Shown one piece after another: positions 1-64,000 of a stretch of 64,000 nt of DNA; the first letter of the stretch is position 1; each line of letters begins with the position of its first letter. The position numbers and the translations under genes are program-made. Source of the DNA: Klebsiella phage KPP2018; the sequence record NC_110934.1; one strand, given 5' to 3'. Below the pieces are notes generated by a model, which worked only from the letters and a program-made list of their open reading frames with translations, made no database searches and had not been told where the DNA came from.

Positions 1-891
1 ATGAGTAGAATAACAGAACTACTTGATCTGAAAGGCATTGAATATAAAGACACAGGTGGGGACATCCTCATCTGTTGTCTCAATCCAGATCATGACGATA
101 AACACCCAAGTTTGCGTATTGATCCTGAAACAGGTATTATGCACTGCTTGAGTTGTGGCTTCGGTAAAGGTATACCGAGCATTTACCATTATTTTAATGA
201 GACTCAGTACCGACAGTCCCCAAGACTATCGCAGGTACGTAAAAAGATTTCAGAGATTAGGAATGGATCTACAAATCTTGCAATTCCTGAATCTGCTTAC
301 CTTTTCGAAGGTGATTTCCGAGGTATAAGTTCTAAGACCTTGAAGAAATATTTTGCTTTCCAACACCAAGCAGACTGGGAAGGCAGAATTGTATTCCCAA
401 TCACAGATGCTGTTGGACGCAATATCCTATTTTTGGGTCGTTCTATAAACAGTTCTGCCCCTCCTAAATACTTAGTAAAACCAAAACAAGTTTCACCACC
501 GATTTTCCCTGTACGATATAATACTCCAGTTCTTATTCTAGTTGAGGGTATCTTTGATATGCTGAACCTAGAGGATAATGGTATAGACTATGCTTCTTGC
601 TGCTTTGGTACACATCAGTTCACTTCAGATAACATTGCAGATAAGTTCAGTCCTTATATTATTGCTGGTGTAAAAGTTGTTGTTATCTTACTAGATAATG
701 ATGCTTCTGGTAATAAAGCTGCACAAGCATTGGCCAAGTTAATTCGTACAAAAACGCGTTTAACACCTGTAGTTGCTAACTTTCTTCTGCCCGAAGGCAA
801 AGATCCGGGTGATTTAAACAAAGATGAAATTGATATGTTAGCAAAACGTATTGAAATTTTAGTTGCTGAATCGCTTAAAGATTTGGTATAA
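1..891 (+). CDS. DNA primase (DnaG-like, CHC2 zinc finger + TOPRIM)
   Basis: N-terminal C-x2-H...C-x2-C zinc-binding pattern (CCLNPDHDD...HCLSCG). Acidic TOPRIM-like motifs (LVEGIFD, LDNDASG). Position upstream of the polymerase as in T5. ORF begins at window base 1, so it may be 5'-truncated by a few codons. Confidence 0.7.
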   Translation: MSRITELLDLKGIEYKDTGGDILICCLNPDHDDKHPSLRIDPETGIMHCLSCGFGKGIPSIYHYFNETQYRQSPRLSQVRKKISEIRNGSTNLAIPESAYLFEGDFRGISSKTLKKYFAFQHQADWEGRIVFPITDAVGRNILFLGRSINSSAPPKYLVKPKQVSPPIFPVRYNTPVLILVEGIFDMLNLEDNGIDYASCCFGTHQFTSDNIADKFSPYIIAGVKVVVILLDNDASGNKAAQALAKLIRTKTRLTPVVANFLLPEGKDPGDLNKDEIDMLAKRIEILVAESLKDLV

Positions 892-953
892 TATATTGGT
901 AAGTTAGAGAAGAAACACTGAAGTTATACTTACTTACCAAGAGGAGATTAAAT

Positions 954-3521
954 TTGAAAATCGCAGTAGTTGATAAAGCTCTAAATAACACTCGTTACGA
1001 TAAACATTTCCAGCTATACGGCGAGGAAGTTGATGTATTCCATATGTGTAACGAGAAGTTATCCGGTCGTTTGCTTAAAAAGCACATTACTATTGGAACA
1101 CCAGAAAACCCATTTGATCCGAATGATTACGATTTTGTTATACTAGTAGGTGCTGAACCTTTCCTGTATTTCGCAGGTAAGAAAGGCATTGGTGACTATA
1201 CTGGTAAACGTGTAGAGTATAATGGATATGCTAACTGGATTGCGAGTATCAGCCCAGCCCAGTTACACTTTAAGCCTGAAATGAAACCAGTTTTCGATGC
1301 AACAGTAGAAAATATCCACGATATTATCAATGGTCGTGAGAAGATTGCAAAAGCTGGTGATTACCGTCCTATTACTGACCCTGACGAGGCGGAAGAATAT
1401 ATCAAGATGGTGTATAATATGGTTATCGGACCTGTCGCATTCGACTCCGAAACCTCAGCACTATACTGTCGAGATGGTTATCTGCTTGGTGTTTCTATGT
1501 CTCACCAAGAGTATCAGGGTGTGTATATCGATTCTGATTGTCTCACAGAGGTTGCAGTATATTATCTCCAGAAAATTCTAGATAGTGAAAACCACACTAT
1601 TGTTTTTCACAACTTGAAGTTTGATATGCACTTTTATAAGTACCATCTGGGACTTACTTTTGATAAAGCACATAAAGAACGCAGGCTCCATGATACAATG
1701 TTGCAGCATTATGTTCTAGATGAGCGTCGTGGTACTCATGGCTTGAAATCTCTAGCAATGAAGTATACCGATATGGGTGACTATGACTTTGAACTAGATA
1801 AGTTCAAGGAGGATTACTGCAAAGCACATAAAATCAAGAAAGAAGATTTCACCTATGATTTAATTCCGTTTGATATTATGTGGCCTTACGCTGCGAAAGA
1901 TACTGATGCCACCCTACGTTTGCACAATTTCTTCTTACCAAAAATTGAGAAGAATGAAAAACTTTGCAGTCTATATTACGATGTTCTAATGCCTGGTTGT
2001 GTATTTCTCCAGCGTGTTGAGGATCGTGGTGTACCAATTTCTATTGATCGCTTGAAAGAAGCACAGTACCAGTTAACTCATAATCTGAATAAAGCTCGTG
2101 AAAAGCTGTATACTTATCCAGAAGTCGTTCAGCTAGAGAAAGATCAGAACGAAGCGTTTAACCCAAACTCTGTTAAACAACTCCGTGTTCTTCTGTTTGA
2201 TTATGTTGGGTTAACTCCAACAGGTAAATTGACGGATACTGGAGCAGACTCTACAGATGCAGAAGCTCTGAACGAATTGTCTACGCAGCATCCAATTGCT
2301 AAGACTCTACTAGAGATTCGTAAGCTGACTAAGCTGATCTCTACTTATGTTGAGAAGATTCTTCTGAGCATTGATGCTGATGGTTGCATTCGTACTGGCT
2401 TCCATGAACACATGACTACTTCTGGTCGTCTGAGTTCTTCTGGTAAACTGAACCTGCAACAGTTACCTCGTGATGAATCTATTATCAAGGGTTGTGTAGT
2501 AGCTCCTCCAGGGTATCGTGTAATCGCATGGGACTTAACAACTGCGGAAGTTTATTATGCTGCTGTTCTATCTGGTGATAGAAATATGCAACAAGTATTT
2601 ATCAACATGAGAAATGAACCTGATAAATACCCTGACTTCCACTCTAACATCGCACATATGGTATTTAAGCTACAATGCGAACCTCGTGATGTTAAAAAGT
2701 TATTCCCAGCTCTGCGTCAGGCTGCTAAGGCAATCACCTTCGGTATTTTGTATGGTTCTGGCCCAGCTAAAGTAGCTCATTCTGTTAACGAAGCTCTTCT
2801 GGAACAAGCTGCTAAGACAGGCGAACCGTTTGTTGAATGTACTGTTGCGGATGCTAAAGAGTACATTGAAACTTACTTCGGTCAGTTCCCGCAGCTTAAG
2901 CGTTGGATTGATAAGTGCCACGATCAGATCAAGAATCATGGATTTATCTATAGTCACTTTGGTCGTAAACGTCGTCTGCATAATATCCACTCCGAAGACC
3001 GTGGTGTTCAGGGTGAAGAAATCCGTTCTGGATTTAACGCAATCATTCAGTCTGCTTCTTCTGATAGTCTCCTTTTAGGGGCTGTAGATGCGGATAATGA
3101 GATCATTTCTCTTGGCCTAGAACAAGAGATGAAGATTGTTATGCTGGTTCACGACTCCGTAGTTGCTATTGTTCGTGAGGATTTGATCGACCAATACAAT
3201 GAAATCCTGATTCGTAATATTCAGAAAGACCGTGGTATCAGTATTCCTGGCTGTCCGATTGGTATTGATTCAGATTCTGAAGCTGGAGGTTCTCGTGACT
3301 ACTCTTGTGGTAAGATGAAGAAACAGCACCCATCAATCGCTTGTATTGATGATGATGAATATACTCGGTATGTCAAGGGTGTATTACTTGATGCAGAGTT
3401 CGAATATAAGAAACTAGCTGCAATGGATAAAGAGCATCCAGATCATAGCAAATACAAGGATGATAAGTTTATTGCTATATGTAAAGATTTGGATAACGTG
3501 AGAAGGATTCTCGGTGCTTGA
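954..3521 (+). CDS. DNA polymerase, family A, with 3'-5' exonuclease domain (T5-type, 855 aa)
   Basis: TTG start with upstream AGAGGAG RBS. Exo I motif FDSETSALY. Pol motif B RQAAKAITFGILYG and motif C LVHDS. Length equals the 855 aa of T5 DNA polymerase. Confidence 0.9.
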   Translation: MKIAVVDKALNNTRYDKHFQLYGEEVDVFHMCNEKLSGRLLKKHITIGTPENPFDPNDYDFVILVGAEPFLYFAGKKGIGDYTGKRVEYNGYANWIASISPAQLHFKPEMKPVFDATVENIHDIINGREKIAKAGDYRPITDPDEAEEYIKMVYNMVIGPVAFDSETSALYCRDGYLLGVSMSHQEYQGVYIDSDCLTEVAVYYLQKILDSENHTIVFHNLKFDMHFYKYHLGLTFDKAHKERRLHDTMLQHYVLDERRGTHGLKSLAMKYTDMGDYDFELDKFKEDYCKAHKIKKEDFTYDLIPFDIMWPYAAKDTDATLRLHNFFLPKIEKNEKLCSLYYDVLMPGCVFLQRVEDRGVPISIDRLKEAQYQLTHNLNKAREKLYTYPEVVQLEKDQNEAFNPNSVKQLRVLLFDYVGLTPTGKLTDTGADSTDAEALNELSTQHPIAKTLLEIRKLTKLISTYVEKILLSIDADGCIRTGFHEHMTTSGRLSSSGKLNLQQLPRDESIIKGCVVAPPGYRVIAWDLTTAEVYYAAVLSGDRNMQQVFINMRNEPDKYPDFHSNIAHMVFKLQCEPRDVKKLFPALRQAAKAITFGILYGSGPAKVAHSVNEALLEQAAKTGEPFVECTVADAKEYIETYFGQFPQLKRWIDKCHDQIKNHGFIYSHFGRKRRLHNIHSEDRGVQGEEIRSGFNAIIQSASSDSLLLGAVDADNEIISLGLEQEMKIVMLVHDSVVAIVREDLIDQYNEILIRNIQKDRGISIPGCPIGIDSDSEAGGSRDYSCGKMKKQHPSIACIDDDEYTRYVKGVLLDAEFEYKKLAAMDKEHPDHSKYKDDKFIAICKDLDNVRRILGA

Positions 3522-4011
3522 TTTCAAATTGCCCGTATATGCTTTACGGGCATTTGTATCAATTGAGCAAGAAGGTGATTATTCCGTAATTACAACAAGA
3601 TATAATAAATATGTGCTAGATAACAGGAAGTTGCCTGGCACGTTTTCTCAACGTAGACTTATTCTATTTGAGAAACGGAAAGAATTACCATACAAGCTCT
3701 ATCCTATTAGAGGTAGAATATCAATGTTGTCTCAACTAGTTGGATCAAAACGTAGCCAATTCATAGATTCTGATGGAAATCTTATTAATTGGAAGAAAAC
3801 TACGTTCTATGATGTTGTCACCTCTAAAGTTTTACATTCAGCTAGAATTTATAACGGAAAATACCAATGCTATGTAGCTAAAGTTCCATATCCATTTGTA
3901 TTATCCTATGTTCCAGCTTATATAAGCTATATTCTGGTAAATAATAGCCCTGTTATTTATCAAGTCCATCAAGAGGAGCCTGAAATTCCTAGACTTAGAA
4001 TAAAATTATGA
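3514..4011 (+). CDS. hypothetical protein (AT-rich insert between pol and helicase)
   Basis: 165-aa ORF translationally coupled at both ends (ATGA overlaps). Markedly more AT-rich than neighbouring genes. No recognisable motif. Confidence 0.45.
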   Translation: MLDFKLPVYALRAFVSIEQEGDYSVITTRYNKYVLDNRKLPGTFSQRRLILFEKRKELPYKLYPIRGRISMLSQLVGSKRSQFIDSDGNLINWKKTTFYDVVTSKVLHSARIYNGKYQCYVAKVPYPFVLSYVPAYISYILVNNSPVIYQVHQEEPEIPRLRIKL

Positions 4012-5360
4012 AGGTTGTTATATCTAATAAAGCCTATTTCAAGCCCGATGATGAACTTTGGGATTATTGTAGTAAGCAAACTACTTATCACATAGAGACA
4101 ATGACTAGTAAATACCCTATTATGTATAAGAATAGTGGTGTTGTTGCTAAAGAGATTAAGTGGATTCCTATTACGCGTCTGGATTTACTAGATGCTAAAG
4201 GAGTAAAATACGAATTAGTCGATAAACGCACATTAGCTCCGGTAGATATACCAAAACCTAAGTTCAAACTGCGTGAAGAAGACCAGCTCCCAATATATGA
4301 AGAGTGTGATGATACCTGTATTATTAATGGTAAGCCTGGGTTTGGTAAAACTATCTTAGCCCTTGCACTTGCGTATAAATTTGGACAGAAAACTCTGGTA
4401 ATATGTACGAATACATCCATTCGTGAAATGTGGGCGGCAGAAGTTCGTAAATGGTTTGGGTTTGAACCGGGTATCATAGGTTCTGGGAAATACAATATTG
4501 ATCCACCAATTGTGGTCAGTAATATTCAAACAGTGAATAAACATGCGAATAATCTGTCTAAAGTATTCGGTACTGTTATAGTTGATGAAGTTCACCATTG
4601 TGTGGCCACAACTTTCACTAACTTCCTAGAAATATCATGTGCTCGCTATAAGATTGGGCTATCTGGAACATTAAAACGTAAAGATGGTCTACAAGTTATG
4701 TTCAAAGATTTCTTTGGATATAAGATCTTTAGTCCTCCGGTTAATAATACTGTTGCACCTACAATCCATAGGTACTCCGTGCCTGTTGAGTTATCAGGAA
4801 ACCAAAATGTACCATGGGCATTACGTGCTAATGATGTGTACAACCATCCTGAATATCGAGAGACTATTATAAATCTAGCACATTTATACGTGAACATGGG
4901 ACATAAAGTACTCATTGTAAGTGATAGAACAGAGTTAATCCAAACAGTACTAGAAGCTCTAGCACAACGTGGTGTTACAACATATGAAATTATAGGGGCA
5001 ACCCACTTGGATGACCGATTAAAAATTCAGGAAGATATAGCAAAAGGTGGACCTTGTGTACTTGCAGCAGCTCAAAGTATCTTCTCTGAGGGTATTTCTC
5101 TTAATGAGTTGTCTTGTTTAATAATGGGAAGTCTTATTAATAATGAATCTCTCATTGAACAGCTTGCAGGTCGTGTTCAACGTATTGTCGATGGTAAACT
5201 CGACCCTATTGTTGTAGATCTAATTATGAAAGGCGGCACTGGACTAAGACAGGCTTCTGGACGTATGGCAGTATATCGTAACAACGGGTGGAAAACTATT
5301 ACTATGACTCCGGAGAAAGCAGTTCAATTAGCTAAAATTGCATTTGGCAACAGCTCATAA
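4008..5360 (+). CDS. SF2 DNA helicase (T5 D10-like)
   Basis: Walker A GKPGFGKT and DEVHH box (VIVDEVHHC). 450 aa. Position downstream of the polymerase. Confidence 0.8.
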   Translation: MKVVISNKAYFKPDDELWDYCSKQTTYHIETMTSKYPIMYKNSGVVAKEIKWIPITRLDLLDAKGVKYELVDKRTLAPVDIPKPKFKLREEDQLPIYEECDDTCIINGKPGFGKTILALALAYKFGQKTLVICTNTSIREMWAAEVRKWFGFEPGIIGSGKYNIDPPIVVSNIQTVNKHANNLSKVFGTVIVDEVHHCVATTFTNFLEISCARYKIGLSGTLKRKDGLQVMFKDFFGYKIFSPPVNNTVAPTIHRYSVPVELSGNQNVPWALRANDVYNHPEYRETIINLAHLYVNMGHKVLIVSDRTELIQTVLEALAQRGVTTYEIIGATHLDDRLKIQEDIAKGGPCVLAAAQSIFSEGISLNELSCLIMGSLINNESLIEQLAGRVQRIVDGKLDPIVVDLIMKGGTGLRQASGRMAVYRNNGWKTITMTPEKAVQLAKIAFGNSS

Positions 5361-5373
5361 ATGATGTATAATA
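5344..5373 (+). promoter_or_regulatory. sigma70-type promoter P1 (TTGGCA-17-TATAAT)
   Basis: -35 TTGGCA at 5344-5349, 17-bp spacer, -10 TATAAT at 5367-5372 immediately preceded by TG. Followed by the conserved leader ATATACATAAATT. Confidence 0.5.
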
Positions 5374-5443
5374 TATACATAAATTTGAGAGAGAAAGTTT
5401 CGGATTGATAAGAAAGTCCGAAGCAGAAAAATAAAAATTTTAG

Positions 5444-5473
5444 TTGCTAAATTCTCTCGAAATCTAGTATAAT
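5444..5473 (+). promoter_or_regulatory. sigma70-type promoter P2 (TTGCTA-18-TATAAT), duplicate of P1 unit
   Basis: -35 TTGCTA at 5444-5449, -10 TATAAT at 5468-5473. The -10 plus leader GTATAATATATACATAAATTYGAGRGAGAAA is repeated 101 bp downstream of the first copy. Confidence 0.55.
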
Positions 5474-5580
5474 ATATACATAAATTCGAGGAGAAAACAA
5501 AAATTAAATTCTTCGATTATGAAAAGCTATACTTACTAGCTAGAGGAAATTCCGACCTAATTATTAAGCTATTCAAGAGA

Positions 5581-5865
5581 ATGCTTACAGAGCCTGATGC
5601 TCACCAATTATTGGTCGGTTCCTCATTCATTTTGAATGAATCAACAATAGTTGATAATCCAAATAAATTGTCTAATAGACAACTGGCAGAATATCTAGGA
5701 ATTTTAAGTCTACGAAATTATGCCGAATACAAGTTTACAAACGATCCTAGTTTGGACATACAATATGTTCCAGTATGGATACCACGTTTAGTAATCGACA
5801 CTAACCCACTAATCGCAATTAACAAATCGAAATTAATCTTTAAAGAGGAAATAAAATATGGCTAA
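5581..5865 (+). CDS. hypothetical protein
   Basis: 94-aa ORF ending with an ATGG overlap into the next gene. No motif recognised. Confidence 0.4.
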   Translation: MLTEPDAHQLLVGSSFILNESTIVDNPNKLSNRQLAEYLGILSLRNYAEYKFTNDPSLDIQYVPVWIPRLVIDTNPLIAINKSKLIFKEEIKYG

Positions 5866-6631
5866 GTCTTGGGGCGAAACTACTGGCGGTTCTAACGATA
5901 AAATCGAATTCCTGAAGTTCAACAACGGTATCACTCGTGTTCGTATCGTTTCTGGTGTTCTTCCACGTTATGTCTATTGGCTGACTAATAAAGAAGGTAA
6001 TGTAGCTCCTTTCGAATGTCTCCGTTTTAACCGTGACAAAGAGAGCTTTGTTCGCGGTAAAGCTGATCCGGTTCATGAGATGGGCTTCTTCGAGAAAGAG
6101 CTGGATAAAGATGGTAATCGTGTTCCGCTGAAACCGAAGAAAAACTATATCGCTTTTGTTATCGACCGCTCTGATAACAAACTGAAAGTAATGGAAGTCA
6201 AGGCTACTATTCTGAAAGGCATCCAGTCTATCATGAAGCAGTTGAATCTGGCAACTCCGTTTGATATTGATATTTCTATCGAGAAAAAAGGTAAAGGTTT
6301 CGATACTGAGTATGATGTACAGCAGATTGCTGCTATGCAGTTCCAGATTAAGCTGCAAGATCCTAACAGTGCAGAATCTAAGCAATATGCTGCAGATGTA
6401 GATCTGATCGGTGAAGCTATGTGTGATGAAGATGGCGACATCATTAAGTTCGAAAAAGTTCCTTCTCTGGAACAAACTTATCCGGTTCCTACCTATGAAG
6501 AGCAGAAAGAAGCAATTCAAGCCTTCATGGAGGGTCGTGAGAATAAAGATGATGATGCCAAATCTGGTAATAGCAATGCAGGCTCCCAGAAAGGTATTGA
6601 CACAGAAGCTGCAAGCGATCTGGACGACTAA
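5858..6631 (+). CDS. ssDNA-binding protein-like (acidic C-terminal tail)
   Basis: RBS AAAGAGGAAATAAAATATG. 257 aa with acidic C-terminus ...EAASDLDD, typical of SSB tails. Sits in the replication module and is followed by a strong terminator. Confidence 0.5.
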   Translation: MAKSWGETTGGSNDKIEFLKFNNGITRVRIVSGVLPRYVYWLTNKEGNVAPFECLRFNRDKESFVRGKADPVHEMGFFEKELDKDGNRVPLKPKKNYIAFVIDRSDNKLKVMEVKATILKGIQSIMKQLNLATPFDIDISIEKKGKGFDTEYDVQQIAAMQFQIKLQDPNSAESKQYAADVDLIGEAMCDEDGDIIKFEKVPSLEQTYPVPTYEEQKEAIQAFMEGRENKDDDAKSGNSNAGSQKGIDTEAASDLDD

Positions 6632-6637
6632 TAAATA

Positions 6638-6662
6638 GAGGGGCTTCGGCCCCTTTCTTTTT
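6638..6662 (+). terminator. rho-independent terminator
   Basis: GGGGC-TTCG-GCCCC hairpin followed by TTTCTTTTT. Confidence 0.8.
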
Positions 6663-6667
6663 AACCA

Positions 6668-7645
6668 ATGAGAATATTATTTAGTGCTGATCATCATATC
6701 AAACTAGGACAAGATAAAGTTCCAAAGGAATGGCAGAAGCGTCGCTTCCTGATGCTGGGAGAACGGTTAAATGATATATTCCATAATCATAACTGTGATC
6801 TTCATATTGCTGGTGGTGATATACTTGATGTTGCCGACCCGTCGTCAGAAGAAATAGAACTGCTTGAACAGTTCATGTCAAGACTTGACCATCCAGGCAA
6901 AATCTTTACTGGAAATCATGAAATGTTAACAAAAACCATTTCATGCCTATATCATTATGCAGGAGTTATTAATAAAGTAACGAGTGGTAAGTGGGAAGTA
7001 ATTACTAAACCATATCGTTCCCCTGAATTTGATATTGTTCCGTATGATGAGATCCATAAATCTAAGTGGAAACCATCTGAATCAAAACTATGTTTCACGC
7101 ATGTTCGTGGTGAAATCCCTCCACATGTAAAACCAGAAATTGATCTAACTAAGTACAACTGTTATGATACTGTAATTGCTGGCGATTTACATTCTTATAC
7201 TAATAGCCAGACTATCGGATCTACTAGACTCCTCTACCCAGGGTCTCCATTAACTACATCGTTCCATAGAGAACGCACAAAAGGTACAAATGGTTGCTTT
7301 ATCATTGATACCGACACATTAAAAGTAGAATGGATTGAATTAGGGGATTTACCACAACTGATTCGTAAAACAATCGGAGCTGGTGAAGAGATGGAACCTA
7401 GTGATTATGATCGTGTAGTCTATGAAGTTACTGGTGACGTTGTTCAATTAAAGTCTATCAAAAACTCTGATTTATTAGATAAGAAGATTAACCATCGAGT
7501 TACTAAAGACGCTAAGTTAAATCTTGTTGATCTTGATATGTTAGGTGAACTTGAACTTTACTTCCGTGAAGTCGAGAAGCTATCTCAAGGCGACATTGAT
7601 AGAATCTTGGCTAGAGCTGCGAAATATGTCAAAGATTACAATTAA
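6668..7645 (+). CDS. SbcD/Mre11-like nuclease (T5 D12-like)
   Basis: Calcineurin-like phosphoesterase motifs: ILFSADHH, AGGDILD, GNHE. Confidence 0.8.
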   Translation: MRILFSADHHIKLGQDKVPKEWQKRRFLMLGERLNDIFHNHNCDLHIAGGDILDVADPSSEEIELLEQFMSRLDHPGKIFTGNHEMLTKTISCLYHYAGVINKVTSGKWEVITKPYRSPEFDIVPYDEIHKSKWKPSESKLCFTHVRGEIPPHVKPEIDLTKYNCYDTVIAGDLHSYTNSQTIGSTRLLYPGSPLTTSFHRERTKGTNGCFIIDTDTLKVEWIELGDLPQLIRKTIGAGEEMEPSDYDRVVYEVTGDVVQLKSIKNSDLLDKKINHRVTKDAKLNLVDLDMLGELELYFREVEKLSQGDIDRILARAAKYVKDYN

Positions 7646-9464
7646 GACACTAAAATTTAGTAACGTTATGTCTTACGGTAAGGACATCGTAATTCATTTC
7701 GATAAGAATCCAGTTACTCAACTGATTGGTGGCAATGGGCTGGGGAAATCCACCATCGCTACTGTTATTGAAGAACTCTTCTATAATAAGAACTCACGTG
7801 GTATTAAGAAGGATGCTCTGTTCTCTTGGTCTTCTCCGAAAAAAGAGTATGATATGCACGCTTACTTCTCGAAAGATGAAGATGAGTACGAACTGCATAA
7901 AGTAGTTAAGTCAACTGCTAAAGTAACTCTTATTAAGAATGGAGAAGATATTAGTGGACACACGGCAACCCAAACATACAAGATGATTGAAGAGATTATG
8001 GGAGGTGACTTCCAAACGTTCACCAAACTAATCTATCAATCAGTGGGTTCAAATCTAGACTTTCTAAAAGCAACAGATGCGACACGTAAGGCTTTTCTTG
8101 TTAACTTGTTCAATCAAGAACAGTACAAAGAAATGTCGGAAACTATTAAGGCTGACCGTAAAGAAATAGCAAATACCTTAAATAATTTGCAGGGCCAAAT
8201 GGCTGTAATTACTAAAATCCTTAATGGAAAGAATAATCTGGGAACTTTGCAGGAACCTGTAGAAGTGCCTGAGTTTGATGAAGAACCATTAGCACAAGAA
8301 CTTACTGAATCGAAAATTAAGGCGGCATTAGCCAAGTCTCAAGAGGCTAATATTACTAAATTGCGTAATTTGGACAAAGCTGTACAAGTTGCCGAACAAT
8401 CTTTCGAGCCTTTCAAAAATTTGCCTGCGCCCACTGACCAAAACGAAGAGATCTCAAGTGTTACGCGTGACCTAACGATTGTGACCTCACGTGCGGGCGA
8501 AGTTAAGAAACGTTATCAGAAGTTCAAGCAAGAGGCTTCAAATACTGAATGTCCTACTTGTGGTACTCATCTGGATACAACTGCTGCTCAAAAAGCAATG
8601 GATATGGCTAGAACAGAATATGATCCTCTGTTCAAAGAGAAGCAATCTCTTGAAACCAAGCTAGAACAGCTGAAGAAAGAACAACTTGGGTACACTACGT
8701 ATATTAGAGCAAAGGATGCTTTGGATAAAGCAGTAGCAGCTAGAGACGAGTTCAAAAATTCAATGAGTGATGCTTCTTTTGAAGAACTCAATGTGCAAAA
8801 CCTACAGGTGCAAATCCGACAATTAGAACAGGAAATCGCTGATGGCCGTTCTAAGGTTGCAATTGCCAAAGAGCATAATGCAAATGTCGAATTAGCCAAT
8901 GCAAAATATAAAGCGAAACTAGAACAGATTGAGAAAGCTGAGGCAGAAATGTCTGAGATTACTTCCAAACTGGATGAGGTATCAGAAGCTGTTGCTGATC
9001 TCGATATTCTGATCGCTGCATTAAAGAATCTGGTAGGATATAAGCTAGAGCATAGTGTGAAAGTATTTGAAGAGCTTATCAATAAATACCTTTCCATTAT
9101 GACTGGTGGTAAGTTCGCACTTGGATTTGAACTTGATGAAACAAAATTACAAGTAGTAATCTTCAATGATGGAAATCGTACCAGTATGGAGAACTGCTCT
9201 ACTGGTCAACAAAGTCGAATCAACCTAGCAACTCTGTTAGCTATTCGAATGCTACTAACATCTATTAGTAAAGTTAATATTAATTTACTATTCCTTGATG
9301 AAGTAATTAGCTTTATTGATACTAAAGGACTTGATACTCTCGTTGAACTATTAAATGAGGAAGAAAGTCTAAATTCTATCATTGTTTCTCATGGGCATAC
9401 GCATCCATTGGCTCATAAGATTACTGTCAAAAAAGATGCAGAAGGATTTTCCTACTTAGAATAA
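7626..9464 (+). CDS. SbcC/Rad50-like ATPase (T5 D13-like)
   Basis: Chosen ATG at 7626 (MSKITIKTLKF...) overlaps the end of the upstream nuclease gene; the tracked 7545 start lies deep inside that gene. Walker A GGNGLGKST, long coiled coils, CPTCG zinc hook, signature STGQQSRINLA, Walker B LLFLDEV. Confidence 0.8.
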   Translation: MSKITIKTLKFSNVMSYGKDIVIHFDKNPVTQLIGGNGLGKSTIATVIEELFYNKNSRGIKKDALFSWSSPKKEYDMHAYFSKDEDEYELHKVVKSTAKVTLIKNGEDISGHTATQTYKMIEEIMGGDFQTFTKLIYQSVGSNLDFLKATDATRKAFLVNLFNQEQYKEMSETIKADRKEIANTLNNLQGQMAVITKILNGKNNLGTLQEPVEVPEFDEEPLAQELTESKIKAALAKSQEANITKLRNLDKAVQVAEQSFEPFKNLPAPTDQNEEISSVTRDLTIVTSRAGEVKKRYQKFKQEASNTECPTCGTHLDTTAAQKAMDMARTEYDPLFKEKQSLETKLEQLKKEQLGYTTYIRAKDALDKAVAARDEFKNSMSDASFEELNVQNLQVQIRQLEQEIADGRSKVAIAKEHNANVELANAKYKAKLEQIEKAEAEMSEITSKLDEVSEAVADLDILIAALKNLVGYKLEHSVKVFEELINKYLSIMTGGKFALGFELDETKLQVVIFNDGNRTSMENCSTGQQSRINLATLLAIRMLLTSISKVNINLLFLDEVISFIDTKGLDTLVELLNEEESLNSIIVSHGHTHPLAHKITVKKDAEGFSYLE

Positions 9465-9467
9465 AAC

Positions 9468-9950
9468 ATGGCCGTAGATAGTAGAGAGAAAGGTAAACGT
9501 GGTGAGTATCAGGTAAGAGATATTTTACGTGAACGTACAGGTCTTGAGTGGGAACGTGTCCCTGGCTCTGGTGCTTTTGGCCAGAGCCACGGACTGAAAG
9601 GTGACATCTACCTTCCACCACAAAGCGGACACATTAGTAAATACTGCTTCGAAGTTAAGTGGTATAAAGATGATAATATATCAAGTAATTTATTTAATGT
9701 TGGTGAATCCACTCTAGAGAAGTGGTGGCAGCAGTGCTCACGTGAAGGGGAGCAAATGAACTCCAAACCTGCATTAATATTCAAAAAAGACAGAGGACAG
9801 TGGTTAATAGCTTTGGATAGCTCAGACCCGATGGTTGACAACTTAATGAGTCGTACCCATATGGTGTTAAATAAGAAAGACATGGAAATCGTAATTGGTT
9901 TATTTGAGCCGTGGCTACATCATGCATCTGTTGAGGACTTAATTAAATAA
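9468..9950 (+). CDS. Holliday-junction resolvase-like PD-(D/E)xK nuclease (Hjc-like)
   Basis: KGKRGEYQVRDILRERTGLEWERVPGSG...GDIYL...FEVK resembles the Hjc G-x-ERE...SG...D...E-x-K pattern. Located after the SbcCD pair. Confidence 0.5.
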   Translation: MAVDSREKGKRGEYQVRDILRERTGLEWERVPGSGAFGQSHGLKGDIYLPPQSGHISKYCFEVKWYKDDNISSNLFNVGESTLEKWWQQCSREGEQMNSKPALIFKKDRGQWLIALDSSDPMVDNLMSRTHMVLNKKDMEIVIGLFEPWLHHASVEDLIK

Positions 9951-10825
9951 TGAGTAAATCCTGGGGAAAATTTATTGAAGAAGAGGAAGCTGAAATGGCT
10001 TCCCGTCGTAACCTAATGATTGTCGATGGAACTAACTTAGGCTTTCGCTTCAAGCATAACAATAGTAAAAAACCATTTGCCTCAAGTTATGTTTCCACTA
10101 TTCAATCTCTTGCAAAATCTTATTCTGCTAGAACTACAATAGTTTTAGGGGATAAAGGGAAGTCTGCATTCCGCTTAGAGCATCTCCCCGAGTATAAAGG
10201 GAATCGAGATGAGAAATACTCGCAGCGTACGGAAGAGGAGAAAGCGTTAGATGAACAATTCTTCGAATATCTGAGGGATGCTTTCGAGTTGTGTGAGACT
10301 ACATTCCCAACTTTCACTATTCGTGGTGTAGAAGCAGATGATATGGCGGCTTATATTGTTAAACTCATTGGACATCTGTATGATCACGTTTGGTTGATTT
10401 CTACTGATGGTGACTGGGATACTTTATTAACTGATAAAGTTTCTCGATTCTCTTTCACAACACGTCGTGAATACCATCTTCGTGATATGTATGAGCATCA
10501 TAATGTTGATGATGTAGAGCAGTTTATCTCTCTGAAAGCAATTATGGGTGATTTAGGGGATAATATCCGTGGTGTCGAGGGTATTGGGGCAAAACGCGGG
10601 TATAATATTATTCGTGAATTTGGTAATGTTCTGGATATTATTGATCAGCTTCCCTTGCCTGGAAAACAGAAATATATACAGAACTTAAATGCTTCGGAGG
10701 AATTGCTTTACCGAAACCTAATTCTGGTTGATTTACCAACCTACTGTGTGGATGCTATTGCTGCTGTAGGTCAAGATGTATTAGATAAATTTACAAAAGA
10801 TATTTTGGAGATTGCAGAACAATGA
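9950..10825 (+). CDS. flap endonuclease / 5'-3' exonuclease (T5 D15-like, 291 aa)
   Basis: Length equals T5 exonuclease (291 aa). Acidic metal-binding clusters (IVDGTNL, GDKGKS, EADD, TDGDWD). H3TH-like GIGAKRG. Confidence 0.85.
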   Translation: MSKSWGKFIEEEEAEMASRRNLMIVDGTNLGFRFKHNNSKKPFASSYVSTIQSLAKSYSARTTIVLGDKGKSAFRLEHLPEYKGNRDEKYSQRTEEEKALDEQFFEYLRDAFELCETTFPTFTIRGVEADDMAAYIVKLIGHLYDHVWLISTDGDWDTLLTDKVSRFSFTTRREYHLRDMYEHHNVDDVEQFISLKAIMGDLGDNIRGVEGIGAKRGYNIIREFGNVLDIIDQLPLPGKQKYIQNLNASEELLYRNLILVDLPTYCVDAIAAVGQDVLDKFTKDILEIAEQ

Positions 10826-11268
10826 TTAAAATTAAATTAACTCATCCAGATTGTATGCCTAAGATTGGCTCTGAAGATGCCGCAGGTATGGATCTGCGAG
10901 CGTTCTTTGGTACTAACCCTGCTGCAGATTTACGTGCTATTGCACCAGGCAAATCCCTAATGATTGACACCGGTGTCGCGGTAGAAATTCCGCGAGGTTG
11001 GTTCGGTTTGGTAGTTCCTCGCAGCTCTTTAGGTAAGCGTCATCTGATGATTGCAAACACCGCAGGAGTAATAGACTCAGACTATCGTGGAACTATTAAG
11101 ATGAACCTTTATAACTACGGTTCTGAAATTCAAACTCTGGAGAATTTTGAAAGACTTTGTCAGTTAGTGGTAGTACCGCACTATTCAACTTATAATTTTG
11201 AAATCGTTGACGAACTAGAGGAGACTAATCGTGGAGAAGGCGGCTTTGGAAGCTCAGGAAGTAAATAA
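10822..11268 (+). CDS. dut: dUTPase
   Basis: All five dUTPase motifs: AAGMDLRA, VPRSSLG, GVIDSDYRGT, and C-terminal RGEGGFGSSG. Confidence 0.9.
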   Translation: MIKIKLTHPDCMPKIGSEDAAGMDLRAFFGTNPAADLRAIAPGKSLMIDTGVAVEIPRGWFGLVVPRSSLGKRHLMIANTAGVIDSDYRGTIKMNLYNYGSEIQTLENFERLCQLVVVPHYSTYNFEIVDELEETNRGEGGFGSSGSK

Positions 11269-11497
11269 TTCTGTTGACCCTAATATGATAGAGTCATTTG
11301 AACACCCCGCTACGTATCATCATGTTATGGTAGCAGAACCAGATATGAATAACGTAGTTCTCAAAGTAGATCGTGAAGGCAATGTAATCCATTGGGATGA
11401 GGAGGCTTTTATCGAACTATGTAGTAATTCAGAAGATCCTACTCTTCGAGCTATGTTAGCAGTGTTTAATTTAGGTATTATTGCTGGTAGCAGATAA
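11231..11497 (+). CDS. hypothetical protein
   Basis: 88-aa ORF overlapping the dut 3' end. Followed by a bidirectional terminator. Confidence 0.4.
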   Translation: MEKAALEAQEVNNSVDPNMIESFEHPATYHHVMVAEPDMNNVVLKVDREGNVIHWDEEAFIELCSNSEDPTLRAMLAVFNLGIIAGSR

Positions 11498-11499
11498 TA

Positions 11500-11540
11500 A
11501 TAAACCCCAGTGGATTGTCCACTGGGGTTTTCTTTTATTT
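11500..11540. terminator. bidirectional rho-independent terminator between convergent early (+) and late (-) transcription units
   Basis: CCCCAGTGG-ATTGT-CCACTGGGG hairpin. T-run on + side (TTTTCTTTTATTT) and A-run on the other side (AATAATAAA). Confidence 0.8.
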
Positions 11541-13622
11541 AGCGAGAAGTTGTTTTACCAATTCCTTGAGTTCGTCAATTTCTTGCTGCTGCTTCTCAAC
11601 CACTTCATTAAGCTCATTAAAAGCATTTACTAACAAAGCATTTACGCCAGAGTGAGACACACCAAGCATACTATCTTCTTTCTGTGGGTCAATCTTGTAT
11701 ACCGCTTCTGGAAGAACAGTCTGCACATCTTGTGCTATAACTCCAGCCTCAATACTGTACAGGGTATCTCTGTCTTCTACTAGATTATTTCTCTTATAGT
11801 ACGTATAACCTACTAGAGACTTAACCTTATCGCGAGCATTCTCAATTTCCTTAAGATTGGCTTTCATGCGAATATCAGAACTGCTTATCCATTGACCAGC
11901 AACAGCATTACCACCGCTATCAAAATGAAACTCCGCCCCCCTGCAATATATATTTAACTGTGCACCACCGGCACTCCAGCCTACTACATCCATGCCGGCT
12001 AACCAGTCTACACCCCACAGTACGCTTTTAAATACAGAAGATGCAGAATCCAATCCAGTATGTTCTACTAGTACTCCTGTAGGTCTTGATCTCCAATCAG
12101 TAAATGCACCCCCACTAATAGTACCACTTATTAGTGACCCAGATTCCCCACTTGCAGCCCCCTGTACTCTAATGGCACCTCGATTAGAAATTGCATTAAC
12201 TAATTGCCCCAAAGCCCCATGAGCTTGCTGCCATACACCCCAGACACCTCCCTGCATAATACGTACGCTTACTGAACCGCTCCAAGCTCCTGTAAATATG
12301 GTGGCCCTTTGCATTCTATAGCTAGGATCTGGGTGTACTAGAGTTTCTAAGAAAAACCACGCGTCTTCTAGCCCGTTTATTTGTTGGTATGGTCGAGTAC
12401 CAACAATATTTCCTCCAGTAGGTGGAACAGTAAACTTACTATTTACAGCAAGAGTGTCAAAATTAAACCCATTTGGGTATTTACCATCTATAGAGGACAA
12501 GAGGTTCCACTCTGTTAATTCTAGATTTTTTCTAGCTTGGTCAGCAGAATTAGCTCCTGTACCTCCGGCTGCAATAGCCAAAGGAACCCAAGTACCGGTA
12601 TCATCTCTCCATGTACCCCATTCCCCATTAGGTCTAGCAGTGATTCTAAATCCACTTCCGGGAGCGTATACCATGGTCTCAGTAGCACTTTGTTTGAATC
12701 TGTCAATATCCAGGTTAGTTCTTGCACCATCTTTAGAAGTAGCACCAGTACCTCCATTTGAAAACTGTACGATAGACTGGGCGTTAAATTGCTCTTGCCA
12801 CCCTCTCCAATTATCCGTACCATCTAGAACATTGATCCAAGTACTTCCAAGTGCTCCAGTAGCTTTTAGTGTACCATACTGAGCAGCTCCGTTAATATCT
12901 ACACCATGACAGTGGAAGTTATATGCCCACCAACCTTGTTGCTTAGGGGGTCCATTAACTATTAATTCACCAGATGAATAATACCCGCTTTGACCTGCAA
13001 CCGCAATATAGTTTAGAACATCTTCCCCATCAGCAATTTTTTCAGCCCAGGCGCCAACTGGAACATTAAGATTTTTTCTTGCTGCTTTTGGAGTAGTTCC
13101 TCCAGTACCACCATATGCAACTTTTAATGCTTGTATTGCTGCAGTAGAATTATCAAGTAGACCAAAATCTCCACTATCATATATAAATAAAGAATATTTC
13201 TCATTAGGAGATACAATAAAAGTTCCGTTACTCTGTTGGCGAAGGCGCTCAACTTGTAAGGCCTTCTTAGCACCCTCTAACGTAGTAGCACCAGTACCGC
13301 CCTGGGTAAGTGTAATAGCTTTAGTCAGTGCATTTAATTCTGTAATATCGTTATTAGCACCTTTAGCAGCTTTAGTACCTAAAGTAGTATTAATACCACC
13401 TAATGCAGTATTAATATTACCAATTGATTCATTAATACTATTAATAGATGCATCAGTAGCAGCTTTATCAGTAGTATATTTAGAAACTTGTAGATATTTG
13501 GATGTTAGTACGACAGCACCAGCTTCTCCATCAACAGAGAAAACGCCGGCAACTGCGGCGTCTCTATTAACTACAACATAGGGGGCCATAGCCCCACTTT
13601 TTGGCATTAAATTACGTGACAT
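11535..13622 (-). CDS. tail fibre protein (LtfB-like) with C-terminal intramolecular-chaperone (S74-type) domain
   Basis: 695 aa. Gly/Thr-rich repeats (GGTGATT..., GGTGGTTP...). C-terminus DIRMKANLKEIENA...YSIEAGVIAQDVQTVLPEAVYK...coiled coil, typical of the auto-cleaving chaperone domain of phage fibres. Confidence 0.7.
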   Translation of the reverse strand: MSRNLMPKSGAMAPYVVVNRDAAVAGVFSVDGEAGAVVLTSKYLQVSKYTTDKAATDASINSINESIGNINTALGGINTTLGTKAAKGANNDITELNALTKAITLTQGGTGATTLEGAKKALQVERLRQQSNGTFIVSPNEKYSLFIYDSGDFGLLDNSTAAIQALKVAYGGTGGTTPKAARKNLNVPVGAWAEKIADGEDVLNYIAVAGQSGYYSSGELIVNGPPKQQGWWAYNFHCHGVDINGAAQYGTLKATGALGSTWINVLDGTDNWRGWQEQFNAQSIVQFSNGGTGATSKDGARTNLDIDRFKQSATETMVYAPGSGFRITARPNGEWGTWRDDTGTWVPLAIAAGGTGANSADQARKNLELTEWNLLSSIDGKYPNGFNFDTLAVNSKFTVPPTGGNIVGTRPYQQINGLEDAWFFLETLVHPDPSYRMQRATIFTGAWSGSVSVRIMQGGVWGVWQQAHGALGQLVNAISNRGAIRVQGAASGESGSLISGTISGGAFTDWRSRPTGVLVEHTGLDSASSVFKSVLWGVDWLAGMDVVGWSAGGAQLNIYCRGAEFHFDSGGNAVAGQWISSSDIRMKANLKEIENARDKVKSLVGYTYYKRNNLVEDRDTLYSIEAGVIAQDVQTVLPEAVYKIDPQKEDSMLGVSHSGVNALLVNAFNELNEVVEKQQQEIDELKELVKQLLAK

Positions 13623-16600
13623 TAACTAGTACCTTTCATTTTGTCTAACTCTGCTTCTAAATTTGATAATCTAGTCATCAAATCAAGCTTTTCGTTAATG
13701 TTGTCAATAACAGTAGACATCTCGTGTAATTTAGTCTCAAGAGACTTATTTCTTTCAGATAATACTTTAATAGCAGCTAAAGCATCCATTAACAATGGAT
13801 TGGTATCTAGAGTTAAAGTAATATCGTCGGTTTCAGGGTTGCCAATAGCTTTAACGTATTGAGGATCAATCAACTCTAATTGTTGTGCAATAACACCACG
13901 TCTAATATTCTTTTTCTTATCAAACTTATAGGTGAATTTCTTGAACTCCATTTTTTCAATATTTTCAAGAGATTCTTCACCCGATACATCCTGAATATTA
14001 TCTTTTAGATTGATATCAGATACCGCATTTTTAGTATAGGTAAAATTAAAGACAGTGTTATTATAGTCTGTCCCCCATCCGTTAATATCCCCTGACATAT
14101 GAAACTGATAGGTGCATGCCCAGTTAGAGTCCCCTCTTAGTCTAACTACATAGGCAGGCCAATCAATACCCCGGGATATTAATCCAGTAGTAGCTCTCAT
14201 CGGATAACCACCTGTAGATTGAGTACGAGCACTAATAATAGGTACAAACCCACTATCATTATCTACTACGTCAGAAGCTTGAAAAGGAGCGAAGAAACCA
14301 AATGAATCCCCATCCCATGTCTTCTGGTATCCTTGAGTATGCATGCGCTCTGCATTCCAAGCCCCTGAATCCATATACAGATTAGCATATTTAGTAGCGG
14401 TTAAGGAACCGTCTGCAGTACGTCTATAGGCAGCTATCGTAGCTCTTTCGGTAAGAGATTGGCCATAATTACCTTCTGAATAAAATAGCGCTTCTAAACG
14501 AGGTGTGTCTGGATCCACCGAGTTATCCAACTGGACTTGTGCGGAAAAAACCTCCGATCCTAAGTAAGATCCCGCCGAAGGAACCGCGTGGTATTTACGG
14601 GAAATAACACCACCATTCTTAATATTAATAGGCCAACCTTCCAGATTACGTAGCTGAGTAATATCGAAGTTAATACCAGCACTTGCAGCCTCTAAGTTTT
14701 TTCTAGCTTGAGCTGGCTCAGTAGCTCCAGTACCCCCATGCTCAACAGGTAAAGATACCCACTTGTTCTCAGAATGGTCGTATACTCCCCAGTTTTTAGT
14801 GTCTTGGACCATAAACACTATATTTTGATCCTGAGAGGTTATATGTGTTCCTCCTTCTAGCTGCTTTACTCTATCCACTTCTAGGTTAGTTTTGGCGGAA
14901 CTAACTGTAGAAGCTCCTGTCCCTCCTTTAGCTAGACTTAAGACACCTTGAGTATCCCCGTTTAAATCCGGCTTATTAACAGTACCATAAAGAATATTAG
15001 TATGAACAATAGGGTTTTCGCTGTCTAAAATAGCATCATTGATTGCAGCTGCAAATACTACTGCACTACCATACCCAGAACAGATAAATGAGTTAGTATC
15101 TGCTGTTCTAGAGTAGAAACCTGCAGAATACGCTGGCAAGCCCTGAACCCCAGTATCGTTGCGATAATACCCAGAACCAAAAGCTCTCATAGCCTTGAAA
15201 AATGATACTATATCAGGTTCATTTAATGTAATACCAACACCACCTAAACCAAAAGCACCGCGAAGCAGAACTTCTCCATTAGTGCCATTCCAAGCATTCT
15301 TAGTAACAACGTTACCTAGTGCTAGGTTTCCATTCTCATCTGGTATAACAGTTCCATTAACCATCGCCACGTAAGGGAGCTTAATAGCTCCAGTATCATC
15401 AGCAGGACCAATTCCATTCACAGTAGTGATATAAGGGATTTGTTCCTTGATAGCACCACCATCTTCTTCTCCCTTAATGGGTGCACGGAAAGCCTGCCCC
15501 TGCATCATATCTGGTAAACGAAAGGTTGTGGAACCATCACCAGTGGAGAAGTAGAGTGTTGCACCAGCCTGCCATTGTTCTTCCGTAACAGAGGGGATTA
15601 AGCCAGCCTCAATAGCTTCCCAAGTATCTGGATAGTCTACACGAAGAACTTCACGACCATCAGCAGGAAGAACACCAGGGTAGCCAACACCTGAATCTTT
15701 ATCATAGGGGAACCAAGTAACTTCACCCAGCCATAAAGAAGGGTTACCACCAGGAAGAGTAATCTGTACGTTACCCGCGTCATCTGCACGAACGTTATTA
15801 ATAGAAACTAGCTTTTGCTCTATTTCTACTAATTCTAGAACAGGAGCCTCGGCAGTACCAGCGACCTTATACCACCCATATTTTGAATCAGTTTGATTCC
15901 ATACTAGGATCTTCTCCCCTAGCACACGACTTCCAACATCAGCATCGGCTTCTGCTTTAGTCTTATAAACTTTGATGAAACCAGAAATATCTACCTTATC
16001 AAGTTTACTATCAACAATCTGAGTTGCACGATCTGCTTCAGCTTTAGCACGATCTGCTTCAGTAGTAGCGTCAATAGCTTTGTCACCCGCTTCTGTAGCA
16101 GAGCTAGCAGCATTAGTCTCAGAAGTTTTAGCATTTAATTCTGATTGCTTAGCAGCAGCAGCGTGTTCTCCAGCAGTTGTAGCAGCAGCATCTGCTCCAG
16201 CTTTTGCGGTTTCAGCGCCAGCCTTAGCAGTTTCAGCCGCTGTCTGAGCTTGTTGAGCAGCAGTTTTAGCTTGTTCTGCAAGTCTACGACTGTTCTCAGC
16301 ATTCTGAGCAGCTAGTTCAGCAGAATCTCTAAATCCTTTAGACTCTTCCGCTGATGTAGCAGAAGCATCTGCACTCTTCTGGGATAATCTAGCCTGTTTC
16401 TCAGATTCTGCTGCTGAAGCTGCAGATTGAGTAGCTGATGTTTGGGAAGAATCTGCATAGATACCCGCCATAATTTCGGAGTCTTTTGCTTTATTCTCAG
16501 AATCTTTAGCAGCAATTTCAGAACCTTTTGCTGCCGCCGCAGAAGCAGCGGAGGCTTCTACAGCAGAAGTTAATTCACCAGCAGTAATAGAGCTAATAGA

Positions 16601-16702
16601 ATTTCCTAAAACTACTGTATATTTAGGATACTTACTAGCAGTAGTTGTAGTGTCATCTATGTTCAGAATCTGCTGTACAATAATTTTAGTTTTAAGTGCC
16701 AT
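13622..16702 (-). CDS. L-shaped tail fibre protein (pb1/LtfA-like) with C-terminal intramolecular-chaperone domain
   Basis: 1026 aa. Ala-rich coiled-coil N-region. C-terminal SDINLKDNIQDV...RRGVIAQQLELIDPQYVKAI...coiled coil. Located next to the collar gene as in T5. Confidence 0.75.
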   Translation of the reverse strand: MALKTKIIVQQILNIDDTTTTASKYPKYTVVLGNSISSITAGELTSAVEASAASAAAAKGSEIAAKDSENKAKDSEIMAGIYADSSQTSATQSAASAAESEKQARLSQKSADASATSAEESKGFRDSAELAAQNAENSRRLAEQAKTAAQQAQTAAETAKAGAETAKAGADAAATTAGEHAAAAKQSELNAKTSETNAASSATEAGDKAIDATTEADRAKAEADRATQIVDSKLDKVDISGFIKVYKTKAEADADVGSRVLGEKILVWNQTDSKYGWYKVAGTAEAPVLELVEIEQKLVSINNVRADDAGNVQITLPGGNPSLWLGEVTWFPYDKDSGVGYPGVLPADGREVLRVDYPDTWEAIEAGLIPSVTEEQWQAGATLYFSTGDGSTTFRLPDMMQGQAFRAPIKGEEDGGAIKEQIPYITTVNGIGPADDTGAIKLPYVAMVNGTVIPDENGNLALGNVVTKNAWNGTNGEVLLRGAFGLGGVGITLNEPDIVSFFKAMRAFGSGYYRNDTGVQGLPAYSAGFYSRTADTNSFICSGYGSAVVFAAAINDAILDSENPIVHTNILYGTVNKPDLNGDTQGVLSLAKGGTGASTVSSAKTNLEVDRVKQLEGGTHITSQDQNIVFMVQDTKNWGVYDHSENKWVSLPVEHGGTGATEPAQARKNLEAASAGINFDITQLRNLEGWPINIKNGGVISRKYHAVPSAGSYLGSEVFSAQVQLDNSVDPDTPRLEALFYSEGNYGQSLTERATIAAYRRTADGSLTATKYANLYMDSGAWNAERMHTQGYQKTWDGDSFGFFAPFQASDVVDNDSGFVPIISARTQSTGGYPMRATTGLISRGIDWPAYVVRLRGDSNWACTYQFHMSGDINGWGTDYNNTVFNFTYTKNAVSDINLKDNIQDVSGEESLENIEKMEFKKFTYKFDKKKNIRRGVIAQQLELIDPQYVKAIGNPETDDITLTLDTNPLLMDALAAIKVLSERNKSLETKLHEMSTVIDNINEKLDLMTRLSNLEAELDKMKGTS

Positions 16703-17124
16703 TATTGAGTTACCCCGTCACTCACATAAACCTTTCCTTCCATAATACGGAAAGAACTGACTTCTGAACCAATAACATCGCGGGTCATTAGAATATCGTA
16801 ATAGCCTGCAAAACGTTGTCTTGGGTTATATTTATCACGCTCTTTGGATGCCTTAATACCAATATTATTAACATCTCCAACACTAAGGCTAATAGCAGCA
16901 GCTCCTTGAGCCGCATCGATTATACGAGTTTTAAAAGTAGCTAAAGTTTCCGCATCTTCGTCAAGACTTGCTTTAATAGTTCCACGAAGTGAGTAGCCTG
17001 TTAGGTTAACAGGTATTTCAGAGGGAGGGTAGACACTATCATCAACATCCATAAACTGCATGACAAGACCATAAGGTACTTTCTCATCAACAACAATATC
17101 AATTACTCTATTTTCTGTACTCAT
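16702..17124 (-). CDS. collar / fibre-attachment protein (T5 p132-like, 140 aa)
   Basis: Size and position (between pb4-like and fibre genes) match T5 p132. Confidence 0.6.
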
Positions 17125-17128
17125 TATT

Positions 17129-19201
17129 TTACCTTATATGGATATACCCAGCTGCTAGGTCTATCTTCATTCTGTAATAGGCTTCCGGATTATCAGATAA
17201 TGCAGCGTTTCTATCATAAATAACGTTAACACCTATCTGGGATAAGAAGGCATTATTTGCTACAATCTTACTAGCGGTTACCGTGCCGTTAACTATCATA
17301 TCGCCGTGTAATACCATTGCTGGGCTAACCCAACCGGAACCATTCCATTGACGAGTAAATGCGGCTTGTGGAGCATTACTATTAAACTCAGTCAATACGT
17401 CATATCTAACTGGTGGACTACCAAAGTTATTCTGGAAGAAGGTATTAGCTTGCCCATCATCCCAACCACCAAGACCTGGAATACCTAAGGAATACATTCC
17501 AGGACCCCGTTGTCCATCATGTCCTATAGTACCTTCAGTACCGCTCCACTGAACTACATCGGACCAGCTAGTACCTGCAAGAAGTTTATTAGTAACTGGA
17601 TCAAGTGTACCCGTAGTCGCATAGATATTTTGTGTCATATCTGTACGATTAGGTGGAGTTTTTGACCAACCAGGAGGCGGATAATCTTGTTCTAGTGGCT
17701 TTGCTGGCAAACTTTTATCAAGTTTATAAACAAATACTGTTTGTTTACCCTGCATCCCAGTACCAATATCTACATCACCATTAGGAGTTCCAATAACAAC
17801 TCCACTAGATATACGAAGAGTATCACCATCATAACGAATCCACTGTGTGGCATTACCAATGTCTAACTTAGCTTTGGCAGAGGTATTATCCATGCCCATC
17901 CAAATACCAGAGTTACTATCCCCCCAAGACTTACCTTGAGTGTAAATTGCTGGATTATCCTTACCGGATAAGTTAGTCATGATAAAATTCGCAGCATTAA
18001 TATCTTTAGTAATTACTTTACCATCAACGTTAACAACACGGTTTATAGGATCAAAAGAAATAGGTGCTTTTCCCTCTTCATCTAGCAGACCAATGTTAAT
18101 AGCACCAGTAGCTGCGTCGATTAAGAATGTCTGTCTCCATATTTCTCCATCTTTCATGCTGCCCTTAATAAAGGCATAGTTAACATCAATACCCGTCTCA
18201 TTGACAAAGCTGTTGTCTAGAGGAGTATCTTCATTCAATATAAATGTTACAGGAGCTGATTCTGTTATATCTTGTTTATTTGGTCCCCAGGCAATTGACG
18301 AAACCTTAAAGGTATGTTCAACTTTCCAGGGGAATGATATAATTGTTGCAGCCCTGGCAGCACCAACGTTTATCTTTTGAGCTTTAGCCCAGCCAGTCTT
18401 AGCGTATTCTTCAGAGTTTATATATGTAACCAAGAACTCACGAACATTAGCACCCCCACCGCGTTCCCAATCCCACTCAATTCTAACATCATAGCGTTCT
18501 TTACCATCAGCAATTCGTGCAGCTTTAAAAACAATATTGATAGGTGCAGTAGGAGGAACAAAATTATAAGCTACTGTTAAAATATTAGGGAATTCATAGT
18601 ACCCAGAAGAATCAACTGTAACACCATCAGGCATAGTTACTTGACCAGATATTCTGATCTTATAATCTCCGATAGGAACTCCACCAAATTTAATAGTAGA
18701 ACCTAAAGCCCCAATGTAATACTTAGTCCAAGGACTGTCTTCTGTAGCTGTACTTTTTAACTCAATAGTACAGTAGCTTGCTTCACCAGTTGTTTCAACA
18801 ACAACTATCGGTGCGCCTACCCCAACATCCACAGGTTCTGACTCAGATCTTGCTGCAACAATTGTTGGCTTCTCTTTTGTCTTAAAATTGGTTTCATTAG
18901 ATAGAATGATACCAATTTTAGCCTCTAGTAGCTCAGAATCTATAATAGAATCATAAAAAGCCCCTTGAACTTCATAAGAGGTTGAAGGGGTTAGATTATT
19001 AATCATTACGAAGAAAGTATCTATACCAGTATAATCACGTCTATCTATACTTTCTCCTGTCTTTAACCAAAAAGATCTACCAATAACGTCATAGTCAGTG
19101 TATATAGAGTGCTGGATATACGCCCTTGTATATCCAGTCATTATACTATTTAAGACCATTTTGGCTGGTGCATTATTCGAAATCATTAAATGGATGCCCA
19201 C
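17129..19201 (-). CDS. baseplate/central fibre protein (T5 pb4-like, 690 aa)
   Basis: Size (T5 pb4 is 688 aa, as I recall) and position downstream of the pb3-like gene. FN3-like repeat content. Confidence 0.7.
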
Positions 19202-22035
19202 TCCACAGACTGTTCTCCATCATCTCCTTCTGCTCTAATACGAAAATATAGTTTTCTATTGATCCCTAGAGCACCACTGTTATGAAGAGCAAAATCTGCC
19301 TTATTATACATTAATAAATAGTCATAAGTATACTGATTTTCAATGCGTACACTTCTTAGCATTCTATTCTGAGAATCATAGATCTCCAGAGTATAGAATA
19401 TACTTTCTATTATATCTTCTTCCGGTATCCTATCCCAAGCTAGTTTTACATCTGGTCCGACAAACTCAGTTACATCCCCAGAGGCCGTATTAGTTACTCT
19501 AAAATTAGATACTACGCTTAGGTTTTTAGCAGAGTTAAGTTCTATAGATAATGTTACTGGAGAACTTCTTCTACCGTTTATATCCACAGCCCTTATTTCA
19601 AATATTGCTAAACCTGCAGGTTCTCCAATTATCTCTTGGATCATGCGTTCATTGGGATTTGTTTCTAGTTGCTGCACGATATAGGGTTCAGCATGACCTG
19701 AATGCACGATAGAGTAATAAACTACGTTATTAGTTAAACTTGGAAGCCAAGATAGCTCACCATTTTTTCCTATAGAGCCAACTAAACCACCAGGTGTAGG
19801 AGTATATTTAAAATCTCTAGGAGGAAGAACGTTGTTACTAATATCTGGTATATCATTACCACTATTATCTACTTGATCAGAGTTGATAAATACATCTTCT
19901 CCATACTCCTGTAGAGTAACATTTATCTTTCCTTCTCTAGAGTTTTCTACTTCATCTACTAAAAAGTATTTCCTATTCCATCCATAACGGTCATATGTAA
20001 ATGCAATAGCATCGTTAGGCTCAATACCAATGAATTGATATGGTAAAGAAAATGAGAGGGTTCTAGAATACCTAGATTTTTTAAGCTCTCTGTCTGCAAA
20101 ACTTCTAGCAGTATAGTAGTTAGTTATATTTGCAAAAGATAACTGTAATTTTTTGTCTAGATTTTTATCCTGCTCTTTATATTTAGAGTTGTAAAAGGTA
20201 ATAGCATTAGTTTTCCAGCTAAGAGCAGGATCTACGATAGATGCTTGAACTGAGTTGAATTTATTTCTACCAGTAGTATCTGATAGCTCTAAATCACCAT
20301 AAGTATCCAGAAAATTAATCTCTAATGGGGTATTAGAATATTTTTCTACAGTAATCCTATACTGGCCAGATAAGTTGTTAATAGCCCCACCATAGGACTC
20401 TAGCAAACCTTGCACATTTTTAAATACTGATTCAGATGTATCTAGAATAGTATTCATTTGCACTATTTGTCTATTTTCTGCTAATGGATCAGTCCACCCA
20501 ACGTATCTCCAGTATGGCTGCCAGGATACTTGGTAAGATTCATCTATAATATCTAGGATAGCAGCTTCCTGTATCAATTGTTGAAGAGGGAACTGATCAA
20601 TAGTAATGTTAGCGCCGTATCTATCTGAAGTTAAGTAATCAAGTGTTTGCCAGATACCATTTAAACTAGTGCTATTAGCAGTTACTCTACCATCAGAATG
20701 ATAGATTTTTACCTTCTTACCCTGAATCTCAGCACTAACTTCTGGGATCTCAGTTCTATTTTCATTAATAGTGAAGCGTACTACCGCGTATGCAGTATCT
20801 AATAGTTTATATCTAGCATCCCAGTACTCAGGCCCATTACCATTCATATTTTGGAGATAGAACCCACGTTCCTTCGCTATATTTACTAATACTTCAGAAG
20901 CCGTTTGATCAGCTTTTCCATGATAAGTCCAAATCCTTATATCACCATTACCATCATTATATTTATATTCTTGACCGTGCACGGAAGGACTACTAGAAGA
21001 TATTCCTGATGCTATTCTTTGCATGGTGTCTCCGGCTACTTTTTTAACACCGAAACAGGTTCTAGCAGAGCTATCATTAGAGTCCATACAAATCATAGGG
21101 TTATCCCCAAAGGAAAAGTCAAGAAAACCGTCTATCTCCCCTTCAGCAAAGGCGTATACTACATAAACTATATTAGGATTGTGTAGTTCCGTATCCGCAA
21201 AAATAGGTATTCCCGGTATTTTCTGTACACCATAAACTACTGGTATATACTTAGCAGCAAGGTTAAAATCTATATCTACTTCTTTAGTAACAGTCTCATA
21301 ATACTTTTTAAGACTATAGCTTCTAGAGAGGCCAAATAGCTTTTTCTTAGACTTTAACTTGTATCTTTCTTCCTGTACCTGATATTTTGCTAGAATAGAG
21401 ATACTTTTATTGGCGTGAAAGAACCCATAATCTTCTTGGTACTCAAGTCTTTTAGCCCCATTAGATGGAACTAATTGCCCTGCTACAACCTCAAGCCCTC
21501 TATGAGAAGCATCATCAGTAAATCTACCATTAACCCTATCAAAATCATAGAATTGGTTAGAACAATTCCAAGTAATTGTGGAGGTTCCAACCCCAGAAGT
21601 ACTAATGTTGTCCTTAATACCCCCACCGGTAATTCTCCCTCTAAAATATAATAAAGGGCCATTTGTGTCTGGGTCTACAGGTAAAATAGAACCATCCTCT
21701 GTAATAATTGCTTGGTGGATTGATACTATTCTATCTAAAAAGGACACACCATTCTGCACTAATTTCAGTACTTCATCCTGCGCTGTACCTGTAATAGTAA
21801 AAGATAGACTGCCAATAGATAAATCTCTATTTTGTTTATGTGTGCTAATGGACTTAACCTTACCGGCCTGGTACAAAATACCATTATATAGTACATCTCT
21901 AAAATAATCAGTTAAATAAATAAAAGCAGTACTAGTACCAGTAGAGCCAGGTAATTCTAGGGAAATTAGACTAGCAGTTTTTATTCTGCTATTATTTTTT
22001 AAGTAGTTTCTAGCACTATCTAGTATTTTCTTCAT
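19186..22035 (-). CDS. baseplate hub protein (T5 pb3-like, 949 aa)
   Basis: Length identical to T5 pb3 (949 aa). Position between the Dit-like and pb4-like genes. Confidence 0.75.
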   Translation of the reverse strand: MKKILDSARNYLKNNSRIKTASLISLELPGSTGTSTAFIYLTDYFRDVLYNGILYQAGKVKSISTHKQNRDLSIGSLSFTITGTAQDEVLKLVQNGVSFLDRIVSIHQAIITEDGSILPVDPDTNGPLLYFRGRITGGGIKDNISTSGVGTSTITWNCSNQFYDFDRVNGRFTDDASHRGLEVVAGQLVPSNGAKRLEYQEDYGFFHANKSISILAKYQVQEERYKLKSKKKLFGLSRSYSLKKYYETVTKEVDIDFNLAAKYIPVVYGVQKIPGIPIFADTELHNPNIVYVVYAFAEGEIDGFLDFSFGDNPMICMDSNDSSARTCFGVKKVAGDTMQRIASGISSSSPSVHGQEYKYNDGNGDIRIWTYHGKADQTASEVLVNIAKERGFYLQNMNGNGPEYWDARYKLLDTAYAVVRFTINENRTEIPEVSAEIQGKKVKIYHSDGRVTANSTSLNGIWQTLDYLTSDRYGANITIDQFPLQQLIQEAAILDIIDESYQVSWQPYWRYVGWTDPLAENRQIVQMNTILDTSESVFKNVQGLLESYGGAINNLSGQYRITVEKYSNTPLEINFLDTYGDLELSDTTGRNKFNSVQASIVDPALSWKTNAITFYNSKYKEQDKNLDKKLQLSFANITNYYTARSFADRELKKSRYSRTLSFSLPYQFIGIEPNDAIAFTYDRYGWNRKYFLVDEVENSREGKINVTLQEYGEDVFINSDQVDNSGNDIPDISNNVLPPRDFKYTPTPGGLVGSIGKNGELSWLPSLTNNVVYYSIVHSGHAEPYIVQQLETNPNERMIQEIIGEPAGLAIFEIRAVDINGRRSSPVTLSIELNSAKNLSVVSNFRVTNTASGDVTEFVGPDVKLAWDRIPEEDIIESIFYTLEIYDSQNRMLRSVRIENQYTYDYLLMYNKADFALHNSGALGINRKLYFRIRAEGDDGEQSVEWASI

Positions 22036-22646
22036 AAACTTTCCCGTAAATTTAATGAGATGCCGGAATATGTTCCGTTATTATTTAATGTAGATCCGAA
22101 AGCATCACCATTCATGAGTTTTGTTCTAAATAGTATTCCGTTAAACACTGGTTTCTCAGCCCCAGTAGTAGTTATAAATAAATCAGGGTATAAGTTTATG
22201 GACCATGTATTACCTGATTTGTTGAATGATGTTATTTTATATACTTTTGGGTGGTTAGATAGCTTAAATAGATCCCCCGGTTTTGGAGTACCGGTAAGAA
22301 GTCCTTTTGTATCCATAGTTATATTAGAACCCTTTTGTCCAGCAGGTATATTTACTAGACTAGTATTACCTCTAACTCTAAAAGCTTCGTATTGGGGTAA
22401 TATAACATCTATATAACTACCAGTCCTTTTATATTCTAGAATAAAAGCATCTAAAACACTATATTCATCTGGAAATAATTCTGGATAAGAAATATTTATA
22501 CCCCAGTATTGAGCAGATACCTTAACTTCGTTAACTTTACCATTTGGTAACTCATCACGAATTACTGGGTCATTATCAATCAGGTTAACACTTTCGAATC
22601 CTAATCCTGAAAGTTCTGGATTCGTGTATGGGTCTGGTAATCTCAT
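22032..22646 (-). CDS. distal tail protein Dit (T5 pb9-like, 204 aa)
   Basis: Length identical to T5 pb9. Strong RBS AAAGAGGAGAAATTAACTATG. Directly downstream of the tape measure gene. Confidence 0.7.
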   Translation of the reverse strand: MRLPDPYTNPELSGLGFESVNLIDNDPVIRDELPNGKVNEVKVSAQYWGINISYPELFPDEYSVLDAFILEYKRTGSYIDVILPQYEAFRVRGNTSLVNIPAGQKGSNITMDTKGLLTGTPKPGDLFKLSNHPKVYKITSFNKSGNTWSINLYPDLFITTTGAEKPVFNGILFRTKLMNGDAFGSTLNNNGTYSGISLNLRESL

Positions 22647-22673
22647 AGTTAATTTCTCCTCTTTAATAACAAT

Positions 22674-22702
22674 ATTATAATAGTATTAGAAAATTTTATC
22701 AA
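22674..22702 (-). promoter_or_regulatory. sigma70-like promoter on - strand (TTGATA-17-TATAAT) upstream of Dit gene
   Basis: Minus-strand reading TTGATAAAATTTTCTAATACTATTATAAT, located just after the terminator that follows the tape measure gene. Confidence 0.5.
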
Positions 22703-22704
22703 GA

Positions 22705-22748
22705 AATTTTTATTTTTCCATAAAGAAAAGGAGGACTCAAAGTCCTCC
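22705..22748 (-). terminator. rho-independent terminator after tape measure gene
   Basis: GGAGGACT-CAA-AGTCCTCC hairpin followed on the - strand by TTTTCTTTATGGAAAAATAAAAA. Confidence 0.7.
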
Positions 22749-22755
22749 TCCAGTT

Positions 22756-25700
22756 TTAAGAATTTCCTAATGTTTTCAAACTAGCACCGTTCTCGTTCAG
22801 AGCTAATTCTACTGCGTCTCTTAGAGCACCACTATTACTAGAAGCAAACTCTCTAAAACTTGCAGCATCCATAGCACTAATATTCAAGATGATAGGTCTT
22901 CCTGAAGTTGAGTTAGATGAGGTTTTTAGCTCATCATTAGGCGTAGCTTTCATAGGAACCATAGGGGTAACTACTTCTGTACCATGTTCACCCATTTGGT
23001 AACTGACCCCTGGGTACATATTACCACCCTCAGCACGAGGAACGAAAGAGTTGGCACTACCTATACCTTGATCGCCACGAATATAAGATAGTTCACCTGC
23101 ATTAGCAGACATGGACACATCTATATTCTTTTGACGCTCTCCTAAGGTTAAGTAACTAGTTGTATCAGCTCCCGAATCAGCAATACTCGACATACTCGAT
23201 GCAGAGGATGCTTGGGCGAGGGCCAGAGCACCTGCTAAACCTGCCGCTACCATCAGAGGGATAGAGAACGGATATGGAACAGCTGTTGCCGCCTGCATTA
23301 CAGCTACTGCAGTTTGGATGATAATCTGCTTCTTAGCTGCGTCTTGTTGAATCTTCAGCTTTTCAGCTTCTAACTTTTTCAGTTTAGCTTTAGATGCTTC
23401 AGATTTACCATCTCGTTTCTGCTCTGCTGCAATAGCCTGATCAATCGCACTAACTTGTTGGCTAGTACTATATTGAATCATCGAGGCTACAGTCTGCATA
23501 CCAGAAGCAATCATAGACGTAGTATCTAGAGATCCCTGAGAGAATTGAATCATAGCATTGGTTAGGTTACCCATGCTTTGAGCTACAGCGGTTGCTTCAG
23601 AGTTTAGCTCAGATAGTTTAGAGATTGCCTGATCATAAGAAGCCATTCTATTTTGCATATCAGCAAAATCTTTATCTTCTCCAGATAATCCAGTTGTAGG
23701 GGTGTACACAGCACCTACAGAAGACCCTACCTGTTGCTGCATCTGGCTATCTCTCTGTTTTCTAAGCTGTTCTAAGGCTGCTGAAGTTTTATAAATCTCA
23801 TTACGATATTTAATTTCTTCTTCAGTATTACCTTTAGACAGCTCCAGCTGCTGCTGCAGAATAGATAACCTTTCAGTAAGAATCTGGGACTGACCAGTGA
23901 CATTTCTCTGCGTTTGGCTAACCTCTAAGGCATCCATGAGAGCTGACACATGCGAGGCAGTAGCTTGTTTCTCTGCTTCCCACAGTTCTCTACTTATTTG
24001 TGCTTGGGCGCGTCTAGACTGTTCAGCCTCTTTCTGTTTATCGGTTTGTCTTGAATACCACTCGTACTTCTCTTTCTCTATAGTTAGTTCTAGCTTTAAC
24101 TGGGCTAATCTATATTGAGTAGCAGTCATAGTACGATCATTTAGAAGGGCTATCTCACGATCTACACCAAGAATTTTATCTGTATAATCCTTAACCTTCT
24201 TCTGAGCCTCCATACCCTGATTGGTAAGTTTAAGTTTCTCCAGCTGAATTTTTTCAATTTCTTTCTCAACAGCTTTATTTCCCTGGTTTGTTTGAAGAAC
24301 ACGGCGTAAAGCAGCTTCTTGCTCTTCTAACTGTTGGAGTTCTAAACGCCTACCAGCTTCCTGTGCTTTTTCTTTATCCTTAGTTTGGTTATATACATCA
24401 GCTATCTTCTGTTGAACTGCTAACTGATTTTTAGTTTCATTACCAGTTAGTTTAACGTACTCAGATAAGGCCTGAGACGCAGTTTTCATTTCAGACAGAG
24501 TGTTATACCCCAGGTTAAGGTTTTTAACATACTCATCTGCACTTTTACCAGTACCTTGAGATAATGATTCTATATTTTTTATAGCATCTGCTAGTGTAGC
24601 ACTAGTTTTAGCAGCGGTATCTGTGTTCTGAGCAACGTTCTGTATATCATTAGCTAAGTCACTAGCAGTTTTCTTAGTCTGATTATACGCTTTTTGTTGT
24701 TCAGTTAGTCCTTTTAATACAGTAGAGTTAAAATCGTATACAGCATCAGGATCAGTAGTATCTCTCTGTAGATTAATCTGTTTCTGAAACTCTGGATTAG
24801 CCTTTGCAGCAGCAGCCCCAGCAGCTTGATACGCTGATTTCCAAGCAGTAAGATTCTCTGTAGAATCAGTAACTTCTTTATCCAAGCGTGCTACTTGTAG
24901 TCCCATAGCGGCGGTTTCTGCTACAAATTGTTTATTAGCTTCCGAAGCACCTGCTGCTGCAAGACCAACAGGAATACCTTCACCAACTTGACGTATAGCT
25001 AATTTTGTATAGAAATCTGCCTGTTCCATTCGTTTATCGAACTCAGATTTTAGCTTATTACGTTTATCAAGAGATTCCTTATACATATCTAGAGCTTTAT
25101 TATAGCCTTCTTCAGAAGCGGCCAAACTTAGAGCAACAGCACCAACATTGGTAGGATCTATCTGTCTATTAGTTTTTTCTTGAGCTCTAGCTGCTTCAGC
25201 AGATACAGAAGCCTGAGAAGTATAAAATACTGTGTTGATAGCATCAATTACTGGCCCTAAGTACTTAGCGGCAGCTTGTTGTATTGTTCTTAGTGCAGCA
25301 TCTGCGTTAGCAGCAAACTGTTCCCACGGAGTAGCACGTAAAACCTCATCTAAGTAACCAAAACGTTTAGTAGATTCTGCTATAACAGCATTAGCATACG
25401 CTTGCTGTTTCTGGAAGGTAGTAAGGCTATTAATATTATACGTTATACCTGTGTTTGCAGCATTTAACTGTTTAACGTAATCAGCATAAGCATCGTTAAG
25501 ACGAATAGTAACACCAAGTTCATCCAGAAGTTCGATTTCTTGTTTAGATACACCCTTAATTACACGGTTAAGTGCATCAGTCATATCAACGCCAAGAACA
25601 GCAGCAGCACGACGAGCTACTAGGCCAAATTTATTAAGTTGTTCGGCATCAAACCCATACGCGGACGCTGAGGATGCTTGCCTCATAGCTTCTTCAAAAG

Positions 25701-26436
25701 AGATTGCATAGCCTGCCGCCTCTTGTAGTGATCTAGCAAGGGACTGAACAGGAGTACCTGTCTGAGTACCTACTATAACACCAAATTTTTCTAGACGATT
25801 TAGCTGATCACCTAGTTTAAGTTGTTCGAATGCGGATTGCAAAACGAAGATGTTGGAAGCAATAGCGGCGTATAATAGTGGTAAACTACCCCCTACCTTA
25901 GCCATTGCCGCAAAATCACGAGTTGCACCACGTGCTGAACCAGAAGTATTACCAATAGCTCTAGAAGCTCTACCAGCGGCACCAGCAGTATCATTAAAAC
26001 CTCTAGCTGTACCGCCTAAAACTCTATTGGTGTCATACAATCTATCTTGAACTTTTTCTGTTGCAGCTGCAACATCATTACCCATTGTTTTAACAGATCT
26101 AGAAACTCCATCAAATCCGACTTCTAATTTATCTGCTACTTCAATCATTGTAATAGCGAGATCGTCTAACTTAGCTCCTATATCATTAATAGATTTAGTA
26201 ACACTAAGCATACCTCTGCTAGCTTGCATTTTAGTAAGACTTTTCGCTGCTCTATCTGCTGCCCTCTCAATGGAGTAAAGGGTTTTGGGCATTTTACCTA
26301 ACTGCTCATTTGTCAGTTCGGAAGCAGCAGCAGCGTTTTCCAACGCATCAGATACGTTTTCAATAGACTTTGCAGTACGAGTTGCCCCCTTCTGTTTAAC
26401 GTCTATTAGTAATTCTCGTATTAGCTTATCAGTCAT
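22756..26436 (-). CDS. tail tape measure protein (T5 pb2-like, 1226 aa)
   Basis: Very long, Ala/Gln-rich coiled-coil protein with hydrophobic segments near the C-terminus. T5 pb2 is about 1219 aa, as I recall. Sits between the chaperone genes and Dit. Confidence 0.85.
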   Translation of the reverse strand: MTDKLIRELLIDVKQKGATRTAKSIENVSDALENAAAASELTNEQLGKMPKTLYSIERAADRAAKSLTKMQASRGMLSVTKSINDIGAKLDDLAITMIEVADKLEVGFDGVSRSVKTMGNDVAAATEKVQDRLYDTNRVLGGTARGFNDTAGAAGRASRAIGNTSGSARGATRDFAAMAKVGGSLPLLYAAIASNIFVLQSAFEQLKLGDQLNRLEKFGVIVGTQTGTPVQSLARSLQEAAGYAISFEEAMRQASSASAYGFDAEQLNKFGLVARRAAAVLGVDMTDALNRVIKGVSKQEIELLDELGVTIRLNDAYADYVKQLNAANTGITYNINSLTTFQKQQAYANAVIAESTKRFGYLDEVLRATPWEQFAANADAALRTIQQAAAKYLGPVIDAINTVFYTSQASVSAEAARAQEKTNRQIDPTNVGAVALSLAASEEGYNKALDMYKESLDKRNKLKSEFDKRMEQADFYTKLAIRQVGEGIPVGLAAAGASEANKQFVAETAAMGLQVARLDKEVTDSTENLTAWKSAYQAAGAAAAKANPEFQKQINLQRDTTDPDAVYDFNSTVLKGLTEQQKAYNQTKKTASDLANDIQNVAQNTDTAAKTSATLADAIKNIESLSQGTGKSADEYVKNLNLGYNTLSEMKTASQALSEYVKLTGNETKNQLAVQQKIADVYNQTKDKEKAQEAGRRLELQQLEEQEAALRRVLQTNQGNKAVEKEIEKIQLEKLKLTNQGMEAQKKVKDYTDKILGVDREIALLNDRTMTATQYRLAQLKLELTIEKEKYEWYSRQTDKQKEAEQSRRAQAQISRELWEAEKQATASHVSALMDALEVSQTQRNVTGQSQILTERLSILQQQLELSKGNTEEEIKYRNEIYKTSAALEQLRKQRDSQMQQQVGSSVGAVYTPTTGLSGEDKDFADMQNRMASYDQAISKLSELNSEATAVAQSMGNLTNAMIQFSQGSLDTTSMIASGMQTVASMIQYSTSQQVSAIDQAIAAEQKRDGKSEASKAKLKKLEAEKLKIQQDAAKKQIIIQTAVAVMQAATAVPYPFSIPLMVAAGLAGALALAQASSASSMSSIADSGADTTSYLTLGERQKNIDVSMSANAGELSYIRGDQGIGSANSFVPRAEGGNMYPGVSYQMGEHGTEVVTPMVPMKATPNDELKTSSNSTSGRPIILNISAMDAASFREFASSNSGALRDAVELALNENGASLKTLGNS

Positions 26437-26444
26437 GTTTTATT

Positions 26445-26483
26445 TTCCCAATAAAAAAGGCTCTGGGCAAATCACCCAGAGCC
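26445..26483 (-). terminator. intra-operon rho-independent terminator/attenuator immediately upstream of tape measure start
   Basis: GGCTCTGGGTGATTTGCCCAGAGCC hairpin then TTTTTTATTGGGAAAATAAAACATG (- strand). Shares the TTTTTTATTGGGAAAA module with the terminator after the capsid gene. Confidence 0.7.
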
Positions 26484-26518
26484 AAGCCTCATCGTGGAAC
26501 GCCCATTGGAGGAAACTT

Positions 26519-26887
26519 TTACCGTGCGCGAGATTTAGCATGTGGCTTAACGTTAGGAATCCTCCCGTTTTGCGGTTTATGCTTCTCAGCACGTTTACGT
26601 GCAGCATCTACAGCTTTAGCATCAAATATATTGATAATGTGTAGAACAAATTCTTTTTCTATAGGATCAGTAATCCCATAAATATCAAATAAAACACCTA
26701 ATGCAGCCTTATCTTTACCTATAAAAATAGGAAAGTCACCCGGTATGAAACAGTCAATTAGACTGTTATAAATATTCATACTAATAGATACAATAGGTGG
26801 AAAATCTTCGAGTTCAACGGGCATAGCCTTAGGATCCGGCTCTATACCCATTGACTCACAAAGTATTAAATATTGTTGTTTGGTCAT
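26519..26887 (-). CDS. tail assembly chaperone (second of pair)
   Basis: 122-aa acidic protein between the tube/p140 genes and the tape measure, the usual chaperone position. Confidence 0.5.
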   Translation of the reverse strand: MTKQQYLILCESMGIEPDPKAMPVELEDFPPIVSISMNIYNSLIDCFIPGDFPIFIGKDKAALGVLFDIYGITDPIEKEFVLHIINIFDAKAVDAARKRAEKHKPQNGRIPNVKPHAKSRAR

Positions 26888-26948
26888 TTTAGATGCTGAG
26901 CTTTTAATACATTTATCTGCAAAATCAGCAACAGCATCTAGAAGTTCT

Positions 26949-27353
26949 TTACGCTTTTGGGCTACGAAAAGTGTCTAAGTGGAACACTGTCTGGTTGATC
27001 CAAGAATCAAACGCAGCAGAGTTCTGCATAAGCATTACAGCATTATCGCGACTAAAAGGAACTTCAGTCTCAGGATCAGCATCTGTTTCAATCAGCATCA
27101 GTTTTTCAACGTCACCTACAGTCAAACCAGTCCAACCTTTAATCGCAGCATCAACGAAGGCTTCAATGAACTTATCATCATCCTGTACCTGAACCAAAGT
27201 ACCGTTAACCCATTCATCGCGTTTAGCAGAAGAAATAACACGTTTAGAGGTAGCACGAGACATATAGTTAAGTTCTAGTTTAAAGTTCGGCATACCTGGG
27301 TAGGAAAGAGTAATAGTACGAGTATCAAGAGTAATATCTTTTAAATTAATCAT
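26949..27353 (-). CDS. tail assembly chaperone (first of pair)
   Basis: 134-aa acidic protein. ATGA-type overlap with the upstream p140-like gene. Confidence 0.5.
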   Translation of the reverse strand: MINLKDITLDTRTITLSYPGMPNFKLELNYMSRATSKRVISSAKRDEWVNGTLVQVQDDDKFIEAFVDAAIKGWTGLTVGDVEKLMLIETDADPETEVPFSRDNAVMLMQNSAAFDSWINQTVFHLDTFRSPKA

Positions 27354-28249
27354 TTTTTAATTTCTCCAAAGAAATCTATTCTCACTGGGTCTGAAGAAGC
27401 AGTAGGTATAATATCCCACTCAACTCTATACACATCTGAGAACTCTAGGCGTTTTGTAATACGTGCTGAAGGAAAATCTATAGAAATATTATTATTTCTT
27501 ATCGTTAAAGGTACATCTGTCTCCGGTTCTATATTATAAACCATATCTCCTGCAAAACGTTTTAAGTAGTATAGAGAAATGGTTGCCGAAGCATTCATTT
27601 CAGTTACATAGGCTCTTTTATTATTATAAATTTTATTTATATCAAAAACACTCTTATCCTCTCTCCAGGAGCACTGCTGTTGGAAAGATAAAGAGGCAGA
27701 AATAAGACCGGGTAAGATGCTACCATTAGTAGAAGCTACTACTGGGCTATAAGACATTACTTCACCCTGTATAATAGAAGCTGCTTCTCTATATGTAGAT
27801 ACTTCGGAAAATTTCCCCGATTCAATACCAACATTAAGAATTGGTATATTCTTATCTAAAGAAAAATCTACTGTAGATACATAGCAGTTTTCAAAATATA
27901 CACAGTTATTATCTTTATTTACTATATAGATATTGAACATAATAGGTTCAATATTACTACTGTATAGTGGGAGTAAGAAAGTATTACCTTTTCTATCAAA
28001 ACCTAACCATTCAAAGAAGTTAGCCTCAGTAAGAGTATTACTGAAATTTACTGCTAGAGAGATAGAAGAGGGGGTTTGAGCATTTATAATAGAGTCTGCA
28101 TAGTTAGTTCTACGATGAACAGTCCTACGAAGAGTCTTGAATTCCTCGTAGGAAGTCTGTATATCATAGTTTGATAGGGCATCAAAATGAAATGCCCTAC
28201 CATCATACTCAACTATAACTTTTGACTCTCTCATTAGAGAGTAGTACAT
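27350..28249 (-). CDS. collar/baseplate-associated structural protein (T5 p140-like, 299 aa)
   Basis: Size matches T5 p140 (298 aa). Position is uncertain relative to T5, so identity is by size only. Confidence 0.5.
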   Translation of the reverse strand: MYYSLMRESKVIVEYDGRAFHFDALSNYDIQTSYEEFKTLRRTVHRRTNYADSIINAQTPSSISLAVNFSNTLTEANFFEWLGFDRKGNTFLLPLYSSNIEPIMFNIYIVNKDNNCVYFENCYVSTVDFSLDKNIPILNVGIESGKFSEVSTYREAASIIQGEVMSYSPVVASTNGSILPGLISASLSFQQQCSWREDKSVFDINKIYNNKRAYVTEMNASATISLYYLKRFAGDMVYNIEPETDVPLTIRNNNISIDFPSARITKRLEFSDVYRVEWDIIPTASSDPVRIDFFGEIKK

Positions 28250-28253
28250 TTAA

Positions 28254-29648
28254 TTAGCCACCTACTGTTACAGTAATCTGTTTAGTACCTTTAACTCCAG
28301 AACCATCTTTAGCAGTAGCTTCTACAGTAACTGCACCAGTTTTAATAGCATCTGCTGTTAACAGTCCGGTTGCACTGATAGTAGCTGCATCACCGGCAGT
28401 GATAGCCCAAGTAACTTCCTTATTCTTTGCAGAAGAAGGAGTAACTTCAACACTCATTTGAAGAGTAGCCGAGTTGTTTACTGTAGTAGCATCACCAGCA
28501 GATTTAACAGTAATTGCGGTTACAGCATTAGTAGCACCATCACCATTAACAATCAAGTTATTAATAGTTGTTTTGGTATATTTACTAGAGAAGCCTAAGT
28601 AACCTTCATCACCAGCATCCAGATCAGATGGAATAGCTTTAAACTCTACTGAAGTACCAAGTACATCATCAGTTTCAATAGTAGGAATATTAACGTGTGC
28701 TTGTTTAGCTACCAGAATAGCCGCAGGACGTTCTTCATCGTATTCACCACCAAGTACTAGAGCAATTTCGAAGCGGTTAACTACCTTCAGAGTTTTGATA
28801 AGATCTTTATACAGCTCCATAGAACCAAGAGATTTATCATTCAGATAAGCAGTTAATGAACCAGTTAATTCAAAAGCACCAGTAAATGAACCGATCGGAA
28901 TATTTACACGGGACATAATATTCGGAGTTAGGTACGTAATGTTGTTATTAATAGTGAAAGTACCACCAGTAATAGGAATATCATATGCTTTACCAGAATC
29001 CATATCCTTAATTTTCAGGATAGTAAGTTTGTTCTTAATATAAGAACCCTGGATAGTCATATAAGTTTCATCATCAATACCTACCTCATCTGGATCAAAT
29101 GGTTGCTCATCCAGAGGAATAAGCTGATTACCGTTACCAGACCAAGTTACACGGCCAATATCTTCGATATCAACGTTAACTTCTGCCTGATTAATCTGGC
29201 AAGAGTCAATATAACTCCAGGCTTTATCAGTAAGGATATAGATGTGCAACATAGCTAACTCATGATAAGAGTTATCCTTAAAGTTAACCATAAAGTTAGC
29301 TTCGTTATTGTGTGCCCCTGTATCACCTTCTAGGTTAAGAGCTTTACCACTAGAAAGTGCATGCCATAACATATAGTCAGGAACAATTTGTTTGCTAGTA
29401 GTTTTATCTTTATACGGCAGGATATAAGTAGAGAAACTCCACTCAGCTGCGTTTAAAGAGTCATTAAAACGTTTAGAACCACGAGTTGGACGCGGACCAG
29501 CTTCATTAACAGTAATATCTGTTGAGTTACTGTCCTGACCCCAAGAAATATCATCCTGAACTAGAATCTCTTGCGTGTTGGTCTTATTGTGACCGGTCTT
29601 AACCGTAGACACGAAGATTCGAGTATTACGTAATAGTTGTAAAGACAT
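28254..29648 (-). CDS. major tail tube protein (T5 pb6-like, 464 aa) with C-terminal Ig-like domain
   Basis: Length identical to T5 pb6. C-terminal about 90 aa is a BIG2-like Ig domain (TVKSAGDATTVNNSATLQMSVEVTPSSAKNKEVTWAITAGDAATISATGLLTA...VTV). Confidence 0.8.
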   Translation of the reverse strand: MSLQLLRNTRIFVSTVKTGHNKTNTQEILVQDDISWGQDSNSTDITVNEAGPRPTRGSKRFNDSLNAAEWSFSTYILPYKDKTTSKQIVPDYMLWHALSSGKALNLEGDTGAHNNEANFMVNFKDNSYHELAMLHIYILTDKAWSYIDSCQINQAEVNVDIEDIGRVTWSGNGNQLIPLDEQPFDPDEVGIDDETYMTIQGSYIKNKLTILKIKDMDSGKAYDIPITGGTFTINNNITYLTPNIMSRVNIPIGSFTGAFELTGSLTAYLNDKSLGSMELYKDLIKTLKVVNRFEIALVLGGEYDEERPAAILVAKQAHVNIPTIETDDVLGTSVEFKAIPSDLDAGDEGYLGFSSKYTKTTINNLIVNGDGATNAVTAITVKSAGDATTVNNSATLQMSVEVTPSSAKNKEVTWAITAGDAATISATGLLTADAIKTGAVTVEATAKDGSGVKGTKQITVTVGG

Positions 29649-29674
29649 TTAATTATTTTCTCCTAATCTGTAAC

Positions 29675-30160
29675 TTATCTGCGAAGTGACCTACGTGGAG
29701 GCTGATACCTCACTGTTACATTTATTTCTGCTAAACCATATGGGGCCAGTAGACCCTCATCTGTACTAACTGATGTAATGATCATATCAGCTGCCTCACA
29801 TGGGAAGGTCGATCCATTAGGTTTACTAACAGTATATTCTAAATTTCCACCTGTGTCAATAACGGTTTTTATATCCGCTACGAGTTTTTCAAGTTGCTCT
29901 TGAATGTCTGTTTTCTCTTTATCGTACACCAGGATTGGAAGTTCTAAAAACATCCACTGTTGGCCCGAAGGAAGATACTGCCCAGTTTCAGTTCCGATAT
30001 GAACTGCCACATAAGGAAACTCTCGTATTTCCTCAAATTTATAAGTTTGACGAGAAACGTTTCCGTATAGGTTATTAAAATATTCGTCAGGTTGAGAACC
30101 ATCCATTTGTTTAGAGATTCGGTCAACCATAGCTTGTGCAATACTTGTTCTATGGTCCAT
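29675..30160 (-). CDS. tail terminator protein (T5 p142-like)
   Basis: 161 aa, immediately upstream of the tube gene in transcription order. Confidence 0.55.
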   Translation of the reverse strand: MDHRTSIAQAMVDRISKQMDGSQPDEYFNNLYGNVSRQTYKFEEIREFPYVAVHIGTETGQYLPSGQQWMFLELPILVYDKEKTDIQEQLEKLVADIKTVIDTGGNLEYTVSKPNGSTFPCEAADMIITSVSTDEGLLAPYGLAEINVTVRYQPPRRSLRR

Positions 30161-30163
30161 TTA

Positions 30164-30931
30164 TTAGGTTCCTTGATTAACCTTAATTTTATATCTGGAG
30201 TGAATCAGGTCTCTTGCAGCTTTTGCTATAGCCTCACCAATAAGTTTTTGTGGGTTTCTAGCGCCAGGATAAGGTCGTAGAGATAATCTTCTATATGTAG
30301 ATACTGCGGGGTTGAACACAGAATATGGACGAGTCATATAATTATATGTTACGTTCAATTCAGGAGAACCTTTACTAGTCTCTGCGTCTCTAAGCATAAC
30401 ATCCTTAATTTTTAGAGAATTTGCAAAGCGACCGGTTCTAAATTTTAATGGCGCTCCTGTCTTTTTCATATCCTTTATTAAGTATTCTTTAGCAACTATC
30501 TCTAATATAACCTTCATATTGCTATTAGACACGAAACGTCCGGAAGCACCTGTTATTGCACCTGAGTATCCATCCTCTACGTCTCTAGGATCCCCAAAGT
30601 TTACCTCTACTCTGCCTGTAGAACGTTTTTTACCTACAGCAGATTTTTTACCTGCAGTTGCTTGTATTAGGTTTTCTAGAGCACCTAAATCTCCAGAAAG
30701 ATCTAAACTAGAGGATACAGCTTTTAGTATAGAGGCTGTTCTAACATCAAGAAGATCTTGGGATACAGGTTTTGAAAACTTAAAAGATACTTGAGCAACA
30801 GTACCATCTCTGGTAGGATCTTTTAGCCCTGTTTCAACAGAGTATACAACAGTATTCTTATTATTTTCAGATCGTCCTGCAGTATCTAGCTGCTCTTTAA
30901 TAATTTGTTTAGCTAGATCGGAAAGAGACAT
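30164..30931 (-). CDS. tail completion / neck protein
   Basis: 255 aa, between head-completion and tail terminator genes. Confidence 0.5.
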   Translation of the reverse strand: MSLSDLAKQIIKEQLDTAGRSENNKNTVVYSVETGLKDPTRDGTVAQVSFKFSKPVSQDLLDVRTASILKAVSSSLDLSGDLGALENLIQATAGKKSAVGKKRSTGRVEVNFGDPRDVEDGYSGAITGASGRFVSNSNMKVILEIVAKEYLIKDMKKTGAPLKFRTGRFANSLKIKDVMLRDAETSKGSPELNVTYNYMTRPYSVFNPAVSTYRRLSLRPYPGARNPQKLIGEAIAKAARDLIHSRYKIKVNQGT

Positions 30932-31443
30932 TATACTCTCCTATATACTTCAATAATAGTACGAATATGCTCTGGAATACCAGACTTAGTGCTATTGAAG
31001 GTTACTGTTTCACCACCAATTGTTTTAGCTTGGCGATAATCTTGTTTGTGCCAATGATCTACTAGCATACATGCTGCGAGTTTTAGATCTTCAGGTATTG
31101 GATTGAATCCACCTTGTGTATATGCTACATCCATATAACCTTCTGGAGGATTAAATTTGAGAAGGATAATACCATCAGAGTATAACTTATACTGCTCTGG
31201 GTCAATCTCATTGTCGTTAATCGTCACTTTAGTTACGGAGGTAGCAGATGGTGAGCTCAGAAAATATTTCCTACGTGTAGGTTTTGTATTGATTAACTGG
31301 TCTACCGCATCAGCATCATCCATGCCTAGGAGGCTCGTAATCAGCGCATTGGCAGCAGTAATCATCATTTCTACACCAGACTCTAATTCAGGTCGTTTTA
31401 AACTACCGTATAATCTATAATCTTCGGCTGTGATGATTTGCAT
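30931..31443 (-). CDS. head completion / head-tail adaptor protein
   Basis: 170 aa. First gene after the terminator that follows the capsid gene. Confidence 0.5.
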   Translation of the reverse strand: MQIITAEDYRLYGSLKRPELESGVEMMITAANALITSLLGMDDADAVDQLINTKPTRRKYFLSSPSATSVTKVTINDNEIDPEQYKLYSDGIILLKFNPPEGYMDVAYTQGGFNPIPEDLKLAACMLVDHWHKQDYRQAKTIGGETVTFNSTKSGIPEHIRTIIEVYRRV

Positions 31444-31454
31444 TTATTTTTCCC

Positions 31455-31484
31455 AATAAAAAAGGAGAGCCGAAGCTCTCCTTA
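31455..31484 (-). terminator. rho-independent terminator after major capsid gene
   Basis: AAGGAGAGC-CGAA-GCTCTCCTT hairpin then TTTTTTATTGGGAAAAATAAATG (- strand). Same terminator-plus-RBS module as at 26445-26483. Confidence 0.8.
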
Positions 31485-31502
31485 TCGGCTGAAAAGCCTG
31501 TA

Positions 31503-32879
31503 TTAAGATGCAGCGTAAGCACCAGATACAACGCCATTTGCAAAGTAACGTTGCAGGTTAACACGCTGAGTAACGTAGTACGCATCACGCTGTTTACCAG
31601 CTTGGCGCTCACGTTCAACAGTAACAGCACGCTGACGCGGCATTACGAAGTTATCTTTATAAACAATAACTGCGAACTCTGCAGAGGTAGCTTTAGCTGG
31701 GAAGTATTCAGAAACTACAACCGGCAGACCATAAATACGACCAACCTGACCTTGCAGTTTAACAGAGTCGTTACCAACCTGTGCAACATCTTGCCATTCT
31801 TCATCTTCCAGCAGATCGTAGTAAGCATCCATAGATACGATCAGTACCAGTTTGCTCAATTTCAGACCATGACGGCCCAGTTTACGACGCAGTTTAGAGA
31901 TAGTTTTAGCAGTTACCAGAACAGAACCATCAGCTTTAGCTTCAGTAATAACTTTAGCACTATCTTCATTAGCAAGAGTCAGCAGACCTTTCGGCTTACC
32001 AGAACCATCACCAGTCATGAAAGCTTCTTCGATAGAAACAGCGTGTGCTTCAATCAGACGCTTACGAAGCAGTGGCAGCAGGGAGAAGATTGCATCTTCT
32101 TCAGTTTCATCAGTAATGAAGGACTTAGCAGCCAGTTTGTAAGTACTGAAGTGAATTTCTTTAAGAGCACCTTTAACTTCATCACCAGTAGTAGTGTCAG
32201 TACCATAGGTAGAAGCAGCAACCCAAGTAGCTTTACCAGCATCCGGTTCAACTAACATAGTAAGAATCTTACTAGACATTGGCAGTTCTTCGAACAGTGC
32301 ACCAACTACCAGTTCCTTCTGCAGGTCACGGATAATGCGCTGAGAGAAAATAGTTTCATAGCTTTCACTAGAAACTTCTACAGAGGAAGACTGATTCACT
32401 GCTTTCAGGTGTCTCTGACCGTGCTCGGTCTCGAATACGCCTTTTTCCATTACATAAGATAACAGAACCAGTTTTTCAACTTCATCTTCAAAGTTTTCCT
32501 GAGTACCATACAGTGCTTTAGCTACGCTATCACCGACGAAGGAACGTCCTTCACGAGCTGCCAGCAGAGATTTAATTTCATCCTGGAGACCAACAATAGT
32601 TTCCTGCTGTTTTTCTACAGTCTGTGCAAACAGTTCTGCGCTCTTCTTGGATTTCTCGTCCAGAGACTTAACCAGAGTCAGAGCTTCTTCCAGTTTCTGA
32701 CGATCTTCGCCAACTGCTTTAGAAACCAGGTCATTCATACGAGCCAGTTCTTTTTCTTCCTGCTCTTTGCGCATACGTTCAGCTTCAGCAGCTTTCTGAG
32801 CAGCGGTCAGACCTTCCAGAGATTTAGCCAGATCACCCAGACCAAGTTCTTCTTTCAGCTTATTAATATCAATAGTCAT
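31503..32879 (-). CDS. major capsid protein (T5 pb8-like, 458 aa)
   Basis: Length identical to T5 pb8 precursor. N-terminal coiled-coil/scaffold-like delta region (EELGLGDLAKSLEGLTAAQKAAEAERMRKEQEEKE...) followed by an HK97-like body. Strong terminator downstream. Confidence 0.85.
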   Translation of the reverse strand: MTIDINKLKEELGLGDLAKSLEGLTAAQKAAEAERMRKEQEEKELARMNDLVSKAVGEDRQKLEEALTLVKSLDEKSKKSAELFAQTVEKQQETIVGLQDEIKSLLAAREGRSFVGDSVAKALYGTQENFEDEVEKLVLLSYVMEKGVFETEHGQRHLKAVNQSSSVEVSSESYETIFSQRIIRDLQKELVVGALFEELPMSSKILTMLVEPDAGKATWVAASTYGTDTTTGDEVKGALKEIHFSTYKLAAKSFITDETEEDAIFSLLPLLRKRLIEAHAVSIEEAFMTGDGSGKPKGLLTLANEDSAKVITEAKADGSVLVTAKTISKLRRKLGRHGLKLSKLVLIVSMDAYYDLLEDEEWQDVAQVGNDSVKLQGQVGRIYGLPVVVSEYFPAKATSAEFAVIVYKDNFVMPRQRAVTVERERQAGKQRDAYYVTQRVNLQRYFANGVVSGAYAAS

Positions 32880-32896
32880 TTTTAAATAATTCTCCG

Positions 32897-33529
32897 TTAT
32901 TCTTTAACGTAGCCTAAAGCTATCGCAAGTTTTTCTAGTTCAGAAAGATTACGTTCTTGAGCTGGGACAGCTTTAGAACTTATTGCAGTAAAAGATTTTC
33001 GCCATTCAGTATAATCATGACCATTCATACTCTTAGCGAGGTTGAATGTTGAGTCCTGATTACAAGGTACAGAAACTACCGAAACTTCGTATAGTTCTAA
33101 ATCTTTAATAATAAATATATCAGTAGCTTCATCCCACTCTGCATCTAGGCAGCGGAATCCGATACTAAAAGTTTTCAGTACACCGTTTTTAATTAGTGAA
33201 AAGATAGCCGGATCAGAACTTTCATAGATCTCGCATTCGATTTCGAGACCCATTTCAGTAGGGTTAAGATCAATACACTTGCCGATTGGACGACGATGGT
33301 CATGTCCGAAAAGAATAATCGGGTTTTTCATGTAGTTAGCAAGTGCATTAGATGTTTTCCATGCCGAAGCAGGAATTACATCACCAGCACGATCTTTACT
33401 AATTGTATTAGCGAATCCACGGATTTTTACAACACCCTCTTTGGATTCGCTATCCATAGATTTAATATAAGCATCTAAATGAACCGGTGCTGATTTTAAC
33501 TTGTTATAGTCAATAGCAGCTTGTGTCAT
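32897..33529 (-). CDS. prohead maturation protease (T5 pb11-like, 210 aa)
   Basis: Size and position match T5 pb11 (210 aa) upstream of the capsid gene. HK97/S78-like protease layout. Confidence 0.7.
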   Translation of the reverse strand: MTQAAIDYNKLKSAPVHLDAYIKSMDSESKEGVVKIRGFANTISKDRAGDVIPASAWKTSNALANYMKNPIILFGHDHRRPIGKCIDLNPTEMGLEIECEIYESSDPAIFSLIKNGVLKTFSIGFRCLDAEWDEATDIFIIKDLELYEVSVVSVPCNQDSTFNLAKSMNGHDYTEWRKSFTAISSKAVPAQERNLSELEKLAIALGYVKE

Positions 33530-33532
33530 TTA

Positions 33533-34024
33533 TTAGCCTCCAACACCGGGATTAACCGTTACTGTGCATGCAGTAGAATCCTTACTAACTTTCTTGCTAT
33601 CTGTTACCGTTACTTTATAGACTCCAGAATCCTCAGTAGCTGCTGCTGGCTTAGTATAGGTAGCTCCTGAAGCCTCTGGAATAGGAGAACCATCTTTAGT
33701 CCATGCATAAGTATATGGACCAGTACCACCGGTTGCAGTAACAGAAAGTGTTAACGTTGCTCCCTCTTCAACGGACATGCTAGCAGCTAAATCTGTAGAA
33801 AGAGTTAAGGGCGGAGCAGGCGGAGCAGGAGGAACTGCTTTACCATATGCCTCTACAAATTTCTTCCATACTTTACGGTTAGTATGCGCAGATGAAAGTC
33901 CTAGTTCTCTACGCAGAAAAGCATAGCTAGGAACATATTTATGCGCAGCAACCGTAGCAAAGAAGATATGAGATTCTGGCAGTTTTTCACCAAAAATGGT
34001 CTTTAGACCACTATAATCAATCAT
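33533..34024 (-). CDS. capsid decoration protein with Ig-like domain (T5 pb10-like)
   Basis: 163 aa. C-terminal Ig-like domain (LTLSVTATGGTGPYTYAWTKDGSPI...YKVTVTD). T5 pb10 is 164 aa. Confidence 0.7.
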   Translation of the reverse strand: MIDYSGLKTIFGEKLPESHIFFATVAAHKYVPSYAFLRRELGLSSAHTNRKVWKKFVEAYGKAVPPAPPAPPLTLSTDLAASMSVEEGATLTLSVTATGGTGPYTYAWTKDGSPIPEASGATYTKPAAATEDSGVYKVTVTDSKKVSKDSTACTVTVNPGVGG

Positions 34025-35238
34025 TCTTTATCTCCCTCGGTGGAACCTTGAGGTCTACCACCTTCTTGACCAGATACGCCTGTTGCAGAACCAGCAACGT
34101 TGGCAGGAATACGAATCTTATTCATCTGCTCATCATCTAAAGGTTCAAGGTTCAGCTCTAAACGAGCTTCGTTACCAGTTATAATACCATTATTAACCAA
34201 TGAGGTTAAATGTTTAGCCTCAGATTCTTTATCTGGTGTTAATGCAGCTACTTCCTTAGTATTAGGAGTAATCTTATAACCAAAAAAGAAAGTAAGAGAA
34301 CTAGTCAGTTTGTTCAGCATAGGAATGATAGTCATATAATAGAACAATTCGATGTTTGGTCGAATATTCGCATTATTACCACCATCAAGTAACACTTGCG
34401 GAACTCCAAAGGCTAGACAGATAGATTTATTAAATCCTTCGATGTCTTCCTTAAAGTCTAGATCTTTAAAAGAGGATATTTGGGAGTACGGTTTAGCTTT
34501 CATACCACCATCTAGAATCAGGACAGAGGACTGACCTGTACTAGGATTATAATCTAGTTGTAATTCTTCTTGTTTACGCTCACGCAATTTCTTGTTCAGG
34601 ATTTCATCCGTCTCAAGAATAAGACCAATCACGGTTCCGTTATCAAGGAATTTCTCTTTAAAGTTAAGCATCTTAGAACGCTTCTCAAGAGAATCAATAA
34701 CAGTAGCAACACGAGATTGTCCAGAAATTTGAGAATTTGTGCCACACACGTAACTGTTATCCTTTATAAAGATAATCTCATCTACGCGATAGTCTATCTG
34801 GTTATTAAATATAAATTTTTTGATAAACTTATTGGCATCTGCCTCTACTTGCATTAGTGCAGCAGGGACATGATAAAGTGCTGTGCCATCCCAATAGATG
34901 TATGCACAACCTTCAAAAAGTAGGTCAGTGACTACAAGTCTACGGAATGTGCTTATATCCATGAATGGATTAGGTCGTACATTTAAGAGAGTGTCTAGAG
35001 TCTTTGCCTTGATGCCATTGGCATACGTGACAATATTATATTTATCTCCGACAGTATAAGAACACTCCGCCGCACTATCTATAACCATATTAGCAGTTCT
35101 ATTGAGAATCTCAATTTTACTGTAGGCTTGTCCAGTGGTAAAAGGCTTACGGTTAGTGCGATGACTAACTGGTTCCATGTCTCTTATAATACGTTGACCC
35201 GGATTTAGCTTTTCAGTAATCCAGCTTTTAAAACCCAT
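34021..35238 (-). CDS. portal protein (T5 pb7-like)
   Basis: 405 aa. Position between terminase/HNH and the protease. Acidic C-terminus. Confidence 0.75.
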   Translation of the reverse strand: MGFKSWITEKLNPGQRIIRDMEPVSHRTNRKPFTTGQAYSKIEILNRTANMVIDSAAECSYTVGDKYNIVTYANGIKAKTLDTLLNVRPNPFMDISTFRRLVVTDLLFEGCAYIYWDGTALYHVPAALMQVEADANKFIKKFIFNNQIDYRVDEIIFIKDNSYVCGTNSQISGQSRVATVIDSLEKRSKMLNFKEKFLDNGTVIGLILETDEILNKKLRERKQEELQLDYNPSTGQSSVLILDGGMKAKPYSQISSFKDLDFKEDIEGFNKSICLAFGVPQVLLDGGNNANIRPNIELFYYMTIIPMLNKLTSSLTFFFGYKITPNTKEVAALTPDKESEAKHLTSLVNNGIITGNEARLELNLEPLDDEQMNKIRIPANVAGSATGVSGQEGGRPQGSTEGDKE

Positions 35239-35675
35239 TATAAGAACCTTGCGAATCCTGATTTTGTTTCAGTCTTGACTTGTGTCTTTTCTTGAGGATT
35301 CTGTAATTTGTCTTTCTGCTTTTGAACCCACACTTTTTGCTTATTAGCAGAAAATAAAGGAGGTTCTTTTGTGTAAACCTTATGTAATAATTGGTGATGG
35401 TGTACACAAAGGGTAACAGTGTCTTCTACTAGCTCATGCCTATATCGATCATAGAATGCCGTCCTATTTGAAAGGACTATTTCTTCGTTAGTGAAATCCA
35501 ATTGGAGTTCTTTAGCAAATTTTTTAACTAGTAGAGACACCGTATGGTAATGATGAAGCTCTAATTCTTCAGCACAACCGCAGATAGCACATTGAGAGTC
35601 TTTTTTATATTGACTTTTTATTCCGTCTCTCATAAGGGATATAGCATCGCGTTTATATTTTATATTGCTTGCCAT
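35238..35675 (-). CDS. HNH endonuclease (free-standing, probable homing endonuclease)
   Basis: HNH/zinc motif CAICGCAEELELHHYH...CVHHHQLLH. Chosen start MASNIKYKRD at 35675 has RBS GAGGAGAACACTATG and a TATACT -10-like element upstream; the tracked upstream extension is unlikely. Confidence 0.7.
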   Translation of the reverse strand: MASNIKYKRDAISLMRDGIKSQYKKDSQCAICGCAEELELHHYHTVSLLVKKFAKELQLDFTNEEIVLSNRTAFYDRYRHELVEDTVTLCVHHHQLLHKVYTKEPPLFSANKQKVWVQKQKDKLQNPQEKTQVKTETKSGFARFL

Positions 35676-35789
35676 AGTGTTCTCCTCAACTGTATGAATA
35701 TAGTATACATAATCGTATCGAATTTGTAAAGGGGATTTTAAAATGCAGGAATGGGATACCAACTGAGTAGTATCCCATCCTATACTTAT

Positions 35790-37106
35790 TTATTTACCAC
35801 GGGAAATAGAGTAAATTCCATAGCGCAGAGCATCACAAAGGTGAGAGTTAGCATCATGACGTGGTTTTTCACGTGATAATTTCTCTTCGCCTTCTTGGAA
35901 ATCCCACTTATAGTTCTGCAATGCATGAATTAATGAGGAACATGAAGCGTCTACAATAATCTTGCCCTGCTGGAATAGTGCTTGTAAGCATGCTAGACCG
36001 TCTAGGACAGACTTTTTAGCTGGAGCTGATGCAATTTCATGTTCATAAGCTAAGTCCTGGCGGAACTGAGCTGCGGCAGAGTCAACAAAAACACGATCAA
36101 CTTTATAACGATCTATACAGTGCTGAATATACGCAGCATGCTGAGCTGTGGTTTTCTCTGCCTGTTGGTACTCTTCTAATACATAGTAAGTATCCGTATC
36201 GTAATGATATTTAATAGTAAGAACTGCTGTAGGATCACGATAGCCAACGTCAATACCAAGCAACGTTTCGAATGCTTCATCATCTTTAAAGAAGTGACGC
36301 ATACCTTTAAGGTCTTTAACATGATCAATAGCATTAAAGGTATCGAAGATCTGACCTTCGAATACAGAGAAGTCAGCCTCGTATTCCTGACGGAAGTAGT
36401 TTTTACTAACTGTACGACGTGCTTCTTCGATGTCATTCAGATCAGCACGTGGATTATCACGATATGTACCATGAATAGATACCCAGTTAGGTAATGTATC
36501 ATCAAATCCATAGGCATAAAACTCTTTAAACCAGTTACCACCACGAGGAGTAGAGATAAATAGAGCCTTAGAATTAGGCTTATCTAGAGTAGGGCGCAGC
36601 TGAACCCTAAAGGCATCACCACCTACATCAGAAATTGCAGCCTCATCAAAGATGATAAAATCATATGAACGTCCAACTGCTGAGTCAGCCTGAGCAGCGG
36701 AAGCTAGTTTAAACAGTGAGCCGTTTGCCAGCTCAATTTCTTTATCTTTAGCATTCTCACGTTCGGTTTGTAGACCGTACTTTTTAATAAGACCACGAAT
36801 CTGAGACCATCCGATGTTGGCCAGTGAGTAGTTAGGAGCAACTACTAGCACCTTCACATTAGGTTCCAATAACTTTAGGAACCCAAGTGTGTATGCGATG
36901 AAGGATTTACCTACACGGCGTGATACACACGCCGTTACAAAACGATGTCTAGGGTCCTCTAAAGCATTAATAATTGCTATTTGAGGACCATTAGGTGTAA
37001 TACCTTCTTGTGCTAGTATTCCTGAAACAGGTAGACGAAAGAAACGTTTATCTATCCCGAAATCAATAACATCTACTGTATTAACGTAGGGTCTTGATAC
37101 TTCCAT
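35790..37106 (-). CDS. terminase large subunit (438 aa)
   Basis: Walker A-like VSRRVGKS, Walker B-like IIFDEAA, C-terminal RNaseH-like nuclease acidic residues. T5 terminase size class. Confidence 0.85.
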   Translation of the reverse strand: MEVSRPYVNTVDVIDFGIDKRFFRLPVSGILAQEGITPNGPQIAIINALEDPRHRFVTACVSRRVGKSFIAYTLGFLKLLEPNVKVLVVAPNYSLANIGWSQIRGLIKKYGLQTERENAKDKEIELANGSLFKLASAAQADSAVGRSYDFIIFDEAAISDVGGDAFRVQLRPTLDKPNSKALFISTPRGGNWFKEFYAYGFDDTLPNWVSIHGTYRDNPRADLNDIEEARRTVSKNYFRQEYEADFSVFEGQIFDTFNAIDHVKDLKGMRHFFKDDEAFETLLGIDVGYRDPTAVLTIKYHYDTDTYYVLEEYQQAEKTTAQHAAYIQHCIDRYKVDRVFVDSAAAQFRQDLAYEHEIASAPAKKSVLDGLACLQALFQQGKIIVDASCSSLIHALQNYKWDFQEGEEKLSREKPRHDANSHLCDALRYGIYSISRGK

Positions 37107-37588
37107 TACTTCTTACCTCCAGTAGCTAGGGAAGTAATTAAGTCCATGTAGTTTTGATCCCCGGCTCCAGCAATAATATTATTCTGGATGTTGGTCTGGT
37201 TAGCGGGAGTACGGGCTGCTGCCTTCACTTTCTCCAATTCTACCATCATTTTCATTTCTTCCATCTTCATCTTGTGTGCCTTCCAGAGAATATCCATAAT
37301 ATCCTGGTCAGAACCCATGCCAGTTTCTTCCAATTCCTCTAGTTTACGTTTAATAACTTCATCTAGAACACCAAACAAACGATCTCTGTTACGGAAACCA
37401 CTTTCCATAAAAATATCATTTAAGTAGTTCTTAACTTCACTACGATTCATAATATCTCGGAAAGCAATTTCTGACATCCCAAGACTACGTGCGGCAGAAG
37501 GCACATCACTGCCACACTGTAAATAAGCTTCAATCACATCCATCCCTTCAGGGGACATAAGATCTGGTACTAATACATCATTTGCCAT
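37106..37588 (-). CDS. putative terminase small subunit / DNA-binding protein
   Basis: 160 aa, immediately upstream of and translationally coupled to the large terminase. HTH-like N-terminus. Confidence 0.45.
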
Positions 37589-37598
37589 ATTTCCTCCT

Positions 37599-39386
37599 TT
37601 AGGTAAGGCGTTGAACTGTTACTCTTAATCTCGGTAGGAAAATAGCTGCAGCCTCATCAGCGTGAATAATTACGCCCAATTCAGCATTACCATTTCCTAG
37701 ATTTTTAATAGTATAAATATATCCGTTTCTTCTAAATGTTAACTCATCAGGTCTACTTGCCCAAGTTTGAGTATAGCTGTACGCAGTAGTGGAGTGATAA
37801 GGGACTAAGTATCCAGGAGGTAAGGTTAATATTTGATGGAATATTCCATCACCTTCCGTGTAACTATGCTGTCTTCTTCCTTGTACTTGCCAAGCAACAC
37901 CACCGTATGTGCGAATGGCTCCTCCAGCCGTATTGATATTACCCATAATAACTTCAGTAGTTAATATTACTGTTGCGTTAGCATTAGGCAATCCTAATCC
38001 TATGGTGGCCAAAGCTCTATAGTAGTTACCTGCTCCAGGATATGTTGGAGTTATATCATCGCCAACATAAGTGCTAGCAACATTATTAGGAAATAGTCTT
38101 AAGGGTACAGTACTAGGACTCCACACAGCTCCATGCTCATTACCTATAGTGTTATTACTTGAGTTTACGTACCATTGCTTACCAGCTCCGAATTTGTAAA
38201 TACTAATTTGAGACTTAGCCCCTCCATAGTCTACTGGAGACCATAAAGATCCATTACTAGATCCTACAAGTTCACATCTTGCAGTGGTATCTCCAAAGGC
38301 TCCAGTGTACGCTGCGTTATTTCCGACGTATTCCATATCTGGCCTATAGCCTAAGTTACCAAAAGCATTTTGGTTGATAAACTTATATCCAGTATTTGGT
38401 AAACTAACCCCTTTTATAGTAAAATTAGATGGAGTTATAAGTATATCTGACCCAGTAAATGGATTACCAGATACGCCCATATTACCATTAGAGTACCTTA
38501 GATTAAGTACATACCAAATAACTTTGGTAGGTGTAATATTATAACCATCCTGCACATACACTTTCTTAGCAGCCTGTGCCGCTAGATTAGATGTTGAACC
38601 TTTGCATATATAAACCTTATCAGGGTAAGTAGGAGATTGATACAATAAGTTAACATTAGCCGGTACTGTGCCCTTTTTACCTACATAACCTCGTATATTA
38701 GAGTTACAAACGTAGAACCAATTATGTCCTCTATAGGCGGCTCCTATAGGAGCTTGCCAATTAGGGTGCCAGTAGTCAGCATTACCACCATCTATAGGTA
38801 CTGTAGACGCTCCTGCTGGAAATCCTGCTAGAGTCCATGCCCTGCCTATAGCCTCACCAGCATATGCTCCTCCCGGCCTATATAAATTAAACCCAGAGGC
38901 TTGAGATATGGTACCACCTGTACCCTGCCTAGCAATTGATTCTTCATGGCCTAAACCAGAGTTATAAATATAGGTGCCATGTGCTAAACTATTACCTGAT
39001 GCAAAAGCTGACGTAAGACCTACTTCTGCACCAGCCCTACCAATAGGTGGATCCTCAAAAAATGCAGTGAATTGACCAACCTGAGATTGAGTACCATTAA
39101 GAAAGGCTCTATGAGTACCATTAATCTCAATAGCAGTTAGTATAACTCTACCTGGGTCATTGGATTTAATATTTATTATGTCAGAGGGCATCTGACATAC
39201 AAAAAACCCATTTCCGGCATTGCCTAACCCAGCCTCGTAAGTACCATCAACTAGGACAAACGGCATATCACTATGAAAAATACTATTAGCATTTGGACTA
39301 TAGTGACGATTAATGTCACCACCAGATTCAGTATTTAAAGATAGTACGGTCTTACCATCGCTATATTTTCCAGCGAAAAAACCCAT
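37599..39386 (-). CDS. receptor-binding tail protein (T5 pb5/Oad-like, 595 aa)
   Basis: Location (last late gene, divergent from the llp lipoprotein gene) is the T5 oad position. Gly/Asn/Tyr-rich beta-type composition. RBS GGAGATTATATG. Confidence 0.65.
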
Positions 39387-39411
39387 ATAATCTCCTATTA
39401 TAAAAATGTAT

Positions 39412-39440
39412 TTGCTTTCATCCCTCTATTTTGCTATAAT
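39412..39440 (+). promoter_or_regulatory. sigma70 promoter of llp (TTGCTT-17-TGcTATAAT)
   Basis: -35 TTGCTT at 39412-39417. Extended -10 TGCTATAAT at 39432-39440. RBS GGAGAG before the ATG at 39472. Confidence 0.6.
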
Positions 39441-39471
39441 AGATTCATAAATTAGAAATGGAGAGATAAAT

Positions 39472-39738
39472 ATGAAAAAGTTTGTGATTGCACTAGTTAC
39501 CGCAGTTATGTTATCTGGTTGTGCACCTGCTCCCAAACCATTTTGTACTGGATTTGTAAAATCTTTTGGTGGTGCGGGAGAAGAACATTACGGTCTCAAG
39601 ATTCAAAAAGTTCGTATTAAGGGAGATCGCTTCCCAGTAGTACAGCTCCGTACTAAGTTTGGGTGGTGGGATCTCAGTCAGTTTGACCTTAAATATGGTG
39701 ATTGTAAATTTAAACTAGAGCAATCTAACTACCTGTAA
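39472..39738 (+). CDS. llp: lipoprotein Llp-like (receptor-blocking superinfection-exclusion lipoprotein)
   Basis: Signal peptide MKKFVIALVTAVMLSGC with lipobox LSGC. Small size. Divergently placed next to the receptor-binding protein gene exactly as T5 llp/oad. Confidence 0.75.
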   Translation: MKKFVIALVTAVMLSGCAPAPKPFCTGFVKSFGGAGEEHYGLKIQKVRIKGDRFPVVQLRTKFGWWDLSQFDLKYGDCKFKLEQSNYL

Positions 39739-39914
39739 TTAGTATAAAGCAAAAAGACATCCAAGTAAACTAAATTTTTTATTTTTTGGATGGTATATTG
39801 GCAGAAACCACTATGTAAGAAAAGTAGAAGTCCTCTAGGAGGTCACAAGCATGGTTGGTTATGCACAAACTATAAAATATTTTAAAATATCATATTTATT
39901 GGAGCATGAAAGAT

Positions 39915-40043
39915 ATGTCAAATAAAAGAAAGAACAGACGAGGAGAAGTGTACGAAGCGTGGATTAATATTTACGGATTTGGTTTTGTATTATTCCTAAT
40001 CTTCGTAGGCTTTTGGTTAGCAGCTATGGCGGGGTGGATTTAA
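39915..40043 (+). CDS. small membrane protein (42 aa)
   Basis: MSNKRKNRRGEVYEAWINIYGFGFVLFLIFVGFWLAAMAGWI: basic N-terminus plus one TM helix. Below the ORF-track length cutoff. Confidence 0.35.
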   Translation: MSNKRKNRRGEVYEAWINIYGFGFVLFLIFVGFWLAAMAGWI

Positions 40044-40149
40044 TGGGAGTAATAATAATTATTGTTTTATTAGTTGTGGTAATTCTAGGGCAGTGTGTCT
40101 TGGATAACCACTTAGCTCGTATTGAACGTAAGCTACGGGAATATAAATA
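40042..40149 (+). CDS. small membrane protein (35 aa)
   Basis: MGVIIIIVLLVVVILGQCVLDNHLARIERKLREYK: TM helix plus basic tail. ATGG-overlap coupled to the previous small ORF. Confidence 0.3.
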
Positions 40150-40395
40150 ATGTTTAGTATTGTAATTGCTTTTATTATCGGGATACTCGCGGGAGTTTTC
40201 GGGACAACTGCGGCAATCAATAAGCATCGGGAATATATTGCGGGAGTGACGCGGGAGATTGCGGAAAGGGAGAGGAAGTTTGACGAGAAACGTGCGGAGT
40301 TTGAGCGGGAGTGGTCGGATGGATCTCGGGCGTCGCGGAAGAGATTCCGTGAGTTTAGACCAGAACACAGGTTTGATGACCCTTCTATGCGCTAA
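40150..40395 (+). CDS. membrane-anchored protein (81 aa), GC-rich
   Basis: N-terminal TM helix (FSIVIAFIIGILAGVFGTTAAI) then a charged Arg/Glu-rich helix. Marks the start of the GC-richer block. Confidence 0.45.
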   Translation: MFSIVIAFIIGILAGVFGTTAAINKHREYIAGVTREIAERERKFDEKRAEFEREWSDGSRASRKRFREFRPEHRFDDPSMR

Positions 40396-40546
40396 TTTGA
40401 CTTTTGCCAAATTTCATAAGATTACACATGGAGGTGTGTCCAGTGGCCCCCCAGATGAGAATGAGTCTCATTACCGCCCGGTACTTAGCAAGCTAATAGT
40501 CACGGCATGTTATCATTGCACACCGTGACTATTTCAATTTTAATTA

Positions 40547-41323
40547 TTACGCAACTTTTAATTTCTCGATATATTGTTGCGGGCTGCAACTATATTCCGC
40601 GCGTTCTTCCTCGGTCATACTTTCCCAACATAATTTCAAACGATCAACTAGGAACTGATAATCATTATCATCATCGAGAGATTCATCAATAAAGGTTTCA
40701 CCTATCAATGCCACGCCGATTGATAGAATATCGTTAATAGCTTGCGCGTCCAGCGTTTTAAATCCGTATGATGCCGCCGCTGATAGCACGCCTTTATGAT
40801 CATCAATCATTGTGAAATCAGCGTTCGGATATAGCTGTTTAAATAATTCAAAATAATAACTTTTATATACTGCGTCCTTACTGTGGTATATTTCGCTAAC
40901 TTTATCAGCTTCAAAATATTTATGCAGCGTGTCACGGGAAAACACGCGGATATTACTATCCCCACGCCCTCGTAAGCCTTGTTTGCGCAAATAATAATAA
41001 TCCGACTTGCTCATTAGTCGAGCGGTACAAATAATGTTTAAAGTATTTGCATCATTCATACATTGGCGCATATATTCAACTAATGGTAATAAAGTATCTT
41101 GCATAATTAAATCATGCTTACACGCTTCATTTTTATATTTATTTAAATTTAAATTCCCGTCGCTATCAAAGCAAGGTGCTACACGATGGAACGAATTAAC
41201 GATAGTGCCATCCAGATCCCAAATCATGACGCGGGAAATATGCGGGAAATTACGGGTAATATTCGTTTTAACTTGATTCATTTTGTTACGTTCTCCATTA
41301 AAGGGATTTAGTTTATCCAGCAT
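40547..41323 (-). CDS. dmp: HAD-family 5'-deoxyribonucleotidase (T5 Dmp-like)
   Basis: HAD motif I MIWDLDGTIV. Size about 29 kDa. Location in the pre-early block next to A1-like. Confidence 0.7.
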   Translation of the reverse strand: MLDKLNPFNGERNKMNQVKTNITRNFPHISRVMIWDLDGTIVNSFHRVAPCFDSDGNLNLNKYKNEACKHDLIMQDTLLPLVEYMRQCMNDANTLNIICTARLMSKSDYYYLRKQGLRGRGDSNIRVFSRDTLHKYFEADKVSEIYHSKDAVYKSYYFELFKQLYPNADFTMIDDHKGVLSAAASYGFKTLDAQAINDILSIGVALIGETFIDESLDDDNDYQFLVDRLKLCWESMTEEERAEYSCSPQQYIEKLKVA

Positions 41324-41361
41324 TACCCGCTATTTATAAGCGGGTAATAATAAATCAACTA

Positions 41362-41754
41362 TTAAAGACCATAAGCCAACGCATCAGCGATGAAGCTAAT
41401 ATCTTCGCCGGATACATGAGAATGAACACCCGCGCAGATATATACCTTTGCGCTCGATAGCTGATCATCAAAGCAAGCTGGACAAGGCGCGACAACTGCA
41501 AAGGCTAGACCGGATTTTACGGCGTCGATGATAATCGTTTCCTGCTTCACCGTATCAACATAAACGCCTGCGGCCTTGATGTGACTACTTGCGCGGCCTT
41601 GCGTATAGGCGAAAGTAGTGATCTGTAGCGCCTCGTTAAACTCGATTAAATCATCAACAACGTGACCGGCCTCGACGTGGTAGCGTTCGCCATTAGAATA
41701 AACTAGAACAATGGAAGATTGAGCGCGATCGAATGGGATATTTTGCTTTTTCAT
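41362..41754 (-). CDS. hypothetical pre-early protein; weak resemblance to CDA-fold zinc deaminases
   Basis: 130 aa. Contains HVE ... 63 aa ... PCPAC, reminiscent of H/C-x-E ... PCxxC zinc ligands, but spacing is longer than canonical. RBS ATTAATTGGAGTTATAAACATG. Confidence 0.5.
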   Translation of the reverse strand: MKKQNIPFDRAQSSIVLVYSNGERYHVEAGHVVDDLIEFNEALQITTFAYTQGRASSHIKAAGVYVDTVKQETIIIDAVKSGLAFAVVAPCPACFDDQLSSAKVYICAGVHSHVSGEDISFIADALAYGL

Positions 41755-41819
41755 GTTTATAACTCCAATTAATTTAATAAGGGGTATAAGCGGGGTATAT
41801 ACCCCGCTTATAAATTTAA

Positions 41820-43484
41820 TTATGCGAAAAATTTGCCGTTTTTAAAGTCAATCAAAGTGCGCTGGCCGTTTGCATATGTAATTAAATGCGTTTGCGTCCA
41901 GCTTGACGCGCCAACGTTGTAGCCCATATCGAGGGAACCAGCGACGCCAGCGGTATAAACGCCGCCGTATATGCTGGCGGTGTGAGTGTGCCCCGTGTTT
42001 AACTTGCCCAATTTCTTAAATTGCTTCGGATTGCCACGGCTGCCGTTAATGCCGTTGTGACCGTGTACGCCGCACTCAATGCCTGCAATCTTGAAAGATT
42101 GGTCAGTGGTCAGGAATATGGCGTTAAACTCGCAACCTGCAACCGTACGCAGCGCATAATCTAGCACGTTGAAAGTATCGTCATGATCACCGATTGCCGC
42201 GTAAATTGCAGCATTCAGGCGGTGATATAGTTCCGCGTTGGCGGGGTCGTCTTTGATGTTAGCATTACGATCATCAAGCCAACGGGATAGCGCCAAATCG
42301 TGATTCGATTCGACAATGATCGTTTGACTAAAATCGCGCTCCATTGACTCCAGCACGCGCCCGGTATCGATGAGATCATCCAGAACTTTATCACGTCCGG
42401 CGGCATACTGTTTTGCTAGGAATACACCGGATGCACGGTTATGATGATTGCGCGATGTAAAATCGTGAACGTCATGGATAAACTGATATTTTGGTTTAAG
42501 AATATCAAGCAAGCTATTTTCGCCAGCCCATGACGCAGCGGCGCAATCATCATCCAATTTTTCCGCATGAATATCGCCATACTGCAAGCCTAAAACATGC
42601 CCCGACGTTTCAAAGCATCCGGCGGGGGTCGCGCAAATATTCAAATCGTAAAACATGCCGCTTTCATCCATCGTTTCAAGCTGGCGAACAAAAAATTCAC
42701 CGTCTTCGTCGAACTCGACAATAAGCGCACCGTAATTATGCAGCGCTTCGGCTTTTTGCCCTGCTTTTTGCTGAATGTAGTTTTTGAGTGTTGCCGTTCC
42801 GGTTGAATACATGCGGCGCACTACTTCACCTTTGAGAGCTGGGACACTTTCGGCGGTAATTTTAGCGTGACCAATTGCCAGACCTTCAATATTTAAAGCC
42901 GTTGCAGTTTCTGCGAATCCAGAAAGCGGATAATCTGCCGTTGGCAAAACATTAATTTCAGCCATGAAAGCAAAACGGCGATTATTTAAAAACACGTTTT
43001 TGCTGCAAATATATTTATCAAACGCGGAATCATATTTTACACCGTCAGCGCCTTCACCATTCTGGAAGCCGTTTTTATTATAAATATACTTAGAAACAAG
43101 CAAATCAGCGCCGATAAATTTAGCATATTGTTCAAGCGAGGCTAAAAAGTTTTTATGCGGGAAAGTATTATTCTGAATCGATGTAATAATAAAGCGTTTA
43201 CCTTGTTTGACTTCCCACTGTTCCACGGTACTAGAAACAATCCCAGCCGCTTCGGGGCGCTCGTCGTTTTTAATAGCTTTTACAGCTTTCGCCGTTTTTG
43301 GTTTCGCTGGTTTATTTGCTTCCAACCAATCGCAAATTGCTGTCGAGTGTTTTGCAGTATCGTAAACCGCTTTCGAAATATCGTCGCATACTTCCAGTTT
43401 AGTGGCGCGCAGACGTTTACCGTAGAAATTAAAGTCAGCGGCTAGTTTCATGATAGCGGTTTGTTTTTCTGCGGAAATAATCAT
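41820..43484 (-). CDS. A1: A1-like pre-early protein (metallophosphoesterase-type nuclease, 554 aa)
   Basis: Calcineurin-like motifs GDIHAEKLDDD, GNHD-like NHD..., GHTHTASI. Size near T5 A1 (556 aa, as I recall). Start moved to ATG at 43484 (MIISAEKQ...) with RBS TAATGGAGTTTATTATTATG; the tracked 584-aa start lacks an RBS. Confidence 0.7.
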   Translation of the reverse strand: MIISAEKQTAIMKLAADFNFYGKRLRATKLEVCDDISKAVYDTAKHSTAICDWLEANKPAKPKTAKAVKAIKNDERPEAAGIVSSTVEQWEVKQGKRFIITSIQNNTFPHKNFLASLEQYAKFIGADLLVSKYIYNKNGFQNGEGADGVKYDSAFDKYICSKNVFLNNRRFAFMAEINVLPTADYPLSGFAETATALNIEGLAIGHAKITAESVPALKGEVVRRMYSTGTATLKNYIQQKAGQKAEALHNYGALIVEFDEDGEFFVRQLETMDESGMFYDLNICATPAGCFETSGHVLGLQYGDIHAEKLDDDCAAASWAGENSLLDILKPKYQFIHDVHDFTSRNHHNRASGVFLAKQYAAGRDKVLDDLIDTGRVLESMERDFSQTIIVESNHDLALSRWLDDRNANIKDDPANAELYHRLNAAIYAAIGDHDDTFNVLDYALRTVAGCEFNAIFLTTDQSFKIAGIECGVHGHNGINGSRGNPKQFKKLGKLNTGHTHTASIYGGVYTAGVAGSLDMGYNVGASSWTQTHLITYANGQRTLIDFKNGKFFA

Positions 43485-43573
43485 AATAATAAACTCCATT
43501 AAAGGGATAAGGTTAATAACGGCAATATTGCCAAATATAACGCCTCGAATAATAGGCGTTATAATTTGCAACA

Positions 43574-43819
43574 TTAATTTAAAGGCATAAGGCTAGAACT
43601 AACACCACAAACAACGGCGGCAATAAAACAAATCAGACCTAAACGCTTCGCCAATCTAGATTTACGTTTAAAATAATACGAATCTAAATCATTTTGAAAA
43701 TATGCGAACAATAACGAGGCCGCCATAATAAATAGTCCTAGAATCAATGATTCAGTAGGGTAAAAGATCATTTTAAAAACTCCAGTTAAAGGGAAATTAT
43801 AGTGGGGAATAATCCCCAC
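43574..43819 (-). CDS. small membrane protein (81 aa)
   Basis: Two predicted TM helices. RBS ACTGGAGTTTTTAAAATG. Confidence 0.5.
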   Translation of the reverse strand: MGIIPHYNFPLTGVFKMIFYPTESLILGLFIMAASLLFAYFQNDLDSYYFKRKSRLAKRLGLICFIAAVVCGVSSSLMPLN

Positions 43820-43828
43820 TATTTAAAT

Positions 43829-44235
43829 TTATTCACCTGCGGCCTGTTTTACTTCATCGGCAACGCCTAACAGCTGCGCCACGGCGTCCAGCGTTTCCAG
43901 TTTCGCGCTTTCAAGGCTTGCCAGATCATCAGCGTCTTTGATAATGCCGGAATCAATAGCGTGTTTTGCAATTACGCGCACATAGTGAGCTTTACGGATT
44001 GAGCTACCGCCGCCAACTTTGCGCGGCTTATCGCTCTTCTGATAGGCTTTTGCGCTGGTCAATTTTGAGCGAACGGATACGGGGAGGCCGCACCAACTGC
44101 TTTCGCAATCTCTTTTAAACCGTCGCTATTTGCAAAATCTAAACCGTTTTCATTGATTAACTGCTGGTACATGGTAACAGCTTTCTGGGTGTTTTCTTCA
44201 TTCCAGGTGAATTTTGCGGTTTTTGCGTTAGTCAT
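43829..44235 (-). CDS. split A2-sized pre-early gene (58-aa N-terminal ORF 44059-44235 and 77-aa C-terminal ORF 43829-44062 in -1 frame)
   Basis: Upstream part has strong RBS TTGGAGTTTATATCATG and stops at 44059-61. Downstream part is open from 44197 in the -1 frame. U UUA AAA heptamer at 44114-44120 lies in the overlap. Fused product about 127 aa. Confidence 0.4.
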
Positions 44236-44332
44236 GATATAAACTCCAATTAATTTAATTTAAGGGATTAGATTAACTAATGTTAATCGTTATATTCCCC
44301 ATATTTCAGGGGAATATAAAGTTAACACTAAT

Positions 44333-44584
44333 TTATAATACAGCTTCCCATTTTTCGTTGCGTTGAACAACCTTTACAACGTCGCCGGATTTAACGCGAA
44401 CGTTATAAATCGGCTTGCCGTTGTTACTGCGTTCTGTTTCAGCGTATACCGCATCGATTGTATCGAACGGCATAAGCGCCGCGCCTTTAATACGTTCGGC
44501 TTTTCCGGTTAACTCATCCGTTTTAGTAACGAAAGGAATAAAAACGGATTGACCAATTTTCGGCGCATTAGTAACGTTTTTCAT
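44333..44584 (-). CDS. hypothetical pre-early protein (83 aa)
   Basis: RBS ACTGGAGTTTATACCATG of the same family as the other pre-early genes. Confidence 0.5.
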   Translation of the reverse strand: MKNVTNAPKIGQSVFIPFVTKTDELTGKAERIKGAALMPFDTIDAVYAETERSNNGKPIYNVRVKSGDVVKVVQRNEKWEAVL

Positions 44585-44813
44585 GGTATAAACTCCAGTT
44601 TATTCAGTGGATTGTTTCGCATTACCTGCTAAAAAGTATCAGGTAATAAGAAAAAATCCGCTCGCCATTATAAAATCAATTTAAAGAACTCCACGAAGGC
44701 CGCTATATCCCGTTAGGGGGCGGGGCACATTATGGTAAGTGCCGACCGTCAAATTGTATCAAGTTATCGCTCTTGTCGAACTGGGTACATCTTAAAGCCT
44801 ATCGGCTGGGGTG

Positions 44814-45014
44814 TCAAACAGTTTTTTGCGATTTTTTATAATTTTCCTTCAGGTCAATCATAATATTTCGCCAGACCATTTCCAGACCTTGCTGGCGGCC
44901 TTTCTTGTATTGCTTAAATCGGTATTTTACCGATCTTTGCGCTACTGTCAACAAATTTTTTGTTCTGCTGTCCAGTGCCTTGCTAGGTTTACCAGTGATT
45001 AAAAGCGTTTGCAT
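44814..45014 (-). CDS. small basic protein (66 aa), possible DNA-binding
   Basis: Lys/Arg-rich. TAATG-coupled to the upstream 52-aa ORF. Confidence 0.35.
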   Translation of the reverse strand: MQTLLITGKPSKALDSRTKNLLTVAQRSVKYRFKQYKKGRQQGLEMVWRNIMIDLKENYKKSQKTV

Positions 45015-45172
45015 TATTTGAGATCCTCCAAAGCGTATAAACCTTTGCCATCATTGCAGATTATTACTGCTTCTGAATGATTGGCATAGTATTCGTTTGC
45101 ATTCTTTACCCATTGCTCGATCTTTTCGATCGTGTCGTGGGTAGCTGGATGATCGTTATATATTGTTGTCAT
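45014..45172 (-). CDS. small hypothetical protein (52 aa)
   Basis: ATG at 45172 with RBS AAGGAATCGACGATATG. Below the ORF-track cutoff. Confidence 0.3.
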   Translation of the reverse strand: MTTIYNDHPATHDTIEKIEQWVKNANEYYANHSEAVIICNDGKGLYALEDLK

Positions 45173-45862
45173 ATCGTCGATTCCTTATAATGTAATAAGT
45201 TTACCGCCGATAGGCTTTAAGATATACCCAATTTTTAAAGAGCGCGGCGGTAAACTTCCCGCCGTGTAGTTCGTCATTGCCGCCCTACGAGATAAATAAT
45301 AACAAACAACGAAAAAGGCGCAACCTTATTTTTGTAAAGAAATGTAAAGACAAACGCCACCGGACACCGTGCGGCGACCTGGGCGCAGCGCGTTAAAATT
45401 AAAAGAAACGGGCGCGCGAATACCACAAAACATAGCAGATAAGCAAGTAATTTTTTCATTTATATTTGCTTTGCCCTACTTGACAAAATCTAAAAAGCTC
45501 ATGGCAGCGATAAACGGCTTATCCCCTTATGATGGGATGGCTAAAAACTTTATTGCGTTCTAGGGCGTTTTAGGCGCATTCTAGCCTTGTTGATAACTTA
45601 TCCCCAGAAGCAAAAATGAAATTTTCCTAGTTATCCACTTGACTTTTATTTTCCAGTGGATAACTACTTATTTTATAAAATAAATTAATTGACTTTTATT
45701 TGTTAGTATGCATCGGAAAGATAGCAGACTATTAATCACTAGGATGATGGTCATGCTGGTGGATTGTAACGGCCTGAATTATTAGCAGACTATTAATCAC
45801 AGAAAAACTCATTAGCCAACTAACTATTTCATGATATATAATATACTTATAAATTAATGAGA

Positions 45863-45945
45863 AATAATAACTATAAGAAATCATCACCAGTATAATAACA
45901 ACTATAAGAAATCATCACCACTATAATAATAACTATAAGAAACTA
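45863..45945. repeat. tandem direct repeat, about 27-bp unit x3 (TAATAACAACTATAAGAAATCATCACC)
   Basis: Three consecutive near-identical copies visible in sequence. Confidence 0.8.
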
Positions 45946-45954
45946 TCGGCCTAA

Positions 45955-46084
45955 GTGAGAACCACTATCATTTAAGTTATCCACAACGTTATCCACAGCA
46001 CAAAATAATTTGACACGATAGGCGGCGATATGAGGGCTTTTACACAGATTTATCCACAGGTTATCCTACTGTATAAATATACAG
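45955..46084. repeat. left arm of about 130-bp imperfect inverted repeat; 3 perfect DnaA boxes
   Basis: TTATCCACA at 45977-85, 45989-97 and 46050-58. Inner end carries the near-palindrome CTGTATAAATATACAG. About 75% identical to the reverse complement of 49725-49855. Confidence 0.75.
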
Positions 46085-46350
46085 GGTAAAAAGGCAGTGT
46101 TAACAACTGCAATCAATTTTAAGCGGCCTGAAACGCTTTCTAACGAGCTAAACGATGCGGGGCAATATTAAAGTAAAGACCCAACACGTCGCCCTGGTGG
46201 CTTCATCGTGTTTTGCTCTTTATTACACCGCTGCGCGGTTATCATAAAAATAGGCGTTAGGCAAGAAAAATAAAAAAGTAAAATAATCTTTGCCTATGCT
46301 AGAAAATTACCTTTATCATTCACTCACCGATTAACGAGGGAGGCCAACAA

Positions 46351-47328
46351 ATGCGGCTATATAAACCAGATAACGCAACCGTCTTAAAAGGTGCGCTGCG
46401 TAACCTGCTGGACGGTAGCAGAACAACCAGCATTAAGCACTTTGTTAACAAGGCCGAAGATATTCACCAAAATTTTTTTGATGATTTCGACGCCTATGAT
46501 ATGAGTAGTTTTTTGCAACTATATAAGCAAGGGGCAACCATTGTATTATATAATCGGGATAATCACCTGCTTACTAGTAGGGGTCCGGATACCGATTTCA
46601 TAATCGTAAAAGGTAGTATAGTAAAAGCCTATGATACTGGGGCGGGCTTAGAAGTTTTTTCAATAGAAAACTATGAAGCCAACCCCAATGATCTTTATGA
46701 TGTAGAAAATTTTCTCGATTCATTTTGGCGTTATTTATCAGTTGGCTGGAATCGGTCGGATTCTGATGGGTATCGTTTTGCGGCTGTAATGGCGTTTGAT
46801 GATGATGGCAATTTTTTGCTACCGTCGGAAATATACCCCTACGTATATGATGGGGATATAGAAAGCGCGGGCTTTTCTTTCTGGAAGGAGAAAGATCAGC
46901 CCATTGACAACACGGAAAAACATACTGTAAATTCTAGCACTCAAACTACTGAAAACAAAGGAAAAAATGCCATGACCAAGATCGCTAATATCGTTGCCGC
47001 CAATAAGTCTGCCGTTGTAAATGCTGCAAAATTGGAAGCGGGTAAAATTGCACTGACTCAAATTACGAAAGTAGTGGCTAAAAAAGCACCGTTCATGATC
47101 AAAGGCTATATTGATACGCCGATTGGTCGGGTAGTGATCGCTAACCTGCTAAGTGTAGCGGTTGACCAGTACGCCCCGAGTAACCAGAAAGCGAAAGCGG
47201 TAGCAAGCGCGGCAATGGAAGCGGCAATGTTAGAAATGGTGCAAAGTTTTAACATCGCTGAGATGATCGATGAAATGGTAAAAGGTATCGATATTTCTAC
47301 TTTTACCAATAACACCGAAAACGAGTAA
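46351..47328 (+). CDS. hypothetical protein (325 aa), first gene of IR-flanked cassette
   Basis: RBS GAGGGAGG before the ATG. No motif recognised. C-terminal half is Ala/Lys-rich and helical. Confidence 0.5.
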   Translation: MRLYKPDNATVLKGALRNLLDGSRTTSIKHFVNKAEDIHQNFFDDFDAYDMSSFLQLYKQGATIVLYNRDNHLLTSRGPDTDFIIVKGSIVKAYDTGAGLEVFSIENYEANPNDLYDVENFLDSFWRYLSVGWNRSDSDGYRFAAVMAFDDDGNFLLPSEIYPYVYDGDIESAGFSFWKEKDQPIDNTEKHTVNSSTQTTENKGKNAMTKIANIVAANKSAVVNAAKLEAGKIALTQITKVVAKKAPFMIKGYIDTPIGRVVIANLLSVAVDQYAPSNQKAKAVASAAMEAAMLEMVQSFNIAEMIDEMVKGIDISTFTNNTENE

Positions 47329-47393
47329 TAATAACTAGCGGGGATTGTTACCCCGCTTTACTATTCCCTTGATAATTAATAGGAGGCTAATTA

Positions 47394-47888
47394 ATGGCTG
47401 AAGAAAAATATGGCTTCTCACTGGGAGAAGTGAGCACGGCAAAACATGATATGATCATTTTAGTCGATTGTCATACTGGCTATTGCGGGGAAGGGAATAC
47501 CGAGGAATATTTTGTTCCTGCGGGTACGGATCTGGACGCTCTCGCTCATGAAATGGCTATTGATAATGCTTCTCGTTTCGGTAGCGATGGCTATGAAGAC
47601 GAGGAAACTGGCGAATGGTATGAAAATGAAAACGTATATGCAAGCCTTTATCATTATCAATTAAGTAAATCCGGCACATATGTAAACGGCGGTGATCCTA
47701 TTAATTCCGTCATGAAATTAATTATTAAACACGGTGGCGTCGAGATAATTGATAACAAAGCGGTAATATATGCAAACCGATTAAAACAGCTTGTTTATAT
47801 CCCTGATAGTACCCGATGGGATGAATACGCCGTTTTGCATGACGAATTGAAACGATGTTTCAATGTTGAATCCTTACAAGTAGTTTAA
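47394..47888 (+). CDS. hypothetical acidic protein (164 aa)
   Basis: RBS TAGGAGG before the ATG. Glu/Asp-rich. Confidence 0.5.
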   Translation: MAEEKYGFSLGEVSTAKHDMIILVDCHTGYCGEGNTEEYFVPAGTDLDALAHEMAIDNASRFGSDGYEDEETGEWYENENVYASLYHYQLSKSGTYVNGGDPINSVMKLIIKHGGVEIIDNKAVIYANRLKQLVYIPDSTRWDEYAVLHDELKRCFNVESLQVV

Positions 47889-47961
47889 TGTAAAGTTTTG
47901 TAAAGGTCGCCTTTTATGGTGGCCTTTTTTGCTATAATGCCTTTACACCGTTTGAGGACGG

Positions 47962-48225
47962 TTGAAAATTTTCCCAAAAATTTGGAGGCTTAAAATGGTT
48001 GCATATTCTTCTTCTGACGCTCTTTTCACTGGAAAAGGCTGGGTATCTAATCGCTGGATTATTCAAGAAATGGTGCAAGAATACGGCATTGCTAAAACTT
48101 ACACTACCATTCAGGCGCTTTATGATAATGATCAAATCGATCAGCAAACGGCGGGCTTTTTGCTGGACACGCTGAAAGCGGAACACTGCACTAAAAAGCA
48201 AGCGGCAAAAATTATTTTAATGTAA
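47962..48225 (+). CDS. hypothetical protein (87 aa)
   Basis: Preceded by -10-like TGCTATAAT at 47928-47936. RBS TGGAGG. Confidence 0.45.
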   Translation: MKIFPKIWRLKMVAYSSSDALFTGKGWVSNRWIIQEMVQEYGIAKTYTTIQALYDNDQIDQQTAGFLLDTLKAEHCTKKQAAKIILM

Positions 48226-48274
48226 TTAATAAAGGGGCGAAAGTAACGCCCCACTAACTAGGGGAGTATTACAA

Positions 48275-48424
48275 ATGATTATTTTTCGAGCTATTCTGGC
48301 GGGTATCTTGGGCGCTATTTTATCTTTGTTTGCAATAGCTTTCGATGTTCACGCGGTTATTATCGGCGCGGGTATCGCTGCATTTTCTTATCTGCTGGGC
48401 TGCATGACTAGTAAAGGAGAATAA
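48275..48424 (+). CDS. small membrane protein (49 aa)
   Basis: MIIFRAILAGILGAILSLFAIAFDVHAVIIGAGIAAFSYLLGCMTSKGE: two TM segments. RBS GGGGAG. Confidence 0.35.
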   Translation: MIIFRAILAGILGAILSLFAIAFDVHAVIIGAGIAAFSYLLGCMTSKGE

Positions 48425-48426
48425 AA

Positions 48427-48639
48427 ATGATCCGCAACGTTTCTCTTGCACGTTCGAAAGGCTTTAAGCTGGTGGATGCTAACACGTTCGAGCGGGAAGA
48501 TTGTAAAATCGAATATGTAGCACGTAACAAAAATGCCTTTCGTGTTACTGAGAAAAAATTTGATAAGCGCGGCAACGTGATCGCTGAAACGGTTAAGCAC
48601 TTTGCCACCTTTTACGCTGCGTTTCGTGGGGTACTATGA
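48427..48639 (+). CDS. hypothetical protein (70 aa)
   Basis: RBS AAAGGAGAATAAAAATG. Basic. Confidence 0.45.
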   Translation: MIRNVSLARSKGFKLVDANTFEREDCKIEYVARNKNAFRVTEKKFDKRGNVIAETVKHFATFYAAFRGVL

Positions 48640-48776
48640 AAAGCGTTATCGTTATTGCCCTTGCAATGGTTGGCGGTTTTACCGCCACCTTATTCAAAAA
48701 TGACCCCATTTCATTGGGGATCTTTATGTTATTATCTGGCTATCTAATTGGGAGGTTGTCAAATGGTTATTTATGA
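48636..48776 (+). CDS. small membrane protein (46 aa)
   Basis: MKSVIVIALAMVGGFTATLF...: TM peptide. ATGA-coupled. Confidence 0.3.
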   Translation: MKSVIVIALAMVGGFTATLFKNDPISLGIFMLLSGYLIGRLSNGYL

Positions 48777-49107
48777 GGGCAATCGTTTTGTTGCTAATTG
48801 CCGTCCTGCATTATTAGCAAACTACTTAAATCAGCTTTCCCCAGCTTATAAGGGTGTTATTAATATTTATGAGGGCAAGGCGCATTATAAAATCAATGCG
48901 GTCGTTGCCCGTGAACTAGCATTTCAATTTTTGACCTTTGCATCTTGTGATATTCAGGTCATGGGGGAAGCATTAATTGCAGAAAATGAAGATGATTTTA
49001 TTAATATTTTCCGCAAGATATGCACCGAGCGGCTGATAATGAAAGGCGCGTATATTCAATCCACGGCTGATAGTATTGAAACAGCGTTTCGAAAGGTGGC
49101 GCAATGA
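48763..49107 (+). CDS. hypothetical protein (114 aa)
   Basis: ATG at 48763 preceded by GGGAGG. The tracked 48748 start lacks an RBS. Confidence 0.45.
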   Translation: MVIYEGNRFVANCRPALLANYLNQLSPAYKGVINIYEGKAHYKINAVVARELAFQFLTFASCDIQVMGEALIAENEDDFINIFRKICTERLIMKGAYIQSTADSIETAFRKVAQ

Positions 49108-49262
49108 AAAAGTTTTTAATAGCTGGCATGTTTCCGTTGTTGCCTTATGTAATTTGCTGGGCTTTATACGCTCATGGCGCTAGTGTTCCCGCTGTGGCTT
49201 CATTTGGTGTATCGGCGGGCTTTCTAGCTGGACTATTAGCAAGCGTATACTTACGCAAATAA
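49104..49262 (+). CDS. small membrane protein (52 aa)
   Basis: MKKFLIAGMFPLLPYVICWALYAHGASVPAVASFGVSAGFLAGLLASVYLRK. ATGA-coupled. Confidence 0.3.
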   Translation: MKKFLIAGMFPLLPYVICWALYAHGASVPAVASFGVSAGFLAGLLASVYLRK

Positions 49263-49281
49263 TTAATAATGGGGCGTTATT

Positions 49282-49476
49282 ATGAGCAATAAAATTGTTG
49301 TAACCAAAATCAGTACAATGGTTGATGTTTTTTACGTGCCCGATACGCCGGAAAACCGACAAGCGGTCGAGCGTGGAGAATATGATAAAGTGATTTATGA
49401 TCACGATGGTTATTATCAGCATTTAGTGGATTCCTACGGGGAGGAGGAGAAGATCACGCATCGACTACCAGACTAA
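49282..49476 (+). CDS. hypothetical protein (64 aa)
   Basis: Last ORF of the + strand cassette. Confidence 0.4.
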   Translation: MSNKIVVTKISTMVDVFYVPDTPENRQAVERGEYDKVIYDHDGYYQHLVDSYGEEEKITHRLPD

Positions 49477-49724
49477 TAATCACGGGGCGCAACTATCAGG
49501 AAGTGCCCCCAATTCTCAAATGAGAATGATTCTCATTTGACCGCGCCCGCGATGGTTAGCCTGCTAATGGTTAGGGTGTTACGTGTCGCCTTGTGTGATC
49601 GTTAGCGTGCTAACTAATTTTCAAGCCTCCTTCAATTTTGCCCTTGTTTTAGTATCCCCAACAAAATTAAACGCGTTAGAATGCGTTTGAGAGCGTTTTA
49701 ACGCTATATTAGAATTATTCACTG

Positions 49725-49855
49725 CGTAGGAATACTGTATATTTATACAGTAGGATAAGCTGTGGATAAGTCTGTTGATAACGCTTCAAAACGGCTAGAA
49801 TTTTGTCAAGTCAAATCGTGCTGTTAGTAAGTCTGTGGATAACTTAAATAACAGT
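49725..49855. repeat. right arm of inverted repeat; DnaA boxes in opposite orientation
   Basis: TGTGGATAA at 49751-59 and 49824-32. One-mismatch box TGTTGATAA at 49763-71. Inner-end palindrome CTGTATATTTATACAG at 49725-40. Confidence 0.75.
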
Positions 49856-49861
49856 GTTTCT

Positions 49862-50035
49862 CACTTCCGTTCTTAAATGAGAATCATTATCATTTGCATT
49901 TCACTATCTAACTAATAATCATTCCGCTTTTTAAATGAGAATCATTCCGCTTTTTAAATGAGATTGATTCTCATTCCGCTTTTTAAATGCGAATTATTAT
50001 CATTCTCATTCCGCTTTTTAAATGAGAATGATTCT
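49862..50035. repeat. tandem array (5 copies) of about 24-bp unit TTCCGCTTTTTAAATGAGAATCAT
   Basis: Copies begin near 49862, 49922, 49944, 49970 and 50007. The unit contains the half-site AAATGAGAAT of the palindromes at 49519-49541 and 40448-40466. Confidence 0.8.
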
Positions 50036-50053
50036 TATTATCATTCGTATTTA

Positions 50054-50080
50054 GCGCAGGGCAATTGCCCTGCGCTTTTG
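50054..50080 (+). terminator. perfect-palindrome hairpin terminator (GCGCAGGGC-AATT-GCCCTGCGC + TTTTG)
   Basis: 9-bp GC-rich perfect stem, 4-nt loop, T-run on the + strand. Confidence 0.7.
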
Positions 50081-50690
50081 TGCAAATCCGACATTGCTCC
50101 ACGGGTGTTACGTGCGGGCGTGTATGTGCGAATCCGACAATCTTTGGTAGTGTGCAAATCCGACCCGAAAAATTTTTATAGTGTGCAAATCCGACAATGA
50201 ATTTTCCCAAAAACTCCAGCAATCTCGAACTGCGTTCGAATCCTGTGGGGTATGTGCAAATTCGACACGGTTTTTCTAGGATTAAGATGTGCAAATCCGA
50301 CAAGATTTTTGTGACTTCGATTGGAGGGTGTGTGATTGTGTGGGTTTGGGGAGAAGATGAGAGAGCGAGAGAAAATAAGGGAAGAAACTGGAGGAGCAGC
50401 ATGGGTGGCGTGTAACGCCTGATTTGCTGCGTTTTTGGGGAAGAGTTGAGAAGATTTGGGTTAATTGGGCTTGGGGCGAGATAAAGTAAAATTTTATTAG
50501 CAAAATGGGGCAAAATAGCTTGACAAGTGAAAATTCCTGTGGCTCAGGTGCTGCGTACTTTGATACATGGCAGTGGTTTAACCTTAGCAATAATGCTGCT
50601 ATTTTCAGGAGATTATATGTGCCTAAAAACTTAGGCATTTGTGCAAATCCGACCATAAATTTCTAGAAACACAATGTGCAAATCCGACAG
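50080..50690. repeat. iteron array: 8 direct copies of GTGCAAATCCGAC(A)
   Basis: Copies at 50080, 50126 (GTGCGAATCCGACA), 50152, 50183, 50254 (GTGCAAATTCGACA), 50289, 50641 and 50677. All in the same orientation. Confidence 0.85.
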
Positions 50691-50715
50691 TAATTTCTGG
50701 AAATGTGTTTTCAAA

Positions 50716-50885
50716 AAATGTCTCCTAGAAATAACCGCCCTCCCTATAACCGCCCTGTATTAAACCGCCTAGTATATGTTCCTAGAAACTTAGGAGAACC
50801 GCCCACTAGAAGCGTGATATCTCGTGGGTATTTCGTGAGAACTCTGGAGTTTCTAGGAAAGTGTATGTGATCCTAGAGATGGGGA
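50716..50885. repeat. cluster of short repeated motifs: AACCGCC(C) x4 and palindromic TTCTAGAAA-like x6
   Basis: AACCGCCC at 50733, 50748, 50764 and 50797. YYCTAGRAA variants at about 50660, 50688, 50716, 50779, 50850 and 50870. Confidence 0.6.
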
Positions 50886-51146
50886 GCGGCAACAGGTGTA
50901 TCATCTTGAACACAGATATTGCCTTTAAATATATTCGTATGTTTTAAAAGTAAATGATCCCCCATTTCATGTGAGATTCCTCGTGGGGCGCGTGAGTATT
51001 ACGGAAGAACTCTAATATTGGCCCGCGCTAAGACTAGCCGCTATAGCACAGACGCAAATAGAGTTGTAATAATCATCGCCCCTAGAGTTCACAATAAGAG
51101 TTATTGTTAATCTATGAGATTATTATAACATACATTTTTAATAACG

Positions 51147-51902
51147 TCAAGAAGATTTTGCTAACGTTTTTGGATTCTTCCTGGCTTTGAGATATATCCC
51201 TTTAGATGCTAGGTAAATATATGTTGCTAGGAATGAAGATTCTGATCCCGATTCCTCATAGGTTAACGTACCTCTAGGGTATTTATTTGTTTTAGGAGCA
51301 TAGTTAAGCACAGCCGCAGTTAATGATCCTAATCCTAGAACATCCGCAAGACGTCTAAAGGTATTCTCTTCATCATGAATAGCATAAAGAATGTTATCTT
51401 CAATATCCGTTAATGGAATCTTACGGATATGAGATACTGCAATCCGTGCTATCATAGCTCCAATTGTTTTATTAATATCCTCGAAAGAAACACTCTCCAT
51501 ATATTTTAGAGGGGGAAGATGGTCATATTTACATTTCTTAGGCGGAATAAGAAGTTGTTCAGGGTAAGCCTCTAGTGCCTGACGAACGTTTGCTTCTGGA
51601 TATGTTGGCAAAGGTTCATCTATAATAACATGTAAAAAGTTAGCTCTATGCCCTTTAGCAGTTGGATCTAAAGACTTGAGTACTTTATTCATATCCACAT
51701 ATGAATATGCTAGGTCTGCTTGAGGAGCATTAATATCAAACTTAATCTTCTTGCCCTCCCATTTAGCAGGGAACATCTCACAAACAAACATTACTGCATG
51801 TTTGACGTCTGGCTCTAGCTCTGATAGACATTTGTGATCTGCTGTTACTGCTAAAGCGAGTATATTCTTAAATTTATTAGCTTCTTCAATCATATATCCC
51901 AT
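51147..51902 (-). CDS. hypothetical early protein (251 aa)
   Basis: First - strand ORF after the repeat region. No motif. Confidence 0.5.
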   Translation of the reverse strand: MGYMIEEANKFKNILALAVTADHKCLSELEPDVKHAVMFVCEMFPAKWEGKKIKFDINAPQADLAYSYVDMNKVLKSLDPTAKGHRANFLHVIIDEPLPTYPEANVRQALEAYPEQLLIPPKKCKYDHLPPLKYMESVSFEDINKTIGAMIARIAVSHIRKIPLTDIEDNILYAIHDEENTFRRLADVLGLGSLTAAVLNYAPKTNKYPRGTLTYEESGSESSFLATYIYLASKGIYLKARKNPKTLAKSS

Positions 51903-52231
51903 GCCTGCTGACTAGTATCACTAACTTGTGTCTTTTTCTCTCTTCGTGGTTTAAAAGTTCCTGTAGTATTACTTTTACTAGGTTCTAATTTATACCACAG
52001 CATTCCTAGCTGGTTAACCATATGAGCAACATTTCTAGGGGTCAATGGAGGTAGGGATTCACAGTTTGATATCTCTATTAATATATTAAATAATTCTGTC
52101 TCTTTAGCCTTACTGTTTACTACCACCACGTATTCTAATGTCTCTACCTCAGAATCCTCGTCTTTATAGTAAAGGCTAAGAGTAATTAAATTTTCCCCAG
52201 CAGGAGTTATTTTTGTTTTACCAAATATCAT
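51890..52231 (-). CDS. hypothetical early protein (113 aa)
   Basis: Coupled overlap with neighbours. Confidence 0.45.
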   Translation of the reverse strand: MIFGKTKITPAGENLITLSLYYKDEDSEVETLEYVVVVNSKAKETELFNILIEISNCESLPPLTPRNVAHMVNQLGMLWYKLEPSKSNTTGTFKPRREKKTQVSDTSQQAWDI

Positions 52232-52845
52232 TAATTACCTCTCTTATCTTCATTAAGCGCAGCTCCCAACGCCTCCATAATAGCATCTTCTAAACTTCCA
52301 TGTTTACTAGGATCATTAAAATGAATAGCATAAACAGAACTCCTAGAAACTCCAGCATCCGCAGGTGCTACGCTTCGCATATCAGATTCAAAAGCTTCTT
52401 GAGTATGCTTTAACTGTACAGAAGGGCCGTAATCTTCACCAAACTTGTATGACTGCGTACTACTTATCACACCCCCACAAGGAACATTGTGCATATCCGA
52501 CATTAATCTTTTATCGGAGTTATTCAGCATTGCGATTGGCCCTGACTGCCACGGATCTCGAATAGTTACTGGAGTACTGGGGCGGTTCACTTCAGCCTTC
52601 ACAAGTTTGTACCCTGCATCGATTAATGCGTTAATTAGATTATCAGCTGGGATGCGAGCCTTGCCAAAAATCTTACGAGCATCTTCGAGCTTATCCTCAA
52701 GATCTTTACATGCTCTAAGGTCAGTGTGTGCAAATGTTAGCTTCATAGATTTAAATTGTACAGTAGCAGTTAAATCTTTAAAGCTATAATCCCATGTGTT
52801 CAGTTCATGATCCGGTACTACTTGAATAGGTTGTTGTGCAAACAT
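52231..52845 (-). CDS. hypothetical early protein (204 aa)
   Basis: ORF with coupled stop/start. Confidence 0.5.
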   Translation of the reverse strand: MFAQQPIQVVPDHELNTWDYSFKDLTATVQFKSMKLTFAHTDLRACKDLEDKLEDARKIFGKARIPADNLINALIDAGYKLVKAEVNRPSTPVTIRDPWQSGPIAMLNNSDKRLMSDMHNVPCGGVISSTQSYKFGEDYGPSVQLKHTQEAFESDMRSVAPADAGVSRSSVYAIHFNDPSKHGSLEDAIMEALGAALNEDKRGN

Positions 52846-53030
52846 TATATATTCTCCAGTTTGTCTAACAGTTTATGAGCTGCGATGTTATATTGAAAGA
52901 GTTCATTATTGAGAATTTCATTCTCACAGGTTAACTCTAGATTCTTAGTATTGAGGCGACTGCAAATCAGTATCAGTCCCAGGATTATTAGGAGTGAGCC
53001 TCCTAGTAATACAAGAAGTAATGTTTCCAT
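52845..53030 (-). CDS. small membrane protein (61 aa)
   Basis: N-terminal TM helix. Confidence 0.4.
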   Translation of the reverse strand: METLLLVLLGGSLLIILGLILICSRLNTKNLELTCENEILNNELFQYNIAAHKLLDKLENI

Positions 53031-53263
53031 TATTTAATTCCCATGTAACGTTTGAGATATCCGATGAAGTCTTCCGCTGTATGCTCTACGCTACCTTGAG
53101 CTACGAATAGCTTGAGAGCTTCACGTTGTAGTTTGAGAGCAGCTAACTCACCCCGTAATTTTATCAGATCTTCTGCTAGTTCTCTAGCTCTACGCATAAT
53201 AACAAAAGATACAAGTACTACGATGAATAACATAACTACTAAAATAATTGCTATGATTTCCAT
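53030..53263 (-). CDS. small membrane protein (77 aa)
   Basis: N-terminal TM helix plus coiled coil. Confidence 0.4.
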   Translation of the reverse strand: MEIIAIILVVMLFIVVLVSFVIMRRARELAEDLIKLRGELAALKLQREALKLFVAQGSVEHTAEDFIGYLKRYMGIK

Positions 53264-53541
53264 ATTAACATCCAGCTTTTATCACACATTTGGGCATGGT
53301 CTATCAGTTCATTCATTGATGTATTGTTATCATAAATGCACTCTAGTATATACCTTCTATCAAATTCGTCAACCAAATATTCTACGTTATTTATTACTAC
53401 TTTATACAGATCTGGGACTAGAGAGCATGTATTTGGTACGGGGCGACTGCTTAAGTCTATTTCGTTTTTACCCCATTCTGTTTTAAATAGTTTGTTACTA
53501 AGTGCTGCTAATGGGTTTGACCACACAATATAGCTACTCAC
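53251..53541 (-). CDS. hypothetical protein (96 aa)
   Basis: ORF only. Confidence 0.4.
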   Translation of the reverse strand: MSSYIVWSNPLAALSNKLFKTEWGKNEIDLSSRPVPNTCSLVPDLYKVVINNVEYLVDEFDRRYILECIYDNNTSMNELIDHAQMCDKSWMLIWKS

Positions 53542-53980
53542 TATTTATCTCCCTTCTTAACTTTGAAAACTTATTATACCAAACTATATGATTATCGTCA
53601 ATTACAAATTTATGATAACATGCTGGCACGGTATAAGTTCCATAATCCGTGACACGCTGCACAACCTTGTGTGCACACAGTCGACAACCATGCCCTTCTA
53701 AATGAGATCTAGCAGTTTGCCAGTAATACCCTTCATGATCTGGGCAATAGATCTCGACTTGCTGTTGCATTGTTTTATAATTTACACGCTCATACCCAAA
53801 GAAAGCTCCATGAACTGCAACAGCTTTCTTGATAAATATAAGGTTTAGTGCTTCTTGCTGAAAGTCGGGATGTAGCTGCTTAATCTTAGTTCTATTAATA
53901 GATCCATCCGATTTGATAAACCTATTTATTGGGAAGTTGTTAGCTTCCTCGATTAGTAATTCATTTACTTTTTCTCTCAT
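53534..53980 (-). CDS. hypothetical Cys/His-rich protein (putative zinc-binding)
   Basis: CPDHEGYYW...HGCRLCAH...C..H. Start taken at MREKVN (53980), adjacent to the upstream ORF stop; the tracked start at 54082 overlaps the upstream gene by 100 nt. Confidence 0.4.
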   Translation of the reverse strand: MREKVNELLIEEANNFPINRFIKSDGSINRTKIKQLHPDFQQEALNLIFIKKAVAVHGAFFGYERVNYKTMQQQVEIYCPDHEGYYWQTARSHLEGHGCRLCAHKVVQRVTDYGTYTVPACYHKFVIDDNHIVWYNKFSKLRREINSE

Positions 53981-53981
53981 A

Positions 53982-54206
53982 TTAGATATTCTCACACCTA
54001 AGGTAGAAACATTCGTAAGCATCACCAGTAAACTCTTTACCTTGTAGTATACATTTAGCCTGGTCTTCTGGTACTCCGGCATCTAATAATTGTTGTTTAC
54101 TTGGCTTTTCAGCGAATACCTTTACAAAATATTCACCATCCTGATTATACTCATTTATATCTCTAGTAAGGACATATACTTGCATTTGAAATTCCTTGAA
54201 ACACAA
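53982..54206 (-). CDS. hypothetical protein (74 aa)
   Basis: ORF only. Confidence 0.4.
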   Translation of the reverse strand: MCFKEFQMQVYVLTRDINEYNQDGEYFVKVFAEKPSKQQLLDAGVPEDQAKCILQGKEFTGDAYECFYLRCENI

Positions 54207-54239
54207 AAGGCCAGAACAATTAAGTCCTGGCCTCTAGAA

Positions 54240-54677
54240 TTAATGAAGTTGTTTACCACTTCTTAACATAGTGGCCGTTTCCATAAGATTTAACGTTGTA
54301 TCACGCTTTTTGATTTGTTTGTCGAGTTCATCGGTGCGTTTGCCAATGTAAGCGTTAATAGCCATATTCATAGCTGAGGCGAGATCTTCTTTGGTTATCT
54401 CTTCATCATCTAAGGCTAATTTAGCCAAAGAATCGAACGCAATAGAAAGTCCTATAAGATCTGAGGTTTCACTAGCTAAGATGGGATCAATATTATCTAT
54501 TGTTACTTCTAACATAGAGTTAACAATATCTTCTCCGTCTACTAGACCAGATTCAATATTACTCTCCCATTCCTTCATCTGCTCCAGCAATGGATTTTTC
54601 TTTTCTGTCATGGTAGAGATTTCCTGTGTCAGTTGGTAAGAAGGACGATTGAGCTTTAGGTGGATGTTGTTTAGCAA
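54240..54677 (-). CDS. hypothetical acidic protein
   Basis: Real start probably internal: ATG at 54578 has RBS GGAGCAGATG (product 112 aa, 20-nt overlap with the upstream gene); ATG at 54611 is an alternative. Confidence 0.4.
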   Translation of the reverse strand: MLNNIHLKLNRPSYQLTQEISTMTEKKNPLLEQMKEWESNIESGLVDGEDIVNSMLEVTIDNIDPILASETSDLIGLSIAFDSLAKLALDDEEITKEDLASAMNMAINAYIGKRTDELDKQIKKRDTTLNLMETATMLRSGKQLH

Positions 54678-55020
54678 TCCAGTTAAGAATCAGCACACGA
54701 CTAGGAACAATATCAGTGTTGTACCAGAAATCGTGAACCCATTGACGAGCATCCTCAAACTTACCAAATTTATATGCTTTCTTAAACAATTTAAACCCAA
54801 AACAATCTGGTGTAAAGTCTACTTCACGATACTGAACTACTTTAGAACCGGTTAGGTCTTGGATTGCTGCATTAATTTCTGTATGAGAGAATTTTGTTTC
54901 GTGAAACTTATTAAAGAATCGGTAGTTGAAGCGTCCGTTCGTTTCGACAAACAACTGGATAAAGAGATCGTTAAATTGATTATCAAACCAGTAATTCTGT
55001 AGTTGTTGTAGTGCTGTCAT
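54559..55020 (-). CDS. hypothetical protein (153 aa)
   Basis: ORF only. Confidence 0.45.
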   Translation of the reverse strand: MTALQQLQNYWFDNQFNDLFIQLFVETNGRFNYRFFNKFHETKFSHTEINAAIQDLTGSKVVQYREVDFTPDCFGFKLFKKAYKFGKFEDARQWVHDFWYNTDIVPSRVLILNWIAKQHPPKAQSSFLPTDTGNLYHDRKEKSIAGADEGMGE

Positions 55021-55217
55021 TTACGAACTCCGTTAATTGCCACGATGATGCCTTCGTACATAAAAGGAAGTAGTTCAGAAGTGTAGAAGATATTTTCCGT
55101 TATTCCTAGATGTCGAAAAAGTATATTAAATAATGCTGTTAGAAATACAATCTGAGGCAGTAATACAAAATACTCAGTTACAATCTTTGGTGCCTGATAA
55201 ACAAGACGTTTTATCAT
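55017..55217 (-). CDS. small membrane protein (66 aa)
   Basis: Hydrophobic. Confidence 0.35.
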   Translation of the reverse strand: MIKRLVYQAPKIVTEYFVLLPQIVFLTALFNILFRHLGITENIFYTSELLPFMYEGIIVAINGVRK

Positions 55218-55316
55218 TGTTTTTAAGTCTCCTTATTACTTTGGCCTGCTCCACAATAATAAAAACTGCAAGCACTAATAGTGCTATTAGCCCCGCAGTA
55301 ATTGGTACTAAATCAA

Positions 55317-55643
55317 TCATGGGAGACGCCATACGTAATTAGCTGTCTGTAGGATCTTAGGTGTGTCATTATGATACATTACTACAGACTTTGGTGAATA
55401 ACTATCAGCTAGTTCTTTACGAATCATCTTACATTCTTCACCAGTATCGATATTTTTAACTATCACTTTCATATTAAGAGGTGTTAATACAGAAAGTGGT
55501 TTCCAAGAGTCCTCAATTTCAATTCCTACCTTTTTCTCGATTAACATGAGAACTTCTAGTGTATCATCTGGAATACTAATATTATTATTCACAAACTGTA
55601 ATATCTCATGTAAGGTATTTAATTCATTAAAATTAAGCTTCAT
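55317..55643 (-). CDS. hypothetical protein (108 aa)
   Basis: ORF only. Confidence 0.4.
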   Translation of the reverse strand: MKLNFNELNTLHEILQFVNNNISIPDDTLEVLMLIEKKVGIEIEDSWKPLSVLTPLNMKVIVKNIDTGEECKMIRKELADSYSPKSVVMYHNDTPKILQTANYVWRLP

Positions 55644-55878
55644 CTTTAAGAATATCCTCTACCATATCACAAGACTGTTGCAATTCATCAGCAATACGTT
55701 TAATATCGGTTTTTGTTACTTTACCAACTAACATCACCAGTAACATAGAAAAGATAATAAGTGGAACTGGAATAACAAATAAAGCTACTTTAGCTACATT
55801 CTTTGGTGCCCATGTGTGGTATTTAGTAACCAGTACACCAACCACAATTAGATAAAACGCTAGAATAAACATCATCAT
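55633..55878 (-). CDS. small membrane protein (81 aa)
   Basis: Two TM helices. Confidence 0.4.
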   Translation of the reverse strand: MMMFILAFYLIVVGVLVTKYHTWAPKNVAKVALFVIPVPLIIFSMLLVMLVGKVTKTDIKRIADELQQSCDMVEDILKDEA

Positions 55879-56156
55879 TTTTTAATCTCCGTAATTATCT
55901 GTGCGCGCATTACTTTATTAGGTAATTTTGTATTCCCAGCTATTGCTTCAATATTGTTTAGTTTTTCTTTTAGAATATCTGAGCGTCTTTGTGCTAGTTC
56001 AATATCTTGTTCTTGTTCTATTAAGCGGCAGTGAAGTCCACTATTAGTAGTAAGCATACTCTCCATATTTTTTCGCATGCTTACAATACCAATAATCCCA
56101 CCAATCGCTGCTAGTGTCATAAGAACTAGTAGTCCAATGAGAATTTCAGTTAACAT
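55875..56156 (-). CDS. small membrane protein (93 aa)
   Basis: N-terminal TM helix plus coiled coil. Confidence 0.4.
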   Translation of the reverse strand: MLTEILIGLLVLMTLAAIGGIIGIVSMRKNMESMLTTNSGLHCRLIEQEQDIELAQRRSDILKEKLNNIEAIAGNTKLPNKVMRAQIITEIKK

Positions 56157-56316
56157 TAAATACTCCTACATTTTTCGTTATCTGGGACTAATTTACACAT
56201 TTCTACTTTCAGTTCTTTTGCTGAGTTTTCTAGTTTAGAAACTTTATTGTGAATAAGTCCCAAAAATATCGCTTGGAAAACTACCATTATTGCTACTAAT
56301 GCTAGTTTATTCTCCA

Positions 56317-56586
56317 TTATTTCTTACCTTTCAGTTGCTTAACTTCACGCTCAAAAGATGCTGCACGACGTTCAGCAGTTGCCTGGTGCTCTTTCGCAAA
56401 ACGAGCTTCCTGTTTTGCGAGGTTGAATGCCATAGCATTCTTATTCAGAGAATCATACATCTTTTTCATTGCCGGAATAGACATCTTCATGAGCTGACCC
56501 TCAAAACCCTGCATGTCGAGGAGAATTGCCAGAACGTTAGCCATTTCGTTTTTAGTCATGTTTTCCATTAGAATTTCCTCTCTCAT
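56317..56586 (-). CDS. hypothetical protein (89 aa)
   Basis: Basic, coiled coil. Confidence 0.4.
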   Translation of the reverse strand: MREEILMENMTKNEMANVLAILLDMQGFEGQLMKMSIPAMKKMYDSLNKNAMAFNLAKQEARFAKEHQATAERRAASFEREVKQLKGKK

Positions 56587-56646
56587 TAATTTATGAACTT
56601 ATTATACAGAATTTTAAGGCTTAAAGCAACTGAATTTTTTAATTAC

Positions 56647-57078
56647 TTACCAATCGTTAACAACGCCGGAGAACTCAGAAGCAAAAACTTTTTCAAATTT
56701 CTCTGCAATTTCAGGATGATCTTTGCAGATCAGCTCAATACAGGCTTCTGGAGTCATTCCTTCATCTTCAGGATCACCATAGTATTTATCCCAAAGATCA
56801 TCAGGAATGATATGCTCCGCCAAATCTTGGAAAGAGATTAACTGATAACGTTCTGCCTCCTCAGCGATAAGAATTTCGCACAGATCTTTATCTATATCGC
56901 TACGATAATCAGCAATTAATAGGGCATTGCAAGCATGACATTCCCAGACCATCAAACGTTCAGAGATAGGATTAGACTTATCTTGAACGTAAGACTGGAA
57001 CAAGGTTCGGAAAGTTGCCTTAACTTGTTCAAACTTATCTGCTGCTGCGAAAACTAGAGCTTTATCAACTTTGTTCAT
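56647..57078 (-). CDS. hypothetical acidic protein (143 aa)
   Basis: ORF only. Confidence 0.45.
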   Translation of the reverse strand: MNKVDKALVFAAADKFEQVKATFRTLFQSYVQDKSNPISERLMVWECHACNALLIADYRSDIDKDLCEILIAEEAERYQLISFQDLAEHIIPDDLWDKYYGDPEDEGMTPEACIELICKDHPEIAEKFEKVFASEFSGVVNDW

Positions 57079-57245
57079 TTTGATTCCTTCTCATCAATTT
57101 ATAAAGTAATTATATAGAAACTTAAGCATTTTAGCAAATAAAACTTTTAATTAAAATGCCTAATCCTATGCCAATAGCAATACAAATGATTATAAGTATT
57201 GCTATCGCTTGTATGATTCGTTTAATAATAGCCTCAGCTATATAT

Positions 57246-57767
57246 TCAGACATTTAACATCCAGCTAGTTTTATCATGTGAGGTATACTTACCACTCATG
57301 ATGTCTTCCAGACGTACTGGTGATTTTGCATACTCGACACAAACGTTAATATAACGGGGATCCCCCATTAGCTCAAAGTGAGTATGCCCATGTAAGTTCT
57401 TCTTACCTCTCAGCTCCCCATGGTGTATTGGAGCATGGGAAAGCCAGAAGTTTTTATACTTAACTAGTGATTGTACATTATCTACAATCCCTATTAAGTC
57501 TTTGAAAGATAATCCTTCTCGTTCTAAGTCGTGGTTTCCCAAAACTAACGTAGTTCTAACATTGCCAAAGAGTTTTTCGAACTTCTCCAAACCATTTCTA
57601 GATACAAATGCGTCTCCTAAAATATAGAATACTGTACGCTTATCTTTCACGGATGTAATAGTATCCATAATAAATTCGTCATGCTCTTCCATAGTAGAGA
57701 AGATTGGTCTGAATTTAGTAATATTTGCATGCCCCAAGTGGAGGTCACTCCAAAAGCGAACTTTCAT
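57246..57767 (-). CDS. metallophosphoesterase (calcineurin-like), 173 aa
   Basis: Motifs WSDLHLGH, GDAF, GNHD, HGHTHF. Confidence 0.7.
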   Translation of the reverse strand: MKVRFWSDLHLGHANITKFRPIFSTMEEHDEFIMDTITSVKDKRTVFYILGDAFVSRNGLEKFEKLFGNVRTTLVLGNHDLEREGLSFKDLIGIVDNVQSLVKYKNFWLSHAPIHHGELRGKKNLHGHTHFELMGDPRYINVCVEYAKSPVRLEDIMSGKYTSHDKTSWMLNV

Positions 57768-58642
57768 TAAAGAACCCTCTGTACACCACAGCTATCTTCC
57801 CGGAGTGTAGTAAATGTGGTGATTTTACCCGTTTCATCGTTAACTTGCGCAACCGTCAACTGCCCGTTGAAAACACCGCCAGTATCAAGATAAACACGGT
57901 TTTTATAAAGAAGTGGGTAAGGAACCCCAGTATGTCCGTGAAACACGAAATCTACACCTTTAACTTCTGGCACTTCTACCATGTATTTTTCTTTAAATCC
58001 TGCATAACGCTGGAAGTACGGGTGTTCCTCACCATTTTTGGACAAGTAGAAGCCTATTTCTTGGACTACATCTCGATCCCATAAATATGGTTCAATATGG
58101 TATCCAGGATGGTCATGTGGGTCTTCCTTAGCTGCTTCTACTTGTGCAATAAGATTATCCCATACTGGGGTTTCTACTTCATTACCACATTCTTTGTACG
58201 TAAAAGGTACGCCACCGTGAACAACACCATACTTCTTACCACGATGTCTAACAGTTAAGAATACTGGCATTTTTTCAGCCATATCTTCGGCAATATTTTT
58301 AATGGTGTCTGCATCCAGCTCATCCATGGCCCACATACCACCGTTATACATCCAATTAGCCCAATCTCCTGCAATCATAAATTGGTCATGATTACCACGG
58401 ACACTGATAAAATGTGGATTATACAGGAATTTGGCTAAAACTTGTAGGTTTTGTGTGCCTCGGTCAATTAAGTCACCAACACATACTAAGCAATCTTTTT
58501 TGCCATTATACCTTGCTAATTTCAACGCATCTTCTAGCAAATCATTGCATCCATGAATATCACCAACGAAAAATAAGTTGGCGTCATCAGGCACTACTAG
58601 AGTTTTATGTACATTAAATTCTTTTTTCATAATTATTCCCAA
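57767..58642 (-). CDS. PPP-family Ser/Thr protein phosphatase (lambda-phosphatase-like), 291 aa
   Basis: Canonical motifs GDIHGC, GDLIDRG, GNHD, HGG/HGH. ATGA-coupled to the downstream phosphoesterase. Confidence 0.8.
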   Translation of the reverse strand: MGIIMKKEFNVHKTLVVPDDANLFFVGDIHGCNDLLEDALKLARYNGKKDCLVCVGDLIDRGTQNLQVLAKFLYNPHFISVRGNHDQFMIAGDWANWMYNGGMWAMDELDADTIKNIAEDMAEKMPVFLTVRHRGKKYGVVHGGVPFTYKECGNEVETPVWDNLIAQVEAAKEDPHDHPGYHIEPYLWDRDVVQEIGFYLSKNGEEHPYFQRYAGFKEKYMVEVPEVKGVDFVFHGHTGVPYPLLYKNRVYLDTGGVFNGQLTVAQVNDETGKITTFTTLREDSCGVQRVL

Positions 58643-58878
58643 ATAACAGTTAAAATAGTTGTGCCATAATCATTAGATAGTTGGAGAGTATAACCCTCTT
58701 TATAGAGGGCTTTTATAGCTTCATAACTAATTTCATCACGATTAAACTGTACAAAAGAACCTCCAATCTCCACGGAAGAAACTATTCTCTTTTTAACGTA
58801 TTTATATGGTTTCTTTCTACTCTTAAGGAGTGTAGCTCTATTTATTCTAGCTAAACGTTTTGCTTGTTCCGCTAACAT
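58633..58878 (-). CDS. hypothetical protein (81 aa)
   Basis: Basic N-terminus. Confidence 0.4.
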   Translation of the reverse strand: MLAEQAKRLARINRATLLKSRKKPYKYVKKRIVSSVEIGGSFVQFNRDEISYEAIKALYKEGYTLQLSNDYGTTILTVIWE

Positions 58879-58882
58879 TTAA

Positions 58883-59317
58883 TTATCTCCAGTGATTAGT
58901 ATGCTTCTCAGCTTCCTCATCGTTAGGCTCAAAGACAACATGGCAGTCAACTGCTTCCCAAAAAGCCTCACGGATTAAAGAGTTTTTAGCTGAAATGTCT
59001 AATTCTCCCCACTCTTCTAAAGTCTCTAGGTCTGTATCAACTTCGGTATCACAGCCAACCAACCCCAAAGAAACAACAATAGTAACGCGATCTTCACGTT
59101 GTTCGGGATAAACATCAGCATATTCCCAAGCAGCTTCTTCAACATAATATTGTTGTTCCTTTTCTGGAAGTGACTTATACTTTTCTTCTGTAATACCCAT
59201 CTCAACGGCGCGAGTACCACATACTACATTATTATTAATAATTAGATATGCATAGTTCATCGTAATACTCCTATTTCTTGAAGGGCAAAGAAAGCCATTA
59301 ATATGACTAAAATCCAT
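58883..59317 (-). CDS. hypothetical acidic protein
   Basis: Probable start at internal MNYAYLI. Confidence 0.4.
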   Translation of the reverse strand: MDFSHINGFLCPSRNRSITMNYAYLIINNNVVCGTRAVEMGITEEKYKSLPEKEQQYYVEEAAWEYADVYPEQREDRVTIVVSLGLVGCDTEVDTDLETLEEWGELDISAKNSLIREAFWEAVDCHVVFEPNDEEAEKHTNHWR

Positions 59318-59439
59318 ACAAAGATATGTGACATAATCATATTAATGTCTCTCATCAATTTATATAAGTATTATACCAAAATTTTTAGCAAAAAGCAAGT
59401 AAAATAAAAGCCTGATCAGCTAAGATCAGGCTTTGTTTA

Positions 59440-59730
59440 TTAGTCCTCTGGATTATCATCCAGGAAATTTTTAATAGCTTCGTGCATAGTTTCTTTACGA
59501 AGCTGACGTCCAATCAGAATATGATTAGCTTCTATTCGACCATTAGGTAAGCGATCCGCCAGAACTACTACAGGAACTTGGCGCACACCAAATTTCTGCA
59601 TTAATTCTGTATTATCAGTCTCTTTATGGATTTCCAAATTATAGTCATTGACTACTTTATCAAATACTGGCTCAAACATTTTGCAAGGGTTGCAAGTAGA
59701 ACCTTTCAATAGATATACTAATTTACTCAT
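59440..59730 (-). CDS. thioredoxin/glutaredoxin-like protein (CxxC)
   Basis: N-terminal redox motif STCNPCKMFEP (C-N-P-C). 96 aa. Confidence 0.6.
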   Translation of the reverse strand: MSKLVYLLKGSTCNPCKMFEPVFDKVVNDYNLEIHKETDNTELMQKFGVRQVPVVVLADRLPNGRIEANHILIGRQLRKETMHEAIKNFLDDNPED

Positions 59731-60154
59731 AGTTATTAATGGCCTCTAAGAAGTTTCTCATAGTTTTTACGGTTGCAGTGCTTAGATCAAGATTTACACC
59801 CAAACACTCGGTTAATGCCTCCTGATAAGGAGCCTTCAATCTGCCTTCTGGGACTTCTACCTTTTTATACTCTTTATTTTTGACCTTTTTAATCATAGTC
59901 TCTAGTACAAGAAGCGGTAATTTAGCACCTTCAATATCAGTACCCAAAAGTTCAGTTAAAATTTTATTAAGATCAAGACGAGTTAACTTTTTGCCCTTAG
60001 ACATAGATGCACCTACCTTTGTATCAATAGATTTTTCCGCTTTCTTTTCGAGCTTTTTGTACTCAGGAGAGTCATGATCACGGAGTGCAATGTTTAGCTC
60101 GTAATGTGGTATACGAAAATGTTCCGCCATTTGAGTATAGAAACGATCAGACAT
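59723..60154 (-). CDS. hypothetical protein (143 aa)
   Basis: ORF only. Lys-rich. Confidence 0.45.
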   Translation of the reverse strand: MSDRFYTQMAEHFRIPHYELNIALRDHDSPEYKKLEKKAEKSIDTKVGASMSKGKKLTRLDLNKILTELLGTDIEGAKLPLLVLETMIKKVKNKEYKKVEVPEGRLKAPYQEALTECLGVNLDLSTATVKTMRNFLEAINNYE

Positions 60155-60229
60155 AATATATACCTCTCTTAACTAATTTATGTATATATTATATAATAAC
60201 TAGGGCTAAAAGTCAACTACTTTTTTATC

Positions 60230-60646
60230 TTAATCTACTACATGTATAAATCTTTTCCTAACTAGATACATAGTTATTGGGTAAATTGAGTACATAAGTA
60301 TCGGGGAGAAAAGGGTGAAATACGCTGTAACTCCCCCAGCTAACATCAAAGGTATTAATGCTAGAGTAAGGGCCATAAGAATCATACCGAATGAAACAGC
60401 CAAAGCTATGGATATAGGATTCTCTAGTTCCATCCATAACCAACAATATTTCGTATCTCTATGGCAATTGCATTTACAAACGCCGAATGAACCCATAATT
60501 ATATACTCTAGTCCGTGAATAACCTTTATTAATAAGCTATTTCGGGTAGTTAATGCAAGGATAGTAAAGACTATCATTAAAACGAATACTACTAGACTTA
60601 TTTTCCAGATACCTAGCAGCATCATAGTGAATAGTTCTGCAAACAT
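60230..60646 (-). CDS. integral membrane protein (138 aa, 4 predicted TM)
   Basis: Hydrophobic throughout. Confidence 0.45.
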   Translation of the reverse strand: MFAELFTMMLLGIWKISLVVFVLMIVFTILALTTRNSLLIKVIHGLEYIIMGSFGVCKCNCHRDTKYCWLWMELENPISIALAVSFGMILMALTLALIPLMLAGGVTAYFTLFSPILMYSIYPITMYLVRKRFIHVVD

Positions 60647-60723
60647 GGCTTTCTCCTATCTTCAAAAATTATTAAAGCCCCCTTTGCCTAAAAAGGCGGG
60701 AATACTCCCGCCTCAGTTATTAA

Positions 60724-61137
60724 TTAAACTAGTTCGACATGACCGCCATCATAGGTACCACGTTTTATTTCATCGTGATAATCTCCCGAAGCATTCCAAT
60801 CAGCACCAAAGCGAAGTTTAATGCCTAGTTCTTTACCGGCTTGTTCAAAAGCCTTTTTAACTGCCCAAAATGCTTCTAAATCATTCCAATCAATTTTGCC
60901 ATTAATGTATGGAGCAAAATCAAGGGCATCCCCAGTAATATGCTTGCTTTTACTAGGATCTTTTAAAAATGAAGTACCATTAGCAATATTCTGGGCACTT
61001 TGTGCTACTGTACGAATACCCTGTACGATCGTGAAATCATATGGAGATAATTCTAAAGCTCTACGAGCTACTTTTTGTAGCTCTGGCTTAACGGTAGCTA
61101 ATTGTTTTTCGCTATTTTTACCAAATTTAAAACTCAT
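60724..61137 (-). CDS. lys: endolysin, M15 (VanY-like) L-alanyl-D-glutamate peptidase, 137 aa
   Basis: Zinc-ligand pattern H-x6-D ... H (HITGDALDFAP ... GGHVEL). Size identical to T5 endolysin. ATGA-coupled to the holin gene. Confidence 0.85.
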   Translation of the reverse strand: MSFKFGKNSEKQLATVKPELQKVARRALELSPYDFTIVQGIRTVAQSAQNIANGTSFLKDPSKSKHITGDALDFAPYINGKIDWNDLEAFWAVKKAFEQAGKELGIKLRFGADWNASGDYHDEIKRGTYDGGHVELV

Positions 61138-61790
61138 ATTGATCTACCTAAAGATCTCTGTTGTGGGGAACAGAGCTTTGTTAAATACTCGTTAAATTTC
61201 TCAGAATCGGCTGCATCTACAGGATTATCTTTCCAAGCAATACCAATATATCCAGCATAGATATTGTTTAGATTGAAATACGGACAAGTGTATATGTAAT
61301 TAAAAGTAACGTTCTTAAACGCAGGTATATTTAACCCCATGTATTTATTTACTTTTACACTTAAATCCGATGCGTAGTTAAAGCCTTCCAAGTGACGTCT
61401 ATATAGCTCAGACGTTTTATTTACCGCTTTATCGGCCAAGTCAGCCCTATCTAATTGCGCATTGCTTTCCCATGCAATAATGTTAGAATAATCATTAATG
61501 GCATCGGGTTTATACTTGACGACAAAAACAGCATCCGCACCCGTTTGGGAGAAAAGCACCATGCTCTTCTCTCTAGCTACATTAGGAAAGTTATCTATCC
61601 TTTGAGTTTGAACATCCTGTAGAACCGCAGACGTGGAGAAAGTCTTTAAGAATGACATCACCTCGCTAGTATTACTAACAAATAAGAAAATAATGACAGC
61701 AACTAAGATAGTTAGCAGACGTTTAAGAAGCGATGCTGGATCTTTCGCTTCTTGGAGCAGTACCGTTAATAATTGTAAGAACTTTTCCAA
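61134..61790 (-). CDS. hol: holin (T5-type, 218 aa)
   Basis: N-terminal TM segment (ILVAVIIFLFV). Size identical to T5 holin. Immediately upstream of the endolysin. Confidence 0.7.
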   Translation of the reverse strand: MEKFLQLLTVLLQEAKDPASLLKRLLTILVAVIIFLFVSNTSEVMSFLKTFSTSAVLQDVQTQRIDNFPNVAREKSMVLFSQTGADAVFVVKYKPDAINDYSNIIAWESNAQLDRADLADKAVNKTSELYRRHLEGFNYASDLSVKVNKYMGLNIPAFKNVTFNYIYTCPYFNLNNIYAGYIGIAWKDNPVDAADSEKFNEYLTKLCSPQQRSLGRSI

Positions 61791-61946
61791 TTGTAACCTC
61801 CTCTAACCAGTACCATTATACTAATTTTGGAGGAAAATTACAATGTGTTTTTAAAGATCACTTCTGGAGCATAAAATTTTGTCGTTGTCAAGAAGAATTT
61901 TAGATAAAAGAAAAGCCAGGGTCGTTAAACCCTGGCTTAAAACTAC

Positions 61947-62546
61947 TTACTCTTCGTTGTGCTCCTCGAATTGAGGTAACTGGGCTTTATTATATTGCTC
62001 AGATCGATATTTTGCCAAGATTTCAATACGCTTATGGATTTCTTTGCTATCTAGATAGATATTTTTGTTGTCTTTTACCATCTCGTCGATTTCATCTATT
62101 GAGAAGAATGGATAGTAGACATCTAGCATCATATCTTCTACGAACTTGTTGTAAGATTCATAGGCTTTCTTGATTTCTTGACCTTTCTCACAGAATCCGC
62201 CAGAGAACGTGTGTCCCATTAACGTAGCATGTGGATGTACTACCCATCCATGACAGGATAGGAAAATTGTGCAGTAAGCAGAAGCACTAGGACCAATCAG
62301 ATGTCCTATAACTGTTCCACGGCAATTAGCAATTAAGTTAGATAACTGTGCAGCAGTATCAACATAACCACCCGGGCCATTAATCATCAGATTAATTTCG
62401 TCGTCCTCATTTGCCTGCATAAGTACCATTGATAAATCACGGTATTCATCCGGCGGGCCTAATTCTTCATCAAAGAAAAAGGTATACTCATTAGATTGGC
62501 GAATGGAGTGAAACAGGTTAGTCTTTTCTTCTTTTTTATTAGTCAT
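61947..62546 (-). CDS. ClpP-like (S14 family) serine protease
   Basis: GPGGYVDTAAQ...GPSASAYCTIF pattern resembles the ClpP G-x-A-A-S-M-G region. 199 aa. Confidence 0.5.
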   Translation of the reverse strand: MTNKKEEKTNLFHSIRQSNEYTFFFDEELGPPDEYRDLSMVLMQANEDDEINLMINGPGGYVDTAAQLSNLIANCRGTVIGHLIGPSASAYCTIFLSCHGWVVHPHATLMGHTFSGGFCEKGQEIKKAYESYNKFVEDMMLDVYYPFFSIDEIDEMVKDNKNIYLDSKEIHKRIEILAKYRSEQYNKAQLPQFEEHNEE

Positions 62547-62558
62547 AGCGATCCTTGA

Positions 62559-63311
62559 TTATCCAACTAGTGGTTCTAGCTCTAAGTCACAGAAGTTATA
62601 AACTTCTAGTTTAAGGTTATTGATACCATCGAATTTATTAACTAATTCGTGAGTAATATATTTTGCAGGAATACCACTTTCAGATGGATGATCTGATTTA
62701 ATAGTGAACTTCTGCTCAGCGGGTACTACATTTACTATCAAAGAATCCATATCTAAATGGTTTGTTTCTCTGAGTAGCTCTCCTTCATTGGGGAATCTAA
62801 CATCTGTTATTACGGCGACGTCTGGGTCGTCTTTAGCGATGGATTGCTCCAGAATTATGAGCCAAATGCGTTCATGCACCAGCTGCCTTCCTAGCTCTGT
62901 TCCTACGAGCTGTAACATTTTTCTCGGAGAAATAAATAAACTATAAAGACCATCTTCTTTACTCCCTGAGATAAGTTGTTGAGGATTAAGATATTTTTCC
63001 TCAAAAATAGGCCAAACGTACGAGAAGTCTTCAAACTTATCGATACCATACTTAAACCACACATCCCTGGCTCGCTCCAATTGAGATTGTGTGACCGTAA
63101 ACCATTGGTCAATCTCTTTTCCCCTGCGCTCTCCTAGAAACTCTGGAGTTACACCGAGGATTACGGATGCAAGTTCATAAACGGGCTTAGCAAAACTGTA
63201 ACGACAGGGTAAACACATTGGATACGTGTCATTACACCAATCAATAATTAATTTTGCAACGGTATCTTTTCCCGAACCAGCTTCACCATGTAAACCGACT
63301 AATACTGACAT
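62559..63311 (-). CDS. dnk: deoxynucleoside monophosphate kinase (250 aa)
   Basis: P-loop GLHGEAGSGKDT. Size equal to T5 Dnk. Confidence 0.7.
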   Translation of the reverse strand: MSVLVGLHGEAGSGKDTVAKLIIDWCNDTYPMCLPCRYSFAKPVYELASVILGVTPEFLGERRGKEIDQWFTVTQSQLERARDVWFKYGIDKFEDFSYVWPIFEEKYLNPQQLISGSKEDGLYSLFISPRKMLQLVGTELGRQLVHERIWLIILEQSIAKDDPDVAVITDVRFPNEGELLRETNHLDMDSLIVNVVPAEQKFTIKSDHPSESGIPAKYITHELVNKFDGINNLKLEVYNFCDLELEPLVG

Positions 63312-63664
63312 TAATCTTTCCTATTTGTAATGGGTGGATAGTAAACTAAGCAACGTTTTTCTTGTAAATCTTGACGATAGAAGCAAACCATACCAGTCAG
63401 TCGTGAAATGTAAGAGTAAACTGCTTCCTCACATTTTGCTTTTGCATTCCAATCTTTGTATGGTATAACAACTACTACGCCATCTTCTCCATTTGTAGCT
63501 AATTTCTTTTCAAACCTAAAGTTAAAGCTACAAGGTTGAAGTCCTTTAGGCCAGTCTACATGAGCTTGCTTTAACTCATGAGATGGCTCTGGTTTTATTT
63601 CTTCTGCACAGCCTGTGATCGTGATTGTGGCTGCGAGCAGTACTCCAAGTTTCCAGTTAAACAC
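63311..63664 (-). CDS. outer-membrane lipoprotein (candidate o-spanin), 117 aa
   Basis: Signal peptide plus lipobox ITGC. Several periplasmic Cys. Gene overlaps the 3' end of the TM/coiled-coil gene by 70 nt. Confidence 0.55.
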   Translation of the reverse strand: MFNWKLGVLLAATITITGCAEEIKPEPSHELKQAHVDWPKGLQPCSFNFRFEKKLATNGEDGVVVVIPYKDWNAKAKCEEAVYSYISRLTGMVCFYRQDLQEKRCLVYYPPITNRKD

Positions 63665-64000
63665 GCTAATCTTTCCTCGAACTCTTTATTCTGCTTTTTA
63701 GCAATTAATGTTACCAATCCAGGCTTTGCAGCGATAACATCTTGACGACTAAGAGCTTTATCTAGCTGCTTAATCTTTTTGTCTAGATCTGCTTGCGAAA
63801 TATTATTCATTGTGAAATACTGATTCATTCTAGTCTCACGAAGTTCGCTTTCAGCTTTCACCTTATTAAGGGAAGTCTCTAGAGAGGAAATCTTTTTAGT
63901 AGCTACCGCAAGATCTCCCGCTAAAGTCTCCACTTTATCTACTAAGTGATAAGCACCGAACCCGATGCCTATCGCTAGACCTGCTCCCAGGATATACCAC
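63595..64000 (-). CDS. membrane-anchored coiled-coil protein (candidate i-spanin), 5'-partial at window end
   Basis: Reading frame stays open upstream of the tracked Met to the window edge (...GAGLAIGIGFGAYHLVDK METLAGD...): TM helix followed by a long coiled coil. Confidence 0.5.
   Translation of the reverse strand, partial: WYILGAGLAIGIGFGAYHLVDKVETLAGDLAVATKKISSLETSLNKVKAESELRETRMNQYFTMNNISQADLDKKIKQLDKALSRQDVIAAKPGLVTLIAKKQNKEFEERLACLTGNLEYCSQPQSRSQAVQKK

Follow-up and report, generated by a model that had tools for sequence, protein, structure and literature searches.

The injection-stop-signal (iss) region of bacteriophage T5, also known as Repeat Region 3 of the LTR, is reportedly treated in a literature that includes Heusterspreute 1987, Wang 2005 and Davison 2015. 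In the T5 annotation (AY543070), iss covers 9140–10149, the LTR ends at 10219, and a major single-chain interruption of the minus strand lies at 9748/9749; iss itself has been mapped only to this interval of about 1 kb. Repeat Region 3 has been described as an ordered series in which IRD'/IRC' with DnaA boxes is followed by DRC 1–4, palindromes up to palI/palJ, nine DRD and DRA, and the order of these elements is conserved among T5-like phages (Davison 2020, 10.1101/866236).

The window analysed here is a stretch of 64,000 nt from Klebsiella phage KPP2018 (NC_110934.1), which on homology grounds is T5-like and belongs to a Tequintavirus/Epseptimavirus-like phage. In a sequence search, positions 49400–51400 matched 454 phage records, nearly all of them from Salmonella and Escherichia T5-like phages, and the best match was Salmonella phage Th1 (Th1 8452–10400, 94% identity). 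Judged by homology, the locus 49862–50700 is the counterpart of T5 Repeat Region 3, the iss region. As in T5, it is non-coding and occupies the right end of the terminal repeat (TR), between the last pre-early and the first early gene; the two operons are convergent, with the plus-strand pre-early ORFs on the left, small ones among them at about 48.2–49.5 kb, ending at 49476 and the minus-strand early ORFs on the right beginning at 51147. The order of the named elements is the same in the two phages (IRD'-spacer-IRC' with DnaA boxes, DRC, the palindrome at the nick, DRD and the TR end), and the repeated 13-mer is identical. They differ in the number of DRD copies, eight in the window and nine in T5, and in the tails of the DRC units, and their identity is about 69% over 1.6 kb with gaps counted. 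From copy number and order, we infer that the 13-mer is DRD and that the tandem unit is DRC. Since these elements match features annotated in T5 or named by Davison, the finding is a rediscovery of a named region; the region and its repeats were already known, and the repeats are real and deeply conserved. The original prediction had placed the locus in the T5 injection-stop neighbourhood, in agreement with the T5 annotation and with Davison (2020); that its repeats already bear names in the T5 literature (DRC, palI/palJ and DRD) had gone unremarked. It had also found no credible ORFs, and this holds: the long stop-free stretches of the pyrimidine-rich minus strand were rejected as genes because their frame and extent vary among 11 phages, and no conserved ORF was found in the locus.

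The upstream part of the block begins with the IRD'-spacer-IRC' arm (49720–49866), the inverted-repeat partner of 45953–46099; the two arms are 147 nt long and 74% complementary, and the right one has a mean column conservation of 0.94. DnaA boxes (TGTGGATAA) lie in the right arm at 49761 and 49834. A near-consensus LexA SOS box (TACTGTATATTTATACAGTA, 19/20) is also present in this arm at 49733–49752, with a 17/20 copy in the left arm at 46067–46086; these are the only two LexA boxes in the 64 kb, and their core is conserved in Vibrio phage Gary (459–475 and 529–545 of locus L018). The DRC array follows on the plus strand (49865–50046). Its four clean TTCCGCTTTTTAAATGAG copies start at 49922, 49945, 49974 and 50009, with spacings of 23, 29 and 35 nt, and a degenerate fifth copy with a 1-nt deletion lies 57 nt upstream, at about 49865; T5 has the same units. 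The five 24-bp tandem copies described earlier are thus a real array, in which one copy is degenerate and the period is not constant. After every DRC copy comes a palindrome of the GAGAAT-N-ATTCTC type, whose length varies, and the block is AT-rich (28% GC). Fur-box-like sequences (at least 14/19 to GATAATGATAATCATTATC) occur at 11 places between 40457 and 50042, the best being 17/19 at 40657; all those of the window lie inside the terminal repeat, many of them are the DRC palindromes, and the shuffled window contains about 6.5 such matches in total.

In all, the block with the inverted repeats has DnaA boxes (six consensus copies), two LexA boxes and Fur-like boxes, and this bears on an extension of Davison's DnaA model in which the DRDs, like these boxes, would be bound by a host protein that is present beforehand and retains the DNA as it enters. 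It has been reported that the injection stop requires no new protein synthesis (Davison 2020, 10.1101/866236), the Fur-like boxes of the window are confined to the terminal repeat, and such host proteins are common to hosts from Escherichia to Vibrio, all of which would suit this extension. However, the 3' half of the DRD motif varies between subfamilies, as true host boxes do not, and a host protein is in our view an unlikely reader of the DRDs. To our knowledge, the DRD motif does not match the consensus of any known host factor.

To the right of the DRC array lies the perfect 22-nt palindrome GCGCAGGGCAATTGCCCTGCGC (50054–50075), which has the arms GCGCAGGGC-AATT-GCCCTGCGC, a fold dG of −14.4 kcal/mol (z = −4.5) and TTTT directly after it. 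Its homologue in T5 is the site of the major (7.9%) nick, and the annotated T5 nick coincides with the right edge of the homologous palindrome. At this edge the minus strand reads AA/GCGCA, which corresponds to the annotated consensus NPu^pGCGCN, and the predicted minus-strand nick, 50075/50076, falls at the position that is homologous to the 7.9% nick. The downstream half of a bipartite nick signature, GTTACGTGCG (50107–50116, plus strand), follows with one mismatch. This signature was derived from the four annotated major nick sites of T5 (9745, 22333, 39743 and 78570), which share CCYGCGC before the cut, about 30 nt, and RTTACRNRTG; on the plus strand, GCGC-N26–33-TTACRNRTG finds exactly these four sites in 71 kb of T5, with one extra match on the other strand. 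In the window the bipartite signature occurs at 8427, 63126 and 50072. A nick-type signature (GCGC ... ATTACACATG) is also found at 40389–40429, 44 nt before the inferred left genome end, and likewise in Spc35, which suggests that the nicking enzyme is possibly linked to terminus formation. Similarly, a second copy of GGGTGTTACGTG lies at 49574, about 31 nt past ACCGCGC (49542–49548), and 49542–49585 may constitute an extra, minor site of nicking, with the main one lying 530 bp to its right.

The palindrome had originally been described as a perfect palindromic terminator. Its perfection is confirmed; the hairpin is followed by only four T rather than the five or more of a rho-independent terminator, a rho-independent terminator scan did not call it, and it coincides with the 7.9% nick of T5. 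The corresponding reading of the whole locus is that the palindrome terminates the pre-early operon and that the repeats are simply neutral debris left between convergent genes; in its favour, a GC-rich perfect hairpin with TTTT does lie on the plus strand downstream of the last pre-early ORF, and the operons on the two sides are convergent. Apart from the short T-run, however, the T5 annotation puts the terminator further upstream and a nick at this hairpin (AY543070), the block exceeds the adjoining pre-early genes in conservation, and its motif is kept across subfamilies; we regard this reading as very improbable. An Rfam scan of 49000–51500 gave only one sub-threshold match, in which the palindrome scored 24 bits for Listeria rliI, whose gathering score is 45; it is treated as chance.

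The first DRD begins 4 nt to the right of the 7.9% nick and shear point. The 13-mer GTGCAAATCCGAC has eight copies in the locus, all on the plus strand, which start at 50080, 50126 (one mismatch), 50152, 50183, 50254 (one mismatch), 50289, 50641 and 50676, with start-to-start spacings of 46, 26, 31, 71, 35, 352 and 35 nt. DRD1–6, of the form (T)GTGCRAATCCGAC(A), are co-oriented within 222 bp (50080–50301) and lie 245–465 bp inside the right end of the TR; DRD7–8 (50641–50688) follow about 350 bp further downstream and stand outside the terminal repeat by +96 and +131. The motif scan thereby reproduced the eight same-orientation copies of the original prediction, six within 220 bp and two about 350 bp on, and their specificity to the locus largely holds as well: at up to two mismatches the whole 64 kb contains 11 matches against 0.7 expected, a number reached in none of 100 shuffles, and beyond the locus the motif recurs only at 52489, as a single copy, and at 8793/8808, as a tandem pair; relatives conserve both. 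The former (52489–52501, plus strand, one mismatch) is antisense within the homologue of the early gene T5.019; its T5 counterpart is an exact copy at 12154, and a single distal copy of this kind is present in nearly all related loci. The tandem pair (8793–8820, plus strand) lies inside the D13 (SbcC-like) gene, and it is very unlikely to have arisen by chance, but any function would be inseparable from coding constraint. In the complete genome of Kenya-K17 (106.7 kb), the non-locus copies are again only the one about 1.8 kb to the right and the tandem pair in D13, and T5 and the window share both sites, with every copy on the plus strand. The D13 pair (T5 78936–78963) is located about 365 bp to the right of the 64.8% nick and is kept in 28/28 close relatives; a crude match did not detect it in two distant relatives (46–47% identity). 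A role of DRD as part of a general nick signal was rejected, as the T5 nick sites at 18.5% and 32.6% have no DRD core nearby, and a likeness of DRD to the tRNA T-arm was judged a coincidence. Short direct-repeat arrays of unknown role, SRL/SRR, are also known inside the direct terminal repeat of T7 and T3; these differ from DRD in sequence, their terminal repeat is 160 bp long compared with 10 kb here, and they have no link to two-step injection.

Co-oriented direct repeats next to DnaA boxes and an AT-rich block are also the layout of the iteron plasmid origins of the pSC101, RK2 and P1 oriR type, and the locus might accordingly be read as an oriV-like replication origin, with DnaA boxes, the AT-rich DRC repeats (28% GC) and the DRDs as 'iterons', at which replication would be started by a phage protein, for instance the UL9-like helicase D2, which has been proposed as an initiator. 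A resemblance of the UL9 box (GTTCGCAC) to the reverse complement of the G-variant DRD was noted and set aside. In favour of an origin, T5 has a reported strand bias that is consistent with unidirectional replication from one end (PMC10055335), although rolling-circle replication would yield the same bias. Unlike the regular, helically phased iterons of 17–22 bp in such plasmids, however, the DRD motif is only about 14 bp long and its spacing is irregular (26–71 bp); the phage, besides, is lytic and has a replisome of its own. Neither a rep gene nor any other initiator was recognised among the three ORFs scanned beside the locus, those on its right at 51147–52845, which have no Pfam family and belong to PHROGs of unknown function; D2, for its part, lies about 50 kb from the locus in T5 and matches the herpes origin-binding family in its helicase part only. 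Moreover, older electron microscopy put the T5 origins internally (cited in Davison 2020, 10.1101/866236), and the replication genes enter only in the second step. An iteron-type origin is therefore considered improbable. Nor does a centromere fare better, as a ParB/parS system would have ParA and ParB genes nearby and a palindromic parS; the DRD motif is asymmetric, and a Pfam scan of five proteins (the three ORFs at 51147–52845, T5 A2 and the small-terminase (TerS) candidate) returned no family and hence no Rep, ParA or ParB. With the irregular spacing, the position of the array across the TR end and the satellite copies inside genes, the Rep- or ParB-type origin or centromere of the original prediction is left unsupported.

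Between DRD6 and the TR end lies a G/purine-rich tract on the plus strand (50302–50480; conservation 0.83), which is 65% purine, in keeping with the purine-rich tract noted previously, and contains 41% G compared with 19% in the window. It is followed by a conserved block (50481–50545; conservation 0.94) that runs to the inferred right end of the TR and closes with TTGACAAGTGAAAATTCCTGTGGCTC. By homology, the TR is assigned to 40437–50545, about 10.1 kb; its left end was set by homology to nucleotide 1 of T5 (TGTCCACTGCC...), and its right boundary, immediately after TTGACAAGTGAAAATTCYTGTGGCTC, is annotated alike in T5, MM-1, Sw2 (PhageTerm) and phiR2-01, which places the TR end at 50545. In the records of saus111K and chee158, the annotated end falls within the G-rich tract, about 210 nt to the left; we consider these two annotations less reliable, yet they are a caveat. 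The assembly holds one collapsed copy of the TR. Just past the TR end, the sequence of T5, MM-1, Sw2 and phiR2-01 is TAAAAACTCAGGCAA...GGGCCTTCGGCCC, in which a TTGACA −35-like hexamer precedes a UUCG-type hairpin (3221–3260 of the T5 locus L001), whereas the window lacks the T5 GGGCCTTCGGCCC hairpin at this place and has an unrelated 50-nt replacement (50546–50600). Further to the right, direct reading of the plus strand shows four copies of AACCGCC (50732, 50748, 50763 and 50798) together with CTAGAAA-type repeats at 50700–50880, and by comparison with the element list of Davison (2020) these are probably the DRA of T5. A strong sigma-70-type promoter match on the minus strand (51150–51122; TTGACG, 17 nt, TG-TATAAT; 11/12), located where the first early operon has its 3' end, is directed to the left, towards the non-coding block and antisense to the DRDs, and no ORF follows it.

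A search for the 13-mer in other T5-like genomes gave nine copies in T5 and 334 DRD-like motifs in 686 kb of IMG/VR sequence, which comprised 41 loci around A1 homologues and was searched on both strands; all of the latter have one orientation relative to A1 and none the opposite one, and the extended logo reads W-R-T-GTGCRAATCCGA-Y-A. In an alignment of 11 phages, the motif columns are more conserved than the spacers (0.96 vs 0.83; invariant columns 70% vs 39%; p = 3e-10, a value that overstates independence because the aligned sequences are related); similarly, the Markadamsvirinae loci are 75–94% identical in this block, and conservation among them is not independent evidence. The motif extends to distant Vibrio phages. 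Gary (Ermolyevavirinae; A1 31% identical) has copies of GTGCRAATYCGA, PVo5 has at least 12 copies of AGGTGCAAAAYCTA, and the identity of A1 is only about 31–33% in these two phages. The GTGCAAA half is family-wide and includes the Vibrio phages, in which the 3' half changes from CCGAC to YCTA; meanwhile, Gary keeps unchanged DnaA boxes and the palindrome CTGTATATTTATACAG near its motif copies. Outside Demerecviridae, in Shewanella phage 1/40, an A1 homologue is present, while an A2 homologue, the long non-coding block and the DRD cluster are absent. The higher conservation of the motif columns and their single orientation point in the direction of several sites for one specific protein, as originally suggested. 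Since the GTGCAAA half is kept, the 3' half is subfamily-specific and the host DnaA and LexA boxes are unchanged, the binder would be expected to be encoded by the phage rather than by the host. In such a scheme, the DRD 14-mers (T-GTGCRAATCCGA-Y) would be sites of one asymmetric sequence-specific protein, each bound singly, and this putative phage protein would build a co-oriented nucleoprotein array across the TR end. The DRD array fits sites of this kind, read by a protein that would act at the TR end.

In two phage subfamilies the DRD array straddles the right end of the TR. The T5-type phages have six copies inside the boundary and 2–3 outside, Gary has 6–7 inside and three outside, and a second Vibrio-type contig has eight copies inside the repeat end and at least two outside; where a contig terminates with the right repeat, as eight do, its end is 245–247 nt past the last DRD. 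Straddling holds although other elements have moved, and it is explained best by a recognition site of the small terminase (pac or cosB-like), which would adjoin the cut that makes the genome end and position it for the right end of the TR, with the six inner DRDs just inside. In this model packaging would start from the right end, as injection starts from the left, so that the direction of packaging is itself deduced. A TerS candidate (phrog_3802; 37124–37582) adjoins TerL, and our literature search found no paper describing a pac site of T5. The arrangement resembles lambda cosB, with its gpNu1 R sites, and other TerS sites in that several short protein sites lie beside a terminase cut, on the side of it that is expected to go into the capsid first. 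Unlike these, the DRDs, as putative sites, are all co-oriented, stand on both sides of the cut and are 245–465 bp away from it, and T5 has 10-kb direct repeats in place of the cohesive ends of lambda. Against the terminase, moreover, T5-like phages and Gary, which have the motif core in common, show poor conservation of the N-terminal HTH-like region in the TerS candidate; the left TR boundary lacks a DRD, the satellite copies are located within genes, and saus111K and chee158 annotate the TR end elsewhere. We hold this model to be possible but rather doubtful.

The reading that we tentatively put first, as a possibility and not as a probability, is that the pre-early protein A2 is the DRD binder and would control the restart of DNA transfer. 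The T5 annotation describes A2 as a DNA-binding protein needed together with A1 for second-step transfer; A2 belongs to a PHROG annotated 'DNA binding protein' and is present in every lineage with a DRD array. The A2 proteins of T5 and Gary are 42% identical overall, with VRSKLT and RKxHYVR kept. According to this proposal, about 8% of the genome would enter first and A1 and A2 would be made; A2 would then load onto DRD1–6 beside the entry pore, and next onto DRD7–8 and later copies as they emerge. This loading would either ratchet the DNA inward or target A1 to the DNA, and transfer would restart. The pause itself would come about without new protein and would be set by the upstream block, namely the inverted repeat with its DnaA and LexA boxes, the DRC palindromes and the nick. 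Against the role of A2 as the putative binder, this protein, as far as we know from older biochemistry, binds DNA with no reported sequence specificity. Moreover, if the DNA stops at about 9.6 kb, the DRDs would still be in the channel, beyond the reach of a cytoplasmic protein. The A2 model explains neither the straddling of the TR end in every lineage nor the satellite copies in D13 and the T5.019 homologue. PDB sequence searches with A2 and with the TerS candidate gave no match. In the window, the essential pre-early A2 gene (43829–44235, minus strand) is frameshifted near 44083 by a 1-nt deletion (T5 GGCTTCTCCCGTG, window GGCCTC-CCCGTA), which splits A2 into pieces of 58 and 77 aa; an error in the assembly is the probable cause, although a real defect is conceivable.

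The new observations are the orientation of the DRDs on one strand, the straddling of the TR end in two subfamilies, the retention of the GTGCAAA core in Vibrio phages and the conserved satellite copies in two genes. In a wider form, which we advance with little confidence, the straddling array would be a cis element of the two-step transfer of T5, or would couple transfer to terminus formation, and it would be read by one conserved Demerecviridae protein, either A2 or the small terminase, through a 14-bp code that extends from coliphages to Vibrio phages and has a subfamily-specific 3' half. How T5 stops and restarts the delivery of its genome is a question more than 50 years old, and iss has been mapped only to this block of about 1 kb; with one orientation, a conserved GTGCAAA core and an array that always spans the repeat end, the 'bewildering array of repeats' comes down to a few experiments on binding and mutagenesis.
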